Part shown: positions 1 through 64,000 of the stretch, in pieces | Numbering within the stretch: position 1 is the stretch's first letter | How the letters are laid out: every line of letters starts with the position of its first letter | Source: a virus | Taxonomy: Duplodnaviria; Heunggongvirae; Uroviricota; Caudoviricetes | Virus record (IMG/VR): IMGVR_UViG_2609459822_000013 | Span: 1-64,000 of that record | Length of the DNA: 64,000 bases | Reading direction: 5' to 3' (one strand) | Position numbers and translations under genes: made by a program | The notes under the pieces: generated by a model | Seen by the model: only the letters and a program-made list of their open reading frames with translations | Database searches by the model: none | Told to the model about the DNA's origin: nothing

Positions 1-231
1 TTATGTATTATCTTTGGCTGACGTTAAACCAATCTGATCAAAGAACTGCATTACGTCCTGATAGCGGTACATAACGCCACGACCGTTACCAAGTACATCA
101 ACCGGGTCGGGGAACGGAGTTCCGTTCCGTTCCCATTTTTTACGCCATAAATAAAATGTTCCCCTGCTAATTCCACCAAGCATCCGGCAGATGGCAGGGC
201 GACTAAGAAGGATTGTCCCTGTTTTATCCAT
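1..231 (-). CDS. AlpA/Xis-family small DNA-binding protein (probable excisionase/regulator)
   Basis: 76 aa ORF; AlpA-like pattern (LSRPAICRMLGGISRGTFYLW...FP.P); sits at the edge next to an expected integrase outside the window. Confidence 0.55.
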   Translation of the reverse strand: MDKTGTILLSRPAICRMLGGISRGTFYLWRKKWERNGTPFPDPVDVLGNGRGVMYRYQDVMQFFDQIGLTSAKDNT

Positions 232-878
232 TATTTACCTCCCGTGTATTCAACGTGTCCGATACATCCGTCGATAATAGCTTGCGCCATGTTGCGATAA
301 TCGCATGAAAATTCGTTGTCGCGGTTAAAATTAATTTCTTTTGCCGCATCTTCACCAATCACCTTAGTAGCCAGCGCAAACGCAATTTCCGCCAGTGCTT
401 TTTCTTTCGGGTCAATGTGAATGCGGTACGAGTATTGTTTCCATGCAATTGGTGTTTCAATACCTGTTTCTAATTTACTGTGAGCAATAGACCACTTATC
501 GCCCAGGTAGAAAAACTTAACGACATCAATCACTATATCGCTTCTTGATCCAATGCAATCAAGCCACACTCCGCACGGCGGCTTTTCTCCTGCCTTCCAT
601 TCTGTAACTTCCGGTTTATCGCAATCATGCCGCTCATCTTCGATTAATTCATCAATGATTTCACTTTCTTTATTCATGCCGTCATCATCTATATTTTTAT
701 ATTCTTCAAAAACACATGAAGCCGCCATAACTGAATAAGTGCCGCCAGTATCAGCGCGAACACCCACAAGGAAAGATGATCCATATTGGTATTCGTTGCG
801 GTATGTGGCAACCTCAAAAGAAGGGTAGTCCGGGTCTACACGATGGCGAATTACGCCAATTGCTTTAAGTTTATTCAT
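231..878 (-). CDS. hypothetical phage protein
   Basis: 215 aa ORF, stop/start overlap with flanking genes in the same operon. Confidence 0.5.
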   Translation of the reverse strand: MNKLKAIGVIRHRVDPDYPSFEVATYRNEYQYGSSFLVGVRADTGGTYSVMAASCVFEEYKNIDDDGMNKESEIIDELIEDERHDCDKPEVTEWKAGEKPPCGVWLDCIGSRSDIVIDVVKFFYLGDKWSIAHSKLETGIETPIAWKQYSYRIHIDPKEKALAEIAFALATKVIGEDAAKEINFNRDNEFSCDYRNMAQAIIDGCIGHVEYTGGK

Positions 879-893
879 TTTGCCTATCCTCAG

Positions 894-1055
894 TTACGCC
901 ACCGTTACATTGTCAACCTTAATAAAATATTCAGGGTGGTTTTCTATTTCGTGCTGAAAGTGCGCGTGACACAATCGCCACTCTCGCGCCTGGTTGTGAA
1001 AATAAAAAACGTATTCGCCATCAATCTTATACAAAATTCCGGTAGGTTTAGCCAT
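894..1055 (-). CDS. small hypothetical protein (~53 aa)
   Basis: short ORF filling the gap between neighbouring reverse-strand genes; below the ORF-track size cutoff. Confidence 0.3.
   Translation of the reverse strand: MAKPTGILYKIDGEYVFYFHNQAREWRLCHAHFQHEIENHPEYFIKVDNVTVA
1026..1040 (+). repeat. degenerate motif copy CTTATACAAAATTCC
   Basis: 12-mer CTTATACAAAAT identical to 37979-37990; GG replaced by TC. Confidence 0.3.
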
Positions 1056-1069
1056 ATAATAACGCGCCA

Positions 1070-1501
1070 TTATTGCCCCCAGCGTTTTATGAATTCCTCA
1101 TTTAATTTCGTATCACCCGACCATTGAACATCATGCTCCGCACCGAACGAGTAAATCAATTCGATTAGTTCGCTGAATTCTGATTTACTCATTCGACTTG
1201 TAGACGTTCCCAATACAACGAAGCCTGATTTATCCAGGTTAGGGACTACGCCATATTTCTTAAGTCCGGCAGTGAATACCGCCTTCCAGTCTTCCGGCGA
1301 CAGCTTTTTCCCGTACCAATTAACCTGATCGCTAACGTCTGTCAGCAGCGCCCAAAGTAACGCGTTTTGACTCAATGAGCGGGTTTTCTCCTGGATGGTA
1401 ATTACCAGCGGGCTTTTGCTATCAGGCTGGATCTCCCTTATCTGCCTGATAGCATTTTCTTTTACGGCGTCGTTTACTATTTCAAATCTAATTTGCCGCA
1501 T
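1070..1501 (-). CDS. ninB: NinB (Orf) recombination protein
   Basis: 143 aa; recalled lambda NinB shares motifs (VTIQE..RSL.QN..LWA...DVS.QV.W.G..L....WK.VFTA.LK...VVPNL...GFVV.G.STSRM...EF.EL.ELI..FG). Confidence 0.75.
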   Translation of the reverse strand: MRQIRFEIVNDAVKENAIRQIREIQPDSKSPLVITIQEKTRSLSQNALLWALLTDVSDQVNWYGKKLSPEDWKAVFTAGLKKYGVVPNLDKSGFVVLGTSTSRMSKSEFSELIELIYSFGAEHDVQWSGDTKLNEEFIKRWGQ

Positions 1502-1715
1502 TATTTCTTTTTGCCTTATTTTTTGCTTTGTATTCCTGCCAACTTTCCCAGCGCGCTTTTATAATTGCTTTAAGGCTTATCAATCTTGAAGAAGTCATAA
1601 AAGTGCCTTTTAAATATTTCATATCAACCGTTACAAGCTTATCAAAATCATTGCCGCGCATGTATTCCGCAATTGTGCTTAAATCCTCCACGGTCAATTC
1701 TAAATCCTTGTTCAT
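1488..1715 (-). CDS. hypothetical protein
   Basis: 75 aa ORF, overlaps ninB start, same operon. Confidence 0.4.
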   Translation of the reverse strand: MNKDLELTVEDLSTIAEYMRGNDFDKLVTVDMKYLKGTFMTSSRLISLKAIIKARWESWQEYKAKNKAKRNNAAN

Positions 1716-1724
1716 AATTCCTCC

Positions 1725-1931
1725 TTACACAATCCGCATTGTGTTTCTTAATTCCCCACGCAGCGCTCGTAATGCATCGCGCATTGGCACAAAAACCCGG
1801 TTAAATTTTACGTGTTTATACTTCCGCATCAGTGGCGGTGTATAAACCATTGCGTCGTATACTTCCCACGGATAATAAACACGCGTATTGTCAACAAACG
1901 TTTCAACTGAATAGAATATTACCCGTCTCAT
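1725..1931 (-). CDS. hypothetical protein
   Basis: 68 aa ORF, translationally coupled to upstream gene. Confidence 0.4.
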   Translation of the reverse strand: MRRVIFYSVETFVDNTRVYYPWEVYDAMVYTPPLMRKYKHVKFNRVFVPMRDALRALRGELRNTMRIV

Positions 1932-2518
1932 AATTCCAACCCCGTTTCACTGTTAAGTTTTTCGATTTCAAATACTGGTTTATCCGGTAGTAGACCTTTA
2001 TTTTTCCGGCATTCATTCAGGCGGCTATCAAAGTCAAACGCCAGATCATTAGCGTGACCGAATCGCCCAGGTTTAAACAGTGAGTAAAAGTTAACCCCGT
2101 GCCTATTTGGATCAACGCAAAGCGTTTCATCAATCACCATTAGGCGCAGAGTACGAGAAAGATAATTCCACGGTATTCCCGTTTCAGCGCTAATGTCGCG
2201 CATACGCTTTTTGACGCTGTAGTTACCAAATAACGACGCGACACGCTCACGACGTTCAGCGTATAACTGTTTAATACGATAACCCAGCAGACGGCGGCGG
2301 CGTCCAAAACATGTATACACGCGCTCGACGATACCGTTTTTTATTAAGTGTTTAATTGTCTCAGGCAGTAACCCGTCTTTGTCATATCCAGCCAATAACC
2401 CCGTTTTATTGCGTAACTGGTGCATTGTTGCGATGCCATCAAGTTCAAGGATATTGATAATTTTTGTTTCAAGTTCAGTGCTCATTTTTAGCCTCGTTTT
2501 AAACGCGATAACAGCCAC
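1928..2518 (-). CDS. hypothetical protein (196 aa), replication-module associated
   Basis: ORF directly downstream of the helicase gene in the same operon. Confidence 0.45.
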   Translation of the reverse strand: MAVIAFKTRLKMSTELETKIINILELDGIATMHQLRNKTGLLAGYDKDGLLPETIKHLIKNGIVERVYTCFGRRRRLLGYRIKQLYAERRERVASLFGNYSVKKRMRDISAETGIPWNYLSRTLRLMVIDETLCVDPNRHGVNFYSLFKPGRFGHANDLAFDFDSRLNECRKNKGLLPDKPVFEIEKLNSETGLEL

Positions 2519-2561
2519 CAGAAAGCGGTAAACTTTCCGGCAAGCTGTTTACTAATATTGA

Positions 2562-3971
2562 TTAAAAAGATGCGTTATTCTGATTGTTTCGTTGGTTGAA
2601 TCGGTTTGTACGATGATTCATGGACTGAATACATGCAGACGCTGCGCGGGCCTGGTCACAAGGGAGGATATTGCCGTTGTCATCAAACCGCTGGTAAACA
2701 GTGCCACTTTTCCCGTGACGGTTTTTAGATACAATTATTTCCATATATTCGCGTGCTACAGACTGTTCATCGTAGTAACCATCGCGGTACACCATGATGA
2801 TCCTGTCAGCGTCTTGCTCAAGGTTCCCGGAATCGCGAAGATCTGAATTGTTAGGGCGCTTATTCGGTCGTTCCTCAACGCGGCGTGACAGTTGGGCCAG
2901 CGCCAACACTGGTACGCGCAATTCTTTCGCCATCATCTTCAACGACCACGACAATTGCCCTACAGCGAGATCGTGACGTTCGGCCTTAGCCAGCTTCATT
3001 AACCCGATGTAGTCAATCATTACCATACCCAAGTTGGGGTGTTCCTGTTTCATCCGTTCCGTGGTGGCGCGTATTTCCTCAACCGTTAACTGCGACGCGT
3101 CAACAATCCACACATCAAGATTGGCAAGTGCGCTCATACCCTGGCCAACATGCGCCCACCCCTCATCATCAAGTTTTACCGGATTGCGCAGGCAGTCAGT
3201 TGATAAATTACCAGCGCCAGCGATAGCACGTTCAGTCATCTGATCGAGTGACATTTCAAGCGTAAACAGCAAAACGCCTACCCGCTGACCTTCGCCGCCA
3301 GGGTAAGGGCGTTCGGCAGCCTCGCGGGCAATTGCAAGCGCCAACGCAGATTTACCAGACCCAGGACGTCCGGCGAGAAGCACCAGATCAGTAGCGTTAA
3401 TGCCGCCTAACATTTCGTCGAGTGGGTCAATCCCTGTTTTGATGTTGTCAGAGTTCACGCCACACTCCATGCGTTTACTTAGCACTTCCGTGTATTCCTG
3501 GACAGCATCGCGCAACAGCACCGGGATAATCTGATCTTTTGTTACCTTTAATTTTGAATACCGGGAATCAAAATCTTTCATCGTCTCTTTGACGACCTCA
3601 AGTGTCCCAGTTTCCAGTTTGTAGCGCATATCGTCGATGAGTTCCAACATCTGCCGCCGCTGGTGCTCTTCACGTAGTAGCTGTGCATATCCCTTCAGGT
3701 TGGCAGCAGAAGGGCACGATCGCGCCGTTTGCATTAGCGGTACAAAGTTTTCATTACCAATCTCATCACCAACCAGTAACGCGTCGATAAGATTTCTGTT
3801 TCTGGCTTGCGCCCGGATAATTTCAAAAGCCCGCTTATATAGCGGAATAGTGAATACTTCAGGATCGAGCGTAGCAAGAACGTCTTGCGCGTTAGGTGTA
3901 AGCCCGCCTAACAGGAGTCCGCCTATCACAGCAGACTCTCGTTCTTGTCGCAGTGAGTTAACAGAATCCAT
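2562..3971 (-). CDS. DnaB-family replicative DNA helicase (P22 gene 12-like)
   Basis: 469 aa; Walker A LAGRPGSGKSALALAIA, DnaB C-terminal motifs (LAQLSR..E.R...R.PNNSDLRDSGNLEQDADRI). Confidence 0.85.
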   Translation of the reverse strand: MDSVNSLRQERESAVIGGLLLGGLTPNAQDVLATLDPEVFTIPLYKRAFEIIRAQARNRNLIDALLVGDEIGNENFVPLMQTARSCPSAANLKGYAQLLREEHQRRQMLELIDDMRYKLETGTLEVVKETMKDFDSRYSKLKVTKDQIIPVLLRDAVQEYTEVLSKRMECGVNSDNIKTGIDPLDEMLGGINATDLVLLAGRPGSGKSALALAIAREAAERPYPGGEGQRVGVLLFTLEMSLDQMTERAIAGAGNLSTDCLRNPVKLDDEGWAHVGQGMSALANLDVWIVDASQLTVEEIRATTERMKQEHPNLGMVMIDYIGLMKLAKAERHDLAVGQLSWSLKMMAKELRVPVLALAQLSRRVEERPNKRPNNSDLRDSGNLEQDADRIIMVYRDGYYDEQSVAREYMEIIVSKNRHGKSGTVYQRFDDNGNILPCDQARAASACIQSMNHRTNRFNQRNNQNNASF

Positions 3972-3987
3972 TATGGCATTACCTCCG

Positions 3988-4003
3988 GTTTACAAAATGG
4001 AAT
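3988..4003 (+). repeat. dispersed motif copy GTTTACAAAATGGAAT
   Basis: exact 16-mer; overlaps the last codons of the phosphoesterase gene, just upstream of the helicase RBS. Confidence 0.6.
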
Positions 4004-5108
4004 ATTCAGGGTAATAAACAAAGCGCCCGATTTCCCCGTGATCAGGACTGTAAATTATTCCCGCCGTCAGACGCCGCGACCGCCAGCCGCCATTCGTTGA
4101 ATAAGCGTCTTTGCCCGCTAACGTGCCGTGATACTCAACAACGCCTAACGATGATTCAATCAACCGTTGGTGGTGCCAGTGCCCGCAATGAGCATAAACC
4201 GCCGCAGACTTACCGAAATCTTCCCGCCAGTCAGAGACGCAGGCAGACAACAAATTTTCTGGTTTTTTGATGGTGTGTCCGTGGTGGTAAGCAAGGAATG
4301 TTTTGCCGTACTGTGTGTGGTGTACGATAGCAGGTGACACGTCAATCGTTACGCGCGGTTCATCTTCGTAAAAAGCCGCCAGCGCAGCACGTAGCCAAAT
4401 CATCCCCGACTGATCGTGATTACCTGATAATACCTGGATTTCGATTTCTTTGTGGTTTAACAACATCTTTCCTACAGCACGGCGGACTGACCGGATCGCC
4501 ACATAAACAAGTTTTGCGTAGCGTGAATCGCAATCAAGTACGTGATTGCTTGATGGCGTCACTGGCAACAGCCCATCAGTGTGAAGAACATCCCCACCGA
4601 GAAGCAATACAGCTTTTTCAGACATCGGCGCTGCGCCTACCGCGTAGTCAAAGAAATCATTTAGCACGCGTTCAGCGATCCCGGTGTCGTAGCTCTCACC
4701 GCATTCAGCTTTATGAGCAAGCGCCCCGATATGCAGATCGAATACCGGATAAAGGGCCAGGCTTTTTTGGAAATCAATTTCCGGCACTGGCACGGCCTCC
4801 GCGCGTGGCATGTCTTCCGTGAAAGCATCGCAAGCCGCTTGCATTAGCCTTTCCATTTCATCGCGATCACGGGCTGTTTTAATCCAGCGCATAATCACAT
4901 TGCCATCCTTATCGACGAGCAATGACTCACCATTGACGCCAAAGCCCGGCGCGCGACGCGTGGATATTAAACCGCGTTTCGCCAACCGTGCGCCCAGGCG
5001 TTCGACGTTGCGTTTTGCCATTCCATATTCTTCTGCTATTTGCTTGTAAGTTTTCCCCTTGTTGTACTCGGCGATCAGTTCCTCATCGCTGATCTTTCTT
5101 TGTGACAT
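3990..5108 (-). CDS. N-terminal HTH fused to calcineurin-like metallophosphoesterase
   Basis: 372 aa; HTH YKQIAEEYGMAKRNVERLGARLAKRG; phosphoesterase motifs GGDVLHTDG, SGNHDQSG, HHGH, GHWHH. Confidence 0.6.
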   Translation of the reverse strand: MSQRKISDEELIAEYNKGKTYKQIAEEYGMAKRNVERLGARLAKRGLISTRRAPGFGVNGESLLVDKDGNVIMRWIKTARDRDEMERLMQAACDAFTEDMPRAEAVPVPEIDFQKSLALYPVFDLHIGALAHKAECGESYDTGIAERVLNDFFDYAVGAAPMSEKAVLLLGGDVLHTDGLLPVTPSSNHVLDCDSRYAKLVYVAIRSVRRAVGKMLLNHKEIEIQVLSGNHDQSGMIWLRAALAAFYEDEPRVTIDVSPAIVHHTQYGKTFLAYHHGHTIKKPENLLSACVSDWREDFGKSAAVYAHCGHWHHQRLIESSLGVVEYHGTLAGKDAYSTNGGWRSRRLTAGIIYSPDHGEIGRFVYYPEYSIL

Positions 5109-5285
5109 AACGTTATTACCCCCGGTTCGCGGAATGAGTATTTATTCATAAATAACTAATTTTTATTAACATGGATTTCACGGTGTCAAAAAATGCCAGT
5201 AGGGTTAATCAACAACTTATGCAAATTGAAATAACCACTTAATGAATAACTAATCGTATACATTACGGTTTACAATTTGTATACA

Positions 5286-6341
5286 TTAGGATATAGCACA
5301 ACGGAAAAACTTGCACCCCAAATAATCTTCAATGCGTTTTTGTCTTATCGCATCGCTTTTTACTTGCCGTTTGTGATGTGACTCATCAATTTCTACAGCA
5401 ACGTTATTCACAGGATCGTAGCCATCAATAAAATACTTATTGCCAGCAACATCAACAGGATATTGCCTTATTAATTTAACTCCTTTTAGTTTTTCATACA
5501 TAGTTAAGCCAGCATGTTCATAACGCTTCCTAATCATATTTTTACAATTATCTCTCATTTCTGATAATTTCGAGTCGCACTCCTTTTTTATTTCTTCAAT
5601 TACATTTTTATCGCTTTTTAATTCAATAAAGTTTTCTATGTCGTTATAATTCCCGCATTCAAAATTATTATTAAGACCTTTATTTTCACCCCATGCATGA
5701 TACTTTTCTGCCATCTTATCGCTAATATATCTTTCATACCCATAATTTGTTTTAACTATAAAATATTCAATATTTAAATCAATGGTAAACTCATCATTAT
5801 TGAGGTGTTCAGTTAAAAACGCATCTGGATCTGCAATATCGCTTGAATGGAACAACCTTACCCATAGTTTTTCTATTGATACTCCGCGAGTGACGAACAA
5901 CCATTTTTTGTACTTTTCAGCATCTTCTTTTGACACATACACAGAACATCGCCCAGGAGTATCACTCGTTTCAACATAATTGTTACACCATAAAATATAA
6001 TTATAAGCATAAGGACTATCTTTTTTGGTGTTATTTGAATATTTATTAAAGATATCTTGCAAGTCAACTAATCCACAAGATTCAATAACTGGCTTAACCC
6101 ATTTTTCATTATATTCATAATGTCTATATTTACCAGGTGTAACGAATCTAATAAACGTTATGGGTGTGATATACACATCATCACCATCAACAATAAAATC
6201 CTTGTATTCCTCAAATCCGTAAAGATCAGAGTATTTAACAAATGATTTAAGTCTATCAATTTCAAGTTCAGAAACCAGATTATTAACAGACAGTAATTGC
6301 GTGTCCTTACAATTGAGTTTCATATGATAAGTAGCAATCAT
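5286..6341 (-). CDS. AT-rich accessory protein with C-terminal restriction-endonuclease-like (Vsr/DUF559-type) domain
   Basis: 351 aa from ATG with perfect AAGGAGG RBS; strongly AT-rich codon usage; C-terminus GNKYFIDGYD...VAVEIDESHHK...DAIRQKRIEDYLGCKFFR matches the Vsr/DUF559 pattern. Confidence 0.55.
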   Translation of the reverse strand: MIATYHMKLNCKDTQLLSVNNLVSELEIDRLKSFVKYSDLYGFEEYKDFIVDGDDVYITPITFIRFVTPGKYRHYEYNEKWVKPVIESCGLVDLQDIFNKYSNNTKKDSPYAYNYILWCNNYVETSDTPGRCSVYVSKEDAEKYKKWLFVTRGVSIEKLWVRLFHSSDIADPDAFLTEHLNNDEFTIDLNIEYFIVKTNYGYERYISDKMAEKYHAWGENKGLNNNFECGNYNDIENFIELKSDKNVIEEIKKECDSKLSEMRDNCKNMIRKRYEHAGLTMYEKLKGVKLIRQYPVDVAGNKYFIDGYDPVNNVAVEIDESHHKRQVKSDAIRQKRIEDYLGCKFFRCAIS

Positions 6342-6492
6342 ATATACCTCCTTTATTAATTTTCTATATAACGCCTCAGACGAGCTACAACGCAAAAATC
6401 CCACCGCGTAACCCGTTTACAGGTTGCAGTGTCTTATTGCGCTAGAGGCGCTATCAGGTGGCTAATTTTCGATTTACAGACTGGTAGGTAGG

Positions 6493-6594
6493 TTATGGAT
6501 TAACTAGCAGATACAAACCGCCGAACAAGGCGACGTTAACAGCGATAGCCATCGCGATCGCGAAAGCCAGGGCGAACATGCGTTTACCGTCCAT
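6493..6594 (-). CDS. small hydrophobic peptide (33 aa, MDGKRMFALAFAIAMAIAVNVALFGGLYLLVNP)
   Basis: short ORF with AGAGGA RBS; single predicted transmembrane helix; between replication initiator and nuclease-like gene. Confidence 0.3.
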   Translation of the reverse strand: MDGKRMFALAFAIAMAIAVNVALFGGLYLLVNP

Positions 6595-6726
6595 TTTAAA
6601 ATCCTCTCTGTAACGCTCTCTAACGAGCTAATCGCAAAAAGGCAAGCAAGTTAGCACCACATGCGATTTAGCTCGCTGGTGAGGTTGTTTTGTGGGTAAT
6701 TTTGGATTTTTGCGGATCGTGATTGG

Positions 6727-7773
6727 TCAAAGAACGCCAGCGCGCGTATCACGTAGCGTTTTTGGTTTAAGCAGAAAATCAAGTGTCGCAGTGAAGCCAT
6801 TGCCAAAGTAAAAATCTGAAGCCGTGTTTTTGAACGTTTCGAAGTAGGCGACAAAGCCGTTAATGCTTTTGTCTTTCAGGTAGTCAGTGAACGCATAGAT
6901 CTTGCGTTCAAGATCCCGATCCAGTTCGGCAGGTGGTAACAGGCCGTCAAACGTGCTGTTAAATGCTTCCACCACGTCGGCAGCGTTTACAGTAGCTGAT
7001 AGCTTGCGCCATTGTTCAGCATCAGCCAAATACCCATCAAACCTAGTTACCCGGCAAATGTTGATAGGCTTAGGTACTCCATCACGGCTACGCCATTGGG
7101 TTAAAGCCCACTCAATTACTAACGTGATCTCATTCTCCGTATACGCTTTACATGTTTTTGTTTCTGTCAGTAGTTCTACGAATGGCTTAGCATCACGACA
7201 TTTGCATCCTGCCTTGTCGTTGTAGAAGGCAAGGCAACGCAATGCCGCTTCGTTTACGCCATCCTGATTGACCATTTTTTGTTCATTTTCGACAATACAC
7301 GAAGTGTATATATCTTTTTCTCTTTCTTTTTCTACTTCTAATTCATGACCCTTTCCTGACCCGGTCATGACCCTATCATGACCTTTTTGTGTTGGATTGA
7401 TTAACTTTTCTAATTTTAATTGTTCCTTCGCTGTGTTTATGGCGGCCCTGTAAGCGCTTTTAGAAGTCATTGATTGGTCCAGCCTTTTCAATAACTTTAA
7501 ACAAGTTATGTGGCCTTGAGAACATTCAAACAAACCAATTTCGATGAAGTATTTCATCATTTCTTCTATACGTTTTTCAGTAGATCCGACGTTTCGCGCA
7601 ATTATTCTTGCGTCATGTCGTAGGTCAAAAGTTAGATTGTGCTGATCTACGTCATAAGTTATTAGTTCTAGGCAATACCAATAAAGCCCGTACCCTTCCA
7701 GGCCATAATCTAACAAAACGTTTTGAAGTTTTTCATCGCGGTTCGCATCGCTGTCATGCTTAAACCACTTCAT
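6727..7773 (-). CDS. phage replication initiation protein (DUF4373-type N-terminus)
   Basis: 348 aa; N-terminus MKWFKHDSDANRDEKLQNVLLDYGLEGYGLYWYCLELI characteristic of phage replisome organizers; GGAGGG RBS. Confidence 0.7.
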   Translation of the reverse strand: MKWFKHDSDANRDEKLQNVLLDYGLEGYGLYWYCLELITYDVDQHNLTFDLRHDARIIARNVGSTEKRIEEMMKYFIEIGLFECSQGHITCLKLLKRLDQSMTSKSAYRAAINTAKEQLKLEKLINPTQKGHDRVMTGSGKGHELEVEKEREKDIYTSCIVENEQKMVNQDGVNEAALRCLAFYNDKAGCKCRDAKPFVELLTETKTCKAYTENEITLVIEWALTQWRSRDGVPKPINICRVTRFDGYLADAEQWRKLSATVNAADVVEAFNSTFDGLLPPAELDRDLERKIYAFTDYLKDKSINGFVAYFETFKNTASDFYFGNGFTATLDFLLKPKTLRDTRAGVL

Positions 7774-7776
7774 AGA

Positions 7777-8034
7777 TCATCCCTCCGGCAACATCACTAC
7801 ATAGACATCACTGAATGCATCAAGACGACAAACAAATCCTTTATCCATTAACGCGGCGAAGGCATCATGTACCGTATGAACAGGAAGTTCACACATTGCG
7901 GCTACTTCTTTGCGTGATGCATCATGTACCCGTCCTTTGTTATCTGCCTTTTCAGCCAGAGCCATTAAGACAAGTTTTTGAATCGGGCTGTTAAGTTTTA
8001 CGTTCCATACTTCATTCATCATGTGCATACTCAT
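7777..8034 (-). CDS. early HTH regulator in Cro position (85 aa)
   Basis: divergent from the CI-like gene; start chosen at ATG with AGGAGA RBS; HTH-like segment SRKEVAAMCELPVHTVHDAFAALMDKG. Confidence 0.5.
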   Translation of the reverse strand: MSMHMMNEVWNVKLNSPIQKLVLMALAEKADNKGRVHDASRKEVAAMCELPVHTVHDAFAALMDKGFVCRLDAFSDVYVVMLPEG

Positions 8035-8253
8035 CGTGTTTTCTCCTATGGTTAGAGTGAACGCGCGGGCGGGCATCCCATTAGCATTAGATAGCAGTGA
8101 CTGACCGCTCAACAGATCCCGCCGTTGCGTGATATTTGTTTTTCGCTTCGCAGCGACACCGGATTTTTAAAGAGCTTAAGGTAAGTGCCTTTTTGTGCCT
8201 TCCGTTATCTTTTTCCTTGCGTCTTTGCAAGTATGGCCTTACCTTGTCTGCAA

Positions 8254-8269
8254 GTTTACAAAATGGAAT
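8254..8269 (+). repeat. dispersed motif copy GTTTACAAAATGGAAT (in CI/Cro intergenic region)
   Basis: 16/16 identical to the copy at 3988-4003. Confidence 0.6.
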
Positions 8270-8339
8270 TTTAAGATCAAGGCTTAAAATACACGTTTTG
8301 TGACTTGCATCAAACTTTTTGAGGTTATAGGGTAGCGAC

Positions 8340-8987
8340 ATGAAAACAAAATGGTATGACTTAGCAAAGCAGCTCATGCGGGCGCAGGGCATGAGCCAGG
8401 ATTCACTAGCGGATCGCATGGGGATAACTAAAGGCGGTCTGTCACACTGGCTGAACGGTCGCCGCGAGCCAAATCTTGAAGATATTGCGCGGATTATGCG
8501 AGAGCTTGGTCGTCGGCAGTTCACTGTTACACATGATGGTATGGTCATTGATGATTCTGTTTCTAATACACTTCAGGCCGTGCCGCCGCGTGATTTAGGT
8601 AGTTACCCGGTTATTGACTGGAAGGACACAGTAAACAATATGGATGACGCAAGGCGTTCAGCATTACGACACGTTACGACTAGCGTTATTTGTTCAGATG
8701 ACAGTTACTGGCTGGTTGCCAAAGGTGAATCAATGAACGCGCCGCAGGGGTTGAGCATCCCGGCGGGGACGATGATACTTGTGGACCCGCACGCGCCAGC
8801 TATTGACGGCAAACTGGTTATAGCCCAGCTTGAGGAAGGGCAGATACCGACGTTTAAACAGTTGATTATTGATGGAGGTCAAAGGCTTTTACGTTCGCTC
8901 AATCCGCTGTATCCGCCAATCCCTATGAATCCAGAATCAAAAATTATAGGCGTGGTGGTTGATGCGAAGATCGTAAACCTGCCATAA
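8340..8987 (+). CDS. CI-type phage repressor (HTH + S24 LexA-like peptidase)
   Basis: 215 aa; N-terminal HTH (QDSLADRMGITKGGLSHWLNGRREP); C-terminal S24 motifs (AKGESMNAP...GTMILVDP). Confidence 0.85.
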   Translation: MKTKWYDLAKQLMRAQGMSQDSLADRMGITKGGLSHWLNGRREPNLEDIARIMRELGRRQFTVTHDGMVIDDSVSNTLQAVPPRDLGSYPVIDWKDTVNNMDDARRSALRHVTTSVICSDDSYWLVAKGESMNAPQGLSIPAGTMILVDPHAPAIDGKLVIAQLEEGQIPTFKQLIIDGGQRLLRSLNPLYPPIPMNPESKIIGVVVDAKIVNLP

Positions 8988-8992
8988 ACATG

Positions 8993-9018
8993 AGCCGCCG
9001 GATGGCGGCTTTTCTTTG
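8993..9018 (+). terminator. Rho-independent terminator after repressor gene
   Basis: hairpin AGCCGCCGGATGGCGGCT followed by T-run. Confidence 0.6.
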
Positions 9019-9096
9019 CCTAAAGAACACCAAAACGTAAACAGAAAACGTTACTTATTGTTTAAATATCAATAGCATATAAAATATTTTAAAAAA

Positions 9097-9110
9097 GTAT
9101 ACAAAATGGA
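9097..9110 (+). repeat. dispersed motif copy GTATACAAAATGGA abutting pL-like -35
   Basis: core ACAAAATGGA; immediately upstream of TTGACT. Confidence 0.55.
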
Positions 9111-9139
9111 TTGACTCGATGTTTTACGGGGCGTATATT
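9111..9139 (+). promoter_or_regulatory. candidate sigma70 promoter (pL-like): TTGACT-N17-TATATT
   Basis: near-consensus -35/-10 with 17 bp spacer downstream of repressor terminator and upstream of the nut-like site. Confidence 0.4.
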
Positions 9140-9393
9140 GCGAGTCAAAGGAAGGGCGCAGGTAACAAAAGCAACTTCCTGGCACTTTAAAAATCAGGCT
9201 TAACACCTTGTCAACCGTGGAGTAACTCCCCGATGGGGGACCGAAAGCGGCACTGATAACAAGGCGCATGGGGTGTTTAAAGCGTTACATCCCCCACGAA
9301 ACCGCACGCAAGGCGACGAGTCAGCTTGCTTGGAGTGAGCAAGGTCACGCCGGGAACGGCGATGATTGCGGGATTAGTTGCAAGATGTTAAGC

Positions 9394-9431
9394 CGCTCAT
9401 TAACAATCTGGTCAGCCGCTGGAAGTGCGGC
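9394..9431 (+). promoter_or_regulatory. nutL-like site: boxA-like CGCTCATTAACAA plus boxB-like hairpin GCCGC-TGGAAGT-GCGGC
   Basis: boxA closely resembles the recalled boxA consensus; 5 bp stem hairpin 8 nt downstream; ~55 nt upstream of the N-like gene. Confidence 0.5.
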
Positions 9432-9487
9432 AATTAACGAAGATGATTTTTTATTAAGTATCATCAAGGATATACGGAGATCAGATT

Positions 9488-9778
9488 ATGAGCGTTACAA
9501 TTATATATGGTAAATGTGATAGCAAAATGAATGCCAGGGAACGCAGAAGGATAAAAAGAGAAAACGAAAGAAAATCATCACCTGCAATCAATAAAACAGA
9601 CAATGTGGATAAAGCTATTCGATTTGCAAACGAGGAAAGATGCAAACCGAATGGCATTAAAGAGCATCGCAAAGGTGCGGCAAAATGGTATGCGGAAAAC
9701 GAAAGCGGCAATTACTACCACGCAACACAACCGCGTAGTCTAGGGGAAAAACCCCTGGATAAAGTACGCTACAGATAA
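9488..9778 (+). CDS. N-type transcription antiterminator (P22 gp24-like)
   Basis: 96 aa; N-terminus MSVTIIYGKCDSKMNARERRRIKRENERK resembles recalled P22 gene 24 N-terminus and carries an arginine-rich motif; ACGGAG RBS. Confidence 0.65.
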   Translation: MSVTIIYGKCDSKMNARERRRIKRENERKSSPAINKTDNVDKAIRFANEERCKPNGIKEHRKGAAKWYAENESGNYYHATQPRSLGEKPLDKVRYR

Positions 9779-9927
9779 TACAAAATGTAAACTTTCAAAG
9801 GTGACATTATGGTTGTTCAGGCGCTTCAATTCAAACTGGCAGTAGCGGAAATGCTTCACGATGCCGAAATGTGGAGCGCCGCGAATAAAGCCTTATACAT
9901 AGTGTTAACAGCACGGGAGATTAAATA

Positions 9928-10569
9928 GTGAAAACAGAGTTACATAAAAAGCTATGGGCGATTCAGCAAACGCTGAACGCGCCGAAAAATCAGCGTAATA
10001 ATTTTGGTGGATATAATTACAGGTCGGCGGAGGATATTTTAGAGGCGGTTAAACCACTGCTTCAAAATATCACGCTGACTGTTAGTGATGAAATTGTCCT
10101 GATCGGCAATCGCTATTATGTGAAAGCAACGGCGACGCTAAGCGACGGTGAAGACGTAATAGCGGTAACTGCTTATGCCAGGGAGGAAGAAAGCAAGAAG
10201 GGTATGGACGCCAGCCAGCTAACAGGAGCAACATCAAGTTACGCGCGTAAATATGCTTTGAACGGTTTATTCTGTATAGATGATGCTCGCGATCCTGATA
10301 CTGATGCTTACGCGAAGCAGACAGGCCAGCAGCCGCGACAACAGAAAAACCCACCAAAACAACAACCGCAGCAGAAGAAAGCGCCGCCAAATCCTGATGA
10401 AGTGTTAGCACGTTTCTGTGATGCAGCAGCGAAAGCGCAGGACGCTAACAAGCTGCGTGAAATATTTGGCAAATGCTGGAAATTACTACCGGAAGGATCG
10501 GAGCATCGAATCAAGGCAAAAGATGTTTATGACATCCGGGTAGCAGAGCTTAACGGGGAGATGGGTTAA
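9928..10569 (+). CDS. erf: Erf-family single-strand annealing recombinase
   Basis: 213 aa; ERF signature GGYNYRSAEDILEAVKPLL; GTG start with GGGAGA RBS. Confidence 0.8.
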   Translation: MKTELHKKLWAIQQTLNAPKNQRNNFGGYNYRSAEDILEAVKPLLQNITLTVSDEIVLIGNRYYVKATATLSDGEDVIAVTAYAREEESKKGMDASQLTGATSSYARKYALNGLFCIDDARDPDTDAYAKQTGQQPRQQKNPPKQQPQQKKAPPNPDEVLARFCDAAAKAQDANKLREIFGKCWKLLPEGSEHRIKAKDVYDIRVAELNGEMG

Positions 10570-10988
10570 TGAGTTTAAATTCAATCACGCTGGGCGGGAA
10601 TATCGGTAATGATATGGAGGTTCGCTACACACAAAACGGGAAAGCGATTGGTAGTTTTCCGTTAGCTGTAACGAATGGCTACGGCGATAATAAGCGGACA
10701 ATGTGGGTCACTTGCCTTGTATTTGGTGAGCGTGCGGAAAAATTAGCGCCACATATCCGCAAGGGTGGAAAAATAGTGGTAAACGGTCGCTTGGATGTTC
10801 GGCAATATGACCGGAACGACGGCACGAAGGGAACGGCGGTAGAAGTGGCGGTTAACGAATTCGAATTTATGAACGTTAACCAACAGGGCCAGCAGCAAGG
10901 CCAGCAGCAGAAAGCGCCACCGCCGCAGCAGAATAACAACGGGAATAATCCGCCTCCGATGGACTTCGACGACGATATTCCTTTTTAG
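10569..10988 (+). CDS. ssb: single-stranded DNA-binding protein
   Basis: 139 aa; OB-fold SSB N-terminus, Q/G-rich linker, acidic C-terminal tail DFDDDIPF. Confidence 0.9.
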   Translation: MSLNSITLGGNIGNDMEVRYTQNGKAIGSFPLAVTNGYGDNKRTMWVTCLVFGERAEKLAPHIRKGGKIVVNGRLDVRQYDRNDGTKGTAVEVAVNEFEFMNVNQQGQQQGQQQKAPPPQQNNNGNNPPPMDFDDDIPF

Positions 10989-11064
10989 AATCAATGCGTT
11001 AGCTATGAGTGATTATCTAAAACCGCCACCGCAACCACGAACAAAAGAGCAAGTATTAAAAGAA

Positions 11065-11097
11065 GCCCGCGATCAAATCGATCGCGGGCTTTTTTTA
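11065..11097 (+). terminator. strong Rho-independent terminator downstream of ssb
   Basis: 10 bp perfect stem GCCCGCGATC/GATCGCGGGC followed by T7 run. Confidence 0.65.
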
Positions 11098-11295
11098 TGC
11101 GGCACGGCAGCGGATCGAATGGCGAAAAGATTTAGTGACCTGTACGCGAAGCAAATCTGGTTTGACAACTGGCGAGCGAGTTCTTACCCGCTACAGAAAA
11201 CTGATGATATGCAGTGGCCTGAATATGTTGATCCACGAATGCGCAAATATCGCGGGCGTATGGGCAAGGTTATTAACGATTAATGAGGTATTACC

Positions 11296-11547
11296 ATGAC
11301 AGCTACAACATTAAGCGAAAATAACGGGCGCGGTTTTCAGGGGACTGCGGAAACCTCAGACGATGGTGATGTATTTGTCGAATTCGGTGGCGGTAACTAT
11401 GAATTCGAAACGTCGGCGGGCTGGCACGATAAATGGCCTTTCCCGACGCGCAAGGAATTAAGCGATCGAAAAACATTTGGCGAAGATGCCGAACGCCTGG
11501 CGAATAATAAATGGATGGATAAATTTATTGCGGAGGCTGAAAAATGA
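11296..11547 (+). CDS. hypothetical protein
   Basis: 83 aa ORF with RBS. Confidence 0.45.
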   Translation: MTATTLSENNGRGFQGTAETSDDGDVFVEFGGGNYEFETSAGWHDKWPFPTRKELSDRKTFGEDAERLANNKWMDKFIAEAEK

Positions 11548-11657
11548 GTTTTGCAAAAATTGCAGCATTGGCTGCGGCGGTGGCGATCGCGGCGCTATAT
11601 CTTAGCTTATCGCTTTATATTACGGTGGCGATCATCAAGCTGATTACAACTATGTGA
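11544..11657 (+). CDS. small membrane peptide (37 aa)
   Basis: ATGA overlap with upstream stop; Ala/Ile-rich single TM helix (MSFAKIAALAAAVAIAALYLSLSLYITVAIIKLITTM). Confidence 0.35.
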   Translation: MSFAKIAALAAAVAIAALYLSLSLYITVAIIKLITTM

Positions 11658-11664
11658 GGCAATC

Positions 11665-11787
11665 ATGAGAGTCAGTAAGGATATTGTGACGGTCGCGTTT
11701 TGCGTTATTTGTTTCCTGTTTGCGGTTGTGCTTTGTGGCGCACTTGCGGCAGTGATTAGCTTTATTGGTAAGGGGGTGATGTTATGA
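11665..11787 (+). CDS. small membrane peptide (40 aa)
   Basis: MRVSKDIVTVAFCVICFLFAVVLCGALAAVISFIGKGVML; stop overlaps next start (ATGA). Confidence 0.35.
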   Translation: MRVSKDIVTVAFCVICFLFAVVLCGALAAVISFIGKGVML

Positions 11788-12056
11788 CTCTGTGGGATGC
11801 AAAAGAAGGTGATCTCGTTGTCTTGCCAGCATATCGTAGTGATCTCGGGCTGGTCGTACTGAATAAAACATGTAGCGACATTCAACGCCCGATCCTGGTT
11901 AGATACTTAGACGGCACGATGATCGAACCGCGTTTCTTCGACAAAGTTGAACTGAAGGCCCGCAATGTTCGCGTTAAGCCTTTCCGGGCTTATGTTGAAA
12001 ATCACTGGCGTAAATTGTTCGCCGGACTGAATGGGATGTTCGGCGTATGGCTATAA
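11784..12056 (+). CDS. hypothetical protein
   Basis: 90 aa ORF, coupled in operon. Confidence 0.45.
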   Translation: MTLWDAKEGDLVVLPAYRSDLGLVVLNKTCSDIQRPILVRYLDGTMIEPRFFDKVELKARNVRVKPFRAYVENHWRKLFAGLNGMFGVWL

Positions 12057-12238
12057 AATTAGTGAAGGTTAAACACCTGAAAGGCGGTGAAAGATTAATG
12101 TCATGGTGGGGACATGAATTTATTGCTACTGCCTTTCATTTCGGCCTAGGTGGTCAAGTAACAATATTTGATGAAGATTACGACGAGGTGGGGCAATGGC
12201 ATCTTGAGCAATATGTCGAGGTGTTAAATGAAAATTAA
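12047..12238 (+). CDS. hypothetical protein
   Basis: 63 aa ORF, overlapping start/stop. Confidence 0.4.
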   Translation: MAIKLVKVKHLKGGERLMSWWGHEFIATAFHFGLGGQVTIFDEDYDEVGQWHLEQYVEVLNEN

Positions 12239-12560
12239 ATTCCACAAAGCGTATGACGCTAACACAAACAAGCTATCACTATTTATCGAATTCGAACGCC
12301 GGATCGTGGTAGCGCCTTGGTCGCGGCGCTTTAATGACGCCGCCGGATGTAGACAATTCGCGGTCGATATGCTGTTACGCGGCTGCGGCCTTATGCGTCC
12401 GCTATCTGATTTAAAACGAATGATGCCGGGATCGTTCGGTCAGATTGATGAAATAGAAATAAGCCCGGAAGAACTGAAACGTGAGCGTGATTTATTCCTT
12501 TCAAGCGAAGGAAACCCGTTTAATTCAGAAACTGAAATGAAATGGCATCATCCACTATAA
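12228..12560 (+). CDS. hypothetical protein
   Basis: 110 aa ORF. Confidence 0.45.
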   Translation: MKIKFHKAYDANTNKLSLFIEFERRIVVAPWSRRFNDAAGCRQFAVDMLLRGCGLMRPLSDLKRMMPGSFGQIDEIEISPEELKRERDLFLSSEGNPFNSETEMKWHHPL

Positions 12561-12571
12561 GGGTAAATATT

Positions 12572-13192
12572 ATGAACAATATCAAAACGGCTTATTCACT
12601 CGGCAGCGAAGGCATGTTAATTACTCGCTACACAGAGGACGCGAGCTTTCACGAAGTGGTAACTAAGGATTATCACGAAGTTTTAAAAGATATGGAAGCA
12701 GGAGTGTATGACAGTGACTTAAATCTGGCGCTACAGATTGTTGATATTATGATGGATGCATCAATCCGCGATTACGTGTCTTTAAGCATGGAAGAAAAAA
12801 CATCGGTAGCGCGTTATGTGTTCTGCCTCACTTTCGTAAGACGCATGGAGGAGGAATTCGGACGCGCACCAGTGCCGGAAGATGTTGATCCGCTCGCGTT
12901 CGGAAGTGCTGTTATTTTCCCGTTGAACAAGGATCGGCTTGGCAGTGTTTCACTGCATTCTATGCGCGCCCTGATGAAAAAGGTCTTTGAGGTTAAGATG
13001 TTGCAGAAATTTATTGAGGAAGGACACGAAGAAGTGAACGTTAAGGCGTTTATTCCGGTGCTTTACGGAAATTTTGTTGGCGATGATATGCGCGCTAATG
13101 AATTAGGCGTACAGGCGGCTATAGCTACGCTTAACGAAGCAATGAAAAGTGCACAGCCTATTCATGAACAGGAAAAACGTGTACTGCATTAA
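12572..13192 (+). CDS. hypothetical protein (206 aa)
   Basis: start at ATG after TAAGGG RBS. Confidence 0.5.
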   Translation: MNNIKTAYSLGSEGMLITRYTEDASFHEVVTKDYHEVLKDMEAGVYDSDLNLALQIVDIMMDASIRDYVSLSMEEKTSVARYVFCLTFVRRMEEEFGRAPVPEDVDPLAFGSAVIFPLNKDRLGSVSLHSMRALMKKVFEVKMLQKFIEEGHEEVNVKAFIPVLYGNFVGDDMRANELGVQAAIATLNEAMKSAQPIHEQEKRVLH

Positions 13193-13291
13193 CAGCGTGA
13201 TTGCGATCACATAAATATACATTTTGTATTGTGATTGCATATCCGTTTTGTAAGCCGAAATCAAAAGGTTTACGGTGCGGAGGAAAACAAG

Positions 13292-13510
13292 ATGGCCCGC
13301 GAATTAATGCTTTATTGTGTTGAGGGTGGCGTAGGTAGTAATGCCTATGTCGCCGGGAAAGGCTATCCAGCCGATGAAGTGCTTTCTAATATGCACTTCC
13401 GGGAAAATGAAAGCCGGGTGTCTGTGTGGAAACGGTGCATTGATGGTATTGAGGTTGTAAGTATCGAACGGTATTTAGGCACGTTTGATTACGGTGTTAT
13501 TGAGGCTTAA
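13292..13510 (+). CDS. hypothetical protein (72 aa)
   Basis: GGAGGA RBS before ATG. Confidence 0.45.
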   Translation: MARELMLYCVEGGVGSNAYVAGKGYPADEVLSNMHFRENESRVSVWKRCIDGIEVVSIERYLGTFDYGVIEA

Positions 13511-13608
13511 TTATGGACGACACATTGTTTTATATGTGCTGTTGCTGGGGTTTTATTGCCTTATGTCTGTTTATCAGGTGGTTTATTGAATACCATATGA
13601 GGTGAGGC

Positions 13609-13803
13609 ATGGAACAGAAAACTGATTATAGAATACCTGATGGCCTAAAATTAGTTGGCATTGGTTTCGGGTGTAGATTTGTATCTGACGCAAAAGGAGC
13701 GATTTATTTAATACGTCTTATTGATGGCGTTCAACATATAAGGAGATTAGGAATTTACATCAAAGCATTCAGAAGAGGTTATTTAAAAACTCATGAAATT
13801 TAA
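13609..13803 (+). CDS. hypothetical protein
   Basis: 64 aa ORF in AT-rich stretch. Confidence 0.35.
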   Translation: MEQKTDYRIPDGLKLVGIGFGCRFVSDAKGAIYLIRLIDGVQHIRRLGIYIKAFRRGYLKTHEI

Positions 13804-13996
13804 ACATTACATGGAATGGAAAATTCCAGAAGCAGCAACAAAGGCAGCGCCAGGAAATGTTTCTGGCGTTTATTTTTATATGGATGGCAAATGGTATTTC
13901 GGCAGCAGGCCGGATCGCTACTATCAAGAAATATGCAAGCCTCACGTATGGGATATTAAAGAGCGCGTGAAAGGCGGGGTAATTGAGGACGTTTAA
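13793..13996 (+). CDS. hypothetical protein
   Basis: 67 aa ORF. Confidence 0.35.
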   Translation: MKFKHYMEWKIPEAATKAAPGNVSGVYFYMDGKWYFGSRPDRYYQEICKPHVWDIKERVKGGVIEDV

Positions 13997-14029
13997 AATG
14001 ATGCGTGCAATTATTGACTTCATTATTGG

Positions 14030-14224
14030 ATGGTTATTTTGTTCTTTTTCGTATTCTCATGTATAGCTACGGTTTTTATTGGAATTTTATGTGGTGTGTC
14101 GTTTGTTACATGGGAGCCACCAGAAATTCCATCACCTGATGATGCGCTTTATATATTAAGGGTTATTATTGCTGTTAGTGTATTTGTTGGGTTCTTTTTC
14201 GCTGATTCTACTGATGATTTATAA
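14030..14224 (+). CDS. small membrane protein (2 TM)
   Basis: 64 aa, two hydrophobic segments. Confidence 0.35.
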   Translation: MVILFFFVFSCIATVFIGILCGVSFVTWEPPEIPSPDDALYILRVIIAVSVFVGFFFADSTDDL

Positions 14225-14225
14225 A

Positions 14226-14459
14226 ATGGCTTTATTTAACCTGTCAGAGCCGCAATTTAACGCCGTAAAGACTGCCGCCCGCGCCGCGCTTTCGGCCTGC
14301 AAAGCGGAAGTAGAAAAGAACGGCTACAGCGATAAAGCCACGCGGCTGATATTAGATAAGCATTATCGCAAGGTCGCCCCGCTAATCAGTATTGAGCGTT
14401 TTGTGTGGTTGGTGGGGTATCTGAATAACCGCTGGGGAACAGATCAGGATTATTTCTAA
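14226..14459 (+). CDS. hypothetical protein (77 aa)
   Basis: ORF with internal ATG start after stop of upstream gene. Confidence 0.4.
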   Translation: MALFNLSEPQFNAVKTAARAALSACKAEVEKNGYSDKATRLILDKHYRKVAPLISIERFVWLVGYLNNRWGTDQDYF

Positions 14460-14468
14460 GGGGGCGTA

Positions 14469-15008
14469 ATGAAAAATGATTACGGCGGCAGCCATACGCC
14501 GAAAGAAATAAAGGACTTATGGCAAACGCCAAAACCCGTTTTTAGAGGAATGGATCGAGAATTCGAGTTCGTCGCGGATGTGGCGGCAAACAAGGCAAAC
14601 GCATTAATACCGCGATATATAACCGAAGAAATGGACACGCTCCATTATCCGTGGGGAGCGGTGGCGATGCCTGGTGAGTATGTCTGGATGAATCCGCCAT
14701 ATTCTAATCCGGGGCCATTCGTTGATAAAGCGGCGCTTGAACACAGCCGAAATCATATCGGATGCGTAATGTTATTGCCCGCTGACATTTCTGTTAGCTG
14801 GTTTATGAACGGCGTGGAGACGGCAAACGAATGCCGATTAATCACGCGCGGGCGGCTGGCGTTTATCAATGCTGCAACAGGGAAACCAGTAAGCGGGAAC
14901 AATAAGGGGAGCTTGTTCCTGATCTGGCATCCACGATGCAGACATGAATGTATTTTCACGCAGATAACACGTAAAGAGCTATATGCAAGAGGTGCAGAAA
15001 ATGAATAA
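14469..15008 (+). CDS. phage N6-adenine DNA methyltransferase
   Basis: 179 aa; catalytic NPPY motif (VWMNPPYSNPG). Confidence 0.7.
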   Translation: MKNDYGGSHTPKEIKDLWQTPKPVFRGMDREFEFVADVAANKANALIPRYITEEMDTLHYPWGAVAMPGEYVWMNPPYSNPGPFVDKAALEHSRNHIGCVMLLPADISVSWFMNGVETANECRLITRGRLAFINAATGKPVSGNNKGSLFLIWHPRCRHECIFTQITRKELYARGAENE

Positions 15009-15321
15009 AGCGGCTGAATTGCTGAGACTTGCGGCTGAAACTATCGAGGCAAGAGGGGAGCAAAACGGATACGATCGAAAAGAAGAAAAATCAGCGCCAA
15101 AAATAGCGGCTATTTTCAACGCTAAGATGAATGCGAATTTAACCCCACTTGATGTATGGGATCTAATGATTTGCCTCAAGGAAGCGCGTTTAGGGGCTAT
15201 TCTCGCTAATGGAACTGATCCGCTCGACACTCTTATAGACCTTATTGCTTATAACGCGCTTAAGGCCGAACAGATATTAGCGTATCGGGAGGAAGAGCTA
15301 AATGAAGATGGTGGCAATTGA
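15001..15321 (+). CDS. hypothetical protein (106 aa)
   Basis: overlaps methyltransferase stop. Confidence 0.45.
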   Translation: MNKAAELLRLAAETIEARGEQNGYDRKEEKSAPKIAAIFNAKMNANLTPLDVWDLMICLKEARLGAILANGTDPLDTLIDLIAYNALKAEQILAYREEELNEDGGN

Positions 15322-15805
15322 CAGGTTATTAGCCTGCGTTTATGTCGCCGTTTTCGTTATCATCAATCTTATTGTTAACCACTGTGGCACGTGGGTAATT
15401 CCGATCACCACGGTAGCCGCCGTGTGTGTCAATATGATGATTCGTGATTTTCTGTTATATGACGGCGGCCTTAAATGGTCGGCTACAACATGCGCCGCCG
15501 CTGGCGCAATCACGGTGCTGATAAATTACGACGCCGGAATGGTGGCGATCGCGTCATTCGTCGCGGTTGTTTCCGGTGCGCTTATTTCTGGCGGCGTTTA
15601 CCGGGTTTTACCTGGTGATTTCGATTCTAAACGCTGGCCTGCAAATATAGCGTCCGCCATTGGCGATGCGTTAATTTTCCCAACGCTATCGTTTATGGCA
15701 TTCATGCCGGAAATATCAGCTATGCAATTCATCTCAAAAATGGCGGCGGTAACGGTGATCACTATCATCATGCGCCGCTACTTTACGTTCGAGGGTAGGA
15801 AATGA
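15302..15805 (+). CDS. integral membrane protein (167 aa, ~5 TM)
   Basis: multiple hydrophobic helices. Confidence 0.5.
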   Translation: MKMVAIDRLLACVYVAVFVIINLIVNHCGTWVIPITTVAAVCVNMMIRDFLLYDGGLKWSATTCAAAGAITVLINYDAGMVAIASFVAVVSGALISGGVYRVLPGDFDSKRWPANIASAIGDALIFPTLSFMAFMPEISAMQFISKMAAVTVITIIMRRYFTFEGRK

Positions 15806-16565
15806 GTGGGCTTAGAAATTGGGTGGTGTGGTCGCTGTACGACGGCAGCGGATACGCCGTTAAAGATTGGGCCGACGCTGGTTATAAATGCTATTGCTTC
15901 AACTATGATGGCGCTAATCACGGCGATTATGAAGGCGTCAAAATCATTCATCCGAACATTGAGTATATCAACGTATGGATTGACAGCCATTTCCTGGTAA
16001 TGTTCTCCCCTGAATTGTCTGTTTATCCAGATCCTGACATTATCCTGGGCTTTCCTCCGTGCGACGATCTTGCGGTGTCCGGCGCTCGCTGGTTTGCTGA
16101 TAAGCGGAAAAAGATCCTTACTTCCAGCAGAAGGCGGCATACAACGCAAAACTGGTAGAAACGCTTGCTGATATGTACCACGTCCCGTGGATGGTGGAAA
16201 ATCCGGTAGGTGCGCTGTCAACGTTATGGCGCAAACCTGATTTTATCTTCAACCCGTGCGCTTACGGTGGCTACCTGCCTGAAGACGACAAACACCCTGC
16301 TTTCCCTGAATACATAGCTGCCCGCGACGCATACACGAAGAAAACTTGTATCTGGTGCGGGAATGGATTTAAGCAGCCGCTATTCCGGTCTGTACCTATG
16401 CCGGATGAATGGGAAGACAGCAAACAGCACGCGAAGTTAGGAGGAAAGTCGAAACGCACTAAGATGATCCGCTCACTAACGCCGCGCGGCTTTGCCCGTG
16501 CTGTATTCTTGGCTAACGACCGGGCCATCACTCGTACTACGCTTAACCGCATTTTACCGGACTAA
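15802..16565 (+). CDS. putative DNA C5-cytosine methyltransferase, frame interrupted (-1 shift required at 16107-16113)
   Basis: ORF 15802-16158 carries a motif IV-like GFPPCDDLAVSGA; ORF 16173-16565 (open from 16104 in the -1 frame) carries ENV-like MVENP and RSLTPRGFARAV; the two frames join across G_AAA_AAG. Confidence 0.45.
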
Positions 16566-16566
16566 A

Positions 16567-16582
16567 GTTTACAAAATGGCAT
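16567..16582 (+). repeat. dispersed motif copy GTTTACAAAATGGCAT
   Basis: 13-mer GTTTACAAAATGG identical to 3988/8254 copies. Confidence 0.6.
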
Positions 16583-16587
16583 CATTG

Positions 16588-16603
16588 TGTGATGCGGATC
16601 ACA
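16588..16603 (+). promoter_or_regulatory. CRP-consensus-like palindrome TGTGA-TGCGGA-TCACA
   Basis: perfect match to both CRP half-sites with 6 bp spacer; contains GATC. Confidence 0.4.
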
Positions 16604-16634
16604 TAATGGCGCTTTTTGTCTTGTTTGGGGGTAT

Positions 16635-16647
16635 CCATTTTGTATAC
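16635..16647 (-). repeat. dispersed motif copy (reverse) TATACAAAATGGA
   Basis: inverted partner of the 16567 copy, 55 bp away. Confidence 0.55.
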
Positions 16648-16724
16648 TTCAAGCAAACAAAATGCTCTTTAAAAATCCGGCAGCGCTGAAATGCGTAGAA
16701 ATCACCTGAAAAGGAGAGAGCATT

Positions 16725-16901
16725 ATGTCTTTTGATGATTACCAATGGCATGACGACTATGAACGAGAAAGCGTCATGCGTGCAATGTGCAATGTATGCA
16801 GCACGAAGAAAGGAGGCTGTAACGAGTGCAACGAATGCTTAGAACATTGGCTAAGGGCCGGACACGCCGAAAGGCTGAACGAAACAGAGAATCAAAAATA
16901 A
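16725..16901 (+). CDS. small zinc-ribbon protein (58 aa, CxxC...CxxC)
   Basis: AAGGAGAG RBS; four Cys in two CxxC pairs. Confidence 0.45.
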   Translation: MSFDDYQWHDDYERESVMRAMCNVCSTKKGGCNECNECLEHWLRAGHAERLNETENQK

Positions 16902-16915
16902 TCGGGGTGGTTTTT

Positions 16916-17521
16916 ATGCAAAACCCTAAAAAACCCATAAGACGCCGTTGCAAATGCTGCGGCGTTTTTTTTGAGCCTAAATATCACAATCAAACGTGGT
17001 GCAGCGATGAATGTCTGGAAGAACTGAAGTTTGACCAGCTATGCCGCGACCGTGAGAAGGCTATGAAGGCTATGGAGCGGAAGAAACGCCGTGATAGCCA
17101 GAGGGAAGAACGCAACCGGAAGCGTAAACAGTTAAATCCGCGTAGTTATTGGATCAAACAAGTTCAAAATGTATTTAACGCCTATATTCGCGAACGTGAC
17201 GCGCGCTTGCCGTGTATATCTTGCGGGACTTACTACGGTGAGCAATGCGGGTGGGATGCAGGTCATTACAGGACGGTAGCCGCCGCCGGACACCTTCGCT
17301 TCAACGAGGATAATTGCCATAAGCAATGTAGGCACTGCAACCAGACACTAGACGGCAACATCGGAGGGTATCGCCCGGCGCTGATTCGAAAAATTGGCCT
17401 CGCCAGGGTGGTAGCTCTGGAGAACAACAATGATACGCATAAATGGACGATTGCAGAATGTAAGGAGCTAATAAACATCTATCAGGCTAAATTGGACGCC
17501 TTAAGGAGAAAGGCAGCATGA
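16916..17521 (+). CDS. ninG: NinG (Rap) recombination protein
   Basis: 201 aa from internal ATG; Cys/His-rich NinG-like sequence (CKCCG...CISCGTYYG...HYRTVAAAGHLRFNEDNCHKQCRHCN). Confidence 0.75.
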   Translation: MQNPKKPIRRRCKCCGVFFEPKYHNQTWCSDECLEELKFDQLCRDREKAMKAMERKKRRDSQREERNRKRKQLNPRSYWIKQVQNVFNAYIRERDARLPCISCGTYYGEQCGWDAGHYRTVAAAGHLRFNEDNCHKQCRHCNQTLDGNIGGYRPALIRKIGLARVVALENNNDTHKWTIAECKELINIYQAKLDALRRKAA

Positions 17522-17925
17522 ATGAATATTCTTTTAGCCTGCCTTACCCGCCATCGAATAATCGCTATTACCGACATTCGCGCGGTTTTCACTATATCAG
17601 CAAGGTGGGGAAGGAATACAGGGAACAAGTAAGAGACATCATCGAGCTATTAAATTTAAATATTAACCTACCTTGCCGACTGGCAATTGCCATTTACGCC
17701 GCGCCGCCGGATAACCGGATCAGAGATCTGGATAATATCCCTAAATGCCTTTTTGACAGCCTTACTTATGCCGGATTCTGGAGGGATGACGGGCAAATTG
17801 ACTCAATAAAAATTGTCCGCTGCCGGAAGGTAAAAGGCGGACGCTTGTTTATTAAGATCCGCGAACGCGGCGACCTACTACCGGATATTGACGAATACGC
17901 GACTAATATGTGGGGTGAGCAATGA
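17518..17925 (+). CDS. rusA: RusA Holliday junction resolvase
   Basis: 135 aa; LPYPPSNNRYYRHSRG and catalytic-region pattern typical of RusA. Confidence 0.8.
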   Translation: MNEYSFSLPYPPSNNRYYRHSRGFHYISKVGKEYREQVRDIIELLNLNINLPCRLAIAIYAAPPDNRIRDLDNIPKCLFDSLTYAGFWRDDGQIDSIKIVRCRKVKGGRLFIKIRERGDLLPDIDEYATNMWGEQ

Positions 17926-18104
17926 AAAACGAAGTTAAAGATCTGCAAATAGATATTCAGCGCGACGAGCGTGATTTAGAGACGGTCCGACAAATCCAAG
18001 CTTTCCACATGCGCGAATTACTTGCGCTGAAAGAGTTCGAAAGAAAGCTGGTGCAATCCATTTCTGATCGTAAACGGCTGGCGGCACGTTATGAGGGCAA
18101 ATAA
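17922..18104 (+). CDS. hypothetical coiled-coil protein
   Basis: 60 aa ORF, overlapping starts. Confidence 0.4.
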   Translation: MKNEVKDLQIDIQRDERDLETVRQIQAFHMRELLALKEFERKLVQSISDRKRLAARYEGK

Positions 18105-18832
18105 TGAATTTAGAATCCATTCTAAAATTCCACTTTCCTAAATCACCGCGATTATCTGACGAAAGCCGGGGCACGTCCCCGGACGCTCTTAATACGACGG
18201 ATGCGCTAACCGCTGCGGGTATGGCGCAATCGCGCGTAGAGCTTGGATATAGCGCTTTTTTAGGGAAGATGGAACTATCACAAGCCGAAAAACACAGGGC
18301 CGTAGTTTTGCTTACAGAGCGTTTAAGGGCTATGGCGAAAGATTACGAATACGTGATGGAGTTAAACGAGGATCAGCGCAATGAACTTATTATTCTTGTT
18401 GCCGTTTTCGCGTTTCGGGATTATTGCCAGAGTGCGGCGACCGAAAAAGTTTGCCCTAAGTGCGGCGGCCACGGGCATTTACCAAATCCATATTGCAAAT
18501 ACACATCGACAATTTGTTCGCGGTGCAACGGCAAAGGCTACGTTAAAAACCATTGCCAACGTTGCAAGGGGCGCGGAGAAGTACCGGATAAAGCAGCCAG
18601 TGAAGCGGCGGAAATGCCAGTATTCAAAACGTGCCAGCATTGCGGCGGGCGCGGGTACTCGCGTTTCCCGGTAGATCTCGTCCGGCAGGCCGTTAACCAG
18701 CTTGTTTTCCCGGTAAGCAGATCAACATGGTGGAAGAAATACCGGGTTTTCTATGAAGACGCCATAGCGGAGCTATTCAAAGAAGAGGCCCGCGCGGAAA
18801 GCGAAATTAAACGAGTGACACGGGGTGAATAA
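18104..18832 (+). CDS. putative late antiterminator Q-like zinc-finger protein
   Basis: 242 aa; follows ninG-rusA as Q does in lambdoid phages; repeated CxxCxGxG zinc-binding motifs. Confidence 0.45.
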   Translation: MNLESILKFHFPKSPRLSDESRGTSPDALNTTDALTAAGMAQSRVELGYSAFLGKMELSQAEKHRAVVLLTERLRAMAKDYEYVMELNEDQRNELIILVAVFAFRDYCQSAATEKVCPKCGGHGHLPNPYCKYTSTICSRCNGKGYVKNHCQRCKGRGEVPDKAASEAAEMPVFKTCQHCGGRGYSRFPVDLVRQAVNQLVFPVSRSTWWKKYRVFYEDAIAELFKEEARAESEIKRVTRGE

Positions 18833-19035
18833 TGGACAAGTTAGAAATAAACGATCAGTTTGCCGTTATCTTGTTCGAAGATAAAACGGGCGGCGCGTGG
18901 TGTAAGAAAGTAACTGGTGCAGAAGCGCGATTGATATTGGGTATGGCAAGCGCATTAAACGAAGGCGAATTGCCAGCCGTACCTATTGAGCCTGTTCACA
19001 TTTACGGGAGGAATAGAGAAGATGAAAATAATTAA
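18832..19035 (+). CDS. hypothetical protein
   Basis: 67 aa ORF. Confidence 0.35.
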   Translation: MDKLEINDQFAVILFEDKTGGAWCKKVTGAEARLILGMASALNEGELPAVPIEPVHIYGRNREDENN

Positions 19036-19369
19036 TATCGGGTGGTTATATTGCGAAAACTGCGACGACGACGGCATGGTTGTTAAGACTGAAAAAGGTT
19101 GCGGCTTCTTTTTGTATCAAGGCGATAAGTTTGTTTGTCCGCGATGCGGTGGTCATGGTGAGATAGAAATTATTGAAGATAGTGCTACAGCACCAGAGCC
19201 GGAGCGCATTGTTCTTGACGAAAAAATAAAAATTCATCCTGATTTATTGCAGCAAATTATCGATCACATATCGGCAGCAGCAATCTATGCAGATAATAAT
19301 TATCATCGTGAAATGAACGTAAAACGTGTTCTTGAGCAGTATTTCGAGGGTGGTGATAATGAAGCCTAA
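19022..19369 (+). CDS. hypothetical zinc-ribbon protein
   Basis: CENCDDDG...CPRCGGHG. Confidence 0.4.
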   Translation: MKIINIGWLYCENCDDDGMVVKTEKGCGFFLYQGDKFVCPRCGGHGEIEIIEDSATAPEPERIVLDEKIKIHPDLLQQIIDHISAAAIYADNNYHREMNVKRVLEQYFEGGDNEA

Positions 19370-19628
19370 ATTAAAAGAACATGAATTCAGGGATCTTGTA
19401 AACGGAATAACTGATAAGTCCAGGACTTATTCAAATACACAACAATTAAGGGCTGTGATAGTTACTGAATTAAGGAAATATATAGACCTAAGAGATCCGG
19501 TCGATGTTATGACGATGGACGAGGCCATCAAGCGCCGTTCGGCTGAATGGTCAGTGAGTAATACCGGATTAACCGGATATATTGAAGGCTATAACGACTG
19601 TTTACAGGATCATAGCGATGGCAAGTAA
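19359..19628 (+). CDS. hypothetical protein
   Basis: ORF with overlapping start. Confidence 0.35.
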   Translation: MKPKLKEHEFRDLVNGITDKSRTYSNTQQLRAVIVTELRKYIDLRDPVDVMTMDEAIKRRSAEWSVSNTGLTGYIEGYNDCLQDHSDGK

Positions 19629-19926
19629 AGACCTGCATTTGAATCTGAAAGGGGAATACTTCCACGCCATCCGGGCGGGAAAGAAGGTGGAAGAATACAG
19701 GCTTTACAATGACTATTGGCGTAAACGCCTGGAGGGGCGGGAATATGAACGCCTGATCATTAAGCTGGGGTATCCAGCCAGCCACGAAGCGCACCGGATC
19801 ATAAACCTGCCTTATTTCGGGTACGAAGTAAAAACTATCACGCATCCATTATTCGGCCCTGATCCTGTTAAGGTATTCGCAATTAAATGTGATGTGAATT
19901 GGATGTTAAGGTGGGGTGAGCAATGA
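19618..19926 (+). CDS. hypothetical protein
   Basis: 102 aa ORF. Confidence 0.4.
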   Translation: MASKDLHLNLKGEYFHAIRAGKKVEEYRLYNDYWRKRLEGREYERLIIKLGYPASHEAHRIINLPYFGYEVKTITHPLFGPDPVKVFAIKCDVNWMLRWGEQ

Positions 19927-20138
19927 AAAAAGCTGGCCTGTCAATCAGTCGTGTGTTGTGCGGCGACGAAAGCGAGATCCGCATAGAAATTAAATTTAGC
20001 ACGGGTAAAGAGATAATTCTCTATACGACACCTGAAAACCTGACGCTGGCGCTTACTGGTAAATCTGAAACGCCGTGCGACGTCCGGTTGCGCAATATTG
20101 AGATTAAGGAAATAGGAAGGGTGAGAAATGAAAAGTAA
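19923..20138 (+). CDS. hypothetical protein
   Basis: 71 aa ORF. Confidence 0.35.
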   Translation: MKKAGLSISRVLCGDESEIRIEIKFSTGKEIILYTTPENLTLALTGKSETPCDVRLRNIEIKEIGRVRNEK

Positions 20139-20340
20139 CCGTAAACGCCTGGTAAGGTCATATGACAAAGCGTTAAAGGTTTTTGATGATCTGCGACACA
20201 ATAAACGCCAGCGCCGCAAATGGGCGCGAATGCTTGTTGGTGAATGGCATAACGAAGATTTCTTTCTGGAAGCGCGGCACATGACGCAAGAAGACGCGGA
20301 CCAATTAGCTTACGATAACGTTTATTATATGATGTGGTGA
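20128..20340 (+). CDS. hypothetical basic protein
   Basis: 70 aa ORF. Confidence 0.35.
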   Translation: MKSNRKRLVRSYDKALKVFDDLRHNKRQRRKWARMLVGEWHNEDFFLEARHMTQEDADQLAYDNVYYMMW

Positions 20341-20344
20341 CAAT

Positions 20345-20710
20345 ATGCAAATAATCCTTGATTACCTTTGCCACGCTGCAAATACAATTTTTGGCATGTA
20401 TCAGCAACAATTCCTCAAAGAATGGGACGACATGCTGAATGATATCCTCGATAAAGGATTAATAATGGAGGTTGACGAGCTTACAATCAAATTTAATTAT
20501 GAGGGTGAAATTTATCTAATTTGGGTCGGGAATAGATGGTATTCATACGGTCATATTTATTCAATTGGCGATAAATACATTAAACGAAGCCAGGAATTCA
20601 GACCGCGCTTCCGAACAATGCGCCGCCTGCATGATCTGCATATGAAGTTATTCGAAGATCAGGAAGCACGGGAATTATTCAAAATTTACGGGGATAAATC
20701 ATGGAGCTAA
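20345..20710 (+). CDS. hypothetical protein
   Basis: 121 aa ORF. Confidence 0.45.
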   Translation: MQIILDYLCHAANTIFGMYQQQFLKEWDDMLNDILDKGLIMEVDELTIKFNYEGEIYLIWVGNRWYSYGHIYSIGDKYIKRSQEFRPRFRTMRRLHDLHMKLFEDQEARELFKIYGDKSWS

Positions 20711-20931
20711 AAATCTGGCAGGCTATCGACGTGGTTGATAACGAATTATCTATGTTTGCCACTGACGGAAAGCGCGTGGTGATCGCCACATGGACGCGCA
20801 ACCATGATGATATTACTTTTCGTCGCAAGGCTGCGGAGTGGCTTTTCTCTGATAAAGGCTACACGATGAATATCTCCCAGCTTGCCAGAATGAAGGATGA
20901 AAAGCTGGTAGATAGTTACACGACTGCATAG
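20701..20931 (+). CDS. hypothetical protein
   Basis: 76 aa ORF. Confidence 0.4.
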   Translation: MELKIWQAIDVVDNELSMFATDGKRVVIATWTRNHDDITFRRKAAEWLFSDKGYTMNISQLARMKDEKLVDSYTTA

Positions 20932-20941
20932 TGGGGCAAAT

Positions 20942-21175
20942 ATGTGTATCTATGAACACAAGCGGGATAAAACCCGCTTTTTTGTTCGTGCTGGCGTTGC
21001 ATACCAGTATCACGAATGCGGATACATTGAGGCGCTTGCTTACGATCTGGATTTCGAGCAGGAAAAAGAATGGTTCGATTTCAAAATATACCGCAAGCGT
21101 AAACCAACGCGCTACGAGCGCCACGCTATCCGGGACTTTTTAATCAGCATTGAGCGCTGGAGGACAGAAGAATGA
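20942..21175 (+). CDS. hypothetical protein
   Basis: 77 aa ORF. Confidence 0.4.
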   Translation: MCIYEHKRDKTRFFVRAGVAYQYHECGYIEALAYDLDFEQEKEWFDFKIYRKRKPTRYERHAIRDFLISIERWRTEE

Positions 21176-21450
21176 GAACAAAGAAAACAGCAGATCAGAA
21201 AGCGTTAGTTATCGCTACAACGGACGTATCGTTATTCACGAAGGGTGAAGAGATAGATCTTAAATTGCTTTTTGGAATGTTTGAGCCACACGAAAAGCCG
21301 TGGTTCGTACATGAAGATAAACAAGGCAATATGCGCGTAGTAGTGCCTGACAGTAAAAGCGATATATTTTTTGGTATTCCAGATCCGTTACATGACGGTG
21401 AGATGTTGGCGGTGTTGTTGATCTCTGATGCTGTTACTTATAAGGGGTAA
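21172..21450 (+). CDS. hypothetical protein
   Basis: 92 aa ORF. Confidence 0.45.
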   Translation: MRTKKTADQKALVIATTDVSLFTKGEEIDLKLLFGMFEPHEKPWFVHEDKQGNMRVVVPDSKSDIFFGIPDPLHDGEMLAVLLISDAVTYKG

Positions 21451-21452
21451 AG

Positions 21453-21680
21453 ATGAAAGTCAAATTCTTGCACGATCACGGTTATCCGTCATTGAAACAG
21501 GTTGTTGGTAAGGTCGTTAATGTCGTTCATAGCGATGATGTCACTTGCATGATTAACGGTGCTGATTTAATCGCCGCTGGCGCTGATGATCATTACATCA
21601 ATCCGGCGTGGTCGTATACGTTCAGCCTGGGTGACTTCGTTGGCGACAAGGGGCGCGGGCTGCAAGTGGTCGAGGGTTAA
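21453..21680 (+). CDS. hypothetical protein
   Basis: 75 aa ORF. Confidence 0.4.
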   Translation: MKVKFLHDHGYPSLKQVVGKVVNVVHSDDVTCMINGADLIAAGADDHYINPAWSYTFSLGDFVGDKGRGLQVVEG

Positions 21681-21684
21681 TATC

Positions 21685-21933
21685 ATGGACGTTTACGAAG
21701 ATCTATACCTTCAGACGAATACCCACACTTTTTATTTTTTGAAAAACGGCGTTGTATATCGCAGCGACGACGGGATGGTAATGAAGGAGTGGTTATTTAA
21801 GCGTAAAGACCTACTCGACGATCTGGTTTTTGCCGGGATATTTCGTAAACGTCCGGCTAACCTGGAAGAAGAAATGTTGATTGAGGTAATTAAAAATGAA
21901 AATCAGGGTAAGTTATTTCCGGGCGAAAGATAA
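21685..21933 (+). CDS. hypothetical protein
   Basis: start at ATG after GAGGG RBS. Confidence 0.4.
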   Translation: MDVYEDLYLQTNTHTFYFLKNGVVYRSDDGMVMKEWLFKRKDLLDDLVFAGIFRKRPANLEEEMLIEVIKNENQGKLFPGER

Positions 21934-22147
21934 GGCAACAGGAAAGCAGATGGCGATCCTGGTTAACGAGGCCAATTATATGTTTGTACTTCAGCCGTGG
22001 TGCATAGCTGACTATAACGATGATTATCGTCGTCACGGTGCGCGGAGTGCGGTAGGCATGAAAGGCTGGCAACCGCGCGACATGGAAAACTATTGTGAAT
22101 GGAAATTAGTAGCAAAATACACTGTCGATTATAAAGGTGTTTTCTGA
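21896..22147 (+). CDS. hypothetical protein
   Basis: 83 aa ORF. Confidence 0.4.
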   Translation: MKIRVSYFRAKDKATGKQMAILVNEANYMFVLQPWCIADYNDDYRRHGARSAVGMKGWQPRDMENYCEWKLVAKYTVDYKGVF

Positions 22148-22219
22148 TTAATGTTACTTTCACGGAAGATATGCGAACCAGTGGGGCAAATGACCCCATC
22201 AAGCCAGAAGGGTTTAATC

Positions 22220-22519
22220 ATGAAAAGCGATAAATTCATTGCGTGCTGTTTTGTTGAAGTGCCTAAAGGTGATGCCTTCTGCGATTATGAATTTAAAGAC
22301 AGTTGGGGAAAATCTCATGTTGTAGTTGGGAAGCGCGGAGACTGGTTATACATAACAGACGACGACATGATTTTTACTGCAAACCAGTTATTCAAAATTA
22401 AGTCAGAAAATAGTGAAACGCCACTTTGCAGCATGTTTAACATGCATTATCACTCACTATTATTGTTAAAACAAGATGTTATAAATAAAGCGCGTAGCTT
22501 ACCTGGTGCTGAATTTTAA
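22220..22519 (+). CDS. hypothetical protein
   Basis: 99 aa ORF. Confidence 0.4.
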   Translation: MKSDKFIACCFVEVPKGDAFCDYEFKDSWGKSHVVVGKRGDWLYITDDDMIFTANQLFKIKSENSETPLCSMFNMHYHSLLLLKQDVINKARSLPGAEF

Positions 22520-22542
22520 TTTATTACTAAGGAGAATAAGCA

Positions 22543-22866
22543 ATGTACAAATTTATCAGCGTTAAAGTTTTTCGTGGCACTTTACCGAGCAAGGAAACAT
22601 TAGGGCAATTCGCCGGACAACCTGGCGCATGTTTCCGTGTAGCCACTGAAGACGACGCGCACGTTAAATGCTTCCATGTAACTGAACCGCCTTTTAATGC
22701 AGACCATCTTGAAGACCTGAATAGAATTAAAAGCCTTATTTTTGCTTATCTGGCGTTCCCTGGAATGGGTGATACTGATGTTGAATTGCTTGGTGCTGAA
22801 CTGTTTGCGGAATACAAAATGACTGAAGGTGTAACAGGGGGAATTGACATTGAGCGCATTAAGTAA
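22543..22866 (+). CDS. hypothetical protein
   Basis: 107 aa ORF. Confidence 0.45.
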   Translation: MYKFISVKVFRGTLPSKETLGQFAGQPGACFRVATEDDAHVKCFHVTEPPFNADHLEDLNRIKSLIFAYLAFPGMGDTDVELLGAELFAEYKMTEGVTGGIDIERIK

Positions 22867-23104
22867 GCTATACAAGATCAGGTGTAAAGGCGAATACCCT
22901 GGCTTTACTACTGGATGCGAATACCTGGGCCATATTGGGTATGGATCTTTCGGTGAATTAGGGATGAATACGCTTGACGACGACGGCGACAGCAGGACGC
23001 TTGATCTTGATTCTGATGATTTCGAATACATCCCGCCAGTGACTTCCCGCGTAGTTGATGAGTTCCTGGCTGAACATGAAGATGATGAGGATGATTATGA
23101 TTGA
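22844..23104 (+). CDS. hypothetical acidic protein
   Basis: 86 aa, Asp/Glu-rich C-terminus. Confidence 0.4.
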   Translation: MTLSALSKLYKIRCKGEYPGFTTGCEYLGHIGYGSFGELGMNTLDDDGDSRTLDLDSDDFEYIPPVTSRVVDEFLAEHEDDEDDYD

Positions 23105-23291
23105 ATGCCTTATTGCTGTGATTGTTTTGCTTTATATCGCTGGCGCGATCCTGATGTCATGTTTTATTAAGTATAGCGGCGCTGAACCTGGTGGCCTTGA
23201 GATTCCTTTATGGCCTGTAGTGATGTTTCTCGCTTTCTTTGATGCTACGGTAGTGCAGATCAAGCGAGCTATTAAGGAGCGCAAGAAATGA
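23097..23291 (+). CDS. small membrane protein
   Basis: two hydrophobic segments. Confidence 0.35.
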   Translation: MIECLIAVIVLLYIAGAILMSCFIKYSGAEPGGLEIPLWPVVMFLAFFDATVVQIKRAIKERKK

Positions 23292-23470
23292 TTGAAGACG
23301 GTATCTATGGTGTAAACCTGATGGAGAACGTTTTTTACATGGTGGACGGCGATACTGTAACAATCAGCTTCGATGGTGGGGAATATGCAGAGCCATTCTT
23401 CAAAACAACAAGGGAAGACATTAAGCACGGCGTTGATAACGGCGTACTGTTTAAGGTTGGCGAGTTATGA
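23288..23470 (+). CDS. hypothetical protein
   Basis: 60 aa ORF. Confidence 0.35.
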   Translation: MIEDGIYGVNLMENVFYMVDGDTVTISFDGGEYAEPFFKTTREDIKHGVDNGVLFKVGEL

Positions 23471-23665
23471 ACGAGATCGAAGACGGTATCTATTTGCACA
23501 TGTTATTTAATATCGCCTATTTGGTTAAAGGTGATAAGGTGATGACACAAAGCGCTGGCAATAAATATTGGGAATCAAGCGGAATGGATCGGTGGCATAT
23601 GCAGATGTTGCTTGATAATGGCCTGATATACAGGAAGCAGTAAAGCCGTATTTGTGGGGGGCAGT

Positions 23666-23893
23666 ATGGAAGAAATGATTTTGCTGTCATTAATATGGCA
23701 TCGGTTCGGGAGTGAAAAAGGTTACTCGCCTGCTTGCTGGCTGGATAGTAAAAGTGGGAAGGGGGATCAAAACGAATGCGAATTTAGAAGGGAGTGGCGA
23801 GGCGGTAAGGAAGTGCAAGGATATTTTGCACCGAAACACGTCGCCGCCAAATACAAAGAATGGCTTGTTCGTTTGCTTGGCCCTTATCGTTAA
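23666..23893 (+). CDS. hypothetical protein flanked by 18 bp direct repeats
   Basis: 75 aa ORF; TAAAGCCGTATTTGTGGG at 23643-23660 and 23893-23910. Confidence 0.4.
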   Translation: MEEMILLSLIWHRFGSEKGYSPACWLDSKSGKGDQNECEFRREWRGGKEVQGYFAPKHVAAKYKEWLVRLLGPYR

Positions 23894-23958
23894 AGCCGTA
23901 TTTGTGGGTCGAAAACAAACAGATTAAAATATTACCTAACAATGCGAAACTGTAACTA

Positions 23959-23982
23959 CCCGGCCCCGTGCCGGGTTTTTGC
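23959..23982 (+). terminator. tR-prime-like intrinsic terminator upstream of lysis genes
   Basis: hairpin CCCGGC-CCCGT-GCCGGG followed by TTTTT. Confidence 0.55.
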
Positions 23983-24000
23983 TTTGTTGGAGGTAAATCT

Positions 24001-24201
24001 ATGTTCGACAGAATACGGGAGGCATGTGCGTATGTGACTGGGGCCGTAACTGCTTTTTTCGGCGCGATAACCATCAATGATATTGCCGTCTTTGTGGGTA
24101 TCTTATCAACCGTAGGCACATTTGCCGTTAATTATTACTTCAAATCGCAGGAGAACAAGCGAGCGCAAGAGGAACACGACGCGCGAATGGGGAATAAGTA
24201 A
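24001..24201 (+). CDS. holin (pinholin-like, class II)
   Basis: 66 aa; GGAGG RBS; two TM segments and charged C-terminus; directly precedes endolysin. Confidence 0.7.
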
Positions 24202-24202
24202 C

Positions 24203-24694
24203 ATGATTAGCCAATCGCTGAAAAATAAGATTATTGCGGCGGCGGCTGGTGGGGCGATCGCTATTGCGGGGATGATGATAAAAGATCTTGAAGGCGTTGA
24301 GTATAAGCCGTACAGAGATGTCATCGGTGTTTACACGATATGTTATGGACACGTCGGAAAAGACATCATGCTTGGGAAGACTTACACGCAATCAGAATGC
24401 GATGCTTTGTTAAATAAAGATCTACACAAGACCGCAAAAGCGATTGACCCATATATCAAAGTCGAAATATCAGATTTTACCCGCGCTGCACTTTATTCCT
24501 TCGCCTATAACGTAGGCGCAACCAACTTCAAAACATCAACCTTATTAAAACTACTCAATGACGGCAAGAAATCAGAAGCGTGCGCACAGCTTAAGCGCTG
24601 GGTATACGCTGGCGGTAAGAAGTGGCAAGGCCTGGTAAACCGCCGCGAGGTTGAATATGCCGTTTGCGAATGGGGGGAAACGTGGACAAGGTGA
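24203..24694 (+). CDS. SAR endolysin (T4-lysozyme-like, GH24)
   Basis: N-terminal weakly hydrophobic signal-anchor [17 protein letters not shown]; lysozyme core pattern (E...D...Y.C..GH.TIG). Confidence 0.8.
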
Positions 24695-25152
24695 AGGCGT
24701 TAATTATCGCCGCTGTTGTTTGCATTATTGCCGGACTGACCGCCGTAACATGTTATTACCAGGGTGAGGCGGCAAGGTTACAGGAAGAAGTCACGGTAAC
24801 GAAAGGCGCACTGAAAACGGCAAGTAACACTATTCAGCAGATGAAGGAGCGAAACGCCGAACTGTCAAAACTTGATAAGAGGTATCACGATGAGATTAAA
24901 GCTATCAGATCTGACATTGCCGATCTGCGCACTGGCATTGATAACGGTACTATCCGGTTGCGCGTCAACGCAATACCCGTGCGAGTGTCCGACCCCGCCG
25001 CGACCGCCAGCCGCATTGATGGAGCCACCTGCGAGCTTGATGCCACTGCTAGACAATCTTATCTATCCCTCAGAGAACAACTAAAAGAGAAAGACGCACA
25101 GATCACTGGCCTACAGGACTACATCAAAACTCAGTGTTTACGCAAAGAATAG
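24664..25152 (+). CDS. Rz-like i-spanin
   Basis: N-terminal TM followed by coiled-coil; immediately after endolysin; start codon uncertain. Confidence 0.65.
24890..25084 (+). CDS. Rz1-like o-spanin lipoprotein embedded in Rz (+1 frame)
   Basis: signal peptide with lipobox LSGC, Pro-rich mature part; fully nested in Rz. Confidence 0.65.
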   Translation: MRLKLSDLTLPICALALITVLSGCASTQYPCECPTPPRPPAALMEPPASLMPLLDNLIYPSENN

Positions 25153-25431
25153 CAGCGCGTTGACGTGTCGCCGTTTCTGTCAGCCAGCCATAACCGGGCC
25201 AATCCTTCCCGCGAGCGACGGCGGAATAGTCAAAAACACGTAATACCGGATCAACAGTCCCATTAACAGGTCAGGCGCTACCTGGGTAGAAGAAAGCGCC
25301 ATTCACCAATTTTATAAAATTCTGGAAACGGTACTGATGAAGCGCCGTTTTCAGTGTTTTATAACTGTTTTCACTCCCTGCGGTGTCGAGTTTTGCGGGG
25401 GTTATATTTTTCAGAATAGGAGATTATTCTG

Positions 25432-25974
25432 ATGGCTAAGGCTAAAGGCATTAAATTGCCTCAATTTAAGATCCCACTCTTTGAGCATACAACCGTTTTT
25501 TTTTGCCCGACCCGCGAGATGTTCTATGAATTTTGCGAAAAGGCAGGAATTCCGATTGAACCTGATTTCGAGTTGGCTGGAGGATTAACGCTTACTTGCA
25601 CTGGCGAGAATGGTGGTAACTTCTACGTGATCGCAGTATTCAACAATGAGTTGGGAACGCTGGTCCATGAATGCGCCCACACTACATTCCACGTTTTAAG
25701 TGATGTAGGCGTCGTGGCTACCACGGATCCTACCCATCCGGCGAATGAGACTTACGCTTACATGGTAGGCCGTATCTTCGATGCGTTTTTCCCTATCCTA
25801 GCAGAATCAAACGAAGCACAGGTTGCAGCAATGCAGGCGGCAGAAGTCGTCGATCAGGCGCTGGAACAGGCAGAACAGCCGAAGGAAGAAGAAAAGCCAG
25901 CGAAGAAAGGTAAACGTAAGCCTAAGCAAAAAGATGCGTTAGTCCAGCGTGTAATGAGCTTTAAACGAGGCTGA
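25432..25974 (+). CDS. hypothetical protein with HExxH motif (possible zinc metallopeptidase) and basic C-terminal tail
   Basis: 180 aa; VHECAHTTFH; C-terminus KKGKRKPKQK. Confidence 0.5.
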   Translation: MAKAKGIKLPQFKIPLFEHTTVFFCPTREMFYEFCEKAGIPIEPDFELAGGLTLTCTGENGGNFYVIAVFNNELGTLVHECAHTTFHVLSDVGVVATTDPTHPANETYAYMVGRIFDAFFPILAESNEAQVAAMQAAEVVDQALEQAEQPKEEEKPAKKGKRKPKQKDALVQRVMSFKRG

Positions 25975-25976
25975 TT

Positions 25977-35708: not shown

Positions 35709-36185
35709 ATGTCTCAGACTTGCGAAAAAGGCACGTTTACAGGCCGTGACGTTGCTGTATTCTTCGCTATCGCTTGTCCAAATGCGAAGCCGGAAACTGG
35801 AGCGTACAAAGCGTTAGGCATGATGCGTGGTAAAACACTTTCCGTTGAATGGGAAACCGCTGACGCCACCGCCGATAAATCAGCCGATTACACGAAAGAA
35901 TCAATGGTTACTTACAAATCCGTTTCTTTCTCCGGCGACGGTGTGTCCCGCACTGAAGAAATCCATAATCAGAAAGCGCTGAAACGCCACGTAATTACGC
36001 CAGGTGAAACCACCGGATCACAACCTTATGTATGGCTGAAGATCGTTTCTCCTGTAGACGTAACTGAAGGCCCATTCCTTTGCACTTCCTTTAAAGAAGA
36101 AGATCCGCATGATGATGTTTCCACCTGGTCTATTGAGTGCGAAAGCGCTGGCAAGGTAACGGTAGGCGACGTTCCGCCAGCATAA
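35709..36185 (+). CDS. major tail (tube) protein
   Basis: 158 aa; position before tail assembly chaperone and tape measure. Confidence 0.5.
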   Translation: MSQTCEKGTFTGRDVAVFFAIACPNAKPETGAYKALGMMRGKTLSVEWETADATADKSADYTKESMVTYKSVSFSGDGVSRTEEIHNQKALKRHVITPGETTGSQPYVWLKIVSPVDVTEGPFLCTSFKEEDPHDDVSTWSIECESAGKVTVGDVPPA

Positions 36186-36202
36186 CAGCCAATATTAACA
36201 AT

Positions 36203-36228
36203 CGGGGCCATTTGGCCCCTTTTCTTTT
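36203..36228 (+). terminator. hairpin + T-run after major tail gene
   Basis: GGGGCCATTTGGCCCC followed by TTTTCTTTT. Confidence 0.45.
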
Positions 36229-36240
36229 AAGGTGAATACT

Positions 36241-36918
36241 ATGATCCATGTTCGTACAGGGCAATTTGCGGCTGTGGTGAACGGTAAGCGCTATGAGTTT
36301 AATCCTTGCTTTGCTGCGATGGCTAAAATCGGCAACGATAGTGAGCTTGTCGAATATTTCGCACTTATCCACGGCAGCAAATACCCTTCACGATTACCTA
36401 CAGATCCAGACCTCCGCAATCGCATTATGGCACGGTGTTATGGTGAGATAGTGCAAACGTCAATGCGCATCCTGAAATGTTGCTCAGACGACGAAACAGG
36501 CCAGTTATTGGGCAAATGTAGGTTTACTCCTTCTGGTAAATTGAGACTAAAACCCGGACTGATGCCTACAAGTGATGTTATCACGCTGGCGCAACATTGC
36601 ATGTACCACGGTTTAATTGGTGACGGGCCAGAAGAAGACGCCGGAGAGATCCGGGAAGGGGAATATAAGCCGACTTTTAACGTGCTGGAATTCGTTTATT
36701 CTGCCGTAGCTCACCTGGGATTATCTGAATCAGAAGCGTGGAATATGACAATGACCGGATATAGGGCCGCTGTACGCGCTAAAACGCCGCCAGAAGCAAG
36801 AAACAAACAAAAACGCCCAAATGTATTGCTGGATAAAAAGGCTTATGACGATGGAATGAATGGTGCTATGGAGATACTAAAAAGAATGAAAAATCGCGAG
36901 CAAGAAAAAGCCCGGTAG
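36241..36918 (+). CDS. tail assembly chaperone-like protein
   Basis: 226 aa upstream of tape measure region. Confidence 0.45.
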   Translation: MIHVRTGQFAAVVNGKRYEFNPCFAAMAKIGNDSELVEYFALIHGSKYPSRLPTDPDLRNRIMARCYGEIVQTSMRILKCCSDDETGQLLGKCRFTPSGKLRLKPGLMPTSDVITLAQHCMYHGLIGDGPEEDAGEIREGEYKPTFNVLEFVYSAVAHLGLSESEAWNMTMTGYRAAVRAKTPPEARNKQKRPNVLLDKKAYDDGMNGAMEILKRMKNREQEKAR

Positions 36919-36932
36919 ATCCGGGCGTTTTT
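36910..36932. terminator. bidirectional terminator
   Basis: GCCCGG-TAGAT-CCGGGC flanked by A-run and T-run. Confidence 0.55.
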
Positions 36933-36943
36933 GTTAAGTTCGC

Positions 36944-37264
36944 TTATGCTATTTTTTCGTAAAGCACATTCATCTGGGTGCGAATCACTGTTAATATATT
37001 GATTGCTGCGTTCTTATTAATGCGTTTATTCGCTACTATTTTTGTTTTCCCATCAATAACAACCAGATCTGCGTGCAATACATGGTTGAAGTTGACAATG
37101 TAATAATACTGTTTATCGCCAACATGTTGAACATATGCACCATTTAGATTTCCTTTATACCCACAATCACGCTCTGCGACACCGAAGTCAAATTCGCGGT
37201 TCATCTTGCGATTATATGCTACTTGTTTATGTTCCCATTTTCTCATCCATTCATCGCGTTTCAT
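36944..37264 (-). CDS. moron: hypothetical protein (106 aa)
   Basis: reverse-strand ORF inside tail module. Confidence 0.5.
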   Translation of the reverse strand: MKRDEWMRKWEHKQVAYNRKMNREFDFGVAERDCGYKGNLNGAYVQHVGDKQYYYIVNFNHVLHADLVVIDGKTKIVANKRINKNAAINILTVIRTQMNVLYEKIA

Positions 37265-37273
37265 GTTTCACCC

Positions 37274-37933
37274 TTAATTCCAGTTGCAAGCGTTTTTCAC
37301 TTTGTCGATGTGGTTATAAAGACCATCAATGTTAAACACTGCTTTCTCAATGTCGCCAGCTTCCGGCACTGCTTCAATGATAAATTGTTTTTCGTTAACC
37401 AGTTTTTTAATCATTGGGATGGCTTTTTTGCCGTTCCATAATCCAAGAGCTTTATAGTTAGTTGACCGACTCCATTCAGTAGCTACAGCTTTGTGATCGC
37501 CGATCCGGTAGTTAATATAAGTAGTGTCCCCAGCGTCAGTTACATGGTTTGACCATGCTACGAACATTTTTGTTTTATTACCCTGGCAAGCTATTGTTAA
37601 TACAGGTTTGTTTTCATCCCGTGCTTTCAGTGTAGGGAAAGCATCAAGACTTCCGCTGAAATGTTCTGCTTTCACGAAAAGGAACACGTTTTTTGTGTCC
37701 TGCATATCATCTTTTCTTTCGACCACAAGCCACTGTTTACCAGCTTTTTCTTTTGCTAACTGTGCCTCATATGCGGCTTGTTTTGCTTGTTGTTCTGCAA
37801 GCCATTTAGCATTTTTCTCTGCTAATGCTTGTTGCTCTTGATTGGTCACTATAGGCGCTTTTTCATTATCCTCATTGCAACCAACCAGACCCAATACCGC
37901 CGCAATCATTGCCACTTTTGCTAACCGTTTCAT
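37274..37933 (-). CDS. moron: lipoprotein (219 aa)
   Basis: signal peptide with lipobox LVGC; reverse strand within tail module. Confidence 0.6.
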   Translation of the reverse strand: MKRLAKVAMIAAVLGLVGCNEDNEKAPIVTNQEQQALAEKNAKWLAEQQAKQAAYEAQLAKEKAGKQWLVVERKDDMQDTKNVFLFVKAEHFSGSLDAFPTLKARDENKPVLTIACQGNKTKMFVAWSNHVTDAGDTTYINYRIGDHKAVATEWSRSTNYKALGLWNGKKAIPMIKKLVNEKQFIIEAVPEAGDIEKAVFNIDGLYNHIDKVKNACNWN

Positions 37934-37980
37934 AACCCACCACGCTAACTTGATTTACTGACCATTCCCTTTAGCTTCCT

Positions 37981-37994
37981 TATACAAAATGGAG
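37981..37994 (+). repeat. dispersed motif copy TATACAAAATGGAG
   Basis: inverted-repeat partner at 38009-38020. Confidence 0.55.
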
Positions 37995-38008
37995 TCGTTG
38001 AAGTAAAG

Positions 38009-38020
38009 CCATTTTGTATA
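38009..38020 (-). repeat. dispersed motif copy (reverse) TTATACAAAATGG
   Basis: forms palindrome TATACAAAATGG-N14-CCATTTTGTATA. Confidence 0.55.
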
Positions 38021-38060
38021 AAATAGATACACAGATCACATTTTTGCATGAGGTTAAATC

Positions 38061-40397
38061 ATGGATACCAGTGTAGGTACAATTTATTACGAAGTTGATG
38101 CGAAAACTAGTCAACTTCTCGTTGCACAACGACAGGCAGACCAGGCCTTTGGGCGTATAGAGCGCGGCGCAAAACAGGCTGACCGCCAGGTAAACACCCT
38201 GAAAACATCCATCAAGGCACTGACCAGGGTTATCCATTTGCTAATTGCTGCGGAGGCCGTGCGTCAATTCATGGATATGGCGGAGCAAGCAAAAATGCTT
38301 CGCGTAAAAATCAAAATGCTTACGGGCGATGCGGAGTCCGCCGGACGGGTTTTTGATGGCCTAAAAGCAATATCAAAAGAAACAGGCCAAAGCATGAAGG
38401 ATACCGGGGATCTGTGGCAAGGCTTAGCTATCTCACTGAAGAACACGTCCGCCACTGAAGGGCAATTGCTTAACCTGGTAGGTACGATTCAGAAAATGGG
38501 GGCGTTGGGCGGCGCGTCAGCTGAGCAGATGTCAAACTCAATGCGTCAATTCCGTCAGTCTATCGACGGTGGCGTGTTGCGTGCTGAAGAATTCAACAGC
38601 CTGTTAGAAAACACCCCGACCATCGTACAGACAATGGCACGCCAGATGGGGTTATCAATGGGCCAATTCCGCGCCGAAATGCTGGACGGTAAGATCACGG
38701 CAGAAAGGATGGTTAACGCAATCCAGGCGGCTACGCAGGAAACAAACGAGAAGTTTGCGCAGTTGCCGCGCACATCCGGCATGGCCCTGAATGAGCTTAA
38801 AGTCGAGGTTATGGGACTTGTTGAGCAATTGGATGATCTTTTCGGTGTATCCGATACGGTTGTTGCTGGTATCGATCTTGTAACGAAAGGTGTTAAGGCT
38901 TTAGGTGAAGGCGCTGATTTCGCTAAAACCTGCTTTAACACCCTGAAGACGGCTGGTGGCGAATTCATCGACATGTTTGAAGATGTCAGAATCAAGGCTG
39001 GCGAGGTAGCCGAGAAGATCATCGCAATGGTGACGCCAATCAAGGCACTAATGGATGCCTACAAATGGATGAAGGAGGTCGTAGGAGAGCAAACCGACGA
39101 ATATAACAGCAACTACGAGAAGAAATACGGTAAGACCGTTGGCAAGGTCATGCAACTACAGGATGATCTGACCGCAGCAATCCAGGCTACAGAAGAAGCA
39201 AGGAAAAATGAACAGAATGCCGCCAATGACGGAGCGATTACCGGATTCGAAAAGCCAGTAGACAAACCGAAAAAACAGAAAAAAGAGAAGAAATCTGAAG
39301 CTGATCGTCTTGGCGATAAAGGTATAAGCGTTTCTGACCAGTACAACAAAGACGCCGCCGCTATGCGCAAAGCGTTAGAGAGCGGCAAGGCCATTGATGC
39401 TGCATTCGCCCAGGGTAAAATCACTCTCCTTGAGTACCGCGCCGCGCAAAAAGGGATAGGTAAGGAACTAAAGGAAGAATTAGCACAAATTCCGGTAGAG
39501 GAATTGCGCGACAAATGGGAGCAAATAGTAAGCCCGATGGATCAGCTAAAGGGCGAAGTAGACCCTATTCAGCAGGTTCAAAATGAATGGGCCGTCCGTA
39601 AGCAAATGCTTATCGACCTGGGCGTGACGGAAGCGCAACAGAAACAGGAACTGTTAGCCTATGAGCAACAGATCCGCGATCTGAAGTGGGAGCAATGGCA
39701 GGCGCAAAGCGACACAAACAGCCTTATCGGTGATTGCGTTAATGGCCTTAAAGGTGGTATGAGCAATGCACTTGTTGGCCTGTTAAATGGTACTCAATCA
39801 TTGAGTGATGTTTTTGCTAACTTAGGCAGCAATATCCTCGGGAATATCGGTAACAGGCTTTCAGACATAGCTGCAAACTGGATAGCAGATCAGATCATGA
39901 TGGAAACGCAAAGCAAAGCGACTCAGGCAAGTACCACGGCGGGCGCGGTAGCGGCGCAAGGCCAGATTGCTGCGGCGGCGGCCCCGGCGGCGGCGGCAAC
40001 AGCGGCGTCAACTGGCGGCGCATGGGCGGCGGCTGGTTCTGCGGCACTCACTGCGATCATGTCGCTGGCTACGTCAATTTTTGGCGGCGGTCGCTTTAAT
40101 GGTGGTAGCGTCATTGGTGGCAATATGTACCGTGTAGGGGAACACAACAGGCCGGAGCTATTCCAGACATCTAACGGAAATCAATATATGATCCCTGGCG
40201 AGAATGGCAGGGTTATTCCTGGTCGTGACATTGGCGGTGGCATTAGTATGCCTGTCAATATCAACATTCAGACCACAAACGGATTTAGCGACGAGGACAG
40301 CCGCAGACTTGAGCAGACAATGGAACGTGTAGCAATGAAAATGATAACAAGGGAATCACAACGACCAGGCGGAATATTGCAACCTCGCCGCAAATAA
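38061..40397 (+). CDS. tail tape measure protein
   Basis: 778 aa, coiled-coil rich, Ala/Gly-rich segment, position before M-L-K-I-J. Confidence 0.8.
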   Translation: MDTSVGTIYYEVDAKTSQLLVAQRQADQAFGRIERGAKQADRQVNTLKTSIKALTRVIHLLIAAEAVRQFMDMAEQAKMLRVKIKMLTGDAESAGRVFDGLKAISKETGQSMKDTGDLWQGLAISLKNTSATEGQLLNLVGTIQKMGALGGASAEQMSNSMRQFRQSIDGGVLRAEEFNSLLENTPTIVQTMARQMGLSMGQFRAEMLDGKITAERMVNAIQAATQETNEKFAQLPRTSGMALNELKVEVMGLVEQLDDLFGVSDTVVAGIDLVTKGVKALGEGADFAKTCFNTLKTAGGEFIDMFEDVRIKAGEVAEKIIAMVTPIKALMDAYKWMKEVVGEQTDEYNSNYEKKYGKTVGKVMQLQDDLTAAIQATEEARKNEQNAANDGAITGFEKPVDKPKKQKKEKKSEADRLGDKGISVSDQYNKDAAAMRKALESGKAIDAAFAQGKITLLEYRAAQKGIGKELKEELAQIPVEELRDKWEQIVSPMDQLKGEVDPIQQVQNEWAVRKQMLIDLGVTEAQQKQELLAYEQQIRDLKWEQWQAQSDTNSLIGDCVNGLKGGMSNALVGLLNGTQSLSDVFANLGSNILGNIGNRLSDIAANWIADQIMMETQSKATQASTTAGAVAAQGQIAAAAAPAAAATAASTGGAWAAAGSAALTAIMSLATSIFGGGRFNGGSVIGGNMYRVGEHNRPELFQTSNGNQYMIPGENGRVIPGRDIGGGISMPVNINIQTTNGFSDEDSRRLEQTMERVAMKMITRESQRPGGILQPRRK

Positions 40398-40403
40398 ACA
40401 AAA

Positions 40404-40422
40404 CCCCGGCACAATGCCGGGG
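40404..40422. terminator. bidirectional terminator hairpin
   Basis: CCCCGGCACAATGCCGGGG with A-run upstream. Confidence 0.5.
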
Positions 40423-40436
40423 CTATCTTTATTCAA

Positions 40437-40608
40437 TTTCATCATTTTTAAATTCGCCGTTTGCATAAAGCTGTAATGCGCTTATCAGTTCGTCAGCTTG
40501 CTTTTTGTCTATTACAATCATCTCGCAGTCGCTAACGTTCCATAATCTTCCATCATCTTCAACACTAAGATCAATCCTTCTGCATTCTTCAGTCTCATGA
40601 ATAATCAT
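40437..40608 (-). CDS. moron: small acidic protein (57 aa)
   Basis: below ORF-track cutoff; MIIHETEECRRIDLSVEDDGRLWNV... Confidence 0.35.
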
Positions 40609-40936
40609 TATAAACCTTCATTATGTTATTAATTTTAGTGAATAAATTTACTCAAATCTTGTATACCCTCTTTCAATTTTCCCTCCGTGTACACTTCTGG
40701 CAAATACCGCGTCAGTATACCTAAAAAATGGGCATGTATATGTATCACCTTTACTATCCATCCATTTTAGCACCCATGCCATACGTTTTACATTGCTTTT
40801 ATTTGCCGGGTTTTTCATTTTATTTTCCTCCGCAAATTACAATCTTTCGTTTCTTGCTATATAGCTGCGAGAAAACATTACCAACCAAATATTCCAGATC
40901 TCCCTCCAGGTGAATTTATCGTCCTCCATACCCACC

Positions 40937-41191
40937 TCACTTATGGCAACCGCGAACGCCAGACAATTCATTGAATTTATGGTGTTCAACAATCACCCAC
41001 TCCTTCAGATCCTGGCTATAGACTCGCCAGTCTAAATTGGCGCGGAAGGCGTAGCCGTAACCGTCTTTCAATTTTTTGGGTGACGCATTCTTGTTTAAAA
41101 ACGCGTTCAAAAGTTCCTTTGCTTTTTTGACTGCATGCCCCGGCGCGTTTTTCTGTGCTTTCAGATTTTTGTCAATCGCTACCAGTTTCAT
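40937..41191 (-). CDS. moron: RelE/ParE-superfamily-like toxin candidate
   Basis: 84 aa; pattern KKLK...FRANLDWRVYSQ...WVIVEHHK resembles RelE/ParE. Confidence 0.4.
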   Translation of the reverse strand: MKLVAIDKNLKAQKNAPGHAVKKAKELLNAFLNKNASPKKLKDGYGYAFRANLDWRVYSQDLKEWVIVEHHKFNELSGVRGCHK

Positions 41192-41208
41192 AACTCACCC
41201 CATCATCC

Positions 41209-41364
41209 TTAGTTAAGTGCCTTCAGGAAGAAGTCCCGGTATTCATCTTCTTTTGCATTCATCATGAATTGACCGTATTTGAATGCGTCGTCGAAACCCT
41301 TAACGATTGCTATTTCCACTTGTTCGAATGCGTTGTTTAGCATTACCACTACATAGCGTTTCAT
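41209..41364 (-). CDS. moron: small protein upstream of toxin-like gene (possible antitoxin)
   Basis: 51 aa from ATG with perfect AAGGAGG RBS; 17 bp upstream of the toxin-like gene. Confidence 0.35.
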   Translation of the reverse strand: MKRYVVVMLNNAFEQVEIAIVKGFDDAFKYGQFMMNAKEDEYRDFFLKALN

Positions 41365-41435
41365 TTTGGGCCTCCTTCGTTGGTACTGCTTTTCTTCTTG
41401 CTTTCTGTATACATCTTGTTGCGAACTATGTGAAG

Positions 41436-41448
41436 CCATTTTGTAAAC
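41436..41448 (-). repeat. dispersed motif copy (reverse) GTTTACAAAATGG
   Basis: 13-mer exact. Confidence 0.6.
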
Positions 41449-41531
41449 TAGCTATAATCATTGTACTGAAGATCTCATTTTCGCGTAGAAGCGCGTAAAG
41501 ATATATACAAAATGTAACTTATGGGGGTTTT

Positions 41532-41885
41532 ATGCCGGAAGCTTTCAGATGGACGCCGCAAAGAAGCTACAGCGTGACCAGGGAGCCAAACGTATCTGTC
41601 ATTAAACTTGGTGATGGGTATGAACAGCGCCAGGCGAAAGGGATCAACACATTGCTTGATAGCTACACCCTGGTTTTTAAAGGCAGTAGCGCAGGATGCG
41701 GTGATGGTGGGAACGTGGCGATCCAGGCAGAAGCATTCTTGAGGGCGCGCGGCGCTAGCGAGGCTTTTTACTGGTCGCCGTCTATGGATGGCGTGCAAAG
41801 GCTTTTTGTTTGCCGTAGCTGGAGTATGACAAAGGACGGGCCTGTATACACGCTAAACGCAACGTTTGAGCAAGTTATTAATTAG
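41532..41885 (+). CDS. minor tail protein M
   Basis: 117 aa; matches recalled lambda gpM motifs (FRW, GDGYxQR, ...FEQVIN C-terminus). Confidence 0.8.
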   Translation: MPEAFRWTPQRSYSVTREPNVSVIKLGDGYEQRQAKGINTLLDSYTLVFKGSSAGCGDGGNVAIQAEAFLRARGASEAFYWSPSMDGVQRLFVCRSWSMTKDGPVYTLNATFEQVIN

Positions 41886-41894
41886 GGAGGGGAT

Positions 41895-42077
41895 ATGCCT
41901 TATTTTTGTGTAGTGGAGCGCACTGGCGCTTTTACATTGTTCGCCGACTATGAAATTAATGATCTTACTGTCCGGGCTGATAACGGTGAGACGTGGTATC
42001 TTCATGATATGGGTGATGGATATATCGGCTGTACGACTTGGGATGGCAAAGAAGTAGCATTTCTATCCTACGATTAA
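41895..42077 (+). CDS. hypothetical protein
   Basis: 60 aa after M, followed by terminator. Confidence 0.4.
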   Translation: MPYFCVVERTGAFTLFADYEINDLTVRADNGETWYLHDMGDGYIGCTTWDGKEVAFLSYD

Positions 42078-42085
42078 AAAAAACA

Positions 42086-42101
42086 CCCCGCCACGGCGGG
42101 G
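42086..42101. terminator. bidirectional terminator hairpin
   Basis: CCCCGC-CACG-GCGGGG flanked by A8 run and T-rich run. Confidence 0.55.
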
Positions 42102-42178
42102 TTTATAGTGTCGATAGCAGAATGCATGACAATCCAATAATGATAATGATCATTTCCAGAACGTAATGTTCGCACATC

Positions 42179-42427
42179 TCATAACGCCCCCTTCAAATAT
42201 GTCAATCCCTTATCAGTGACGAATGAGTGATTAACCTGGTTTTCATCCGTCATGATGATAAATAACTTTTCCTGTAGGTATTTCGCTTTAGGGTACAGCG
42301 TTAAGCAGACCTGGTACAGTATCCCGCGCTCAATCAGCAAATCAATAAATTCGTGTTCATGATAACCGATGAGGCGGGCGGCCTGTTTCAACGTGTACAC
42401 ATAATCACCGTGATTGCGCCGCCCCAT
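42179..42427 (-). CDS. moron: HTH-like small protein (82 aa)
   Basis: YTLKQAARLIGYHEHEFIDLLIERGIL. Confidence 0.45.
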   Translation of the reverse strand: MGRRNHGDYVYTLKQAARLIGYHEHEFIDLLIERGILYQVCLTLYPKAKYLQEKLFIIMTDENQVNHSFVTDKGLTYLKGAL

Positions 42428-42436
42428 GTTGCCGCC

Positions 42437-42784
42437 TTATTTATCGAATGCTGAAAGGTTATCGATACAGAAATCTTTCGCAGCTTTTTCGTATTCGCGT
42501 TTTGCTTCTGGATCGTCAGCCGGGAAACCTTTTGCGTGTATTTCACCAGGGCAAGACTGATCCATAGAGTCTGCAAAATTAACATTGAAGTTAACATTAA
42601 TATCTTTCGGGTTCATATCTTCCACCTCATCAACTATCTGTACCGGATTAGCAGTATATTTCACTGGATGGCCTAAACTACATTCAAGAATCCTGCCTTC
42701 TTCCAGGGCTACTTCTTCGCTATCAAATAATCCGAAACACTCCTTGCTACCACTTAACCACACATCAAGACTGTATTTTTTCAT
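42437..42784 (-). CDS. moron: hypothetical protein (115 aa)
   Basis: GAGG RBS; middle gene of 3-gene reverse operon. Confidence 0.45.
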   Translation of the reverse strand: MKKYSLDVWLSGSKECFGLFDSEEVALEEGRILECSLGHPVKYTANPVQIVDEVEDMNPKDINVNFNVNFADSMDQSCPGEIHAKGFPADDPEAKREYEKAAKDFCIDNLSAFDK

Positions 42785-42953
42785 TTTTGTTAGCCTCATA
42801 TTTGACAGGTTCGATCTGGTATCCCAAAAGGCGGTCATCCTCAGCAAGTAAAAGCGCGTCAACCAATGCTTCCCCCTCGTCGTCATACAGGGCGATAACC
42901 TTTTCCCTACCGTCTGTCATGAATACCGTCAACTTCCATAGCTTTTCAGTCAT
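42765..42953 (-). CDS. moron: small acidic protein (62 aa)
   Basis: GGAGGTG RBS; first gene of operon. Confidence 0.4.
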   Translation of the reverse strand: MTEKLWKLTVFMTDGREKVIALYDDEGEALVDALLLAEDDRLLGYQIEPVKYEANKNEKIQS

Positions 42954-42967
42954 AACGCACCTCCGCG

Positions 42968-42980
42968 CCATTTTGTTAAC
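42968..42980 (-). repeat. dispersed motif copy (reverse) GTTAACAAAATGG
   Basis: core CAAAATGG. Confidence 0.5.
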
Positions 42981-43028
42981 TTCCCCTTCGTTTGAGTAAA
43001 ATATACATATTGTAAAACAACGATCAAT

Positions 43029-43039
43029 CCATTTTGGTA
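43029..43039 (-). repeat. dispersed motif copy TACCAAAATGG
   Basis: core palindromic CCAAAATGG. Confidence 0.45.
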
Positions 43040-43047
43040 TGATTTAG

Positions 43048-43063
43048 CGTGACGCAGATCACA
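43048..43063 (+). promoter_or_regulatory. CRP-like palindrome CGTGA-CGCAGA-TCACA
   Basis: 15/16 match to TGTGA-N6-TCACA; ~18/20 identical to the 16588 element including flanking AATG. Confidence 0.35.
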
Positions 43064-43081
43064 AAATGACAAGGTGAGAAA

Positions 43082-43786
43082 ATGCGCAATATTCCGAGAG
43101 AGATGATTATTGATTCCGTCGATGCCGGAGTTGGCGCGGTCATTGACTTATTTGAACTGGACCTTACTCCCCTGGGAGGCGAGGTTATCCGCTTCCATTC
43201 CGGCGCGAACGGCTATTACGGCCAGGTTATCTGGAAGGGAGTAGCTTACAACAGCTACCCGATCGAGGCGACGGGCTTCGAAATGAAAAATGAGGGTGTT
43301 TATTCACGGCCTCAAATGGTTGTAGCCAATATCGGCGGACTCATTACGGGGATGAACAACGATTTTAACGACCTTAGAGGAATGAAGGTTACGCGCCGCC
43401 AGGTGGAGGTGAAATATCTTGACGCCGTTAACTTCCCTAACGGTAATCCAGACGCAGATCCATCTATTGAGGCTGTATCTTTTTACGTCGTTGAAGCAAT
43501 GAGCGAAGAAACAGCGGATCAGGTGCAGTATGAACTGTCAACGCCAATTGATGCAGATAAAGCTGTCATCCCTGGGCGCACCATCCTTGCTGACGTTTGC
43601 CAGTGGCAATACAGAGGCGACGGGTGTATGTACGCTGGCGGACCAGTAGCAAACGATAAAGACGAGCCGACAAGCGATCCTAAAGCCGACAGATGTAGCC
43701 ACCGTCTGAGCGGTTGTCGTTTACGTTTCCCGCGTCCAAATCCGTTACCAATTTCCTGTTTCCCCGGTTCAAGTAAGGTGGGCTAA
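43082..43786 (+). CDS. minor tail protein L
   Basis: 234 aa; matches recalled lambda gpL motifs (RFLDAVNF.NGN..ADP, Cys-rich C-terminus). Confidence 0.8.
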   Translation: MRNIPREMIIDSVDAGVGAVIDLFELDLTPLGGEVIRFHSGANGYYGQVIWKGVAYNSYPIEATGFEMKNEGVYSRPQMVVANIGGLITGMNNDFNDLRGMKVTRRQVEVKYLDAVNFPNGNPDADPSIEAVSFYVVEAMSEETADQVQYELSTPIDADKAVIPGRTILADVCQWQYRGDGCMYAGGPVANDKDEPTSDPKADRCSHRLSGCRLRFPRPNPLPISCFPGSSKVG

Positions 43787-43788
43787 TT

Positions 43789-44520
43789 ATGGCACTTGAA
43801 GACAAAATGGTTCGCTACGCCGCAGCTCACCCGCGTGAGGAAGTTTGCGGCCTGGTGATAAATAACGAATATTTTTACCCGTGCGCTAACGTATCTGAAA
43901 CGCCATACAACAGCTTCAAAATTTCGCCGGACGATTACATCAAAGCTGACGAATTAGGCGTTATAACCGCCGTTTTTCACTCTCACGTTGATGATATTCC
44001 GGTATTGTCTGCGCTGGATCGACAACAACAGGTTATTTCCGGCCTCCCGTGGCTTTTATGCTCCGGTGGCAGGGTTAGAAAATTCCGCCCGGTAGCGCAC
44101 CTGTTAGGCCGAAAATTTGAGCACGGGAAAACAGACTGCTACGCGCTTTTCCGCGACGCATATCACCTTTGTGGCGTGGATCTACCGGACTTCGAGCGCC
44201 TTGATGGCTGGTGGCTTCGCGGTGAAAACCTGTATTTAAAAAACTTGCCGCGAAACGGGTTTTATCAGGTTGATGCGCAAAGCATCCAGCCAGGTGACGT
44301 AATAATCAGGCAGCCGTTCAAAGGCGCTGACCCATGCCACGCGATGATTTACCTGGGCGATAACACTGTTTTGCATCATGACAATGCCGGACTGTTAAGC
44401 CGCCGCGAGCAAATGCGGCCCGCTTATGTTCGACAAACGCATTCAATATGGAGATCTGATAAATGCTCAAATTTAGATTTACGGGCAATCTTCGAAGATA
44501 TTACAGCAAAGTGTGTTTAA
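43789..44520 (+). CDS. tail assembly protein K (MPN/JAB + NlpC/P60-like)
   Basis: 243 aa; position between L and I; HSHVDD motif. Confidence 0.7.
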   Translation: MALEDKMVRYAAAHPREEVCGLVINNEYFYPCANVSETPYNSFKISPDDYIKADELGVITAVFHSHVDDIPVLSALDRQQQVISGLPWLLCSGGRVRKFRPVAHLLGRKFEHGKTDCYALFRDAYHLCGVDLPDFERLDGWWLRGENLYLKNLPRNGFYQVDAQSIQPGDVIIRQPFKGADPCHAMIYLGDNTVLHHDNAGLLSRREQMRPAYVRQTHSIWRSDKCSNLDLRAIFEDITAKCV

Positions 44521-44993
44521 ACGTTGAAACGCCAGCGCAAGGGCTTCGCTTATTGACCGCGCAGAATCAGGAATTCAAGAAGGCTTTTTTAAATACACCT
44601 TTGCGGTTACGGATTGCCGGGAAAGATTATAACGAAAAGACGGCCCCGGCAGCGGTTAATAGTAAATACCCTGACGGAACTACCGTCATTATTGCGCCAG
44701 TAGTTGAAGGCGGTATTGCTGGGATTGGTGTTGTAGGCTGGATCCTGATTGGTGTTTCGGTGGTTAGCGTTGCGTTCTCAATCTTTATGTCCCGCAACAT
44801 GAAGATAAAAACATCGGCAGAAAGCGCACAAGATAACACCATAACGAACAACACCTACACCAGCATTGAAAACAAGGTGGGCCAGGGTAGACCAGTGCCA
44901 ATACTATTAGGTGAAATGAAAATAGGTTCAAACGTCGGATCGTTAGGCATAGACACAAGCAACAATAGAGACGCCTTAGACGTTGTAAGTTAA
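44463..44993 (+). CDS. tail assembly protein I
   Basis: lambda gpI-like pattern (RIAG.D..., Gly/Ala hydrophobic core, LGEMKIGSNV). Confidence 0.7.
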   Translation: MLKFRFTGNLRRYYSKVCLNVETPAQGLRLLTAQNQEFKKAFLNTPLRLRIAGKDYNEKTAPAAVNSKYPDGTTVIIAPVVEGGIAGIGVVGWILIGVSVVSVAFSIFMSRNMKIKTSAESAQDNTITNNTYTSIENKVGQGRPVPILLGEMKIGSNVGSLGIDTSNNRDALDVVS

Positions 44994-45006
44994 CAGGAGA
45001 AAAACC

Positions 45007-48000
45007 ATGAGTAGCGGCGGCGGCAAAGCCAAAACACCAACATTATTGAACGATAACCTGTATCACAAACAGTTTTATCGTGTTTTAGATATTCTCAGCG
45101 AAGGGCCGATATACGGTCCGGTAAACCAGAAAGCGCCATTGAATGACGTGATGCTTAATGACACTCCTGTTACTGACGCAAACGGGAATACATCAATTCC
45201 GGGGATTAGTATAGCCTGGCGCAACGGCACGGCTGACCAATCGCCGATTAATGGTTTTAACGCCATTGAGTCAACCGTTATTGTCAACGCAAAGGTAACT
45301 CACGACACACCAATAATCAGGACTGTTTCAGATCCAAACGTTACCCGCGTCAGGTTGAATCTTGGTGTTGATGCTCTCGTTCAGTCAGATGAAAAGGGCA
45401 ATCAATATAATACATCCGTCATGTTGATGGTTGATGTTAAACCGTCATCATCTTCTACGTGGTCGCTGATTAAAGACATACACATTGGCCCTGGTAAACA
45501 AAGCGGTGAATACCTGGAAGCTCACATCATTAAAGCGCCGGATGAAAAACCGTTTGATATTCGCGTTCGTCGCATAACACCAGACAGCAACGGCGATCTA
45601 TTGCGGAATGATACGCGGTGGAGTAGTTACAGCGAAATAATAGATGATAATCTGTCTTATCCTCATACCGCTGTAGCTGGCGCCGTAATTGACCATGATC
45701 AGTATACTGATACGCCTACCCGCACCTATCACCTTCGCGGCCTGATTGTTGATGTGCCTGACAACTACAACCCTGAAACGCGCACATATTCAGGTTTATG
45801 GCTTGGTGGGTTTAAAAAGGCGTATACCAATAACCCTGCATGGCTTTTCCGGTATCTGGTTAAAAACGAGCGCTTTGGACTTGCTCGACATGCTGGTTAC
45901 ATTGATGTTGATGATGGCGCTTTGTACGTGCTTTCTCAATACTGCGATCAGTTGGTTGATGATGGCTATGGTGGCCTTGAACCTCGCATGACGCTTAACG
46001 CTTACATTACGGAGCAAATGAGCGCCCGCGACTTACTGGATAACATCGCAGGTATGTTCCGTGGTATCGCGTTATGGGACGGACAACGTCTTACCGTGAT
46101 GATTGATGCGCCACAAGATCCAATCGCCACCATCACAAATGCAAACGTCGTTGATGGCGCGTTTACTCGTTCAAGTATCGCACGCGCAGAATGCTACAAC
46201 GCCGTGATCGTATCCTGGACTGACCCTGAAAACGGCTGGGAGCAATCAAAAGAATATGTCGCAGATGATAAACTAATCGCCCGTGATGGTTATAACGAAA
46301 CCACGTTGGAGGCGTTCGGTTGCACTTCACGCGGGCAAGCGCACCGCGCTGGTAAATGGCTGATCGAAACAGCGAAACGCGAGCCGTCAAAATTCACATT
46401 TAAAATGGCCCGTGACGCCATTCACTTTACGCCGGGGGATATAATCGAGATCCTCGATAATAATCGCGCAGGCGCTCGTTTAGGCGGTCGCATCGTGGCG
46501 AACAATGGCAGAGCGATCACGGTCGACAAGGTTGATTCTGAATATATCGCGGCTGGCGACACCATCAGCTTACTTGATAGCGATGGTAAATTTAAAAAAC
46601 ACCAGATCATCGGAGTTAACGGGAACATTATCACCCTTGCAGCCGCCCCGGCGTGGATTCGTAACGGCACTGTTTTTGCTGTATCAACCAACGCAGCAAA
46701 ACCCGTTTTATGTCGAATCACCAGTGTAGCAGAAACAGAAAATAACAGCGTATACACCATCGAGGCCGCACAGCATGATCCACATAAGCAGGCCGTAGTC
46801 GATAATGGCGCAATCTTCGAGATCAATAACGACACGCTTAATCACTTCCGCGTGCCGAACATTGAAAATCTGAAGGTGTTAAACGTTGGATCTGAAACGG
46901 TTCAATGTCGCGCAACATGGGAAACACAGACGACAACGCGTCGCCTGACCTTTGAGATTCGCGTGTATAACGCCGAAGGCGCTGTAGTTAAAAGCTACGA
47001 AACCACGAATTACAGTTATGATTTTTATGGCATTGATGCTGGCAACTACTCATTAGGCATTCGTGGCAGAAATGACACGGGCATGAAGGGTGCGGAAAGC
47101 ATTGTCGATCTGGTTATTGGCGCACCAGCGGCCCCAGTTGGCGTTAATTGGGTTCCCGGTGTATTCCAGGCTACAGTTTACCCGATCAGCAGAACAACGC
47201 TCACCACTGATACCAGTTACGAGTTTTATTACTCAGGTGAAACGCAGATCACTGATCCGGCATCAATAACCACTAAAGCACAATATACCGGGCGTGGTCA
47301 TCAGTGGACGTTTGGCGGCATGAATACAGGTCACACATATTACGTTTATGTGCGCGCGCGTAACGCTTTTGGTGTGTCTGACTTTGTGGAAGCGTCAGGT
47401 AAGCCAACAGAAAACTTTGATGAAATTACCGATTACGTCACCAAAGACGTAATGAATTCCAAACAATTTAAAGAAATGGTTGGTGACATTAAAGATCTAG
47501 GCGACCGCACTGATCTTATCGAAAGCGCTACGAATGACCTTAAAACTGCTACTGACAACCTCAAAACTGCAACTGATAATCTGACCAACATAACTGACGA
47601 TTTAAGGACTGAAACTGACAACCTAACCATAGAAACAGGATCAATAAAAGCTGATACTGATACGCTCAAAAAAGAAACGGAAGATCTTTATAAAAAAGTT
47701 AAGGAAAACGCCGATGATATTGGACAGCATGAGTCGAGAATCGACTCGCTGGAGGTGTCTAGCGAAAAAGTTGGCAGCGAACTGGCGCAAGCAAAAGCAA
47801 GTCTGCAAAACGCCTCACTTGCTCTTATTAATAACTCGCTTGCACAGACTAACACTCGCGTAACTCTTACCGCTCAGTACAAGAAAGGCAGGACAGAGAC
47901 GAAAGCGGAAATTGACCGCATTGACAACGTTATCGCTGAAGAGAAAAAAGCGACAGCGGAATCACTGGAAACCATCACGGCAGAAATGAATGTGATGGAC

Positions 48001-49977
48001 ACAAACCTTAAAGGTCAGATCTCTAATGTGCAACGCGCAGTAGCTGACGAGGCCAGCGCCCGCGCTGAAGCTATTAACGGTGTAAATGCCTCAATAAGCA
48101 ATCTTGACAAGAAAACTGACGCCAGCGTAAACCGTCTTGATCAGGCAATTGCAGACGAAACAAGTGCGCGTACTCAGGCTATCAGCGACGTGAACGCAAG
48201 TATCTCAACACTTGACAAGAAAACTGACGCCAGCGTTAAGCGCCTCGATAATGCAATATCAGATGAAACGCAGGCAAGAAGCGACGCAATAACAGTGGTT
48301 AAAGCTGATTTAACAACGCTTGAAAATAACACAAATGCCAGTGTTAGCCGTCTTGATCAAGCTATCGCTGATGAATCAAGCGCACGTGCTCAGGCGATAT
48401 CAGGTATCAGCGCGACGCTTGGCGGCGTTAAAAGTGAGGTTGATAAAAACAGCGACGAGATAGATCAGGCGAAAGCAAGTCTGCAAAACGCATCTCTGGC
48501 GCTTATTAATAACTCAATGGCGCAAAGCAAGATGAGCACTGTTATTGAGGCGAAATACAGGAAAGGACAAACAAAAACAAAAGCGGAAATAGCAAGGGTA
48601 GACACAGCAATCGCAGATGAGGCGAGCGCACGCGCAGAAGCTATTAGCAACGTTAACGCCAGCGTCAGTAGTCTTGAAAGCAAAACCGACGCGAGCGTTT
48701 CCCGTCTTGATAAAGCAATCGCAGATGAGGCGAGCGCACGCGCAGAAGCTATTAGCGGGGTTAATGCGTCAATTTCCACGCTCGATAGCAAGGTGACAAG
48801 CAACGTAACCAGGATGGATAAAGCGATCGCAGATGAGAAGAATGCACGCACTGACGCAATCAGCAGCCTTAACTCATCGCTTACCAGTACGATTAATTCG
48901 AAAGTATCCGAAGTGTCAACTGCACTTTCTACGCATGAAACATCAAGCGCGGAAAAATTTGGCCAGATCTCGGCATCTTTCGACGATGTAAACTCAAGCA
49001 TCACGGAATGGTCACAGGCTATGGCAACGGCAGACGAGGCATTGTCAACCAGAATCGACCAGTTGAAAGTAACTATTAACGGAAACACAACGGCGATAGA
49101 AACGACATCAAAAGCACTGACTGACTTCAAAGGTAACGTTGATGCGTCATATTCAATTAAGATTGCCACTGATAAAAACGGTATGAAATACGCTACAGGA
49201 ATGTCGCTCGGCCTTACTGGTAGCGGGACTAACGTTCAATCGCAGTGTATTTTCCTCGTTGACCGTTTCGTGCTTATGACTGCGGCAGGTGGCTCCTATC
49301 AGACCCCGTTCTATGTTACTAACGGTGCTTGCTACATCCGTGATGCGTGGATCAGAGACGCATCAATCACTACCGCGAAGATTGCGCAGCAAATTCAGTC
49401 AACCAACTATAAAGCTGGTTCGGCTGGCTGGATGCTAAATAAAAACGGCAATGCGGAGTTCAACAACGTCACTGTACGCGGTACGGTGTACGCAACATCT
49501 GGTAAATTCACTGGTGAGATTCAGGCCACAAGCGGGAAGTTTAAAGGTACAGTAGAGGCAAAGTCATTTGTCGGTGACGTTGCTAACATGGGGGTTGGTC
49601 CAGATCGAGTGCTTGGGCATAACGGAAGTTATAGCGCAACCATCACATATAAAGACAGCACGGATAATGCATTGACGAAATCAGTTATGCTTATGGCGAC
49701 TATTTCATTAATGTCTGGTGAATATAGATCCACTTATAACGTAACGTTTAGTTGCGGAGATAAAAACAAAACAATTTCATATTACGTGCCTTATGGTGGA
49801 TGCACATTAACAGTGCAATGCGCTTTTTCTGGTTTAAAAGCATCAGATATTATCGGGAAAATATATTGTCCTCAAACATCATCATCTGAAGGATACGCAT
49901 ATTGTACCGCGTTGTATTCTCCAACAATGATAGTAGCAAGAGGCACCGGATCATTTAGAACATCAACGACAGCATAA
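45007..49977 (+). CDS. host specificity protein J (central tail fibre), extended with coiled-coil repeat insert
   Basis: 1656 aa; position after I; internal tandem repeat arrays. Confidence 0.8.
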   Translation: MSSGGGKAKTPTLLNDNLYHKQFYRVLDILSEGPIYGPVNQKAPLNDVMLNDTPVTDANGNTSIPGISIAWRNGTADQSPINGFNAIESTVIVNAKVTHDTPIIRTVSDPNVTRVRLNLGVDALVQSDEKGNQYNTSVMLMVDVKPSSSSTWSLIKDIHIGPGKQSGEYLEAHIIKAPDEKPFDIRVRRITPDSNGDLLRNDTRWSSYSEIIDDNLSYPHTAVAGAVIDHDQYTDTPTRTYHLRGLIVDVPDNYNPETRTYSGLWLGGFKKAYTNNPAWLFRYLVKNERFGLARHAGYIDVDDGALYVLSQYCDQLVDDGYGGLEPRMTLNAYITEQMSARDLLDNIAGMFRGIALWDGQRLTVMIDAPQDPIATITNANVVDGAFTRSSIARAECYNAVIVSWTDPENGWEQSKEYVADDKLIARDGYNETTLEAFGCTSRGQAHRAGKWLIETAKREPSKFTFKMARDAIHFTPGDIIEILDNNRAGARLGGRIVANNGRAITVDKVDSEYIAAGDTISLLDSDGKFKKHQIIGVNGNIITLAAAPAWIRNGTVFAVSTNAAKPVLCRITSVAETENNSVYTIEAAQHDPHKQAVVDNGAIFEINNDTLNHFRVPNIENLKVLNVGSETVQCRATWETQTTTRRLTFEIRVYNAEGAVVKSYETTNYSYDFYGIDAGNYSLGIRGRNDTGMKGAESIVDLVIGAPAAPVGVNWVPGVFQATVYPISRTTLTTDTSYEFYYSGETQITDPASITTKAQYTGRGHQWTFGGMNTGHTYYVYVRARNAFGVSDFVEASGKPTENFDEITDYVTKDVMNSKQFKEMVGDIKDLGDRTDLIESATNDLKTATDNLKTATDNLTNITDDLRTETDNLTIETGSIKADTDTLKKETEDLYKKVKENADDIGQHESRIDSLEVSSEKVGSELAQAKASLQNASLALINNSLAQTNTRVTLTAQYKKGRTETKAEIDRIDNVIAEEKKATAESLETITAEMNVMDTNLKGQISNVQRAVADEASARAEAINGVNASISNLDKKTDASVNRLDQAIADETSARTQAISDVNASISTLDKKTDASVKRLDNAISDETQARSDAITVVKADLTTLENNTNASVSRLDQAIADESSARAQAISGISATLGGVKSEVDKNSDEIDQAKASLQNASLALINNSMAQSKMSTVIEAKYRKGQTKTKAEIARVDTAIADEASARAEAISNVNASVSSLESKTDASVSRLDKAIADEASARAEAISGVNASISTLDSKVTSNVTRMDKAIADEKNARTDAISSLNSSLTSTINSKVSEVSTALSTHETSSAEKFGQISASFDDVNSSITEWSQAMATADEALSTRIDQLKVTINGNTTAIETTSKALTDFKGNVDASYSIKIATDKNGMKYATGMSLGLTGSGTNVQSQCIFLVDRFVLMTAAGGSYQTPFYVTNGACYIRDAWIRDASITTAKIAQQIQSTNYKAGSAGWMLNKNGNAEFNNVTVRGTVYATSGKFTGEIQATSGKFKGTVEAKSFVGDVANMGVGPDRVLGHNGSYSATITYKDSTDNALTKSVMLMATISLMSGEYRSTYNVTFSCGDKNKTISYYVPYGGCTLTVQCAFSGLKASDIIGKIYCPQTSSSEGYAYCTALYSPTMIVARGTGSFRTSTTA

Positions 49978-50006
49978 AAAAACGGGGCATAAGCCCCGTT
50001 TTTTTA
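49975..50006. terminator. bidirectional terminator after J
   Basis: ACGGGGC-ATAA-GCCCCGT flanked by A7 and T7. Confidence 0.65.
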
Positions 50007-50016
50007 TGCATTGTTT

Positions 50017-50262
50017 TTATTTTTTACACCCATCATTTACACCAGAAAAATGGATAGGTAAATTACATTCACTGTCAATAATTTTACCTTGTAGTTGTTT
50101 TTCTTTCCATGAGTCAGTATTGAAATAACTCGAACGTTGGTTATCAAGGCCAGTATCACCATATTGAGCAGTGCCAGCATCACTCTTATCTGTCGAATTT
50201 ACAGAAGCAAAAGCACCAAAAGACAGAGCTGATAAGATGCAAGCAACAATTAGTTTTTTCAT
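50017..50262 (-). CDS. moron: small secreted protein (81 aa precursor, 2 Cys)
   Basis: signal peptide MKKLIVACILSALSFGAFA; AAGGTG RBS; reverse strand between J and tail fibre. Confidence 0.55.
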   Translation of the reverse strand: MKKLIVACILSALSFGAFASVNSTDKSDAGTAQYGDTGLDNQRSSYFNTDSWKEKQLQGKIIDSECNLPIHFSGVNDGCKK

Positions 50263-50408
50263 TGTATTCACCTTACTGTTTGTTTTACTGTCATTTGTTG
50301 TTCGTGATGATCCACCCATCCGATGAGCAAATCACCGCAGAAGCTATCATTTCGTATGTTGATATAGATCAAAAAATACATTATGCATAAGCTCAAAGTG
50401 TAACGCGG

Positions 50409-50422
50409 ATTACAAAATGGTA
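50409..50422 (+). repeat. dispersed motif copy ATTACAAAATGGTA
   Basis: core ACAAAATGG. Confidence 0.5.
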
Positions 50423-50459
50423 GAATTATTCCGTTAATTAACATAATGGAGTCATTGCA

Positions 50460-52247
50460 ATGATTTACACAACAGGCACGATAGCCGTTAGCGGAAAAAC
50501 AGTTACTGGAGCTGGCACTGAATTCAATGCCGCATTATCTATGATTAGAGTGGGTTGCACCCTTATTGCCATTAGCAATCCGGTGCAGATTTTCTCAATC
50601 ACAGAGGTAAAAAGCGCGACAAGTTTGTCAGTAACTCCGGCGGCAAGCCCGGCAATTCCGGCTGGAACTAAATATAGCATCCTGCTTTCAGATTCGATCT
50701 CTGTGGATGGCCTTGCTCAGGATGTTGCCGAAACACTGCGTTACTATCAGGGCAAAGAATCAGAAATAGCTGACGCCGTTGAATTTTTTAGCGACAACAA
50801 AGATGTTATTTCAGCCTCGAAATTAGCATCAGAATCAGCTACCACTGCAACCAACGCGGCAACAACAGCGACAACCGCCGCCGATTCAGCTAAGACATAC
50901 AGAGACGAGGCCCACGAATACGCCAATCAGACGGCACAGCCTTACGCGTATGTTTTGCAGCCGCTGCCGGACGTATGGATACCGTTTAACGATTCTCTGG
51001 ATATAATCACTGGCTACGGCTCAGGCACGAAAAAAGTAACCATTGATGGTGAAGAAAAAACAATATCATCAGATAAGGTTGTTTCTTTCTCCCGCGCAAG
51101 TACAGCTACTTACATTAATAAATCAGGAGTTTTAACCGTAGCTGATATTAACGAGCCACGTTTCGAACGCGAAGGATTATTAATCGAAGGTGCTCGCACA
51201 AACTTCCTTATCAACGGTAGCGTCCCTGCAAATTGGGGCCGATCAACTAATGTCACCGCTACAGCAGAAACTGACAGCTACGGTTTCCTGTACGGAAAAT
51301 TCGTGATCGACGACAGTGCAGTTGGCGGCACTGGTGGTTGCAACATGGCGTCAGTGATCACTGCTAACGTTATCGACACTACTCAGCACGATGAACAGTA
51401 CGTCACCGCTTCTTGTCGTTTTCGTTCGTCAAACGACGTCCGGTTGCGTATCCGTTTTGCTGGTGGTGAAGACACTTCCAGTCTGGCATTCCTGTGTGAT
51501 GCGTATATCAAACTAAGCGACATGTCTGTAACGAAGACAGGCGGCGATGCAGACAAACTCACTGTTAGCGTAACAACGGACAGCATCACCGGATGGAATC
51601 GCGCAGTGGTGACGTATAAATCAACCGTAACGCTGGTTACCGCGCAAATTCAGTTTGCTCCGGTTAGCGCGTTCGTGTCCGGCGACTACATGGAACTGGC
51701 AACTCCTCAAGTCGAACTTGGTACGAATGCATCATCGTATATTAGCTCAGGTTCAACTCCTTCTACCCGTGCGAGCGATATGGTAAGTATTACGACTAAA
51801 AACAACCTTGCGCGTCCTCCGTTCAGTTTCCTGCTCGAACTTCACAAGGACTGGTTCAGAGCGCCTAACTCCGCGCCGCGTGTTTGGGATATTGCCAACG
51901 CTAAGAATGGGCAGTCAGTTATCGCTGCGGTTAACCGTGGTAGCAATCAGTATTACATGTCTCTATCCAAAAGCGACGGTGCTTACATCAATTCTGCCGC
52001 TGGTGTTAAGTTAACTGATAACGCCACTATTGGCGCGGTGGTTAAAGGAGATGGAACATTCCATGTGATCATGAACGGTGCACCTGCTAGTGATGCGACT
52101 TGTATCTACGGTGGTGTGACACAGGACAAAAACATCCGCTTTGGTGGTCAGACATCCGATGGAACGCGCCACTTGTTCGGACATATCAGAAATTTTCGTA
52201 TTTGGCACAAAGCATTAACTGATTCTCAATTAAGCGAAATTGTTTAA
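50460..52247 (+). CDS. side tail fibre protein with C-terminal LamG/ConA-like domain
   Basis: 595 aa; Thr/Ala-rich fibre N-terminus; C-terminal ...FGHIRNFRIWHKALTDSQLSEIV. Confidence 0.6.
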   Translation: MIYTTGTIAVSGKTVTGAGTEFNAALSMIRVGCTLIAISNPVQIFSITEVKSATSLSVTPAASPAIPAGTKYSILLSDSISVDGLAQDVAETLRYYQGKESEIADAVEFFSDNKDVISASKLASESATTATNAATTATTAADSAKTYRDEAHEYANQTAQPYAYVLQPLPDVWIPFNDSLDIITGYGSGTKKVTIDGEEKTISSDKVVSFSRASTATYINKSGVLTVADINEPRFEREGLLIEGARTNFLINGSVPANWGRSTNVTATAETDSYGFLYGKFVIDDSAVGGTGGCNMASVITANVIDTTQHDEQYVTASCRFRSSNDVRLRIRFAGGEDTSSLAFLCDAYIKLSDMSVTKTGGDADKLTVSVTTDSITGWNRAVVTYKSTVTLVTAQIQFAPVSAFVSGDYMELATPQVELGTNASSYISSGSTPSTRASDMVSITTKNNLARPPFSFLLELHKDWFRAPNSAPRVWDIANAKNGQSVIAAVNRGSNQYYMSLSKSDGAYINSAAGVKLTDNATIGAVVKGDGTFHVIMNGAPASDATCIYGGVTQDKNIRFGGQTSDGTRHLFGHIRNFRIWHKALTDSQLSEIV

Positions 52248-52257
52248 GGTGGTTAAC

Positions 52258-52524
52258 ATGAAAGACGTTAGCTTGCAATTTACTGATAAACAGCAATACA
52301 ACGACATCGTGATTAACAGCGGCTGGCTGGACACCAATCAGCAAACCGTGTTTATTAATGACATTGGTTTTGTTCTTGTATTCGATGATCCAGAAAGCGA
52401 CACGCCTGTACTGATTGAGAAAAAAGGCTATTACGTCAACATGCGCATTACTGGTGACGATGTTGATTTGTCGCCGCTGGAAAAATTCATCATTCCAGAT
52501 CCCGGCGTCCGCGCGTGGGCTTGA
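52258..52524 (+). CDS. hypothetical protein downstream of tail fibre
   Basis: 88 aa ORF, last prophage gene before host DNA. Confidence 0.4.
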   Translation: MKDVSLQFTDKQQYNDIVINSGWLDTNQQTVFINDIGFVLVFDDPESDTPVLIEKKGYYVNMRITGDDVDLSPLEKFIIPDPGVRAWA

Positions 52525-52567
52525 TGGTGCAATAGTAACAGCATGGTGATGTTAAAGACATCGCCGC

Positions 52568-52597
52568 GAAACGAGGCTAACGCCTCGTTTCTTTTTG
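52568..52597 (+). terminator. Rho-independent terminator at prophage right end
   Basis: GAAACGAGGC-TAAC-GCCTCGTTTC followed by TTTTT. Confidence 0.6.
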
Positions 52598-52971
52598 TGT
52601 ACCAAATAGTGACCAAATATCAAAAACCAAAATCAAAAACAACATAACATTCTGTTTCATAAATGATTATTCGTTGCGCTAATCATTCCAGACAGGACTG
52701 GTGAGTAAGTCCAGGGTATTGAAGTTGTGCGTAATCATTGAGATCCCGTTATTTTTATCAATTTTTGTTGCTATCCGATCGCAAAAAAGCCACGTCATAT
52801 GATCAGATAATTCTGATAATGATAGACGCTATTTAACACTTCACACGGTTTGTATATGGAAAAGCATTTTGCTTTTTGTATTCAATTTAGACAGAATTTT
52901 ATTAATCATTTCAGGGTAATGGGGTGATGAGATGTTGCGTAACAGGGCCAGAAGGCTAGACTACAAAATAA

Positions 52972-53976
<1,005 letters not shown>

Positions 53977-54022
53977 CAAAAGCAATTTTCCCGGATGTCT
54001 GTATACAAAAACGCCGCAAAGT

Positions 54023-54036
54023 TTGAGCGAAGTCAA
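54023..54036 (+). promoter_or_regulatory. FNR-box-like site TTGAG-CGAA-GTCAA upstream of fnrS
   Basis: near match to TTGAT-N4-ATCAA; ~35 bp upstream of sRNA 5 prime end. Confidence 0.45.
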
Positions 54037-54071
54037 TAAACTCTCTACCCATTCAGGGCAATATCTCTCTT

Positions 54072-54193
54072 GCAGGTGAATGCAACGTCAAGCGATGGGC
54101 GTTGCGCTCCATATTGTCTTACTTCCTTTTTTGAATTACTGCATAGCACAATTGATTCGTACGACGCCGACTTTGATGAGTCGGCTTTTTTTT
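54072..54193 (+). ncRNA. fnrS: FnrS small regulatory RNA
   Basis: recalled FnrS sequence (GCAGGTGAATGCAACGTCAAGCGATGGGCG...) and zntB-dbpA intergenic location; ends in hairpin GCCGACTTTGATGAGTCGGC + T9. Confidence 0.75.
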
Positions 54194-54250
54194 GCCTGTT
54201 ATTTATCAGCGTCTACCCTTTAAGAGTCCACCCAATGACCGGAGGGAAAT

Positions 54251-54424
54251 ATGACGACACTTATTTATTTGCAAATTCCTGTCCCTGAACCGATTCCTGG
54301 CGATCCTGTTCCAGTGCCCGATCCGATCCCTCGTCCGCAACCCATGCCTGACCCACCACCCGATGAAGAACCGATTAAATTGTCGCATCGTGAGCGTAGA
54401 TCTGCGAGGATACGCGCCTGCTAA
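54251..54424 (+). CDS. small proline-rich protein (57 aa)
   Basis: GGAGGG RBS; MTTLIYLQIPVPEPIPGDPVPVPDPIPRPQPMPDPPPDEEP...; below ORF-track cutoff. Confidence 0.4.
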   Translation: MTTLIYLQIPVPEPIPGDPVPVPDPIPRPQPMPDPPPDEEPIKLSHRERRSARIRAC

Positions 54425-54453
54425 CTTTGCGTCGATGACCACGAGAATAGATT

Positions 54454-55827
54454 GTGACCGCTTTTTCTACCCTGAATGTTTTGCCTCCCGCCCAACTCAC
54501 GAACCTTAATGAGTTGGGTTATTTAACTATGACGCCGGTGCAGGCCGCCGCGCTTCCGGCGATCCTTGCCGGAAAAGATGTTCGCGTGCAGGCGAAAACC
54601 GGCAGCGGCAAAACGGCGGCTTTTGGCCTCGGCTTGTTACAGCAAATTGATGCGTCGCTATTTCAAACCCAGGCTTTAGTGCTGTGTCCTACGCGTGAAC
54701 TGGCGGATCAGGTGGCAGGTGAATTGCGTCGGTTGGCGCGTTTTCTGCCAAATACCAAAATTTTGACGTTGTGCGGTGGTCAACCGTTCGGTATGCAGCG
54801 TGATTCGTTGCAACATGCGCCGCATATTATCGTGGCAACGCCGGGCCGTTTGTTGGATCATCTGCAAAAAGGCACGGTATCACTGGATGCGTTGAATACG
54901 CTGGTGATGGATGAGGCCGACCGCATGCTGGATATGGGATTTAGCGACGCCATTGATGATGTCATCCGTTTTGCGCCAGCATCTCGACAGACGCTTCTGT
55001 TTTCGGCAACCTGGCCGGAAGCCATCGCCGCAATCAGCGGACGAGTGCAACGCGATCCTTTAGCGATTGAAATTGACTCAACAGATGCTCTGCCACCTAT
55101 TGAACAACAATTTTATGAGACATCCAGCAAAGGCAAAATTCCGTTGTTGCAACGGTTATTAAGTTTGCATCAGCCATCCTCTTGCGTGGTGTTTTGCAAT
55201 ACCAAAAAAGATTGCCAGGCTGTCTGCGACGCGCTGAATGAAGTAGGGCAAAGTGCATTGTCGTTACACGGCGATCTGGAGCAACGTGATCGCGATCAGA
55301 CCCTGGTACGTTTTGCTAACGGTAGCGCCCGTGTACTGGTTGCGACTGATGTTGCTGCGCGAGGTCTGGATATTAAATCGCTTGAGCTGGTGGTGAACTT
55401 TGAGCTGGCGTGGGATCCTGAAGTTCATGTGCATCGCATCGGTCGTACAGCGCGTGCAGGAAATAGCGGTCTGGCGATCAGTTTCTGTGCCCCGGAAGAA
55501 GCACAGCGGGCCAATATCATTTCTGACATGTTGCAGATAAAACTTAACTGGCAAACGCCGCCAGTTAATAGTTCTATTGTGCCGCTGGAAACCGAAATGG
55601 CAACGTTATGTATCGATGGCGGGAAAAAAGCCAAAATGCGCCCGGGTGATGTATTAGGTGCGCTGACAGGAGATATCGGGCTTGATGGCGCAGATATTGG
55701 CAAAATCGCCGTGCATCCGGCGCATGTCTATGTCGCGGTGCGTCAGGCTGTTGCTCATAAAGCATGGAAACAGTTACAGGGCGGGAGGATTAAAGGAAAA
55801 ACGTGCCGGGTGCGGTTATTAAAATAA
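54454..55827 (+). CDS. dbpA: ATP-dependent RNA helicase DbpA
   Basis: 457 aa, GTG start; DEAD-box motifs (AKTGSGKT, MDEAD, SAT, HRIGRTAR). Confidence 0.9.
   Translation: MTAFSTLNVLPPAQLTNLNELGYLTMTPVQAAALPAILAGKDVRVQAKTGSGKTAAFGLGLLQQIDASLFQTQALVLCPTRELADQVAGELRRLARFLPNTKILTLCGGQPFGMQRDSLQHAPHIIVATPGRLLDHLQKGTVSLDALNTLVMDEADRMLDMGFSDAIDDVIRFAPASRQTLLFSATWPEAIAAISGRVQRDPLAIEIDSTDALPPIEQQFYETSSKGKIPLLQRLLSLHQPSSCVVFCNTKKDCQAVCDALNEVGQSALSLHGDLEQRDRDQTLVRFANGSARVLVATDVAARGLDIKSLELVVNFELAWDPEVHVHRIGRTARAGNSGLAISFCAPEEAQRANIISDMLQIKLNWQTPPVNSSIVPLETEMATLCIDGGKKAKMRPGDVLGALTGDIGLDGADIGKIAVHPAHVYVAVRQAVAHKAWKQLQGGRIKGKTCRVRLLK

Positions 55828-64000: not shown

Follow-up and report, generated by a model that had tools for sequence, protein, structure and literature searches.

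The window, the 64,000-nucleotide stretch of DNA analyzed here, is judged from its sequence to be an E. coli prophage of the mEpimmI group, made up of relatives of mEp021; mEp021-group phages share 85–93% identity with the region described below. The mEpimmI group was newly introduced in 2025 (Negrete-Mendez 2025, PMC11893012) for coliphages of the gut that are prevalent and share one immunity type. The 16566–16724 spacer lies, on the plus strand, between a putative DNA cytosine methyltransferase gene (15802–16565; named after the mEp021 annotation) and a ninF-like zinc-ribbon gene (16725–16901), with coordinates from the list of open reading frames. The methyltransferase gene consists of two reading frames in the window (15802–16158 and 16173–16565) and forms one CDS in E. 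coli N25. The ninF-like gene, identified from annotations, is the first gene downstream, and is followed in order by ninG (16916), rusA (17518) and Q (18104). Further upstream is a Dam-family N6-adenine methyltransferase gene (14469–15008; PF05869, E = 1.9e-51), as the original prediction had recognized. The rep gene (8340–8987, plus strand) encodes a lambda CI-like repressor with an HTH_3 domain (PF01381) and a Peptidase_S24 domain (PF00717), which matches lambda repressor 3bdn with an E-value of 1.4e-20 and is proposed here as the protein that binds the motif of the spacer. Searches against Pfam gave no matches for the 85-residue "MarR-like" product of the first gene in the PL operon, for Gp17 or for the ninF-like protein.

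The spacer contains a forward motif copy, TTTACAAAATGG, at 16568–16579 and a reverse copy, CCATTTTGTATAC, at 16635–16647, which, with small corrections in coordinates, form the inverted pair described originally. From its sequence, the motif is best read as a 13-bp pseudo-palindromic operator, (A/T)(T/C)ACA-NNN-TG(G/T)nn, with ATACA-N3-TGTAT as the ideal form. The first putative operator, O-a (TTACA-AAA-TGGCA, 16569–16581, plus strand), scores 21.6 bits with a matrix of the motif and is centered at 16575, about −80 from the predicted start of a candidate promoter, PR2. It is followed by a palindrome (16582–16609) with 12-bp arms, TCATTGTGTGAT-GCGG-ATCACATAATGG, which corresponds to the predicted terminator t4 (TERM_4) of mEp021. 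The palindrome encloses the TGTGA-TGCGGA-TCACA sequence at 16588–16603, which is, as originally reported, a perfect match to the CRP consensus and the sole perfect TGTGA-N6-TCACA in the 64 kb. This core may also be viewed as the junction of two operator-like sites placed back to back, each of which supplies its inner, TCACA-type half-site. The one on the right, O-b (TCACA-TAA-TGGCG, 16599–16611, plus strand), scores 13.8 bits and is centered at 16605 (about −50), 30 bp from O-a and 34 bp from O-c. The one on the left, O-b' (TCACA-CAA-TGATG, 16580–16592, minus strand), was read from the sequence as a possible weak operator and scores below 9 bits with the AAA-centered matrix. O-a shares 2 bp with the putative O-b', which makes simultaneous occupation of the two unlikely. 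The last operator, O-c (ATCCA-TTT-TGTAT on the plus strand, 16633–16645, minus-strand orientation), is centered at 16639 (−16) and scores 21.0 bits.

The last three bases of O-c are also the first three of the candidate PR2 −10 hexamer, TATACT (16643–16648), which matches the consensus at five of six positions and from which a start near 16655 is predicted. The candidate −35 hexamer, TTGTTT (16621–16626), is located 16 bp upstream of it. PR2 was not called by the consensus scan since its −35 hexamer has only three of six consensus bases; overall it matches at 8 of 12 positions, as does PL. PR2 is placed 8 nt upstream of the nutR2 boxA and 1.45 kb upstream of Q. The nutR2 site (16663–16696, plus strand) consists of boxA, TGCTCTTTAAAAA (16663–16675), and a boxB hairpin, GCGC-TGAAAT-GCGT (16683–16696); it is 78% complementary over 37 nt to the nutL region (8139–8175). 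For mEp021, nutR2 and the predicted t4 are reported in Valencia-Toxqui 2023 and Negrete-Mendez 2025. In the description of the mEpimmI group, nutR2 is placed downstream of the methyltransferase gene and is called the most nutL-like site, and the predicted t4 is drawn at the palindrome locus of mEp021 (PMC11893012). Neither that paper nor the GenBank record MH706966 annotates operators or a promoter at the mEp021 nutR2/t4 locus. The 12-bp arms of the palindrome (terminator-like on both strands), the published nutR2 in the same spacer and the presence of the motif on PL and PR had all been missed in the original prediction.

Comparison of 31–35 sequence variants of the sites in relatives showed that the palindromes are conserved and not unique to this phage. 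In the 35 variants of the spacer, the three operators, the nut site, the −10 hexamer TATACT and the TTGT within the −35 form an invariant footprint separated by hypervariable stretches, with TTGT standing as an island between two of them. O-a is nearly invariant across 31–35 variants, with TTTACATAATGG, TTTACGGAATGG and TTCACAAAATGG as the observed changes, TCACATAATGGCGC of O-b does not vary and GTATCCATTTTGTATACTTCAA of O-c is conserved. In the core at 16588, TCACA is present in 31/31 variants, the left half is TGTGA in 13 and CGTGA in 18, and the central 4–5 nt vary freely. This T/C change in the core is the A/G change at position 5 of O-b', a degeneracy also found in other operators.

The motif is dispersed over the window. 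ACAAAATGG occurs 14 times compared to 1.24 expected (about 11-fold), and none of 100 shuffles reached 14 copies. Its density is 2.6 per 10 kb in 88 mEpimmI loci versus 0.17 per 10 kb in 37 phage loci that have nothing but tail gene L in common with them. The window carries about 20 strong sites in at least nine intergenic regions, and nearly all strong copies are intergenic. Their orientation relative to genes is mixed, several have no −35 hexamer nearby, and one copy (3989–4003) is located 20 nt from a start codon. Perfect dyad symmetry, ATACA-N3-TGTAT, is seen at 13217–13229 and in other phages, and in most window copies one of the halves reads TGG or CCA. A wider 17-bp symmetric form, GTAT-N-CA-N3-TG-N-ATAC, was considered as the general site and holds only at 16631–16647. 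Sites for IHF, Fis, LexA, TyrR, CpxR, OmpR, LacI-family proteins, AraC, sigma-32, sigma-S and sigma-54, compared by eye through their consensus sequences, have the wrong spacings or key bases. The matS/MatP and SlmA sites resemble GTGA..TCAC and have centers of 3 and 2 nt, respectively, instead of 6. A function at the RNA level was also rejected, on the basis of the mixed orientation with respect to transcription, a hairpin without covariation and an Rfam search of 7900–17200 with no relevant match.

The second composite element (42965–43072) is located upstream of L. The original prediction of a near-identical 20-mer at this locus is confirmed by exact copies of GTGAYGCRGATCACAWAATG at 16589–16608 and 43049–43068; a further copy at 50400–50419 has two mismatches, and its core (50399) reads TGTAA-N6-TTACA. 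The block contains operators at 42966–42978 (minus strand), 43003–43015 (palindromic, ATACATATTGTAA), 43027–43039 (minus strand) and 43059–43071 (plus strand), as well as a CRP-like core, CGTGA-N6-TCACA (43048–43063). A candidate leftward promoter, PmorL (TTGATC-16-TATATT, 43027–43000), was identified by the promoter scan, and the operon driven from this block encodes a KilAC antirepressor. Conservation of the block holds across 33 variants, including those with a different neighboring moron gene, and the motif is present at every junction where a reverse-strand moron breaks into the tail operon. The original prediction was right to describe a composite cis-regulatory element with further copies at the accessory promoters of moron and tail genes. 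The third cluster (13196–13254) begins with the related inverted repeat of the original prediction, CGTGATTGCGATCACA, which does exist at 13196–13211, slightly to the left of the 13205–13245 given previously. Two motif copies follow (13216–13254): an ideal operator, ATACATTTTGTAT (13217–13229), and an operator at 13241–13253 fused to TAAGCC. The 15-mer AATACAAAATGTATA from this cluster is identical to the top matches in loci L134, L135 and L136.

The early promoters of the phage carry the same sites. In the PL and rep-promoter region (8253–8312), an operator at 8256–8268 is fused to the −10 hexamer of leftward PL (TTGATC-16-TAAACT), and a TCACA-type operator (8293–8305) is accompanied by a CRP-like core with 9/10 matches (8299–8314). 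PR (TTGACT-17-TATATT, 9111–9139, plus strand; 10/12 in the promoter scan, conserved) has an operator, O2 (9099–9111), that abuts the −35 hexamer and another, O1 (TTACG-GGG-CGTAT, 9124–9136), that is fused to the −10, with 25 bp between the two centers, such that the region spans 9099–9139. A fixed geometry is shared by PR, PL and the candidate promoters PR2, PmorL and P13, in which the −35 hexamer is followed by 6–7 nt and then by a 13-bp operator whose last 3 nt start the −10. The second operator is located 24–25 bp (PR, PmorL and P13) or 34–37 bp (PR2 and PL) upstream.

The matrix was trained only on window copies; its enrichment in the window is therefore circular, and the other phages provide the only independent tests. 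In seven such backgrounds the best matches fall beside rep homologues, at about 250-fold over background. For five of these, with rep homologues of 44–55% identity, 12 matches of at least 12 bits were found in 2.25 kb (about 5.3 per kb), whereas 576 kb of DNA from control phages has 0.021 per kb. The Citrobacter background has three matches within 140 bp of rep, the Enterobacter background has four near its rep homologue, and a fifth locus has three beside its homologue; a metagenomic lambdoid phage has matches in the cro-rep spacer and a cluster at +1 kb. In a Tatumella lambda-like prophage, three sites were seen by eye in the cro-cI spacer, two of which the matrix also detects, with scores of 12.1 and 9.3 bits; just upstream of N are two strong matches of 18.0 and 14.8 bits. 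Sites are similarly placed by the rep homologues of Salmonella phage ST64T and of Klebsiella phage ST11-VIM1phi8.3. Classical cro-cI and OL/PL-N arrangements are represented among these matches, and in the Tatumella, Klebsiella and ST64T phages PL likewise has an operator fused to its −10. A scan of species-representative genome contigs for relatives of Rep found none.

In the distant L129 lineage, Rep is 55% identical to that of the window, with an identical recognition helix (TKGGLSHWLNG); the Cro-like gene is different, yet the motif is kept at PR, at PL and in the methyltransferase-ninF spacer. The 30-bp spacing equivalent to O-a/O-b is retained, and that equivalent to O-b/O-c is within 1 bp (42 versus 43 bp between motif starts). 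This operator array has no nut site, which indicates that the pairing of promoter and nut site is not universal.

Site enrichment, conservation, association with the rep family and a fixed operator-promoter geometry were all computed here; the binding of Rep to the sites, the activity of PR2 and the cooperative binding of neighboring operators are inferred. We consider it probable that the motif copies and the "CRP palindrome" serve as operators for Rep, the CI-like repressor that the phage itself encodes, and are arranged on an internal promoter, PR2, in front of nutR2. The 13-bp operators would be bound by Rep and, in all probability, by its Cro-like partner as well. Three of them, all strong (16575, 16605 and 16639), would be placed on and upstream of the candidate sigma-70 promoter PR2 (TTGTTT-16-TATACT, 16621–16648). 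O-c shares its last three bases with the −10 hexamer, and bound Rep would therefore block RNA polymerase; Rep on the promoter-proximal operator is expected to act likewise at PL and PR. Transcription from PR2 would start some 8 nt ahead of the nutR2 boxA; the transcripts could then be modified by the N-like Gp17 and extend through ninF, ninG and rusA to Q, such that each of the three nut sites in this phage group would have its own repressor-controlled promoter. In the perfect CRP palindrome, two operator-like sites would stand back to back and contribute their inner TCACA half-sites. This operator system may also control the divergent promoters located between L and the moron operon that carries the antirepressor, as well as at least seven further intergenic regions.

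Several observations are at odds with the assignment to Rep. Half-symmetry, as seen in most window copies, is not usual in the sites of dimeric proteins of the CI type. At 43048 and 13196, the left arm CGTGA is strongly conserved and has no good outward partner half-site. Moreover, the morons would be silent in lysogens if Rep represses them, which is unexpected for lysogenic-conversion genes. If the operator reading is correct, a change from CCATTTTGTA to CCAGGGTGTA would abolish the protection of the 13-bp cores by Rep. Searches of the literature text for the operator sequences returned only unrelated primer matches, and none of the papers listed contained the full 13-mer palindromes ATACATTTTGTAT and ATACAAAATGTAT.

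An alternative that we regard as possible, though doubtful, is that the palindrome is an intrinsic, perhaps bidirectional, terminator that ends transcription of the methyltransferase operon unless the polymerase is modified by Gp17, with the flanking motifs serving as A- and U-tracts. TERM_4 is annotated in mEp021 (MH706966) with a score of 79, the palindrome was terminator-like on both strands in our scan, and the RNA folds with −22.6 kcal/mol (z = −4.7). However, the 12-pair stem contains only three G-C pairs, and the five U residues of the window become TTTAC, TATTC or CATTC in many relatives. Among the 31 variants, the basal A/U pairs are broken in 8–23 and the stem pair 23–38 is C.A in 18. 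Covariation is no better than in shuffles, with one pair changed on both sides, which equals the shuffle mean, at the low power afforded by 92% identity. The 20-mer upstream of L lacks a T-run and folds weakly (z = −1.9), and a terminator leaves unexplained the approximately 20 dispersed motif copies and their link to rep homologues. A weak terminator function could exist alongside the operator function.

The original prediction considered regulation by cAMP-CRP or by methylation, which is probably not correct; what is conserved agrees with operators for a CI-like repressor encoded by the phage itself. For CRP, the proposal is that the host protein binds TGTGATGCGGATCACA and the cores at 43048, 13196 and 8299, alone or together with Rep, and confers class I-like activation and dependence on the carbon source. 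Class I CRP-dependent promoters, such as lac, have the site at −61.5. Here, a TGTGA-N6-TCACA core with 9–10 of 10 matches is similarly found about 60 bp upstream of four predicted starts, with centers close to that of lac (about −59.5 for PR2 and P13, −60.5 for PL and −62.5 or −61.5 for PmorL); the starts are only predicted, and −59.5 is 2 bp off the optimal phase. The core at 16588 is a unique 10/10 match (0.02 expected in the window), and four of the five window cores with at least 9/10 fall within the operator clusters (about 1 kb), with 2.1 expected over the 64 kb. GTGA and TCACA are invariant at 16588 (31/31) and nearly so at 43048 (32/33), the center varies as it does in CRP sites, TTTGA-N6-TCACA is found at the same position in the L129 lineage, and the CGTGA arms at 43048 and 13196 are left over by the operator model. 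In contrast to known class I promoters, critical bases are not maintained in all paralogous and orthologous copies. The core is perfect in just 13/31 variants and 9/10 in the other 18, and the paralogous palindrome at 13196–13211 loses the CRP-contacted G:C pairs in about 9 of 26 variants, where TCACA becomes TTACA or TCATA and GTGA becomes GTAA; the pairs are also lost in the 50399 copy, while operator-type half-sites are kept in each case. On either side, conservation reaches at least 8 bp past a 22-bp CRP site, A-rich 3' flanks (TAA, AAA) replace the TTT of the CRP consensus, and the right half of the core is always the left half of a full 13-bp phage operator. A role for CRP is unlikely. 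We assign the same low likelihood to joint control by Rep and host CRP of PL, PR2-nutR2, the antirepressor moron promoter and the promoter near 13263, with the CRP site located between Rep operators about 60 bp upstream. If this were so, the strength of lytic and antirepressor transcription after Rep inactivation would depend on cAMP, and a lambda CI-family repressor would be the hub of a genome-wide, nutrient-sensing network of about 20 operators.

A Dam-sensitive switch, in which methylation of GATC within the palindromes by the host or phage enzyme alters the binding of a regulator, is very unlikely. The phage encodes a Dam-family enzyme, and GATC is present in all three elements of the window (16597–16600, 43057–43060 and 13205–13208), as first noted, and is kept upstream of L in 31/33 variants. 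At 16597, however, it is retained in only 23 of 31 variants and is replaced by CGTCAC, TGTCAC or GGTCAC in the other 8, and several 13196 variants have GATTAC instead. Most motif copies have no GATC, and its G is outside the 13-bp operator. It is more improbable still that the motif is a mere promoter element (an extended −10 or spacer signature for the host polymerase or a phage factor) or a recombination boundary flanking morons: the CCATTTTG-TAWACT orientation includes a −10-like hexamer and the reverse-strand moron junctions in the tail operon all carry the motif, but copies occur in both orientations and several lack a −35, at PR and PmorL the motif is upstream of the −35 in the opposite orientation, the TG is offset by one base from its place in an extended −10, and the site family tracks rep homologues in phages without such morons.

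The arrangement assigned here to Rep resembles OR/OL of lambda in several respects. The repressor is a CI homologue with HTH and S24 domains, the operators overlap the −10 or abut the −35 of divergent early promoters, the nut sites are just downstream of the repressed promoters, and the operator pairs 24–25 bp apart have the distance that supports cooperative CI binding in lambda. In contrast to lambda, the operator is 13 bp (ATACA-N3-TGTAT family) instead of 17 bp and mostly half-symmetric, rep is co-directional with the PR operon with PR downstream of it, about 20 strong sites are spread over at least nine intergenic regions instead of two operator regions, and the mEpimmI-type prophage has a third promoter and nut-site pair. 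Another parallel is the c2-type immunity of the P22-like Salmonella phages L and ST64T; the ST64T repressor is 44% identical to Rep. At OL/PL of ST64T, two AGTACATTTTGTATT sites separated by 25 bp are fused in the same manner to the −35 (TTGACG) and −10, and boxA and boxB follow. ST64T differs in virion and genome type, and within the 5.6 kb examined its operators are found only at the classical OR/OL. We know of no published operator definition for phages L and ST64T, and none was found in the searchable literature. The P1 C1 operators and the gp71 stoperators of mycobacteriophage L5 are short, largely asymmetric sites with many genome-wide copies at accessory promoters, some of which are overlapping inverted pairs that form palindromes. 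The sites described here are likewise dispersed and short, with some inverted pairs that form palindromes. Unlike in those systems, the repressor here belongs to the CI/LexA family with an S24 domain and, unlike stoperators, the sites have no orientation bias and are located within promoters instead of inside transcribed operons.

Immunity in the mEpimmI group has an experimental basis in Rep021, which confers immunity and may recognise different operators, the sole statement on operators in that work (PMC11893012). The operators and early promoters of the group are left undefined there and in the GenBank record, and an operator sequence for Rep is proposed here and placed on PL, PR and three further candidate promoters. 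Repressor operators that overlap promoters are a textbook mechanism; the new part is the putative operator of a newly described coliphage group. It offers a simple explanation for the third nut site, with nutR2 having its own repressor-controlled promoter 1.45 kb before Q. The matches beside rep homologues show, at the level of sequence, that one putative operator family is shared by the CI homologues of lambdoid and P22-like phages from Salmonella, Klebsiella, Citrobacter, Enterobacter and Tatumella. The distribution of the sites also suggests that the antirepressor-containing moron operon and other tail-region inserts belong to the immunity regulon.

The region is 85–93% identical to phages mEp021, mEp010, mEp013, mEp044, mEp515, mEp554 and MagusPhagus, and matches a prophage of E. 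coli N25 at 100% identity; these identities place the window among the prophages of the mEpimmI group (PMC11893012). In this group, a third N-utilisation site, nutR2, was placed 3' of the cytosine methyltransferase gene, with a predicted terminator, t4, drawn at the same locus (PMC11893012). Neither operators nor promoters are annotated in the mEp021 GenBank record or in PMC11893012. The element in the spacer between the methyltransferase gene and ninF is most likely a cluster of putative CI-type operators on an unannotated candidate internal promoter (PR2) adjoining nutR2. The methyltransferase-like gene upstream consists of two ORFs in different frames (15802–16158 and 16173–16565), which probably reflects a frameshift or sequencing error, since it is a single CDS in E. 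coli N25 and mEp021.

The sequence features listed in the original prediction were all located. TGTGA-TGCGGA-TCACA (16588–16603) is the sole perfect TGTGA-N6-TCACA palindrome across the window (0.02 expected), and is flanked by a forward motif copy on its 5' side (TTTACAAAATGG, 16568–16579) and an inverted copy on its 3' side (CCATTTTGTATAC, 16635–16647). The 20-mer GTGAYGCRGATCACAWAATG recurs exactly at 16589–16608 and 43049–43068, and with two mismatches at 50400–50419; a third palindrome (CGTGATTGCGATCACA) is located at 13196–13211 and a Dam-family methyltransferase gene at 14469–15008. The description of the spacer as a composite element stands, but boxA (TGCTCTTTAAAAA, 16663–16675) and the boxB hairpin (16683–16696) of nutR2 in the same spacer had been overlooked. 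Over 37 nt, the boxA/boxB stretch shows 78% complementarity to the nutL region (8139–8175). The 9-mer ACAAAATGG has 14 copies in the window versus 1.24 expected, a count reached by no shuffle, and the putative operator network comprises about 20 sites in at least nine intergenic regions.

Alignment of 35 distinct spacer versions from IMG/VR relatives revealed invariant blocks with sharp edges, separated by hypervariable stretches. The first block, TTTACAAAATGGCGTCATTG-Y-GTGAT, is followed by 4–5 free bases, the second, TCACATAATGGCGC, by a variable stretch, the third, (C)TTGT(T), by six free bases, and the fourth, GTATCCATTTTGTATACTTCAA, by the fifth, boxA and boxB. With the invariant TTGT island positioned 16 bp 5' of TATACT, TTGTTT-16-TATACT (16621–16648) would look like a sigma-70 promoter, our candidate PR2, with a predicted start at about 16655, 8 nt 5' of boxA. 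The block upstream of tail gene L is conserved in 33 versions, including those with an entirely different neighbouring moron gene. The prediction of a conserved, repeated regulatory composite is borne out.

Motif copies are present at the immunity promoters as well. PR (TTGACT-17-TATATT, 9111–9139), located 3' of the repressor gene rep and 5' of nutR1 and gp17, is an excellent promoter in the promoter scan, with 10/12 consensus matches. One motif copy (TATACAAAATGGA) abuts its -35 hexamer; fused to its -10 hexamer is a related site that reads TTACG-GGG-CGTAT here and TCACA-GGG-CGTAT in relatives, with a centre-to-centre distance of 25 bp between the two. Between terminator t1 and PR, a conserved CCAAAACGTAAAC (9030–9042) looks like the motif with an inverted A/T core. 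At the leftward PL (TTGAYC-16-TAAACT), CCATTnTGTAAAC spans the spacer and -10 hexamer. Five promoters were aligned: PR, PL, PR2, PmorL (leftward, for the morons; TTGATC-16-TATATT, 43027–43000) and a weaker candidate at 13229–13256. In all five, 6–7 nt separate the -35 hexamer from a 13-bp site that overlaps the -10 hexamer by three bases, the end of the site forming the start of the hexamer. The block upstream of L contains four or five putative operators across overlapping divergent promoters, one of which leads to an operon with a KilAC antirepressor. This antirepressor is encoded on the reverse strand in the moron operon (42437–42951) that separates tail genes M and L, and appears to be under direct immunity control, since PmorL (43000–43027) shares the double-operator layout of PR.

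The motif is most likely the putative operator of the CI subfamily to which Rep belongs. Rep (8340–8987) is homologous to lambda CI and contains HTH and S24 domains, and immunity conferred by its mEp021 counterpart, Rep021, has been shown experimentally (PMC11893012). A 15-column matrix trained on 18 window copies was used to scan loci with rep homologues of 44–55% identity in unrelated phage backgrounds, and the best matches adjoin rep. In a Citrobacter prophage whose cro and rep diverge, three matches lie within 140 bp of rep; an Enterobacter contig has four matches and a fifth locus three. In a metagenomic lambdoid phage, the cro-rep spacer holds one match and a cluster about 1 kb 3' of rep another three; a fourth site in this downstream cluster and the other two cro-rep sites were recognized by eye. 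In a Tatumella lambda-like prophage, three sites are visible by eye in the cro-cI spacer, of which the matrix found two (12.1 and 9.3 bits); a further two matches, both strong, lie immediately 5' of the N gene. Pooled over the five loci, matches of at least 12 bits number 12 in 2.25 kb, whereas control phage DNA (576 kb) has 0.021 per kb. Salmonella phage ST64T (phage L-type c2) and Klebsiella phage ST11-VIM1phi8.3 display the same pattern, with an operator fused to the -35 and -10 hexamers as in the window; in ST64T, a P22-type nutL follows 3' of the operator-fused promoter. Across these phages the site forms a clean palindrome of 13 bp, ATAC(A/G)-N3-(T/C)GTAT; the window motif is the same site, but one half contains TGG. 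An ideal palindrome is present at 13217–13229; the best matches in three other phages consist of the same 15-mer. Motif density is 0.17 per 10 kb in phages sharing only tail gene L versus 2.6 per 10 kb in mEpimmI loci. A good match (16 bits) at 8343–8357, within the first rep codons (ATG AAA ACA AAA TGG), may be a coincidence of the MKTKW N-terminus or an autoregulatory site.

In a distant lineage (L129, Logan SRR23253299 contig), Rep is 55% identical with an identical recognition helix (TKGGLSHWLNG), the Cro-like gene is different, and the motif is kept at PR and PL. Its methyltransferase-ninF spacer contains a three-site array with spacings of 30/43 bp, versus 30/42 bp in the window, and a palindrome reading TTTGA-TTTAAA-TCACA. 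Since neither boxA nor boxB was found in this spacer (19300–19455), nutR2 seems to have been added to an operator-promoter module that predates it.

O-a, O-b and O-c, the strong putative operators of the element, have their centres at 16575, 16605 and 16639, respectively, with O-b 34 bp upstream of O-c and O-a another 30 bp upstream. As O-c covers the PR2 spacer and the first three -10 bases, Rep bound there would occlude PR2, which would of necessity be kept silent in the prophage. These spacings, and the 24–25-bp pairs elsewhere, are compatible with cooperative binding of the CI type. Transcripts from PR2 would pick up the N-like protein Gp17 at nutR2 and would extend across ninF, ninG and rusA as far as Q (18104). 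Each of nutL, nutR1 and nutR2 would then have its own repressor-controlled promoter.

The palindrome could also be read as a terminator, as TERM_4 of the mEp021 record falls exactly over it. With a folding energy of -22.6 kcal/mol (z = -4.7), the hairpin is stable, and it is terminator-like in the terminator scan, but its stem has only three G-C pairs, one pair is C.A in 18/31 variants, covariation is at shuffle level and the U-tract has decayed in many relatives. Termination also leaves the motif family unexplained, and the hairpin may act as a weak terminator coexisting with operator function. Elsewhere in the window, G+C-rich CCCCGGC..GCCGGGG hairpins with a T-run (23958–23984, 33864–33890 and 40404–40430) look like canonical intrinsic terminators within the late region. 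A strong bidirectional hairpin with a 13-bp stem 3' of ssb (11063–11091) overlaps a below-threshold Rfam Thr_leader match (11003–11098, 33.5 bits, E = 0.003) and most likely represents a terminator rather than a leader.

Control by CRP, as originally proposed, is improbable. In its favour, neither GTGA nor TCACA varies at 16588 and 43048, and the operator model does not account for the left arm CGTGA conserved at 43048 and 13196. Of the five cores with a score of 9/10 or better, four fall in operator clusters, about 60 bp 5' of predicted transcription starts. However, TGTGA is present at 16588 in only 13/31 variants, the other 18 having CGTGA, a change that equals the A/G degeneracy of operator position 5 elsewhere, and conservation extends well past the CRP footprint. 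At 13196, relatives have TTACA or TCATA for TCACA and GTAA for GTGA, and the copy at 50399 reads TGTAA-N6-TTACA; CRP-contacted bases are therefore dispensable while operator-type half-sites persist. Judged from sequence, the palindrome is instead formed by the inner TCACA-type half-sites of two back-to-back putative operators, TCACA-TAA-TGGCG on the right and the weaker TCACA-CAA-TGATG on the opposite strand. A Dam switch, suggested by the GATC within the palindrome, is unlikely as the organising principle, since GATC is missing in 8/31 variants at this site and from most motif copies.

Several other repeats were observed. A 37-nt repeat (78% identity) containing a GCGTAG..CGCGTAAA hairpin occurs 3' of the terminase gene and in the spacer 5' of tail gene M (28738–28774 and 41473–41509). 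An exact 20-mer (GTGGGGTGAGCAATGAAAAA, 17910–17929 and 19911–19930) and 18-mer (TAAAGCCGTATTTGTGGG, 23641–23658 and 23891–23908) at gene junctions suggest duplicated or recombined small-gene modules. The tail-tip fibre gene (48031–48875) contains six copies of a 108-nt-period repeat (61–90% identity to the reference copy), matching the C-terminal repeats mentioned for the J-like protein (PMC11893012).

The kind of control proposed here is textbook phage immunity. What is new is a putative definition of the operator in the mEpimmI group and for related c2/cI proteins, the proposed pairing of promoters with nut sites, and an immunity regulon that would extend into the tail region.

Follow-up and report, generated by a model that had tools for sequence, protein, structure and literature searches.

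A block of twenty small genes between Q and the lysis cassette of an mEp021-group prophage, with a PR'-like unit at its distal end

Regions around Q in lambdoid phages and in the mEp021 group

The nin regions of lambda (ninA-ninI, between P and Q) and P22 are composed of small ORFs that are closely packed, overlap in part and mostly have no known function; these ORFs belong to the rightward early transcript, are transcribed by N-antiterminated polymerase and vary among relatives. After Q, only the late promoter, qut and the terminator are found in lambda and P22, at ~80 bp from Q in the former and ~45 bp in the latter. In lambda, PR' has the form TTGACT-17-TAAATT-6-AACGAT with the QBE located in its spacer, and in P22 the elements PR', qut and tR' are annotated; in both phages the terminator is near the promoter and just upstream of the lysis genes, and the unit is served by a cognate Q-lambda homologue. 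Stx and other lambdoid prophages may carry accessory genes (stx, tRNAs, morons) between Q and the lysis cassette. In Stx phages PR' and tR' precede this cargo, which depends on Q and so is late (see also PMC7547250).

The window analysed here (a stretch of 64,000 nucleotides from IMG/VR record IMGVR_UViG_2609459822_000013) is an mEp021-group (mEpimmI) prophage, from a family of temperate E. coli phages, with nucleotide identity of 86-91% to mEp554, MagusPhagus, mEp044, mEp010, mEp013, mEp515 and mEp021. A Gp17 homologue (9488-9772) was identified with 92.6% identity, and the repressor showed 94% identity. The genome architecture is the same as that of the mEp021/mEpimmI group (PMC11893012), in which the block described below corresponds to mEp021 gp38-gp45; its counterparts in mEp554 and MagusPhagus are labelled 'hypothetical proteins'. 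In the accessible part of PMC11893012, variable regions, Gp17 and nut sites are treated in general terms, and no analysis of the block, of the late promoter location or of the hairpin inside O9 was found there.

Content, distribution and possible function of the block

Twenty ORFs of 58-121 aa, all on the plus strand, were counted at 18832-23893, in agreement with the first-pass annotation, which had described about 20 tightly packed small ORFs after Q. Starts were set from RBS positions, PHROG coverage and the annotation of relatives. Thirteen of the 20 junctions overlap (1-38 nt), four have gaps of at most 10 nt, and three have gaps of 22-72 nt.

18832-20931 (+), proximal half, O1-O8
18832-19035 (+), O1, overlaps the Q stop codon
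19022-19369 (+), O2, zinc-ribbon protein
19359-19628 (+), O3
19618-19926 (+), O4, ASCH-like
19923-20138 (+), O5
20128-20340 (+), O6
20345-20710 (+), O7, invariant RPRFRTMRRL motif
20701-20931 (+), O8, core gene
20942-22147 (+), central segment, O9-O13
20942-21175 (+), O9, core gene with a hairpin inside
21172-21450 (+), O10, in 28/48 relatives
21453-21680 (+), O11, core gene
21685-21933 (+), O12, core gene
21896-22147 (+), O13, core gene
22220-23893 (+), distal half, O14-O20
22220-22519 (+), O14
22543-22866 (+), O15
22850-23104 (+), O16, acidic, pI 4.1
23097-23291 (+), O17, small hydrophobic protein
23288-23470 (+), O18, acidic, tandem paralogue of O19
23467-23643 (+), O19, tandem paralogue of O18
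23666-23893 (+), O20, flexible module, in 10/48 relatives

PHROG families of unknown function were matched by 18 of the 20 ORFs (E 1e-19 to 1e-60), the match of O2 being weaker (E 3e-5). Against orthologues from 48 related loci, dN/dS was 0.06-0.35 for all 20 ORFs, the range of Q, lysozyme and NinG, which indicates purifying selection. O1-O20 are real, conserved phage genes under selection.

A block was present between Q and holin in all 47 relatives in which both genes were found, with a Q-to-holin distance of 2,007-6,805 nt (5,172 nt in the window). The pan-block comprises ~30 colinear families, and individual blocks hold 8-28 ORFs; O8, O9, O11, O12 and O13 occurred in 48/48 relatives of the presence matrix, and the other 15 ORFs are flexible. 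The block is best explained as a family-typical gene set, in which flexible modules drawn from the ~30 colinear families are added to a five-gene universal core. The earlier statement that none of the ORFs looks like a core function thus needs qualification for these five, and the O12 orthologue of mEp021 carries the GenBank label 'virion structural protein'.

Several ORFs had also been described as Cys-rich zinc-ribbon or acidic proteins. The acidic part stands, with O1, O2, O16 and O18 at pI 4.1-4.6, while the zinc-ribbon motif (CxxC...CxxCGGHG) was observed in O2 only. O4, with an ASCH match below threshold, is probably an ASCH-type RNA-binding protein, and O17 is probably membrane-located; block proteins other than O4 are presumed to be accessory proteins of the early phase or to interact with the host. 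For O7, distant homologues were located in P2-like Salmonella prophages, within the early operon. Stx phages and P22-like phages carry homologues of O4 and O5, which in the Stx-phage records are placed a few kb after the start of the record; those of O5 also occur in virulent Dhillonvirus. These locations give a hint that several of the ORF families are early in character.

Most of these small proteins could form a counter-defence and host-takeover arsenal, inhibiting restriction, CRISPR, abortive infection or other host systems or redirecting host machinery; this reading concerns function, is compatible with either transcription model discussed below, and is less likely than not. Small size, the acidity of several proteins, early placement and the flexibility of 15 ORFs agree with it, as does the sharing of some families by unrelated temperate and virulent phages, which is typical of accessory genes. 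Against it, no match was obtained for block ORFs in Pfam, NCBIfam and PADLOC except the sub-threshold ASCH of O4, no named function family appeared in their PHROG annotations, PDB sequence searches with O2, O4, O12 and O16 were empty, and AlphaFold models of O13 and O7 (two models) gave no informative fold match. Five universal ORFs within a small, colinear pan-block are also unlike the pattern of known hypervariable, fast-turnover counter-defence loci. The anti-restriction, anti-defence or host-takeover role proposed in the first-pass annotation found no support in these searches, and is a tentative possibility.

Q, the distal unit and the hairpin inside O9

The features leading into the block are as follows.

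16582..16618 (+), terminator-like hairpin and T-run between the methyltransferase gene and ninF; dG -22.6 kcal/mol, z -4.7; TERM_4 in the mEp021 annotation
16663..16700 (+), nutR2-like site, boxA TGCTCTTTAA then a short hairpin with A-rich loop
16826-17521 (+), ninG, Pfam NinG 1.3e-66; delayed-early, precedes Q
17518-17925 (+), rusA, Pfam RusA 7.8e-15; delayed-early, precedes Q
17922-18104 (+), 60-aa ORF; delayed-early, precedes Q
18104..18832 (+), Q-lambda-family late antiterminator, 242 aa, PF03589 4.6e-31

The nutR2-like site agrees in position with nutR2 of mEp021 in the part of PMC11893012 that covers it, and is proposed as the place where the N-like antiterminator loads before ninF, Q and the block are reached. 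The zinc-finger protein at 18104, whose role as late antiterminator had been queried, is by its sequence a genuine member of the Q-lambda family: besides the PF03589 match, its residues 1-114 and 150-240 gave an end-to-end alignment with Q-lambda (PDB 7ubm) at E 2.6e-37. With an insertion of ~35 aa (residues 115-149, nt 18446-18550) the protein has four CXXCXGXG motifs, and thus an extra zinc module compared with the cognate Q of the lambda and P22 units. Q was present in 48/48 relatives.

At the other end of the block, the following features were identified up to the lysis genes, whose assignment also draws on annotations of relatives.

23641..23658 (+), 18-nt direct repeat TAAAGCCGTATTTGTGGG, copy 1; the two copies flank the O20 module
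23891..23908 (+), copy 2, holds the -35 hexamer
23902..23907 (+), proposed late-promoter -35 TTGTGG, 3/6 consensus match
23913..23924 (+), near-invariant part of the promoter spacer, AAACAAAYRGAT, candidate Q-binding element
23925..23930 (+), proposed -10 TAAAAT, invariant, 5/6 consensus match
23938..23943 (+), -10-like AACAAT at ~+1 to +6, proposed sigma70-dependent pause inducer (qut)
23958..23985 (+), tR'-like intrinsic terminator, ACCCGG/CCGGGT stem, 7-nt loop, T-run; dG -23.6 kcal/mol, z -4.8
24001..25152 (+), lysis cassette as a whole, after the terminator
24001-24201 (+), holin, PF16080, 1.6e-14
24203-24694 (+), lysozyme, PF00959
24664-25152 (+), Rz
24872-25084 (+), Rz1, embedded in Rz

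Judged by sequence, a conserved PR'/qut/tR'-like unit lies at the distal end of the block, just before holin. Its layout (-35, 17 nt, TAAAAT, 7 nt, AACAAT, 14 nt, hairpin, T-run) has identical spacing in 47/47 relatives; no variation was seen in the -10, the pause element with its next 6 nt or the hairpin stems, unlike the hairpin loop, linker, discriminator and upstream DNA. The -35 reads TTGT[AG][GT] in 35/47 relatives; in the other 12/47 the aligned hexamer is TCGCGC, a very poor match. Within the spacer, pi is 0.065 for 23913..23924, compared with 0.50 in the distal spacer and 0.40 upstream. The unit is kept in two relatives with a different holin (only 55% identical), relatives without O20 have a single repeat copy joined straight to the promoter, and the composite -10 / pause-element pattern occurs once in the whole window. 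The tR'-like terminator noticed before holin in the first-pass annotation was confirmed as a hairpin (23958-23976) with conserved stems and a following T-run; it is TERM_5 in the mEp021 annotation, and 't5', listed as experimentally shown in the available text of PMC11893012, is its candidate counterpart.

This architecture matches the late units of lambda, P22 and SE1Spa, the last of which carries the closest outside relative of the Q found here: AACAAT has the same placement as AACGAT of lambda and P22 and AACAGT of SE1Spa. The differences are a terminator start at ~+21 (~+31 in P22, ~+170 in lambda), a spacer that does not resemble the lambda QBE in sequence, and a gene block of 2-6.8 kb between Q and the unit. 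Thus the expectation that late promoter and qut lie immediately after Q is right for lambda and P22, but here the PR'-like unit is distal. It is most likely the late promoter on which Q acts.

The proposed late promoter was not listed by the consensus promoter scan, and its -35 is weak, whereas the -35 boxes of lambda and P22 PR' are near consensus. The hairpin begins a few nt past the expected +16/+17 pause. Divergence is fairly low throughout the DNA near holin (holin dS ~0.18), and part of the invariance of the unit could reflect this rather than constraint.

Another terminator-like hairpin, AAGCGGGATAAAACCCGCTT with TTTTTGTT (20960..20988, plus strand; dG -19 kcal/mol, z -5.2), occupies codons 7-16 of O9 and is nearly invariant across relatives. 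Synonymous polymorphism was seen in 1/10 hairpin codons and 48/67 elsewhere (Fisher p 3e-4), and this was the only run of at least 9 codons without it in those block ORFs that were well sampled (at least 15 alleles), in a scan that recovered the known Rz/Rz1 overlap as positive control.

Transcription of the block

With moderate confidence, the block is regarded as a family gene set within a Gp17-antiterminated delayed-early operon shared with Q, having a distal late promoter. RNA polymerase from the early promoter would be modified by the N-like Gp17 at the nutR2-like site (16663) and would then proceed through ninF-ninG-rusA-Q and O1-O20 unbroken, passing the O9 hairpin; the block would be the distal part of this rightward operon. 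Q, itself a product of this early transcript, would serve in trans the proposed late promoter (23902-23943) at the far end of the block, 5 kb downstream. The sigma70 pause induced there by AACAAT would be its loading point, and polymerase carrying Q would pass the tR' at ~+21 (23958) and enter holin and the other lysis and morphogenesis genes. The block is continuous with Q, as seen from the overlap of its first start codon with the Q stop and from overlaps at 13/20 junctions; because the PR'-like unit stands at its far end, it is most likely transcribed early with Q rather than late. We infer that the promoter is active, that Q binds, that the block is expressed early and that read-through depends on Gp17, and assume that Gp17-modified polymerase reads through the O9 hairpin.

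An improbable alternative is that promoter and qut lie right after Q or inside its end, as in lambda and Stx phages, so that the block is late cargo like the stx genes between PR' and S and the hairpin at 23958, or that in O9, is a mere downstream terminator. That arrangement is canonical for lambdoids, and the 20960 hairpin, the first after Q, could in principle be tR'. However, the Q/O1 overlap leaves no intergenic space after Q, the -10 / pause-element arrangement is found nowhere else in the window, and promoter calling gave no site immediately before the O9 hairpin. Neither the Q 3' end nor O3 and O6-O8, which were well sampled, showed a patch of constraint at the nucleotide level (O1, O2, O4 and O5 had few alleles). 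The sole conserved PR'-like unit is the distal one.

Morons are common near Q and the lysis genes of lambdoid prophages, and the ORFs might be lysogenic-conversion genes expressed from their own promoters in the prophage for host benefit. This is very unlikely, as the ORFs are translationally coupled and lack individual promoter/terminator pairs, promoter-like matches in the region are about as many as chance predicts (22 seen, 21.1 expected), and GC content does not stand out within the phage. The reading of the block as non-functional filler, or as a decaying remnant whose ORFs are spurious, can be dismissed, with dN/dS far under 1 for all 20 ORFs, full-length orthologue alignments (coverage at least 60%) in up to 48/48 relatives and PHROG matches for 18/20; the scenario of missing conservation or frame-disrupting decay raised earlier is rejected by the presence matrix and dN/dS.

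In the preferred delayed-early model, expression of the block is predicted to be early and Q-independent since it lies upstream of the PR'-like unit, which differs from the cargo of Stx phages. The block is likened instead to the nin regions of lambda and P22, and homologues of NinF, NinG and RusA stand just upstream of Q and the block. It differs from them in its place after Q, in its larger size (2-6.8 kb, 8-28 ORFs), and in having five family-universal genes with a conserved hairpin inside one of them. The layout is a modest architectural variant within a known phage family, and the block would be best explained as the functional counterpart of the lambda nin region, located after Q instead of before it.

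The gene block after Q and the phage family that carries it

Twenty small ORFs (O1-O20) fill the interval between the antiterminator gene Q and the holin gene, and all of the genes concerned lie on one strand.

Gene order around the block of small ORFs
16826-17521, + strand: ninG, upstream of Q
17518-17925, + strand: rusA, followed by a 60-aa ORF and then Q
18104-18832, + strand: Q, whose stop codon is overlapped by the start codon of O1
18832-23893, + strand: O1-O20, followed by a terminator hairpin (23958-23976) with a T-run
24001-24201, + strand: holin, followed by the other lysis genes, lysozyme and Rz with embedded Rz1

Start codons were refined by the position of ribosome-binding sites, PHROG coverage and the annotation of relatives, giving products of 58-121 aa. 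The block is made of small, tightly packed, co-directional ORFs without promoters of their own; 13 of the 20 junctions overlapped, four were separated by at most 10 nt, and three by 22-72 nt. PHROG families were matched by 18 of the 20 ORFs, all of them of 'unknown function', and dN/dS was 0.06-0.35 for all 20 ORFs against 48 related loci, with Q, NinG and lysozyme in the same range. The packed island of about 20 small ORFs which the first-pass annotation had placed between a Q-like gene and the lysis cassette was thus borne out. The several Cys-rich zinc-ribbon proteins described there came down to one, as the CxxC...CxxCGGHG motif was found in O2 only. That none of the ORFs looks like a core phage function could be kept in part: no named function was matched, but O8, O9, O11, O12 and O13 were present in all 48 relatives.

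The relatives comprised 45 IMG/VR contigs encoding the same Q and three GenBank loci (MagusPhagus, mEp021 and mEp554), 47 of which contained both Q and holin. Besides the five universal ORFs, O7 was found in 47 relatives and O1 and O6 in 44, while O2, O5, O10 and O20 existed in only 10-28 of the 48.

The region 16.7-25.2 kb was 86-91% identical to seven coliphages (mEp554, MagusPhagus, mEp044, mEp010, mEp013, mEp515 and mEp021), with 59-82% of the query covered. Homologues of Gp17, the N-like antiterminator of the mEp021 group (9488-9772, 92.6% identity), and of the group's repressor Rep (8391-8984, 94% identity) were also identified. With genome similarity, synteny, Gp17 and Rep all present, the window is a member of the mEpimmI (mEp021-like) group, and the block is real and a hallmark of a known phage family, rather than an anomaly of this genome. 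As described in 2025 (PMC11893012), the mEpimmI phages are Nus-dependent, use both N-like and Q-like antitermination and have large variable regions.

Rfam matched the sRNAs fnrS and RalA at 54072-54189 and 58499-58677, respectively. We take fnrS to be a chromosomal sRNA and the RalA antitoxin sRNA to be a Rac prophage gene. These markers of the host and of another prophage, at 54-59 kb, identify the window as prophage DNA within an E. coli chromosome, and the mEp021-like prophage probably ends near 53-54 kb, abutting host and Rac DNA. An end at this place would agree with the ydaM-region attachment site reported for the mEp021 group. Elsewhere in the prophage, the gene at 28766-30157 has an orthologous 457-aa protein named 'anti-CBASS protein Acb1 family' in RefSeq annotations of related prophages. 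Its product matched portal family PF06381 (7.9e-19) and is encoded between terminase and a Mu-F-like head protein, and the Acb1 name is probably a misannotation.

Q and a candidate late promoter before the holin

Whether the zinc-finger protein at 18104 was the real late antiterminator had been raised as a question, and the answer is yes as far as sequence can tell. The protein matched Pfam PF03589 (4.6e-31) and aligned with Q-lambda of PDB 7ubm (E 2.6e-37) over residues 1-114 and 150-240, with its zinc motifs CQRCKGRG and CQHCGGRG aligned to CRDCHGTG and CGRCKGVG of Q-lambda. An insertion of about 35 aa relative to Q-lambda (residues 115-149, nt 18446-18550) carried two extra CXXCXGXG motifs (CPKCGGHG...CSRCNGKG), which gave Q four of them, the same number as in the two-zinc domain of DnaJ. 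Judged by gene length (240-242 aa), the insertion is apparently family-wide. The closest Q outside the family was that of Salmonella phage SE1Spa (38% identity), and a scan of genome contigs with Q found nothing.

Because the start codon of O1 overlaps the stop codon of Q, a late promoter has no room directly after Q. A PR'-like unit was revealed instead at the distal end of the block, 5.07 kb past the Q stop codon and beyond all 20 ORFs, where the 107-nt gap between O20 and the holin contained the whole proposed late unit.

Elements of the proposed late unit
23902-23907, + strand: proposed -35, TTGTGG
23908-23924, + strand: promoter spacer, 17 nt
23925-23930, + strand: proposed -10, TAAAAT
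23931-23937, + strand: discriminator, ATTACCT
23938-23943, + strand: -10-like element, AACAAT, 7 nt after TAAAAT
23944-23957, + strand: linker, 14 nt
23958-23976, + strand: tR'-like hairpin, ACCCGG-loop-CCGGGT, T-run to 23980 (dG -23.6 kcal/mol, z -4.8)
23989-23993, + strand: holin ribosome-binding site, GGAGG, with the ATG at 24001

In lambda, a -10-like element at +1 to +6 induces a sigma70-dependent pause where Q loads, and a Q-binding element lies in the promoter spacer. The lambda PR' (TTGACT-17-TAAATT-TGACTC-AACGAT) has the same architecture as the unit in the window, though AACGAT follows TAAATT by 6 nt in lambda and P22, and AACAAT follows TAAAAT by 7 nt in the window. For P22 the PR', qut, start site and tR' are annotated, and the terminator begins about 30 nt from the start; in the window, the first base of the hairpin lies at about +21, near where pausing would be expected. 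SE1Spa carries TTGCAA-17-TATCAT-AACCCT-AACAGT, then a terminator.

The spacing of the late unit was identical in 47/47 relatives and AACAAT was invariant in all of them, though the modest divergence of the holin-proximal region as a whole limits the weight of this invariance. Nucleotide diversity tracks the proposed elements: pi was 0 for the -10 hexamer and for AACAATGCGAAA, 0-0.01 in the hairpin stems and 0.065 in the spacer segment adjoining the -10 (AAACAAAYRGAT), and it was 0.16 in the hairpin loop, 0.18 in the linker, 0.29 in the -35 hexamer, 0.40 in upstream DNA and 0.50 in the distal spacer. The unit was retained in two relatives with a different holin, only 55% identical, and the composite -10/pause pattern occurred once in the 64-kb window. 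The -10 matches the consensus at five of six positions, the weak -35 at three (at two, TCGCGC, in 12 of the 47 relatives), and a consensus promoter scan did not list the 23902-23930 site. With its geometry as in known late units, 23902-23985 is a probable candidate for the cognate promoter of Q.

A relative with a PR'-like unit directly beside Q was sought, and the partial matches in E. coli genomes proved to be additional family members that each carry a block. Runs of at least nine codons without synonymous polymorphism were absent from Q and from the well-sampled proximal ORFs, and Rfam returned no family in the block region.

Another structure was noticed at 23936-23990, where the invariant AACAATGCGAAA can pair with TTTTTGCTTTGTTGG downstream of the tR' hairpin (MFE -23.6 kcal/mol), the pairing reaching the first bases of the holin Shine-Dalgarno. 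It could alter holin translation in read-through transcripts, or make the terminator bidirectional.

Proposed transcription of the block and its modular variation

A boxA-like TGCTCTTTAA and a hairpin with an A-rich loop were identified at 16663-16700, directly after a terminator hairpin, and the mEp021 paper puts nutR2 at the matching position (PMC11893012). The parts of N-type antitermination, namely the Gp17 homologue and the nutR2-like site upstream, were hence present. We propose that a single Gp17-antiterminated delayed-early transcript would run from the nutR2-like site through ninF, ninG, rusA, Q and O1-O20, and that Q would work in trans, 5 kb away from its gene, at the PR'-like unit downstream. 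Under this scheme the block would therefore be the functional counterpart of the lambda nin region, set after Q, whereas a nin-type region in lambda lies between the replication genes and Q. The layout also differs from Stx phages, in which the Q-to-S cargo is downstream of PR' and tR' and expressed late, while the block in the window is upstream of the PR'-like unit.

Inside the universal O9 (20942-21175), a terminator-like hairpin with a T-run, AAGCGGGATAAAACCCGCTTTTTTGTT, was found at 20960-20988 on the + strand, covering codons 7-16 (dG -19 kcal/mol, z -5.2). It was nearly invariant in the 48 loci, with synonymous polymorphism at 1 of 10 hairpin codons versus 48 of 67 elsewhere in O9 (Fisher p 3e-4), and pi of 0.006 versus 0.097. 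Among the well-sampled block ORFs this was the only run of at least nine codons without synonymous polymorphism, and the Rz/Rz1 overlap was recovered as a positive control. The hairpin can be read as an internal terminator, in which case antitermination would be required for the distal half of the block and for any transcription continuing toward the lysis genes; roles in RNA stability or translation are just as possible. As a terminator it would be a candidate checkpoint within the early operon. The idea of a second late promoter ahead of the hairpin was rejected, as no promoter-like site exists there.

Among the 47 relatives, the distance from Q to holin was shortest in mEp021 (2,007 nt, 8 ORFs) and reached 6,805 nt at most; it was 5,172 nt in the window. 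Each block held 8-28 ORFs (median 21) in essentially constant order, and blocks differed by the presence or absence of modules. Fifteen of the 20 ORFs were flexible and block length had a threefold spread, yet the 47 blocks shared five universal ORFs and were colinear, with only about 30 protein families by rough clustering (the window's own block counted).

The window is a recombinant with a crossover within the universal central genes O8/O9: from NinG to O7 it was about 100% identical to one IMG/VR phage lineage (L005/L008), and from O10 to O19 it was 100% identical to another (L030), with O20 at 98%. The flexible O20 was flanked by an 18-nt direct repeat, TAAAGCCGTATTTGTGGG (23641-23658 and 23891-23908), of which relatives without O20 had a single copy. 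This pair looks like a footprint left when a module inserted at the upstream border of the proposed late promoter. At the start of each copy is the stop codon of the ORF before it, and the proposed -35 falls within the distal copy.

The largest gap in the block, 72 nt at 22148-22219, contained a GGGG...CCCC hairpin without a T-run, and larger blocks of relatives held 5-7 further ORFs at this position, so it is likely a deletion junction. Neither a promoter nor a terminator was seen there, the gap being the junction for the extra ORFs of larger blocks.

Functions of the block proteins and meaning for the family

Scans of the 20 ORFs with Pfam, NCBIfam and PADLOC gave no function; O4 alone matched a family, ASCH, below the threshold. 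For O2, O4, O12 and O16, searches of PDB sequences returned nothing significant. The AlphaFold model of O13 (pLDDT 77.5) had no PDB Foldseek match below E 0.28, and that of O7 (pLDDT 82), a protein with an invariant RPRFRTMRRL motif, had no meaningful structural neighbours. Large-database homologue searches with O13 and O11 gave close E. coli prophage relatives only, and tblastn of O5, O7, O11 and O16 against phage genomes gave only 'hypothetical protein' annotations. The O12 orthologue in mEp021 (gp41) is annotated 'virion structural protein' in GenBank, and no data behind this label were found in the accessible parts of PMC11893012 and its supplements.

For some of the ORF families, the places where homologues occur are in keeping with early genes. 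In P2-like Salmonella prophages, remote homologues of O7 are part of the early operon, beside methyltransferase genes and gpA. O4 homologues, labelled ASCH or RNA-binding, exist in Stx phages and P22-like phages, and in the Stx records they stand a few kb from the record start. The O5 family occurs also in the virulent Dhillonvirus, and the O11 family in Escherichia phages of 136-140 kb (FFH2 and FV3 among them), which we take to be rV5-like myoviruses.

Known anti-defence proteins (Ocr, ArdA, Acr) were not matched in Pfam, NCBIfam, PHROG annotations, PDB sequences or fold searches, which distant members could escape. That the central genes are universal, and the pan-block small and colinear, speaks against a classic counter-defence hotspot with fast turnover. 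The flexible and partly acidic ORFs may still be reasonable candidates for anti-defence or host-takeover roles. O18 and O19 (23288-23643) are tandem paralogues, both matching phrog_15318 and about 45-50% identical to each other's orthologues. The small protein O17 (23097-23291), encoded four genes before the holin, has two hydrophobic segments and probably sits in the membrane; superinfection exclusion and lysis timing are possible roles.

The arrangement is a modest variant of lambdoid regulation. What is new is its architecture: a conserved gene block, probably early and with a conserved hairpin embedded in it, stands between Q and the promoter that Q probably targets. It seems unlikely that O8, O9, O11, O12, O13 and the O9 hairpin form an unrecognised, family-essential module of early-to-late control or host takeover, with the about 25 flexible families as new early effectors, anti-defence ones included. 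If they did, the siting of the effectors after Q and ahead of a displaced late promoter would guarantee that they precede the switch-on of the lysis genes.

If the late promoter truly lies 2-7 kb from Q, the genes between Q and the holin in these E. coli prophages, which are common in the gut, ought to be labelled early rather than late. The family would then serve as a natural test of a Q-lambda-type antiterminator acting in trans, far from its own gene, and the about 30 conserved small-protein families, proposed to be early, would be a compact screening set for host-takeover and counter-defence functions. Current models are not overturned; the lambdoid regulatory architecture is extended to a sister group.

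Follow-up and report, generated by a model that had tools for sequence, protein, structure and literature searches.

A β-sheet, a backing helix, a helix bearing HExxH and a glutamate helix are the hallmarks of zincins and gluzincins (PMC7213743, PMC9262961), and the glutamate helix of gluzincins carries the motif (E,H)xx(A,F,T,S,G) (PMC7213743). ArdC, Spartan and IrrE are DNA-associated members of this fold and provide a precedent for linking a zincin core with a DNA-binding module (PMC7213743). The C-terminal metalloprotease domain of ArdC, from plasmid R388, has an HExxH helix and, on the helix after it, a Glu and a Tyr; this mobile-element gene encodes an acidic catalytic pocket with a nucleic-acid-binding module attached, and its protein target is not known (PMC7213743). 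The SprT-like, Spartan and Wss1 proteins (PF10263) have small zincin cores with an HExxH helix and an activity tied to DNA binding via basic regions; the third metal ligand of Spartan is a histidine (PMC7213743). The minigluzincins proabylysin and projannalysin and minimal zincin scaffolds such as PDB 3e11 are also among the systems closest to the protein described here.

Within phages, HK620 hkcC, phage L Orf129, ST64T gp49, ST104 orf47 and epsilon34 gp70 are members of PHROG 1365 and true homologues of the core of this protein. These P22-like homologues are 37-46% identical to it over aa 1-125 and have the same HExxH and NETY(A/C)Y, whereas at 120-130 aa they are without its acidic helix, polybasic stretch and terminal peptide. 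A literature search for hkcC gave unrelated acronyms alone, one for MPTase-PolyVal returned nothing, and the mEpimmI paper makes no mention of the gene's counterpart.

The window, a 64,000-nucleotide stretch of viral DNA (IMG/VR record IMGVR_UViG_2609459822_000013, positions 1 to 64,000), is an mEp021-like E. coli prophage. Its holin, endolysin and spanin genes are followed by the gene studied here, nine mini-ORFs and the terminase, an order that agrees with the original prediction in placing the gene between the spanin genes and the mini-ORFs. The features of the locus are as follows.

24664-25152, with embedded 24872-25084: Rz/Rz1, 5' of the gene at 25432
25322..25361, + strand: terminator-like hairpin (stem 25322-25331 / 25345-25354) and U-rich run, between the spanin genes and the gene at 25432
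25418-25422, + strand: Shine-Dalgarno sequence AGGAG, 9 nt 5' of the ATG, read off the sequence
25432..25974, + strand: complete coding sequence, 180 aa plus stop, ATG start
25432..25806, + strand: core domain, aa 1-125, acidic (pI 5.0), predicted minimal zincin fold
25666..25680, + strand: HECAH (H79, E80, H83), aa 79-83, predicted metal-binding His pair and catalytic Glu
25744..25761, + strand: N105-E106-T-Y-A-Y110, E106, at the N-terminus of the following helix, being the predicted third metal ligand
25807..25893, + strand: acidic segment continuing the glutamate helix, aa 126-154, 8 D/E and 1 K/R
25894..25932, + strand: polybasic stretch KPAKKGKRKPKQK, aa 155-167, 8 K/R in 13 residues, pI 11.5
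25933..25971, + strand: C-terminal peptide DALVQRVMSFKRG, aa 168-180, conserved to a higher degree than the linker helix
25977: ATG of the first mini-ORF, 2 nt after the stop of the gene at 25432
26742-27227: small terminase, 3' of the gene at 25432

The ORF at 25432-25974 is genuine and under strong purifying selection in both its core and its tail. For the core, dN/dS was 0.02-0.10 against four relatives and 0.02-0.05 among the close ones; for the tail it was 0.07-0.17 among close relatives and 0.3-0.9 against a 60%-identical protein from a MAG. The start of the ORF is fixed because the N-terminal MAKxK..KLP is kept across the family in the alignment. Near-identical clusters (98-99%) occur in E. 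coli prophages, and the gene is carried by 27 of 5,426 complete E. coli genomes, where it is annotated as hypothetical every time. The hairpin upstream was recovered in an RNA fold of 25153-25440 and was not picked up by a simple terminator scan; mEp021 has an annotated terminator (TERM_6) at the equivalent position, 78-110 nt 5' of the start. A Q-antiterminated late transcript presumably passes through this hairpin.

As first noted from the sequence, the 180 aa protein has a single HECAH motif, which is also the sole HExxH among the 74 window ORFs of at least 100 aa. Since about 1% of shuffles of the protein yield an HExxH by chance, the motif by itself is not significant; it becomes so because it is invariant across the family. 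H79, E80, H83 and E106 are invariant in three alignments (A1, A2 and A3, with 30, 93 and 105 relatives), and among 93-105 relatives that are 16-63% identical to the window protein the only invariant columns are G51 and these four. HExxH was found in 140 of 146 representatives of 50%-identity clusters, the other six being truncated or frameshifted, and hence in 140 of 140 intact ones. E106-T-Y-A matches the gluzincin glutamate-helix motif, with E106 at the N-terminus of a predicted helix (105-129), and Y110 is nearly invariant (at least 90% conserved). H83 and E106 are separated by 23 residues, or by 18-19 in shorter relatives, and a spacing of 18-23 residues falls inside the gluzincin range.

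An AlphaFold2 model of the core domain alone (pLDDT 93, pTM 0.87) has strands at 11-13, 21-25, 51-57 and 63-69, a backing helix at 28-38, an active-site helix at 74-91 bearing HExxH and a glutamate helix from residue 105. Its topology, as modelled, matches a minimal zincin: a β-sheet and backing helix come before the active-site helix, and HExxH is on an α-helix. By profile, aa 1-131 match positions 3-124 of the 127 in PHROG 1365, whose function is unassigned, at E 2.3e-31. All matches in PDB searches with deeper profiles at E <=10 were zinc proteases with the HExxH aligned, at marginal values (myroilysin 0.005; BMP1 and tolloid 0.03-0.07), and a search of the PDB with a 30-sequence profile gave no match. 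A Pfam scan of the window protein at E <=10 was likewise empty, and NCBIfam gave motif-only matches, all below threshold. Depositors have named two relatives 'PolyVal metallopeptidase' and 'SprT-like'. Given that the similarities to named families all lie below threshold, the small zinc metallopeptidase of the original prediction, here of gluzincin type, is one that we infer from the invariant H79, E80, H83 and E106, the zincin order of the model and the PDB profile matches.

An HExxH site might instead belong to a protein that is no peptidase, such as a metal-dependent hydroxylase, another hydrolase or a small adaptor with a structural metal site, which we consider improbable. HExxH is on record outside proteases (Morishita 2024, as cited in PMC13434306). 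Consistent with this alternative, the window protein reached threshold with no peptidase family and gave no strong structural match, and TIGR04267 (alphaKG-HExxH peptide beta-hydroxylase) gave sub-threshold matches at E 0.008-0.16. However, the TIGR04267 scores are about 12-16 bits (11.9 for the window protein, 15-16 for relatives) against a cut-off of 40, the match in the window protein and in P0121 covers just 25-30 residues around the motif, and both the invariant E80 and the helix with E106 are as expected of a gluzincin.

The protein resembles ArdC in its predicted gluzincin-type site, and the relative P0118, which is 60% identical, is the one labelled 'PolyVal metallopeptidase' by its depositors. 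In contrast, the N-terminus of ArdC is a folded ssDNA-binding domain, where the window protein has a disordered basic tail alone, and ArdC is a plasmid gene, while just 8 of 72,556 plasmid records contain the window family. MPTase-PolyVal (PF18818) was absent from the best 25 of 35 families for 93 members and did not match the window protein; proteins of the family stand alone and do not have the PolyVal / ssDNA-binding fusion architecture. A plasmid-type anti-restriction gene was rejected as a model on account of the near absence of the family from plasmids.

For PF10263, weak matches were found in 22 of 93 members (best E 1e-4) and none in the window protein at E <=10. Those examined score 12.6-14.9 bits against a gathering threshold of 25.6 and span 15-20 residues at the motif helix; sampling in detail gave SprT-like matches in 0 of 10 and then in 3 of 10 relatives. 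Alignment of the family profile with the single E. coli SprT (YggI) sequence in hhalign returned a probability of 5% and was uninformative. Where Spartan uses a histidine as third ligand, the window family has the invariant E106. No conserved His was found downstream of HExxH, H87 of the window protein being Y in nearly all P22-type relatives, and the zinc-ribbon or ZBD sub-domain of SprT and Spartan is missing from the window protein.

Two further classes were rejected. The repressor-cleaving metalloprotease family ImmA / IrrE (Peptidase_M78, PF06114) matched 1 of 93 members, at E 0.099, and none of the loci examined had an adjacent HTH repressor partner of the kind found with ImmA/IrrE and CapP. 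For an astacin-type metzincin (M12A), HExxHxxGxxH is absent, positions +3 and +6 after H83 have no conserved G and H, respectively, and the profile matches were marginal.

The protein was originally described as ending in a highly basic tail. The basic stretch is real, with a pI of 11.5, although the protein continues for 13 more residues, DALVQRVMSFKRG, beyond it. In the full-length model the glutamate helix runs on as one continuous helix from 106 to 148 (pLDDT 93-96) and KPAKKGKRKPKQK is predicted to be disordered (pLDDT about 50-66). The acidic helix is of varying length and poorly conserved in sequence, with a 14-aa insert in mEp021 and mEp044. The terminal peptide is kept more closely: ...KKGKRKPKAKEALVPRVMSFKR(G/W) is nearly identical in a protein merely 60% identical overall, and a member of about 50% identity has a terminal YVPRIARYKRG. 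This peptide (ALVPRVMSFKRG) was found on no other ORF of the window and on no other phage protein in 50,697 phage records. All three segments after the core (acidic helix, polybasic stretch, terminal peptide) are lineage-specific, and similar tails with a charged helix and a K/R-rich run recur in divergent members (P0241, P0260, P0301, P0309, P0321 and P0361); most members of the family have no tail.

The HK97 protease and encapsulin cargo bear C-terminal targeting signals that resemble such a layout of flexible basic linker and short conserved C-terminal peptide. The enzyme could in that case be encapsidated in proheads or virions, with its basic stretch and terminal peptide as a capsid-targeting or DNA-condensing signal, and take part in head maturation or pass into the next host. 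Its gene opens the head and packaging block, in which a scan of head genes recognised no canonical prohead protease. Nevertheless, we regard encapsidation as very improbable. Mass spectrometry of mEp021 identified 16 virion proteins, which map to the structural cluster and to two genes upstream of the lysis region, and 0 of the 16 map to the zincin gene (PMC11893012). Further, the tail motif is on no other window ORF, and most members are tail-less, including those of P22-like phages, which need no head protease.

Given its position, the protease had been suggested either to process or regulate the nine mini-peptides downstream or to cut host envelope proteins during lysis. The gene does come after the lysis cassette, and translational coupling is possible with the first mini-ORF, whose ATG follows the stop so closely. 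However, the relatives do not keep these neighbours. A tail-bearing relative (L018) lies directly 5' of the small terminase without mini-ORFs, the number of mini-ORFs varies among relatives, and most relatives are away from lysis genes; since relatives occur at the small terminase, between the terminase genes, in immI and among the early genes of N4-like phages, linkage to the mini-ORFs and lysis cassette is lineage-specific. The mini-ORFs encode hydrophobic peptides of 21-35 aa, little beyond one membrane-spanning segment, which leaves little room for a separate leader for a protease to remove. A RiPP-like pairing with the mini-ORFs was rejected, as the linkage is not conserved. The 180 aa protein sequence has no signal peptide or membrane segment, so that envelope proteins would be out of its reach before lysis. 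Both roles therefore appear barely credible.

The same slot in lambda carries bor, as originally pointed out. A bor-type moron is a lipoprotein gene with its own promoter, oriented opposite to the late operon and expressed in the lysogen. Here the likeness ends at the map position: the gene shares its strand with the late genes, a scan of 24000-26400 gave no promoter-like site, and the protein has no lipobox or signal peptide. A bor-type moron was rejected on these grounds.

The wider family, which is restricted to phages, falls into 928 clusters at 50% identity; its proteins stand alone and are 115-140 aa long. Members occur in P22 (ORF 13861-14226, unannotated in its RefSeq record), HK620, phage L, epsilon34 and N4-like phages. 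The gene adjoins the terminase gene pair or is placed within it in most of the lineages sampled, and in the sampled temperate phages it is on the late strand. In L007, L008 and L022 it lies between the small- and large-terminase genes and overlaps both. In L020 it overlaps the large-terminase gene, and an unidentified 161-aa ORF upstream stops 3 nt short of it; in L017 it is at most 3 kb upstream of the large terminase. ST64T has its gene in the same slot as the window, between Rz and the small terminase. Five large-terminase classes with no BLASTP similarity to one another adjoin zincins that are 27-48% identical. In contrast to the window gene, those of P22 and HK620 are in immI, away from the terminase, and the homologue in N4-like phages is an early gene at the left end. 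These placements, early in N4-like phages and in immI in P22 and HK620, weaken an obligatory link to packaging.

Regions beside terminase genes are common slots for accessory genes. The protein may be a host-takeover or counter-defence protease, mechanistically unconnected with packaging, that cuts a host cytoplasmic protein such as a factor in defence or stress; the terminase-side position would then be an accessory slot for late expression, and the tail would serve in binding a protein partner or in stability control. We consider this possible, if on the unlikely side. The early left-end gene of N4-like phages and the accessory immI location in P22 and HK620 are consistent with such a role, as is the sporadic distribution of the family, whose window lineage occurs in so few of the E. 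coli genomes. Genes of anti-defence families (Tad2-like and Acb2/Tad1-hairpin) lie just upstream in L017 and L024. The zincin has also changed more quickly than the large terminase next to it (identities of 39% against 67% in one comparison, 47% against 69% in another), which is more typical of host-interaction genes, and ArdC offers the precedent of a zincin domain in an anti-restriction protein (PMC7213743). On the other hand, the gene overlaps terminase genes at the codon level in four lineages, suggesting co-translation, and a PADLOC search gave nothing meaningful, with no similarity to known defence-system proteins. Expression in temperate phages is late, while most counter-defence genes act early.

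These data allow us to propose a mechanism in which the protein is a soluble cytoplasmic zincin core whose tail docks on a polyanion while the core cuts a protein near phage DNA at packaging. We judge the case for this DNA-docked protease to be evenly balanced; that the protein binds metal, acts as a peptidase and docks on DNA, and what class of substrate it has, are points that we infer. Residues 1-125 would form a minimal gluzincin-type metallopeptidase core, in which the metal would be held by H79 and H83 on one helix and E106 at the start of the next, with E80 as general base. The protein would be produced from the late transcript along with the downstream terminase genes. The last 55 residues would be a lineage-specific appendage, in which a rigid acidic helix is followed by the disordered polybasic run and then by the conserved terminal peptide. 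This appendage may dock the enzyme on a polyanionic partner, most plausibly DNA, and the core could then cleave a protein, of host or phage origin, located on or close to the phage DNA at about the stage of packaging. Because most members are tail-less, DNA docking would not be general to the family.

As a separate observation, HExxH is also found in non-peptidases such as the alphaKG-HExxH hydroxylases, which counts against a DNA-docked protease.

A broader form of the DNA-docked protease is also conceivable, though we think it unlikely. Phage-specific minimal zincins would here make up a mobile single-gene cassette that settles by terminase genes of any type and encodes a DNA-docked protease clearing phage DNA of host nucleoid, defence, stalled or cross-linked proteins. 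Such a cassette would be a viral counterpart of the logic of SprT/Spartan and ArdC, equipped in some lineages with a histone-H1-like tail and a C-terminal docking peptide.

A large family that is confined to phages and found in model phages, yet is without a Pfam or NCBIfam model and listed as hypothetical in every record, seems overlooked rather than exotic. The zincin assignment supplies it with a concrete, testable activity. Should the protein prove to be yet another accessory protease with a host target, the result would have annotation value and cause little surprise. The recurrence of the gene, with overlapping codons, by five unrelated terminase classes raises the question of whether packaging, or withstanding host responses at that time, requires a protease. 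As P22 and mEp021 are genetically tractable, this question of a packaging protease would be cheap to answer.

The original prediction singled out the 180-residue product of the ORF at 25432-25974 (+) as an HExxH-motif protein, and that observation is confirmed. One HExxH is unremarkable by chance, since shuffles of the protein give a single copy in ~1% of cases and 74 ORFs in the window reach 100 aa or more; it is family-wide conservation, not mere occurrence, that makes the motif significant. Across alignments of 30, 93 and 105 relatives, the most distant of them 16-25% identical to the window protein, the sole invariant positions were G51, H79, E80, H83 and E106, with F70, T76, G93 and Y110 conserved at 90% or more. 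Searching 1.84 billion cluster representatives with a profile (E up to 1e-3) returned 928 clusters, and HExxH was found in 140 of 146 new sequences, the six without it being visibly truncated or frameshifted. Within the core (residues 1-125), dN/dS was 0.02-0.05 among close relatives and ~0.1 against a 60%-identical relative. The gene and its motif are real and under selection.

We modelled the protein with AlphaFold2, both at full length (pLDDT 80) and as residues 1-130 using 105 sequences (pLDDT 93, pTM 0.87). The shorter model contains the following elements:

Residues 11-13, strand
Residues 21-25, strand
Residues 28-38, helix
Residues 44-48, short helix
Residues 51-57 and 63-69, strands
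Residues 74-91, helix bearing HExxH, followed by a loop
Residue 105 onwards, helix opening with N105-E106

As modelled, the core is a minimal zincin layout of sheet, backing helix and active-site helix. A predicted glutamate helix follows the active-site helix as in gluzincins. In gluzincins this helix supplies the third ligand (PMC7213743, PMC9262961), and E106-T-Y-A conforms to the (E,H)xx(A,F,T,S,G) motif quoted in PMC7213743. One turn later, the nearly invariant Y110 parallels the tyrosine proposed by the authors of the ArdC study to stabilise substrate. Direct likeness to solved structures is weak: Foldseek gave no match in the PDB, and the family profile matched only eight PDB entries at E up to 10, all of them zinc proteases with HExxH aligned (myroilysin, 0.005-0.03; BMP1 and tolloid, 0.03-0.3).

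Pfam and PADLOC scans of the window protein gave no match, and its one clear assignment was to PHROG 1365 (E 2e-31), a family of unknown function. SprT-like (PF10263) was touched by 22 of 93 relatives (best E 1e-4), and a few touched other putative metallopeptidase families. The SprT-like matches inspected scored 12.6-14.9 bits, below the threshold of 25.6, and spanned only the motif and its surroundings (15-20 residues); moreover, the third ligand of Spartan-type enzymes is a histidine, whereas this family has no conserved downstream histidine, and SprT-like membership was rejected. Depositors labelled two relatives "PolyVal metallopeptidase" and "SprT-like"; the PolyVal model was absent from the families listed in the Pfam scans of the window protein and 93 relatives, and MPTase-PolyVal membership, resting on a label on one relative, was also rejected. 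So were M78 and astacin, the latter with the weak myroilysin, BMP1 and tolloid matches. We conclude that these proteins form a family within the zincin superfamily that has no name, is restricted to phages and has predicted ligands of the gluzincin type; only 8 of 72,556 plasmid records matched it, most of which look like phage genomes. The proposal of a small zinc metallopeptidase therefore gains from conservation and predicted fold, but not from any threshold-level family match. NCBIfam likewise returned nothing above threshold, its only sub-threshold motif matches being to the alphaKG-HExxH hydroxylase model. These matches speak for a use of HExxH other than peptidase activity, which we consider improbable; from sequence and model, the core is most likely a cytoplasmic metal-dependent peptidase, the best-supported step in assigning function.

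The window phage is an mEp021-like ("mEpimmI") temperate coliphage, and 25000-26800 is 86-91% identical to MagusPhagus, mEp044, mEp010, mEp554, mEp013 and mEp021. The gene, termed "hypothetical protein" in all GenBank and RefSeq records, lies in the following order:

23958-23976, tR'-like terminator, upstream of the holin in gene order
Holin and endolysin genes, then Rz (24664-25152) with embedded Rz1 (24872-25084)
280-nt spacer after Rz, with a terminator-like hairpin at 25322-25354
25432-25974 (+), zincin ORF
25977-26731 (+), nine tiny hydrophobic ORFs
Small terminase, large terminase, portal, Mu-F-like protein, decoration and major capsid proteins, in that order

The ORF has a well-matched Shine-Dalgarno (AGGAG, 9 nt upstream), and the N-terminus of its product is conserved family-wide. 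No sigma-70-like promoter was found nearby, and the ORF is therefore read as part of the late transcript. A putative 31-aa ORF at 25337-25432 (+), a CDS in the MagusPhagus annotation, spans the U-rich run just past the hairpin, and its terminal TGA shares one base with the zincin ATG. Among 5,426 complete E. coli genomes, 27 carried this lineage of the gene, chromosomal every time. Elsewhere in the window, Rfam matched two sRNAs above gathering thresholds, FnrS and the RalA antitoxin of the rac prophage (54072-54189 and 58499-58677, +); the right-hand part is therefore host or rac-like DNA, not mEp021-like prophage.

The nine mini-ORFs encode 21-35 aa each, in tandem and tightly packed or overlapping, and each product is approximately a single hydrophobic membrane-spanning segment. 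The region of the first (25972-26071) shows 82-84% nucleotide identity to unrelated rV5-like phages, e.g. FV3. In a related metagenomic phage (L006), the zincin P0118 occupies the same slot before a shorter array; that locus also carries an HNH_3/AP2 endonuclease gene inserted between endolysin and spanin (4752-5273) and an intein in the Mu-F-like head protein (10491-12398). In two further loci (L018, L019), the order is Rz, an ASCH protein and the tail-bearing zincin P0241, with the small terminase beginning 4 nt later and no mini-ORFs. Because linkage to mini-ORFs and lysis genes is not conserved, the suggested roles in processing or regulating the mini-peptides and in envelope proteolysis during lysis are unsupported; the protein also has no export signal and hence no access to the envelope until lysis.

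What recurs is proximity to terminase. ST64T and other P22-like phages carry the gene between Rz and the small terminase, and in L007, L008 and L022/L023 it sits between the small- and large-terminase genes, overlapping both; in the SU10-like phage of L020/L021 it runs into the start of another large terminase. Overlap with the large-terminase start codon thus occurs in four lineages, and L007, L008 and L022 also overlap the small-terminase stop codon. We compared L007, L008, L020, L022, L017, L003 and L018 with the window (large terminase, 27224-28708): the zincins are 27-48% identical, and the large terminases beside them belong to five classes without BLASTP similarity. In L010, L014, L016 and L017 the gene shares an operon with those for ABC-like ATPases and two ParB_N proteins; the large terminase of L017 is 2.5 kb downstream. 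Just upstream of the zincin, in the same operon, are a Tad2-like gene in L017 (6729-7004) and an Acb2/Tad1-hairpin gene in L024 (3877-4155), both with Pfam matches to anti-defence families.

There are exceptions. The L024 contig stops before any terminase could appear. In P22 and HK620 an intact copy on the late strand is located within immI, flanked by sieA and mnt; the P22 copy (L004 2989-3366, +; NC_002371.2 13849-14226; ATG 13861), with HECAH and NETYCY, is unannotated in RefSeq NC_002371 and corresponds to HK620 hkcC. In the N4-like phages Bp4 and phCDa the gene is among left-end early genes. These early and immI positions, the anti-defence-family neighbours and a divergence faster than that of the terminase (within-lineage identities of 39% vs 67% and 47% vs 69%) would suit a host-takeover or counter-defence protease merely occupying accessory slots, which we think unlikely. 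To a protease docked on DNA and active around packaging, in general form, we give an even chance. Favouring it are a gene position that recurs beside unrelated terminases and overlaps their codons, the recurrence of basic tails, and the precedent, by analogy, set by Spartan, ArdC and IrrE, zincins that associate with DNA. Among the window head genes scanned, none was recognised as a canonical prohead protease or scaffold; between the genes for the Mu-F-like and decoration proteins, 31034-32317 (+) encodes a 427-aa member of PHROG 760, a family of unknown function.

At 115-140 aa, most of the family stop shortly past the glutamate helix. In the window protein, as in its mEp021-like relatives, ~55 further residues follow in three parts: an acidic helix continuing the glutamate helix to ~residue 148 (pLDDT 93-96), a polybasic stretch, KPAKKGKRKPKQK, predicted to be disordered, and a 13-residue terminal peptide. 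The linker helix varies in sequence and length, but the C-terminal KKGKRKPKAKEALVPRVMSFKR(G/W) recurs almost unchanged in a protein of only 60% overall identity; a ~50%-identical member ends in YVPRIARYKRG. Tail dN/dS among close relatives was 0.07-0.17. The architecture recurs, since several divergent members, including P0260, P0301, P0309, P0321 and P0361, have charged-helix and K/R-rich tails. The terminal motif was found neither on other window ORFs nor in other proteins of 50,697 phage records. We infer that the tail serves docking, with DNA the simplest partner for its polybasic part. As the core is acidic (pI 5.0), it is also conceivable that the basic tail folds back to autoinhibit it. 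A role inside the capsid is less likely: virion proteomics of mEp021 mapped no protein to this gene, although it used excised gel bands, in which low-copy proteins would be missed (PMC11893012).

Together, these data place the window protein, new and uncharacterised, in a very well known superfamily. Worth following are the size and phage restriction of the family, the unannotated copy in P22, the recurrent tail with its conserved terminal peptide, and the persistent association with unrelated terminase types.

Follow-up and report, generated by a model that had tools for sequence, protein, structure and literature searches.

A moron cassette with a VasI/TagO-domain lipoprotein gene in the DUF6246-tape measure slot of an mEp021-like E. 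coli prophage

In an mEp021-like (mEpimmI) prophage of E. coli, the tape measure gene is separated from the DUF6246 gene by a moron cassette of two reverse-strand genes. The product of gene 1 is an exported lipoprotein of 219 aa, in which a lipid anchor and a helix of about 33 residues are predicted to tether a VasI/TagO beta-sandwich in the periplasm. Gene 2 codes for a cytoplasmic orphan protein of 106 aa that is unrelated to the lipoprotein and assorts independently of it. Our leading hypothesis, which we consider plausible, is post-adsorption exclusion: we give a probability of roughly 45% that the lipoprotein is a prophage-expressed, outer membrane-tethered periplasmic protein conferring envelope-level protection from incoming phages after they have adsorbed.

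Results

The window (the whole stretch of 64,000 nucleotides that was analyzed) contains the features listed in Table 1, and both open reading frames were located exactly where an earlier note on this DNA had placed them. The DUF6246 gene on the left was kept in all relatives, whichever cargo filled the slot, and at least 6 cargo combinations were found between the conserved flanks among related phages and prophages. GC content was 0.368 and 0.409 for the genes of the insert compared to 0.463 and 0.503 for the flanking genes, so that the insert is AT-richer. Extra DNA between conserved genes, its own terminator, and a deviating base composition are the features of a moron in the sense of Hendrix, and all were present here. 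The earlier note had described a moron-like reverse-strand insert in the tail module with its own terminator, and the variable cargo and lower GC content agree with that description. Adjacency to the tape measure gene may reflect merely a general insertion hotspot.

Table 1. Positions of the cassette genes, their flanking genes, and the associated signals in the window
Feature	Coordinates	Strand	Description
DUF6246 gene, left flank	36232..36918	+	Tail-assembly-chaperone position, tail tube gene to tape measure gene; PF19759 (2.7e-54), phrog_791
Bidirectional intrinsic terminator (predicted)	36910..36926		GC-rich hairpin with T-runs on both strands; scan match on both strands
106 aa cytoplasmic orphan protein	36944..37264	-	No signal peptide; independent cargo module
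VasI/TagO-domain lipoprotein, 219 aa	37274..37933	-	PF11319, phrog_1848, lipobox
Candidate sigma-70 promoter of the moron	37979..38007	-	-35 TTTACT (38007-38002), 17-nt spacer, -10 TATAAG (37984-37979); inferred by reading the sequence
Perfect 13-bp inverted repeat	37980..38021		TTATACAAAATGG (37980-37992), 16-nt spacer, CCATTTTGTATAA (38009-38021)
Tape measure gene, right flank	38061..40397	+	PF20155 TMP_3 (1.2e-48), phrog_1538 (7.9e-154)

Both open reading frames look like real genes, judging from dN/dS ratios below 1 and from the Shine-Dalgarno-like sequence that each possesses. The dN/dS ratio was 0.096 for the 219 aa gene when compared to a 77%-identical homologue, and 0.26-0.34 for the 106 aa gene when compared to a 72%-identical homologue. 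Of 32 complete E. coli genome records with a DUF6246 gene of this type, 16 also had the lipoprotein gene; the count is of records, and two pairs among the 16 seem to be duplicates. A search of positions 36000-38600 against Rfam returned no RNA family.

The lipoprotein consists of a signal peptide with lipobox (residues 1-19), a linker, a Lys/Ala/Glu/Gln-rich stretch predicted to form one long helix (residues 31-63, about 33 residues), and the beta-sandwich VasI domain (approximately residues 66-218). The lipobox cleavage site lies between MKRLAKVAMIAAVLGLVG and C, with L-V-G-C at residues 16-19 and Asn at position +2. The pattern [LVI][ASTVI][GAS]C was matched by MKRLAKVAMIAAVLGLVGC and was conserved in five members of the clade, and the LVGC lipobox noted earlier is present together with a signal peptide. 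By the +2 rule, the Asn predicts location in the outer membrane.

The match to the PF11319 VasI profile (E = 1.9e-16, 60.7 bits with a cut-off of 26.5) covered residues 55-218 on profile positions 25-184, and the match to phrog_1848 had an E-value of 1.7e-57. RefSeq already names the protein "T6SS-associated protein TagO". As judged from these matches, the lipoprotein is a member of a known family that is annotated already and has no characterized role; it is not an orphan. In an alignment of 101 sequences, C116, T121, R143, C216, and W218 were invariant, and W68, S157, G164, W166, and P190 were at least 90% conserved. Cys116 and Cys216 are predicted to be the conserved disulfide pair of the VasI domain. 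Searching PDB by sequence gave no match for the lipoprotein or for the 106 aa protein, and the PADLOC defence models, a library older than SDIC4, gave no match. A spanin was also considered and rejected: the phrog_812 match was weak (E = 0.09) and is accounted for by the helical linker, and a separate Rz1-like lipoprotein is encoded at 24890-25084.

The bidirectional terminator that had been noted downstream of the cassette was found as a hairpin with a T-run for each strand. Its RNA fold had an energy of -18.9 kcal/mol (z = -4.55 compared to shuffled sequences), and the annotations of mEp013 and mEp021 show terminators at the equivalent place, predicted by ARNold among other methods. Transcripts arriving from either side, that of DUF6246 and that of the moron, are predicted to end at this hairpin.

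At the other end of the cassette, an inverted pair of a dispersed motif had been described, and this was borne out by perfect arms of 13 bp. The repeat lies where the moron and the tape measure gene diverge, is kept in all cargo variants, and is a pair of copies of the dispersed motif with the core TACAAAATGG. The core occurred in 9 exact copies in the window; with one mismatch, there were 25 matches in the window compared to 7.5 +/- 2.8 in shuffled sequences. The motif was tried as a -35 or -10 element and rejected, as neither fit consistently across the copies. The -10 element of the candidate promoter falls within the left arm of the repeat. In six relatives with different cargo, the -10 region was invariant and the -35 partly conserved. 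A scan for consensus promoters gave no call at TTTACT-17-TATAAG because the -10 lacks the final T. A transcription start near 37972 would be expected from this candidate promoter. Since its -10 is non-canonical and it overlaps a motif found beside the repressor gene as well, expression of the moron in the lysogen is only a prediction and could be under repressor control; a CI-like repressor is encoded at 8340-8987.

Genes with the VasI domain were also found in other phages and prophages. In Brucella phage BiPBO1, a Mu-like prophage, and another prophage, the gene was directly downstream of a CI/S24 repressor gene and co-oriented with it, and in a Hoeflea prophage it was in the operon of the repressor, following an HSDR_N nuclease-like gene. 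In an unrelated GC-rich phage contig, a VasI-domain gene separated the tail assembly chaperone gene from a TMP_3 tape measure gene and ran on the strand opposite to them, and a prophage locus of Paracoccus siganidrum, recovered twice in our searches (L031 and L048), had one just upstream of its chaperone and tape measure genes. Both placements, downstream of a repressor and beside a tape measure gene, are positions typical of genes that are expected to be expressed in lysogens.

The 106 aa gene lies 9 nt from the lipoprotein gene and is probably co-transcribed with it. The 106 aa protein had no family in four HMM libraries, and tblastn against 50,697 phage records gave no match. The earlier note had presented this protein as the partner of the lipoprotein, and the two genes could form one functional pair, such as toxin and immunity, an abortive infection system, or a lipoprotein with its cytoplasmic regulator. 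They are on the same strand with no terminator in between, and they occurred together in 8 of 20 related loci that were compared. However, the lipoprotein gene was followed by a different lipoprotein gene (124 aa) in 10 of these loci and by nothing in 2 (RM9245 and L026), and the 106 aa gene was found without the VasI lipoprotein gene in 4 loci. The predicted compartments of the two proteins also differ. Moreover, comparison of the window to one related locus (L008) gave discordant dS values for the two genes, 1.5 against 0.067, which indicates a recombination joint between them. The two genes therefore assort independently among related prophages, a dedicated partnership was not borne out, and we regard a functional pair as highly improbable.

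Discussion

Under the hypothesis that we favor, the lysogen would transcribe the cassette autonomously, starting in the conserved intergenic region between the divergent genes and stopping at the bidirectional terminator. The lipoprotein would then alter the envelope of the lysogen such that incoming phages are blocked after adsorption, for example because the tail tip or the tape measure conduit is kept from crossing the periplasm, and the outer membrane receptor of the prophage itself would not be masked.

There are two precedents for such a role. In HK97, the chaperone gene and the tape measure gene have gene 15 between them; its product, gp15, is made by the prophage and acts as a block to injection of the genome (PMC3594210). 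Like the cassette described here, gene 15 is an autonomous add-on that encodes an envelope protein in the slot between the tail-chaperone position and the tape measure gene, and both gp15 and the VasI lipoprotein have bacterial homologues outside phages (PMC3594210). In contrast, gp15 is a small inner-membrane protein of the YebO family, which the lipoprotein is not: at 219 aa it is of the outer-membrane type and encoded on the opposite strand, and exclusion is proposed for it by analogy. The other precedent, SDIC4B of Serratia defence island candidate 4, has a signal peptide, is assigned a VasI-like fold by its authors, and alone provided 10- to 200-fold protection from phage (bioRxiv 10.1101/2024.01.28.577318, preprint). 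It is a presumably periplasmic protein outside T6SS clusters that suffices for modest protection. SDIC4B differs in being about 157 aa, cut by signal peptidase I and not a lipoprotein, and encoded in chromosomal islands with BrxR rather than in a prophage tail module. Neither BrxR nor SDIC4A was found beside the lipoprotein gene, the neighbors of which are tail genes. Comparison of SDIC4B to the lipoprotein yielded an hhalign probability of 0.3% and a BLASTP E-value of 0.39, and SDIC4B had no Pfam match. With no significant similarity in sequence or profile, the SDIC4B precedent rests on the fold assignment made by its authors.

Two proteins of known structure were also compared to the lipoprotein. 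These were IalB (invasion-associated locus B) of Bartonella, PDB 3dtd, and chain 8z5n_A, which was deposited as a component of a sodium-driven polar flagellar motor and which we take to be MotY. Sequence identity was 7-9% with no relation at the Pfam level, and no biochemical activity is known for either that could be extended to the lipoprotein.

An exclusion role had been suggested in the earlier note in another form, with lipoprotein morons such as Cor and Llp, which block receptors, as the model; the lipoprotein would mask or inactivate the outer membrane receptor used by the prophage's own tail tip. Cor (phi80/N15/mEp167), Llp (T5), and Lpp021 and Lpp010 are, like the VasI lipoprotein, outer membrane lipoproteins of phages or prophages encoded in or near tail genes, for which exclusion at the envelope is the common idea. 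Lpp021 and Lpp010 are small lipoproteins of the mEpimmI group itself and confer exclusion of phages with the same receptor (PMC11893012), and the prophage studied here has no lipobox gene other than the VasI gene and that of the Rz1-like spanin. However, Cor, Llp, and the Lpp proteins are about 60-80 aa (about 72 aa for the tested Lpp genes), and their genes adjoin and match the gene for the receptor-binding protein (J in the case of Lpp), whereas the VasI lipoprotein, a member of a different family, is three times their size and assorts independently of the J tip. The earlier note had judged it unrelated in sequence to such lipoproteins, which is supported: tblastn of the tested Lpp021 gave no match to the lipoprotein gene, and there was no relevant Pfam or PHROG match. 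As to assortment, the GN05505 prophage has a J tip 100% identical to that of this prophage and different cargo in the slot, the GF66.2 prophage has a 98.5% identical lipoprotein gene and an unrelated J tip, and the RM9245 prophage carries the VasI lipoprotein together with a small J-adjacent lipoprotein. The gene co-inherited with the J tip in this prophage is that of an 81 aa secreted protein (50017-50262). The lack of linkage between the lipoprotein and the receptor-binding tail tip argues against receptor masking of the Cor/Llp kind, which we consider very unlikely. The paper on the mEpimmI phages distinguishes four lipoprotein types; its text and supplements are silent on whether the VasI lipoprotein is included, and none of six accessions searched, taken from VasI-carrying genomes, was among those given there. 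Overall, we find it more probable that the lipoprotein acts at the envelope level, against phages or in fitness, than that it blocks a receptor.

Membership in the VasI family raises a connection to type VI secretion, in which an additional VasI/TagO protein at the outer membrane would boost T6SS killing by the host or shield the lysogen from the T6SS of its neighbors. The only genetics on a true VasI concern VCA0118 of V. cholerae, an exported protein that is not required for Hcp secretion but without which killing of amoebae and E. coli is incomplete; they tie the family to the efficiency of T6SS killing and not to phages (PMC3166118). T6SS clusters of E. coli include a VasI gene (PMC6033998). 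The lipoprotein is a true member of PF11319 (formerly DUF3121), sharing with VasI/TagO the domain, the Cys pair, the W, R, and GLW motifs, and export to the envelope. Against this, it scored 47.7 bits with TIGR03360, the profile of the T6SS-associated VasI equivalog, far below the cut-off of 124.2. The N-terminal Cys...RLxCYD segment (...RLACYD in relatives) is absent, with the profile match beginning at position 25, and in the lipoprotein clade its place is taken by the lipobox and the helix of about 33 residues; about 18 further residues are inserted as well. The tail module of a phage, and not a T6SS gene cluster (the vasH-tssA position in Vibrio), is where the gene is encoded, and the sampled relatives, drawn from large databases, were likewise outside T6SS loci, the nearest of them being in prophages or housekeeping contexts. 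PF11319 has roughly 1,250 representative matches in all. The locus searches used a narrower seed alignment biased to the phage-like subclade and found 6 genome loci; the wide family alignment contained no conserved 7- to 10-mer. Furthermore, a 2026 review lists the function of TagO as unknown. We therefore consider T6SS-related lysogenic conversion unlikely.

The lipoprotein could instead be a Bor/Lom-type factor for fitness or virulence at the envelope, acting in the homeostasis of the envelope, in adhesion or invasion, or in resistance to serum, with no part in conflict with phages or T6SS. No feature of interaction with eukaryotes is evident in it, and the recurrence of the family just downstream of repressors, once beside a nuclease-like gene of the defence type, and at tape measure junctions is a pattern more typical of exclusion or defence cargo. 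Such a factor is a minor possibility in our estimation, on the unlikely side. Post-adsorption exclusion, our leading hypothesis, could also be extended to the family at large. PF11319 would then be not a T6SS part but a general periplasmic "anti-puncture" module, deployed by prophage repressor operons and by morons adjacent to tape measure genes to stop superinfecting tails from delivering genomes across the periplasm, and carried by T6SS loci for an analogous envelope protection or handling of the conduit. We offer this extension as a doubtful one, with low odds of being correct.

Since 2009-2011, VasI/TagO has figured among the T6SS accessory proteins of unknown function, and it still does so in the 2026 review. 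The locus described here shows a true member of the family encoded outside any T6SS, in an archetypal moron site by the tape measure gene. As a cargo it is strongly conserved and frequent: in complete E. coli genomes, about half of the mEpimmI-type prophages have it. If the lipoprotein had no phenotype, it would be one more uncharacterized lysogenic-conversion gene. Since mEp phages plate on K-12, a phenotype from this one gene could be the first clear one for the family. At stake is whether post-adsorption exclusion can act from the outer membrane side of the periplasm. If the anti-puncture reading is true, the outer membrane-tethered version from a coliphage would be the first genetically tractable, stand-alone true member of the family, and a function could be assigned to TagO/VasI through this lipoprotein.

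Layout and origin of the cassette

The two minus-strand ORFs of the moron were called exactly where the earlier note had placed them, in the slot between the DUF6246 gene and a tape measure gene; the tail tube gene lies directly upstream of this stretch. The bidirectional terminator and the inverted motif pair that the note had described were also found, the former as a hairpin with T-runs on both strands and the latter as a perfect 13-bp inverted repeat in the 127 bp between the lipoprotein and tape measure genes. The insert is AT-richer than the flanking genes, and an Rfam search of the moron region returned no known RNA.

The region falls within the "mEpimmI" group, mEp021-like temperate siphophages of E. 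coli (PMC11893012). A moron 99.4% identical to it is that of a prophage of E. coli M1/5, whose copy of the lipoprotein is already in RefSeq as "type VI secretion system-associated protein TagO". The DUF6246 genes of the two are only 96.1% identical, so the window is a relative of the M1/5 prophage and not the same prophage. The locus is an already annotated one, a tail-module moron with a PF11319 protein, and not a new class.

Another reverse-strand insert separates the tape measure gene from a minor tail gene. It encodes a ParE-like toxin-domain protein and several small ORFs without family matches; no antitoxin was evident.

Coordinates of the features discussed (rows with L handles are internal to related or compared loci; all others refer to the window)
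Feature	Position	Strand	Remark
DUF6246 gene	36232-36918		one flank of slot
GC-rich hairpin	36910-36926	both	fold -18.9 kcal/mol; z = -4.55 vs shuffled controls
106 aa ORF	36944-37264	-	ORF call
219 aa VasI lipoprotein ORF	37274-37933	-	ORF call
Moron compared with L008	36944-37933; L008 1780-2769
First-gene starts compared	37874-37933 (-); L004 4482-4964; L009 4763-5179
13-bp inverted repeat	37980-37992 / 38009-38021
TMP_3-type tape measure gene	38061-40397		other flank of slot
Second insert	40429-41439	-
ParE-like protein	40937-41191
Minor tail gene	41532-41885
81 aa secreted protein	50017-50262	-
CI-like repressor gene	8340-8987		HTH_3 + Peptidase_S24; TACAAAATGG at 8257 and 9100
TACAAAATGG copies	3991, 8257, 9100, 16570, 16635(-), 37983, 38009(-), 41436(-), 50411
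124 aa lipoprotein	L003 4632-5006; L004 5345-5719; L001 3730-4104		lipobox LTGC
Hoeflea MAG prophage operon	L045 3829-6399
GC-rich phage contig	L033 3744-7097
Paracoccus siganidrum prophage locus	L031 2370-6513		= L048

The 219 aa lipoprotein

The 219 aa protein carries a classical signal peptide and the lipobox claimed for it earlier, with Asn at +2. Residues 55-218 matched PF11319 (VasI / EvfG / VC_A0118; E 1.9e-16, well over the gathering score), and the protein also matched phrog_1848, a PHROG of unknown function (1.7e-57). Against the NCBIfam VasI equivalog it scored 47.7 bits, with a cut-off of 124.2, which places it by profile score within the family but not among the T6SS orthologues. 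An exhaustive HMMER search recovered 1,251 representative relatives, only five of them close. In a 101-sequence alignment the cysteines C116 and C216 were invariant, as were several positions with Trp, Arg, or Gly, a pattern consistent with a periplasmic domain that has a disulfide bond. Purifying selection on the gene is strong (dN/dS 0.096).

The AlphaFold2 model was confident (pLDDT 89.5) and predicted a signal peptide, a linker, a single long helix (31-63), and a beta-sandwich; Foldseek gave no significant match for it in the PDB. Its two structural neighbors, IalB (3dtd) and chain 8z5n_A, are periplasmic envelope proteins with no transferable biochemical activity. Compared to other VasI members, the E. 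coli phage clade has the predicted lipid anchor and helix in place of the usual N-terminal Cys...RLxCYD segment, and an extra insertion of about 18 residues. The product is a conserved, exported VasI-domain protein with a lipobox.

The 106 aa gene

The 106 aa gene starts 9 nt past the lipoprotein stop codon with a good ribosome-binding site, and its product has no signal peptide. The protein is an orphan. Among 5.8 billion proteins it has three clusters, each of them located in the same phage slot, and it gave no match in Pfam, PHROGs, NCBIfam, PADLOC, PDB, or GenBank phages. Its structure model was weak and the fold search uninformative. Measured against the most distant copy, dN/dS was 0.26-0.34; judged from its sequence, the ORF is a real gene.

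The earlier note had regarded this gene as the partner of the lipoprotein. In the slot census, however, the lipoprotein gene occurred with the 106 aa gene in 8 loci, with an unrelated 124 aa lipoprotein in 10, and alone in 2, while 4 loci held a 160 aa secreted protein with the 106 aa and 124 aa genes and no VasI gene, and 3 held other cargo (mEp013, mEp021, GN05505). Each of the two genes was thus found without the other. Between the window and the compared locus L008, synonymous sites are saturated in the lipoprotein genes (dS 1.5) whereas the adjacent 106 aa genes are nearly identical (dS 0.067), and these discordant values indicate a recombination joint between the two genes, in the 9-nt spacer. 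The 106 aa genes of this pair differ by 19 nonsynonymous and 4 synonymous changes, possibly reflecting relaxed or positive selection.

The 124 aa lipoprotein lies downstream of the VasI gene in 10 loci and is also present in mEp013. It gave a sub-threshold BamE/SmpA_OmlA-like match (E 3e-4).

Cargo exchange and possible expression control

Of the 32 complete E. coli genome records with this DUF6246 gene type, 16 carry the VasI lipoprotein, which by this count is the commonest cargo; the count is by record, and two pairs among the 16 look like duplicates. The first genes of the slot, encoding the VasI lipoprotein, the 160 aa secreted protein, or mEp021 gp63 (138 aa), share the signal-peptide start MKRL(A/I)K(A/V)A, after which the mature parts are unrelated to each other; the exception is the first gene of mEp013 (59 aa membrane protein), which starts MKSLINK. 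Upstream of these genes, the stretch that contains the inverted repeat is conserved in every cargo variant. Cassette exchange seems to occur inside the signal-peptide coding region and, with its shared start and conserved upstream stretch, the slot acts like an expression site in which one exported protein can be exchanged for another. The cassette is variable and separately terminated.

The core of the inverted repeat, TACAAAATGG, has nine exact copies in the window, far above chance, mostly intergenic and at coding-strand switches. Copies flank the CI-like repressor gene, and the motif was present at each of the checked junctions where a reverse-strand insert meets the following forward tail gene (38 kb, 41.4 kb, and 50.4 kb). 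No consistent fit of the copies to -35 or to -10 was observed. Its role may be that of an operator for the repressor or of a promoter element, so the cassette could be repressor-controlled and not constitutively expressed. A candidate promoter, TTTACT-17-TATAAG, is readable in the conserved intergenic region; the consensus scan did not call it.

VasI-domain genes in other contexts

VasI genes are located in T6SS clusters according to the literature. The relatives retrievable from large databases were mostly outside such clusters, in searches whose seeds were biased to the phage-like subclade and from which no family-wide proportion was derived. Two were in housekeeping neighborhoods. Three were directly downstream of CI/S24 repressor genes and co-oriented with them (a Mu-like prophage, another prophage, and Brucella phage BiPBO1), and others were found at P2-like prophage edges and in phages of Pasteurella, Klebsiella, and Labrenzia. 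In a Hoeflea MAG prophage, a VasI-domain gene belongs to the operon of a CI-like repressor, where it follows a nuclease-like gene with an HSDR_N domain (type I restriction R N-terminal-like); the whole looks like a small defence operon that the lysogen expresses.

The arrangement in the window recurs in two GC-rich phage contigs unrelated to it. An opposite-strand VasI gene lies between a GTA-type tail chaperone (PF11836) gene and a TMP_3 tape measure gene in L033, and in L031, which corresponds to the Paracoccus siganidrum prophage locus, the VasI gene is just upstream of the chaperone (PF11836) and TMP_3 genes. Both VasI genes are canonical and non-lipoprotein, with the RLACYD motif, and are on the opposite strand. 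Positions of these kinds, beside the repressor or near the genes for chaperone and tape measure, are ones from which a prophage usually expresses genes in the lysogen.

Possible function

The name "moron" was first given to HK97 gene 15, a prophage-expressed gene located between those for the tail chaperone and the tape measure; its product blocks genome injection and leaves the receptor untouched (PMC3594210). SDIC4B, a Serratia anti-phage candidate assigned a VasI-like fold by HHpred in a 2024 preprint, is absent from T6SS clusters and alone gave 10-200-fold protection against several coliphages (bioRxiv 10.1101/2024.01.28.577318). Its sequence, from the preprint supplement, has a signal peptide but no significant similarity to the window lipoprotein by sequence or profile, so the link is limited to the preprint authors' fold assignment.

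Our tentative reading, with a probability of about 0.45, is a lysogen-expressed, outer-membrane-tethered lipoprotein that acts on incoming phages after adsorption. Transcription of the cassette in the lysogen would start within the conserved intergenic region, and the lipoprotein, suspended from the outer membrane by a helix of roughly 5 nm, would interfere with incoming phages, most plausibly by obstructing periplasmic passage of the tail tip or the tape measure conduit.

A different envelope function, in fitness or virulence and of the Bor/IalB kind, is unlikely. A T6SS-related role would be in keeping with V. cholerae VCA0118, which is exported, dispensable for Hcp or VgrG secretion, and required for full killing of amoebae and E. 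coli (PMC3166118); with an equivalog score so far under the cut-off, we consider it quite unlikely for the window protein.

Cor/Llp-like receptor blocking, suggested by the earlier note, has tested examples in Lpp021 and Lpp010, small mEpimmI lipoproteins that each exclude phages using the same receptor (PMC11893012). However, Lpp021 has 72 aa and adjoins the J gene, whereas the VasI lipoprotein has 219 aa and lies in the DUF6246/tape measure slot, where nothing is similar to Lpp021. The lipoprotein also varies independently of the J tip. In the prophage GN05505, the last 250 residues of the J tip are 100% identical to those in the window and the 81 aa secreted protein is again encoded next to J, with a gp63-type protein in the slot. 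In GF66.2, a lipoprotein gene of 98.5% identity occurs together with an unrelated J tip, and RM9245 has both a J-adjacent small lipoprotein and a VasI lipoprotein. These combinations argue that the VasI lipoprotein is not matched to the phage's own receptor specificity, and Cor-like masking is highly unlikely. The lipoprotein is likewise independent of the 106 aa gene, and a functional pair of these neighbors is scarcely credible given their independent assortment and the recombination joint between them. What the note observed was confirmed, and its interpretation held in part, without the dedicated partner and the receptor blocking.

The 81 aa secreted protein, of the signal peptidase I type (AFA|SVN), is encoded directly downstream of the J gene and had no Pfam match. 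Its inheritance followed that of the J tip in 11 E. coli genomes, one of them without the VasI lipoprotein. It is a stronger candidate for an exclusion factor matched to the receptor than the VasI lipoprotein is.

TagO function is still given as unknown in a 2026 review, and the value of this locus is as a tractable entry to the function of VasI/TagO.

Follow-up and report, generated by a model that had tools for sequence, protein, structure and literature searches.

The locus described here lies in a window of 64,000 nucleotides (the whole stretch of DNA that was analysed, taken from an IMG/VR virus record), the source phage being, judging by its sequence, a temperate, Nus-dependent coliphage of the mEp021 group (mEp-immI). 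The region is 82-96% identical to the corresponding one of mEp010, mEp044, mEp515, mEp013, mEp554, mEp021 and MagusPhagus, and 35 of the 5426 complete E. coli genomes contain it as well. The slot between the tape measure gene and M is occupied by a minus-strand operon of five small genes, which runs from a putative promoter through the genes for proteins of 51, 84, 30, 56 and 59 aa, in this order, to a bidirectional terminator. The features of the locus and its surroundings are the following:

38061..40397, plus strand: tape measure gene, from the ORF list
40402..40424, both strands: bidirectional intrinsic terminator, the terminator scan scoring a hairpin on either strand
40429..40608, minus strand: gene for a 59 aa acidic protein (phrog_13627, pI 4.25), variable cargo
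40648..40818, minus strand: gene for a 56 aa basic protein (MKNPANKSNVKR..., pI 9.9), variable cargo
40837..40929, minus strand: 30 aa gene (MEDDKFTWREIW...), variable cargo, with an RBS that overlaps the 84 aa stop codon
40937..41191, minus strand: 84 aa RelE/ParE-superfamily gene (Pfam PF24732 ParE_like, phrog_1525), closest to YoeB/RelE/HigB
41209..41364, minus strand: 51 aa gene (MKRYVVVMLNN...), first of the operon, orphan family phrog_29810
41406..41434, minus strand: putative sigma-70 promoter, found by eye, with hexamers and spacing conserved in 35 haplotypes
41436..41448, minus strand: copy of the dispersed motif GTTTACAAAATGG, directly upstream of the putative -35 and kept in related loci
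41473..41509, minus strand: conserved upstream element TTTACGCG-N4-TACGCGAAAA, near-invariant in 35 haplotypes
41532..41885, plus strand: M-like minor tail gene, from the ORF list
43082..43786, plus strand: L gene, from the ORF list

This organization is that of a phage moron: the unit stands by itself between conserved genes, ends in a terminator of its own, has an inferred promoter, deviates in GC content and is variably present. The tape measure gene has a GC content of 0.50, the locus one of 0.40 and the supposed spacer behind the 84 aa gene one of 0.36; the GC skew flips across the locus, consistent with minus-strand coding. Related loci were fetched both with the 51 aa protein (41 from IMG/VR and 23 from metagenomes) and with a profile of the 84 aa protein (44 from IMG/VR), the comparative set covering overall about 70 related phages. 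In the 41 IMG/VR loci the cargo (the 30, 56 and 59 aa proteins, a 95 aa membrane-like protein, an HNH endonuclease and others) is arranged in 16 different architectures. The initial annotation had portrayed the locus as a reverse-strand moron with an AT-rich stretch, flanked by a dispersed motif and a bidirectional terminator, and this description agrees in every one of these points with the present data. None of the five operon proteins has a match in PADLOC-DB v2 at E values up to 1. Small accessory operons on the opposite strand of a late or tail cluster, also with their own terminator, low GC and a content which varies between relatives, are found in phi80 (taiEcA/atiEcA, PMC11364771) and HK97 (gp15), although the proteins which they encode are unrelated to those of the present operon. 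The genome paper on the mEp-immI phages (PMC11893012) contains no discussion of the locus, of the dispersed motif or of any operators.

The putative promoter is composed of a -35 hexamer TTCACA (41434-41429), a spacer of 17 nt and a -10 hexamer TATACA (41411-41406). The latter reads TATATA in most relatives, and the sequence between the hexamers varies; the TTCACA and TATA(C/T)A hexamers themselves are retained in the loci devoid of the 51 aa gene as well as in the one devoid of the 84 aa gene. The consensus promoter scan made no call at 41406..41434, and it is from the two conserved hexamers that we infer a modest sigma-70 promoter, with a predicted start of transcription near 41399. The adjoining dispersed motif has 13 sites in the window (allowing up to two mismatches), as against 3.3 expected, and copies were also observed on the flanks of the CI-like repressor gene (8340..8987). 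The motif may serve as a promoter or operator; inspection by eye revealed no consistent geometry for such a function. Further upstream, the conserved element consists of direct and inverted TACGCG repeats and has a second copy at 28738-28774, between the genes for the terminase large subunit and the portal protein; its repeats make it a possible regulator-binding site. At the opposite end of the operon, the terminator is common to the tape measure gene (plus strand) and the moron (minus strand), and the annotations of mEp010 and mEp515 have ARNold terminators at the corresponding site. The moron promoter faces the late tail operon, so late read-through transcription should oppose or silence the moron. 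For the reverse-oriented taiEcA of phi80, opposing late transcription has indeed been proposed as antisense regulation of the moron (PMC11364771).

The 84 aa gene is selectively maintained, with a median dN/dS of 0.065. Its product matches Pfam PF24732 with 29.7 bits (E=6.3e-7), the curated gathering cut-off being 24.4, and is assigned to PHROG 1525; it is thus a member, by curated cut-off, of a group of uncharacterised phage and mobile-element proteins. NCBIfam and PADLOC gave no match for it. Several homologues bear the RefSeq/PGAP name "ParE family toxin-like protein", and the fold assignment is therefore already implicit in the Pfam and RefSeq annotation; no paper mentioning PF24732 was found. 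Close homologues occur only in the mEp-type phage group, and none was found in the plasmids searched. An exhaustive profile search yielded about a dozen distant families, and a second, indexed profile search brought the total to 28 sequences, the most distant at about 25% identity. All the homologues found have the PF24732 domain.

Structure prediction with AF2 from an alignment of 12 close homologues gave an unusable model (pLDDT 45.7), and that from the 28-sequence alignment a confident one (pLDDT 84.8, pTM 0.73). The latter comprises a beta-hairpin (residues 3-13), a helix (18-32), three strands (47-69) and a C-terminal helix (70-77), and it has the compact alpha/beta arrangement of the RelE/ParE fold, with a helix on a three- to four-stranded antiparallel sheet. 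In the Foldseek search against the PDB, YoeB of S. aureus is the top match (probability 0.98, TM 0.48), followed by RelE, YoeB/ParE, HigB and YafQ. Among the BFVD models it agrees best with those of "ParE-like toxin domain" proteins, which are encoded by Klebsiella phage RaK2 and Yersinia phage fHe-Yen9-04 (TM 0.69-0.77, query-normalised). At the sequence level, the family profile has YoeB as its best match among PDB sequences (E=0.14), and hhalign gives E=0.013 for E. coli YoeB and no alignment for RelE or RK2 ParE, all three reference sequences having been entered by hand. The profile search and hhalign agree on the register, with PKKLK...WRV opposite PEPLK...HRLVY of YoeB. In this register R56, the sole invariant residue of the 28 family sequences, lies opposite R65 of YoeB; it may also be the equivalent of R61 of RelE. 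The strand motif basic-x-[VI]-[GN]-x-x-[YW]-R-[LIV]-[LIV], which contains this Arg, is recognisable as FRANLDWRVYS in the 84 aa protein and as SIRVGNRYRLL in distant members.

Moreover, the resemblance to YoeB (of the YefM-YoeB systems of E. coli and S. aureus), which together with RelE, HigB and YafQ provides the best profile and fold matches, with moderate scores, is not limited to this strand. Both proteins are small, basic and 84 aa long, both have a helix, then P-x-K-L-K, then the beta-strand with the invariant Arg in [WY]-R-[LIV], and both have conserved His and aromatic residues near the C-terminus. There are also differences: the model has a single N-terminal helix after a beta-hairpin and not the helical hairpin of YoeB, and, unlike the genes of YoeB, RelE and HigB, the 84 aa gene has no antitoxin gene of the YefM/Phd, RelB or HigA type adjoining it. 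The reading frame with the motifs quoted for it in the initial annotation is present, and the RelE/ParE-fold call made there is backed by the Pfam match, the profile matches and the structure model. Thus, we hold with high confidence that the 84 aa protein is a true member of the RelE/ParE superfamily, and we infer that it stands nearer to the RNase-type branch (YoeB, RelE and HigB, which cleave mRNA on the ribosome) than to ParE proper.

The first gene of the operon, preceded by AGGAGG 6 nt upstream of its ATG, is also conserved, its median dN/dS being 0.035. An extended version of 76 aa, starting at the ATG at 41439, was rejected, since in relatives the leader has 1-nt indels and is interrupted by in-frame stop codons. 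Neither the 51 aa protein nor its family alignment has a match in Pfam, NCBIfam, PADLOC or the PDB, and no known antitoxin family or DNA-binding domain (RHH, HTH, AbrB, Phd/YefM) is recognisable in it; it does have the strong RBS, and the lack of likeness to a classical antitoxin, which had been attributed to it at the outset. A ribbon-helix-helix was considered, found to be without support from Pfam or the PDB, and set aside, the N-terminal strand being wholly hydrophobic. Similarly, paralogy with the first gene of the neighbouring moron was dismissed (BLASTP E=7.9).

Proteins with the RelE/ParE fold are overwhelmingly toxins of type II toxin-antitoxin pairs, which weighs against any stand-alone reading of the 84 aa gene. 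On the toxin-antitoxin reading, the locus would be a minimal type II pair, in which the mildly acidic 51 aa protein (pI 5.1) binds and neutralises the basic 84 aa toxin (pI 9.9), acting in addiction or abortive infection. Besides the complementary charge, the gene arrangement favours such a pair: the small gene comes first and the toxin-fold gene second, 17 nt apart in the window, under a common putative promoter and before a common terminator. Of the 44 viral contigs that the toxin profile retrieved, 42 have the 51 aa gene in front of the 84 aa gene (gap 17-24 nt). Retrieval with the 51 aa protein gave 64 loci, in all of which the 84 aa gene follows 17-37 nt downstream, the gap being 17-24 nt everywhere except in L083 (the same contig as L045), which has a variant N-terminus. 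The two genes are the entire content of the moron in 14 loci. In addition, one locus (L093) has a homologous gene of 54 aa in place of the 51 aa gene, standing alone and followed by a terminator, and the E. coli strain PAR has a truncated 84 aa gene beside an intact 51 aa gene; truncation of the toxin next to an intact partner, and a partner on its own, form an asymmetry which fits toxin-antitoxin logic, the numbers being too small to decide. There are precedents as well. ParE/RelE toxins can pair with antitoxins dissimilar to the known families (PMC3141249), and the closest analogue, PaaR2-PaaA2-ParE2 of the cryptic prophage CP-933P of E. coli O157:H7 (PMC8630535), likewise has a prophage RelE/ParE protein encoded after a very small protein without DNA-binding domain. 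However, the 51 aa protein bears no similarity to PaaA2, no regulator gene adjoins the pair, relatives can do without the 51 aa gene, and ParE2 ranks low among the fold matches of the 84 aa model.

Several observations argue against obligate pairing. Two phage contigs of 53 and 57 kb (L121 and L125, the second from an isolate genome) have an intact type-C allele of the 84 aa gene directly after the same leader and intact putative promoter, with no 51 aa gene. Furthermore, in the chromosome of E. coli MFDS1019527 the 51 aa reading frame is broken by a frameshift at codon 6 and the 84 aa frame is intact, re-initiation at Met8 being possible. An antitoxin gene that always adjoins its toxin is thus not what is found (absent from two of the 44 contigs and frameshifted in one genome), nor is co-variation: one and the same 51 aa protein is found with three toxin alleles which are 62-68% identical to each other, and among these alleles dS is saturated in the 84 aa gene and only 0.11-0.16 in the attached 51 aa genes, with a mosaic or recombination junction near 41155, inside the 84 aa gene at about its codon 12. 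The missing antitoxin-family match of the 51 aa protein in Pfam, NCBIfam and the PDB speaks in the same sense, as does the nearest outgroup, P0071 (48% identity), which like the wider family has no 51 aa homologue. As the upstream gene is not obligatory, the locus is not a clear toxin-antitoxin pair, and we regard a minimal type II pair as rather unlikely, though as the strongest of the rival readings. The unconventional toxin-antitoxin module put forward in the initial annotation therefore keeps its one support, synteny, and loses obligate pairing, in view of 84 aa genes without the 51 aa gene, the reverse case and the lack of co-variation.

The remainder of the operon differs from what had been supposed. 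The 330 bp stretch behind the 84 aa gene, first taken as non-coding and as a possible source of a small RNA, measures 328 bp (40609-40936) and holds the 30 and 56 aa genes, both under purifying selection (pN/pS 0.11 in 22 related loci and 0.18 in 19, respectively) and both annotated as ORFs in mEp010, mEp515 and MagusPhagus. No Rfam family reaches threshold in the region, and the small RNA has thus given way to two conserved proteins, of which that of 56 aa has no family match. The product of the last gene is acidic, as had been stated, with a length of 59 aa and not 57. This gene occurs in 16 of the 41 loci, independently of the other cargo and of the toxin alleles, and on these grounds its product was rejected as an antitoxin. 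The 30 aa gene comes next after the 84 aa gene in both loci in which the latter lacks its upstream neighbour, and its product may therefore be an alternative neutraliser; as a constant partner it was discarded, being missing from the 14 loci consisting of the pair and from others.

In the wider PF24732 family, members have been located in lytic phages (Sortsne, Kc237, IME279, RaK2 and fHe-Yen9-04), in the early regions of T7-like phages, adjoining the RNA polymerase gene, in large phages of 100-140 kb, and beside BrxR, Tn7 TnsA/TnsB or an AlpA-type element. By contrast, the subfamily of the mEp phages is tied to the tape-measure/M slot and has a conserved C-terminal tail, GV(R/K)G(C/A)HK. Many of the distant genes are directly followed by an ORF of about 90 aa. 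These ORFs, when compared, are not detectably related to one another, except for one close pair, and none of the examined neighbours of PF24732 genes matches a known antitoxin. Unrelated downstream ORFs, together with the lack of a 51 aa homologue in the outgroup, indicate a family without a recognisable conserved partner.

The explanation which best accommodates these observations, and to which we give roughly an even chance, is that the 84 aa gene codes for a YoeB/RelE-like effector which acts on its own and travels as mosaic cargo of the moron, the 51 aa gene being a frequent but dispensable neighbour. The 84 aa protein would be a translation-targeting effector with no need of a dedicated protein antitoxin, and its control would depend mainly on the timing and strength of firing of the moron promoter. 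Late read-through transcription should silence this promoter, by analogy with the "noncontiguous operons". The 51 aa protein, the usual first gene product of the slot, is dispensable and may modulate the 84 aa protein, and the 30, 56 and 59 aa genes form independent mosaic cargo.

Another possibility is that the protein has the RelE fold but is not a nuclease, and works as a non-toxic ribosome- or RNA-binding factor, for example as an A-site decoy against RelE-type abortive infection by the host. Such a decoy would explain the presence of the family in lytic phages and the absence of an obligatory antitoxin, and solo carriage, both in prophages and in lytic phages, agrees with it. The residues involved in catalysis are E46, R65, H83 and Y84 in YoeB, and K52, K54, R61, R81 and Y87 in RelE. 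Unlike in YoeB, the position opposite Glu46 is occupied by Lys39 in the window protein, and by Lys, Arg or His across the family, and this replacement of the catalytic Glu makes the catalysis of the 84 aa protein uncertain; further, position 73 is Phe in the window allele and Tyr in most family members. A conserved H70-x-x-[YF]73-N74 and a C-terminal H83-K84 are present, outside the YoeB register. Against a non-nuclease, the family retains R56 without exception, and K40, H70 and N74 recur widely even in members with identities as low as about 25%, in what looks like an active-site signature. With the decoy activity being purely inferential, we consider this explanation decidedly unlikely. Finally, a gyrase poison of the ParE type, as the Pfam name ParE_like and the PGAP name of the homologues suggest, is very improbable, since the closest similarity is not to ParE structures or sequences: ParE ranks below YoeB, RelE, HigB and YafQ in both fold searches of the model, the family profile picks YoeB and not ParE among PDB sequences, hhalign gave no alignment with the hand-entered RK2 ParE, and the protein, at 84 aa, falls short of the 87-93 residues of the ParE chains which the fold search matched, ParE toxins having a longer C-terminal segment.

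Returning to the stand-alone effector, a broader proposal can be advanced tentatively, as one that is clearly less probable than not: PF24732 might constitute an antitoxin-free phage branch of the RelE/YoeB fold, whose members would act either as RNases that shut off translation in the host or as non-cleaving A-site decoys against RelE-type abortive infection, with expression in the mEp phages gated by antisense late transcription and perhaps by a factor binding GTTTACAAAATGG.

When prophages have genes of the RelE/ParE fold, these are routinely classed as toxin-antitoxin or abortive-infection modules from gene order alone. In the present locus the gene for the toxin-fold protein, the small gene that usually accompanies it and the other cargo are separable modules. 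Should the 84 aa protein prove active in the absence of an antitoxin, the RelE fold would be used here outside classical toxin-antitoxin biology, for instance in host shut-off, defence or counter-defence, and this would call for caution against the automatic annotation of PF24732 genes as toxin-antitoxin components. If, on the other hand, the 84 aa protein is neutralised by that of 51 aa, the latter would rank among the smallest known antitoxins. Either way, the finding concerns a single accessory gene, as yet uncharacterised, of a small coliphage group, represented in 35 of the 5426 complete E. coli genomes.

A 13-mer, GTTTACAAAATGG, is dispersed through the window, with 13 sites observed against 3.3 expected when up to two mismatches are allowed. 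Two of these sites lie on either side of the CI-like repressor gene (8340..8987; HTH_3 and Peptidase_S24 domains), the one at 9097 being adjoined by a TTGACT-N17-TATATT promoter, and two more mark the heads of the minus-strand tail morons, one for each. Moreover, two pairs, 16567/16635 and 37980/38009, form inverted repeats. The 13-mer, of which no description is found in the mEp-immI paper, may be an operator or the site of some other regulator.

Recurrent elements and the second moron in the window
3988, 8254, 9097, 13243, 14217, 16567, 16635, 26332, 37980, 38009, 41436, 42968 and 50408: sites of GTTTACAAAATGG, with at most two mismatches
42179-42980, minus strand: second moron, flanked by L and by the small gene that follows M
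41473-41509 and 28738-28774: two copies of the conserved element TTTACGCG-N4-TACGCG-AAAA, with TACGCG repeats, partly palindromic

In the second of these morons, the 13-mer copy at the head occupies 42968-42980 and a terminator at 42085-42102 marks the end. The cargo includes an 82 aa protein, whose RefSeq homologues are annotated as KilAC-domain antirepressors, as well as two small proteins that show a beta-beta-alpha-like pattern.

The region upstream of the moron carrying the 84 aa RelE/ParE-superfamily gene (Pfam PF24732) also holds a perfect TATAAT on the plus strand (41453-41458), about 75 nt 5' of M, which shows no variation in the 35 haplotypes of related upstream regions, while the bases around it vary. 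M and the tail genes downstream may have a promoter of their own at this position, overlapping the dispersed 13-mer. One copy of the TACGCG element is likewise found upstream of this moron, and the other lies between the gene for the terminase large subunit and that for the portal protein.

Within the 84 aa gene itself, a sharp mosaic junction is located at about 41155: identity between phages is mostly 90% or higher through the putative promoter, the 51 aa gene and roughly the first 12 codons of this gene, and over its remainder drops to 53-66% between three allele classes. In E. coli GF66.2 (NZ_CP172145.1; locus L002, 1-2596), a T6SS-associated TagO gene directly abuts the tape measure gene, and the prophage therefore appears to be truncated on the head side, with the moron and tail genes still in place. 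Further downstream in the window, direct repeats with a 108-nt period (48031-48875; 4-6 copies, 60-90% identical) probably belong to a gene of the tail fibre type, in which a coiled or collagen-like segment would be repeated.

Finally, an ORF of about 90-98 aa repeatedly comes next on the 3' side of distant PF24732 genes, in many cases overlapping them.

Distant PF24732 genes with the ~90-98 aa ORF (coordinates within each fetched locus)
L014, 2501-2984
L062, 593-1076
L007, 2501-2997
L059, 2001-2527
L015, 2501-3030
L065, 2495-3018

These ORFs have no Pfam match, and no mutual similarity was found across groups. Several of the pairs are adjoined by BrxR, Tn7 TnsA/TnsB or AlpA-type elements, and the PF24732 gene and its partner may constitute a toxin-first two-gene module.

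Follow-up and report, generated by a model that had tools for sequence, protein, structure and literature searches.

Second immunity regions are known from phages P22 and P1, in which immI comprises mnt-arc-ant and c4-icd-ant, respectively, and the P22 region sits among the late genes. Morons are extra genes that can be expressed from the prophage, and in lambda the minor tail genes M and L are adjacent to each other. The known antirepressors Ant1/Ant2 of P1 and P7 are tied to AntA/AntB and KilAC domains, and in Listeria AriS the KilAC domain inhibits the SOS response by itself (PMC9043618). CreP of Acinetobacter is a stand-alone KilAC protein that arrests cell division and is bacteriostatic in E. 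coli, and the motifs AKxLxL and TxKG have been noted for CreP and P1 KilA (bioRxiv 10.1101/2024.01.05.574328). The three-gene cassette described here is a familiar type of phage add-on that shares features with each of these systems and departs from each of them in others.

The window, by which we mean the whole analysed stretch of 64,000 nucleotides, is an E. coli prophage of the mEp021 type (mEpimmI). Its minor tail genes M and L were recognised by matches on the plus strand to Phage_min_tail (E 8e-28; 41532-41885) and Phage_tail_L (E 2e-71; 43082-43786). Between them lie three minus-strand genes, namely A (42765-42953; 62 aa, pI 4.4, acidic), B (42437-42784; 115 aa, pI 4.4, acidic) and C (42179-42427; 82 aa, pI 7.9). 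Each open reading frame is preceded by a ribosome binding site, which is GGAGGTG for A, 5 nt ahead of the ATG at 42953, GAGG for B, 9 nt ahead of its ATG, and AAGGCGG ahead of the ATG of C. A and B overlap by 20 nt, the stop codon of A included, and the 9-nt gap between B and C leaves both in a common frame with one stop codon and three codons between them. Three reverse-strand genes with ribosome binding sites between M and L had already been proposed in a sequence-only reading of this stretch, and both the coordinates and the gene calls were confirmed. A longer version of A (68 aa, from an in-frame ATG at 42971) was discarded, as that ATG is out of frame or missing in relatives. All three products are predicted to be cytoplasmic. 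The G+C content of the cassette is 0.42-0.44 compared to 0.47-0.52 in M, L and K, and its strand skew is reversed relative to the tail genes. An Rfam search of the cassette and its surroundings returned no known RNA family. Two neighbouring reverse-strand cassettes encode a ParE-like toxin, whose gene has a small gene upstream, and a VasI-like protein, both typical cargo.

At the downstream end, a GC-rich hairpin (42085-42102; 7 pairs, 6 of them G-C) forms a putative terminator serving both the cassette and the M-X60 transcription unit. On the cassette strand T8 comes after it (strong), on the tail strand only TTTATAG (weak, in this window). Nearly all relatives retain the stem CCCCGC/GCGGGG but differ in the loop, and the mEp021 record annotates the hairpin as a terminator on both strands.

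Gene C matches the Pfam family ANT/KilAC (PF03374) with 28.7 bits at a gathering cut-off of 25.3 (E 1.8e-6), its residues 10-79 aligning to positions 23-102 of 108, so the score is modest and the first 22 profile positions are absent. By tblastn, C is 30-41% identical to the C-terminal KilAC domain of Rha-KilAC antirepressors. The TxKG motif is kept (T71-D-K-G74) and the AKxLxL motif is half kept (A16-A-R-L19-I-G, AARLIG). No N-terminal AntA, Bro-N, KilA-N or Rha domain was found in C, the 82 aa being KilAC only, and the fold is nearest to DNA-binding MerR/excisionase HTH domains, although this match is weak. Judged by these profile and alignment results, C is a stand-alone KilAC (ANT) protein and the highly conserved anchor of the cassette, in line with the HTH-like gene, and with the regulatory alternative for the cassette, that had been suspected at this position. 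It resembles CreP and the Listeria AriS-KilAC domain in consisting of KilAC alone and in keeping TxKG. Unlike CreP (Acinetobacter baylyi, 103 aa), C is shorter, starting from profile position 23, retains the AKxLxL motif only by half and has phage genes instead of CRISPR genes as neighbours. The cassette further resembles the immI regions of P22 and P1 as a small, separately regulated operon, well away from the main repressor gene, in which a protein of an antirepressor family follows small overlapping ORFs. It differs from them in that C is KilAC only, counterparts of Arc, Mnt and c4 were not found, no relatives of A and B are known, and control is apparently exerted by CRP.

The fast-evolving protein A is predicted to adopt a beta-beta-alpha-beta shape resembling the N-terminal domain of B, with which it aligns in register (hhalign, E 0.012). 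It matches phrog_29559, a group of unknown function, and its relatives amount to only 20 protein clusters among 5.8 billion. B is composed of a variable beta-beta-alpha-beta domain (residues 1-50), a stretch predicted to be disordered (56-88) and a strongly conserved tail (71-115) that carries C78, H83 and C106 as well as a helix at 92-111. Homologues of A and B outside the mEp021-type group were not found. An exhaustive profile search for remote homologues of B gave no real one, the hit to P0090 being a chance match to a repeat protein, and B matched no Pfam family, Rha included. We also considered B as the N-terminal part of a split antirepressor and its tail as part of the domain of C; neither found support, the hhalign E values of B to two Rha-KilAC antirepressors being 0.18 and 0.45, and the ANT match not becoming longer when the B tail and C were joined. 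In one lineage (L048-L051) A and B are fused into a single 172-aa protein, which suggests that the two act as one unit. A/B would probably be a modulating or partner-binding component.

In all 46 close relatives and in four loci of a more distant lineage, i.e. in each of the 50 loci examined, the cassette is present at the identical position, variable presence within the phage group being limited to optional extra genes. This distribution makes the cassette an ancestral feature of the whole phage group and not a recent insertion, so it can no longer be called inserted between M and L as was first assumed. The relatives carry optional small genes and a homing endonuclease at the locus, even between B and C; among these optional genes only the HNH endonuclease belongs to a family of known function. 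Over 29-38 distinct alleles, pN/pS was 0.39 for A, 0.33 for B and 0.13 for C, and this purifying selection indicates that all three are translated genes. Non-synonymous change in A and B is three to six times that of M and L, whereas the C-terminal tail of B has a pN/pS of 0.11, a constraint like that of a structural protein. We counted 14 combinations of 9 A types with 7 B N-terminal types against a nearly invariant C, and in the relative L010 A is swapped for an unrelated 52-aa ORF.

The invariable placement between M and L in relatives would suit tail-assembly accessory proteins, an explanation we nevertheless regard as barely conceivable. The genes lie on the opposite strand and have a promoter and a terminator to themselves, C consists of a regulatory KilAC domain, A and B evolve faster than M and L, and lambda-type tails are well established to form without such genes. 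Searches of A, B and C against tail families gave no match. In mEp021, of which 16 structural proteins have been identified by mass spectrometry, the homologues gp71-74 lack the GenBank label 'virion structural protein' that other genes there bear. Conservation of position in related phages, which together with a tail-assembly role had been named as the outcome that would overturn the sequence-only reading, was thus observed, and nothing was found in support of the role itself. The view of the three as non-structural genes stands, given their strand, their conserved promoter and terminator, their lower G+C and the missing virion label.

Compared to lambda bor and lom and the HK97 morons, the cassette likewise adds genes of lower G+C, under a promoter and terminator of their own, between late genes that are adjacent in other phages. 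Unlike these lambdoid morons, it has three genes, belongs to the core of its group instead of occurring sporadically, lies on the opposite strand and encodes cytoplasmic and not envelope products. Measured against the features by which Hendrix characterised morons, it has a predicted promoter and terminator and a difference in base composition, but it is found in 50 of 50 loci and not merely in some relatives.

The evolutionary pattern also recalls the acr-aca operons of Pseudomonas Mu-like phages, in which variable small acidic genes are combined with a conserved small HTH-type gene and a promoter inverted repeat at a fixed site among structural genes. A and B would then be inhibitors of immunity engaged in an arms race, and C an HTH autorepressor that binds a palindrome at the -10 hexamer and, once a burst of expression is over, shuts off a strong early promoter. 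Several observations fit such an anti-defence module. The layout is that of a conserved HTH-like gene preceded by small, acidic and variable genes, always at one site in the structural operon; the types of A and the N-terminal types of B reassort, A is replaced in L010, extra small genes come and go, and the nearest folds to C are DNA-binding MerR/excisionase HTH domains. In addition, a near-palindrome TACAATAT-GT-ATATTKTA overlaps the -10, and the promoter resembles the early pR-like one. True acr genes are, however, marked by presence/absence and non-homologous replacement, and A and B have homologues in essentially every member of the group, which is the behaviour of core genes; C has no Aca-family assignment. 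A pN/pS of 0.11 for the B tail would be unusual in an arms-race inhibitor, a CRP-dependent promoter would be odd for a function wanted immediately at each infection, and the target cannot be named. Taken together, we consider this explanation unlikely.

Alternatively, C might be a growth-arresting toxin neutralised by the acidic A/B, in a toxin-antitoxin or abortive infection module that stabilises the prophage or aborts superinfection. The bacteriostatic effect of stand-alone KilAC in CreP on E. coli, the small overlapping acidic genes ahead of C, the co-conservation of the B tail with C and the ParE-like toxin with its small upstream gene in a neighbouring cassette are all compatible with this possibility, which we still judge to be improbable. 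A and B matched no toxin or antitoxin family, and no toxin, antitoxin or defence model was matched at all. The genes found between B and C in relatives, homing endonuclease included, break the tight coupling usual for such pairs; the domains of A and of the B N-terminus are paralogous and fused in one lineage, unlike an antitoxin plus regulator, and the A/B variants shuffle freely next to a nearly invariant C. For A, B, C and five neighbouring small proteins, PADLOC-DB 2.0 gave no match at E values up to 0.1, and no enzymatic domain was found in the cassette proteins; the initial suggestion of a defence cassette is therefore not upheld. Ipe, the haemolysis-inducing protein of mEp021, was considered as a product of the cassette and dismissed, since ipe is gp29 in the early region.

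The control elements first described for the two ends of the cassette, namely the terminator, the promoter region, the two motif copies and the CRP-like palindrome, were all located, and the promoter, the palindrome and the terminator proved to be conserved in relatives. A consensus scan predicts a sigma-70 promoter on the minus strand (43000-43027), composed of TTGATC (43022-43027), a 16-nt spacer and TATATT (43000-43005), from which transcription of the cassette is predicted to start near 42992-42994, counted 7 nt past the -10. Compared over 35 distinct relatives, all six positions of the -10 and five of the six of the -35 are invariant, and the divergent L048 lineage has the same promoter elements. 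The promoter sequence resembles that of a pR-like early promoter at 9101-9139.

Upstream of this promoter, a pattern search identified the CRP-like palindrome TGTGATCTGCGTCACG (43048-43063, minus strand), a pattern that occurs at 3 places in the window compared to 0.26 expected by chance. Its core (TGTGA-N6-TCACA) agrees with the consensus at 9 of 10 positions here and at all 10 both at 16588 and in L048, where the perfect core TGTGATCTGCATCACA is found at a lac-like distance; mEp021 has a CRP-like site at the equivalent place. Eight of the 10 half-site columns are invariant in the 35 relatives and the other two are kept in 34, while the 6-nt spacer varies, positions 3-6 agreeing in only 20-28 of the 35. 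The predicted start is some 62.5 nt downstream of the centre of the site, or 61.5-63.5 nt in relatives, a spread of 2 nt. The site thereby appears to be conserved the way dimer binding sites are, at a putative class I position. For comparison, the lac CRP site is TGTGA-N6-TCACT with its centre at -61.5. The cassette shares with the lac class I promoter a TGTGA-N6-TCAC(G/A) element about 61.5-63.5 nt upstream of the predicted start, a weak -35 and a good -10; it differs from lac in that its start is a predicted one and its right half-site overlaps a phage-specific repeated motif.

Another explanation concerns the regulation alone: the TGTGA-N6-TCAC palindrome would be an operator for C, the repressor or another phage regulator within the recognition system of the repeated core ACAAAATGG, and not a site for CRP. 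The right half-site runs into the motif-like sequence ATCACAAAATGA (43058-43069), and the perfect palindrome at 16588, motif-like in its own sequence (ATCACATAATGG), has a motif copy on either side. Close to the repressor gene, a 27-nt inverted repeat has as its arms a motif copy and a TGTGAC-containing variant, and fixed half-sites with a free spacer would suit any dimeric binder. On the other hand, the core is the CRP consensus, as good as the lac site, and the predicted class I distance together with a weak -35 is the place of an activator and not of a repressor. We hold an operator of a phage regulator to be possible, if on the unlikely side.

The two motif copies at the cassette are instances of a dispersed 14-nt motif, AGTWTACAAAATGG, and the window contains its core ACAAAATGG 14 times, with 1.24 occurrences expected. 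Copy 1, CCAAAATGG (43029-43037, minus strand; CCATTTTGGTA at 43029), adjoins the -35 hexamer, and copy 2, GTTAACAAAATGGC (42967-42980, minus strand; CCATTTTGTTA at 42968), lies in the 5' leader just ahead of the ribosome binding site of A. In 35 relatives, 11 of the 14 columns of copy 2 are invariant, with variable flanks on either side. The motif is likewise found beside the -35 of the pR-like promoter and of the promoters of two other reverse-strand cassettes, and copies bracket the repressor gene. A start codon or leader peptide within ACAAAATGG was rejected, as relatives lack the ATG or have it out of frame; its loss from copy 2 in L048 shows that the motif is not a start codon. A plain -35 or -10 element, read in either orientation, would account for only some of the copies. 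The -10 hexamer itself is covered by the near-palindrome TACAATAT-GT-ATATTTTA (42997-43014), a candidate operator that is perfect in relatives with G at 42999. A plus-strand promoter facing that of the cassette is possible, with TAAAAT at 42997-43002 and TTGTTA at 42973-42978.

With somewhat less than even confidence, we propose that the cassette is an accessory operon in the manner of a moron or second immunity region, that it is transcribed on its own under activation by cAMP-CRP, and that its KilAC protein would act on the host SOS response, on cell division or on prophage induction. Host RNA polymerase would transcribe the cassette from its own sigma-70 promoter, which cAMP-CRP would activate from the lac-like class I position, and transcripts would end at the GC-rich hairpin. 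As the operon is oriented head-on against the Q-dependent late operon, it should be expressible only while late transcription is off, and its expression window would likely be the lysogen or very early infection. If the dispersed motif were the operator of the repressor, the cassette would be silent in lysogens and have an early lytic function instead. We regard C, the conserved protein, as the likely effector or regulator. By analogy with the described KilAC proteins, it may restrain, under carbon starvation, either division or the RecA-dependent cleavage of the phage's LexA-like repressor, whereby prophage stability would be coupled to the nutritional state of the host. The phage repressor does bear an S24 LexA-like domain (PMC11893012).

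A more far-reaching form of this proposal, which we regard as a long shot, is that the cassette and the motif AGTWTACAAAATGG constitute an undescribed second control circuit in a CI-type coliphage. The cAMP-CRP-gated KilAC protein would, together with A/B as its hypervariable two-domain partner, set a carbon-dependent threshold for SOS induction, and the motif copies would be targets of a single-site regulator. The asymmetric copies beside -35 hexamers and around the repressor gene would in that case be comparable to the 'stoperators' of mycobacteriophage L5.

A/B, restricted to phages, are a clean case of a protein whose head evolves fast while its tail is frozen, which prompts a search for its partner. 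Should the cassette turn out to be an anti-defence or toxin module instead of an accessory operon, it would be a small new entry in the respective catalogue. Phages of the mEp021 type are about as prevalent as lambdoid phages in a collection of temperate coliphages from human faeces (PMC11893012), and the cassette is a core feature of theirs. If the proposed link between KilAC and cAMP-CRP is true, it would provide a direct and testable route from the nutrient status of the gut to phage release, and a tractable E. coli model for the widespread and poorly understood KilAC domain.

By megablast, the region falls among temperate E. coli siphophages of the mEp021 (mEpimmI) type and is 85–89 % identical to MagusPhagus, mEp013, mEp554, mEp515 and mEp021. 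According to PMC11893012, such phages depend on Nus, are not lambdoid and encode a CI-like repressor featuring an S24 LexA-like domain. Rfam detects the FnrS sRNA (54072–54189) and the Rac-prophage antitoxin RNA RalA (58499–58677), so that the right end of the window is E. coli chromosome beside that prophage and the phage is an integrated one. Between the gene for minor tail protein M (41532–41885, plus strand; Phage_min_tail, E 8e-28) and tail gene L (43082–43786, plus strand; Phage_tail_L, E 2e-71) lie three minus-strand genes, which a sequence-only reading had delimited correctly: A (42765–42953; 62 aa, pI 4.4, preceded by GGAGGTG), B (42437–42784; 115 aa, pI 4.4) and C (42179–42427; 82 aa, pI 7.9). 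A and B overlap by 20 nt, the stop codon of A included, and B and C are 9 nt apart and happen to share a frame. The overlap (42765–42784) contains a run of six A residues, ATGAAAAAATAC, at which a +1 slip would fuse A to B in frame, as in the natural fusion of the divergent loci L048–L051; this slip is probably not a programmed event, since the run is not kept in relatives, where B starts for example with MQKY or MRKW. Directly after M follows X60 (41895–42077, plus strand; phrog_3249), a 60-aa acidic ORF that is far more variable than M or L, with 57–100 % identity across relatives.

The cassette had also been described as inserted, which is misleading. Three annotated phages have A-B-C between L and X60-M; of 5426 complete E. 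coli genomes, 35 contain it, as do all 43 IMG/VR loci recovered with C. Its position is the same in all loci found, including a more distant lineage whose C is 73 % identical, so that it is ancestral to the group and no recent insertion. A KilAC-like gene is likewise listed as core by the paper describing the group (PMC11893012), and being core, the cassette is no sporadic moron. It is an autonomous, conserved, non-structural operon and very probably serves an accessory, regulatory role; that A, B and C are tail-assembly accessory proteins appears extremely improbable.

The tail operon is broken three times by low-G+C minus-strand cassettes, the M–L cassette being one of them. Just before the tape-measure gene, a second cassette encodes a 219-aa VasI-family protein (37274–37933, minus strand; PF11319, E 2e-16), from a type VI secretion-associated family, and a 106-aa ORF without match (36944–37264, minus strand). 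The third, which separates M from the tape-measure gene, carries the gene of an 84-aa ParE-like toxin (40937–41191, minus strand; PF24732, E 6e-7), directly preceded by the gene of a 51-aa protein (41212–41364, minus strand; phrog_29810), the two probably forming a toxin-antitoxin pair; two small ORFs (40648–40818 and 40429–40608) and a hairpin terminator (40402–40424) follow.

Across relatives, identities span 85–100 % for L, 84–100 % for M and 90–100 % for C, 44–100 % for A and 57–100 % for B. Computed over 29–38 alleles, pN/pS amounts to 0.39 for A and 0.44 for residues 1–56 of B, to 0.11 for residues 71–115 of B (pS 0.415), and to 0.13, 0.12 and 0.07 for C, M and L, respectively. Judged by these sequence comparisons, all three genes of the cassette are translated; A and the B head are fast-evolving, and the tail of B is under protein-level constraint and not just hitchhiking in a recombination block. 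Reassortment of nine A types and seven B-head types yields 14 combinations in 46 loci, one of which carries an unrelated 52-aa ORF in place of A. Relatives may feature extra same-strand genes. Some of these separate B from C (the 77-aa gp72 of mEp021, or an HNH endonuclease), and others follow C, encoding products of 67 and 58 aa and a hydrophobic peptide of 45 aa; the window holds the minimal version devoid of them. HNH homing-endonuclease genes in the tail region of relatives were seen between B and C in one IMG/VR phage (L013, 3500–4000) and, as gp78 of mEp021 (L001), between tail genes I and J.

C belongs to the KilAC family, matching Pfam ANT/KilAC with 28.7 bits against a curated cut-off of 25.3 over profile positions 23–102 of 108. 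Close relatives of C are confined to seven clusters of 82-aa proteins from E. coli; most of its distant phage relatives (30–41 % identity) bear the annotation antirepressor or Rha-family regulator, and the two checked with Pfam are Rha + KilAC proteins of 217–233 aa matched over their C-terminal domain, showing C to be a KilAC domain standing alone. Without an N-terminal domain, it is not a canonical antirepressor. B has no match in Pfam, NCBIfam or PADLOC; in a set of 5.8 billion proteins it has 58 clusters, whose sources are exclusively E. coli or phage. An exhaustive profile search with B against 1.84 billion representatives returned no real relative outside the family, the sole outside match being a chance match to a repeat protein. 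The B model comprises a confident beta-beta-alpha-beta domain (residues 1–50, pLDDT ~90), a disordered stretch (56–88) and a helix (92–111). As hhalign matches A (phrog_29559; 20 clusters) in register to the B head (E 0.012) and the divergent lineage holds A-like and B-like parts in one 172-aa ORF (P0055), A and B are best seen as a split protein of two domains and a tail.

The sequence predicts for the operon a conserved promoter of the sigma-70 type, a terminator and, at activating distance, a CRP-type site. In the 130-nt L–A intergenic region, aligned from 35 distinct relatives, the −10 TATATT (43000–43005, minus strand) is invariant at 6/6 positions and the −35 TTGAT(C/A) (43022–43027, minus strand) at 5/6. 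The CRP-like palindrome proposed earlier, TGTGATCTGCGTCACG (43048–43063), held up as a sequence: eight of its ten half-site positions are invariant and the other two kept in 34/35 relatives, with only 20–28/35 at spacer positions 3–6, and fixed half-sites around a drifting spacer are the signature of a dimer-bound site. Counted from a predicted start 7 nt after the −10, its centre is at −62.5 here and ranges from −61.5 to −63.5 among relatives. In lac, the archetypal class I CRP promoter, TGTGA-N6-TCACT has its centre at −61.5, and the divergent lineage displays a perfect TGTGATCTGCATCACA at exactly this spacing; the core sequence of the cassette site conforms to this class, and its predicted distance comes close to the class position. 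Three intergenic places of the window show the CRP-type pattern versus 0.26 expected, and mEp021 carries it at the same three homologous places; the early-region intergenic sites, TGTGATCGCAATCACG (13196–13211) and the perfect TGTGATGCGGATCACA (16588–16603), are both conserved there. As to regulation alone, a rival account in which the palindrome serves a phage regulator and not CRP seems less likely to us; it is compatible with the other rival explanations. The 16588–16603 palindrome lies ~60 nt upstream of a possible plus-strand promoter, TTGTTT-16-TATACT (−10 at 16643–16648).

A near-palindrome, TACAATAT-GT-ATATT(G/T)TA, covers the cassette −10 and may be an operator, and a possible plus-strand promoter (TTGTTA-18-TAAAAT, 42973–43002) overlaps it face to face. 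The layout resembles that of acr-aca loci, and an anti-defence operon of this kind, with C as autorepressor on the −10 palindrome, is conceivable but unlikely. At the other end, the terminator hairpin (42085–42102), common to X60 and the cassette, keeps its stem in nearly all relatives while its loop changes; this bidirectional hairpin has a T8 tail on the cassette strand only.

The two motif copies of the sequence-only reading are indeed there, and both belong to a dispersed motif, AGTWTACAAAATGG, whose 9-mer core occurs 14 times in the window versus 1.24 expected, mostly in intergenic DNA (copies at 3992, 8258, 8346, 9101, 14221 (variant), 16571, 16635, 37984, 38009, 41436, 42968, 43029 (variant) and 50412). 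It is asymmetric, usually oriented like the downstream gene, and recurs in mEp021 at most corresponding places; both tail-region cassette sites, the pR-like promoter and the 16.6-kb pair are among them. The motif directly adjoins the −35 of four promoters alignable with one another, namely the pR-like early promoter (9101), that of this cassette (43029–43037) and those of the other reverse cassettes (41436, 38009), and three copies bracket the repressor gene (8258, 8346, 9101). In the VasI cassette, two copies form a 13-nt inverted repeat in the promoter region (37980–38021), and the 16588–16603 palindrome sits between two further copies. Of the three copies here, that in the cassette leader (42967–42980) is conserved best, with 11/14 columns invariant; a role as start codon was ruled out, since the divergent lineage has lost its internal ATG. 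An imperfect inverted repeat with 27-nt arms (8249–8309), one arm a motif copy and the other a TGTGAC-containing variant, separates the repressor gene from the leftward early genes and is a likely operator region of the immunity switch, of which we know of no mapping. The motif may be an UP-like promoter element, in which case the cassette would be on in lysogens, or a regulator, perhaps the repressor, may bind it, which would make the cassette an early lytic function.

Late genes of mEp021 are controlled by a Q-type regulator, so late transcription would read through the hairpins and collide with the reverse cassettes. While it is off, host polymerase, helped by cAMP-CRP, would transcribe the operon, and the conserved C would act on the host or on induction, with A/B as a variable partner and the frozen tail of B as docking piece. 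The KilAC domain alone of Listeria AriS blocks the SOS response, probably through RecA (PMC9043618), and CreP, a stand-alone KilAC protein, causes division arrest and filaments, in E. coli too (bioRxiv 10.1101/2024.01.05.574328). That C is the toxin of a toxin-antitoxin or abortive-infection module is quite improbable in our view, and the cassette does not qualify as a type II toxin-antitoxin pair. Taken as a whole, we tentatively favour a CRP-helped operon in which C damps SOS or induction and A/B acts as its partner; in its presumed working, it comes closest to the second immunity regions of P22 and P1, together with lambdoid morons. Of the initial suggestion of a regulatory or defence cassette, the non-structural character stands and the regulatory side is favoured, but no known defence system model matches. 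Its genes are already in databases as hypothetical proteins or ‘KilAC antirepressor’. Neither the operon structure and its predicted control of CRP type nor the A/B split-fusion family and the way it evolves had been described before. The phage-group repressor being of the LexA-like, self-cleaving type (PMC11893012), a starvation-induced SOS damper, as suggested by AriS and CreP, would keep the prophage quiet in poor conditions.
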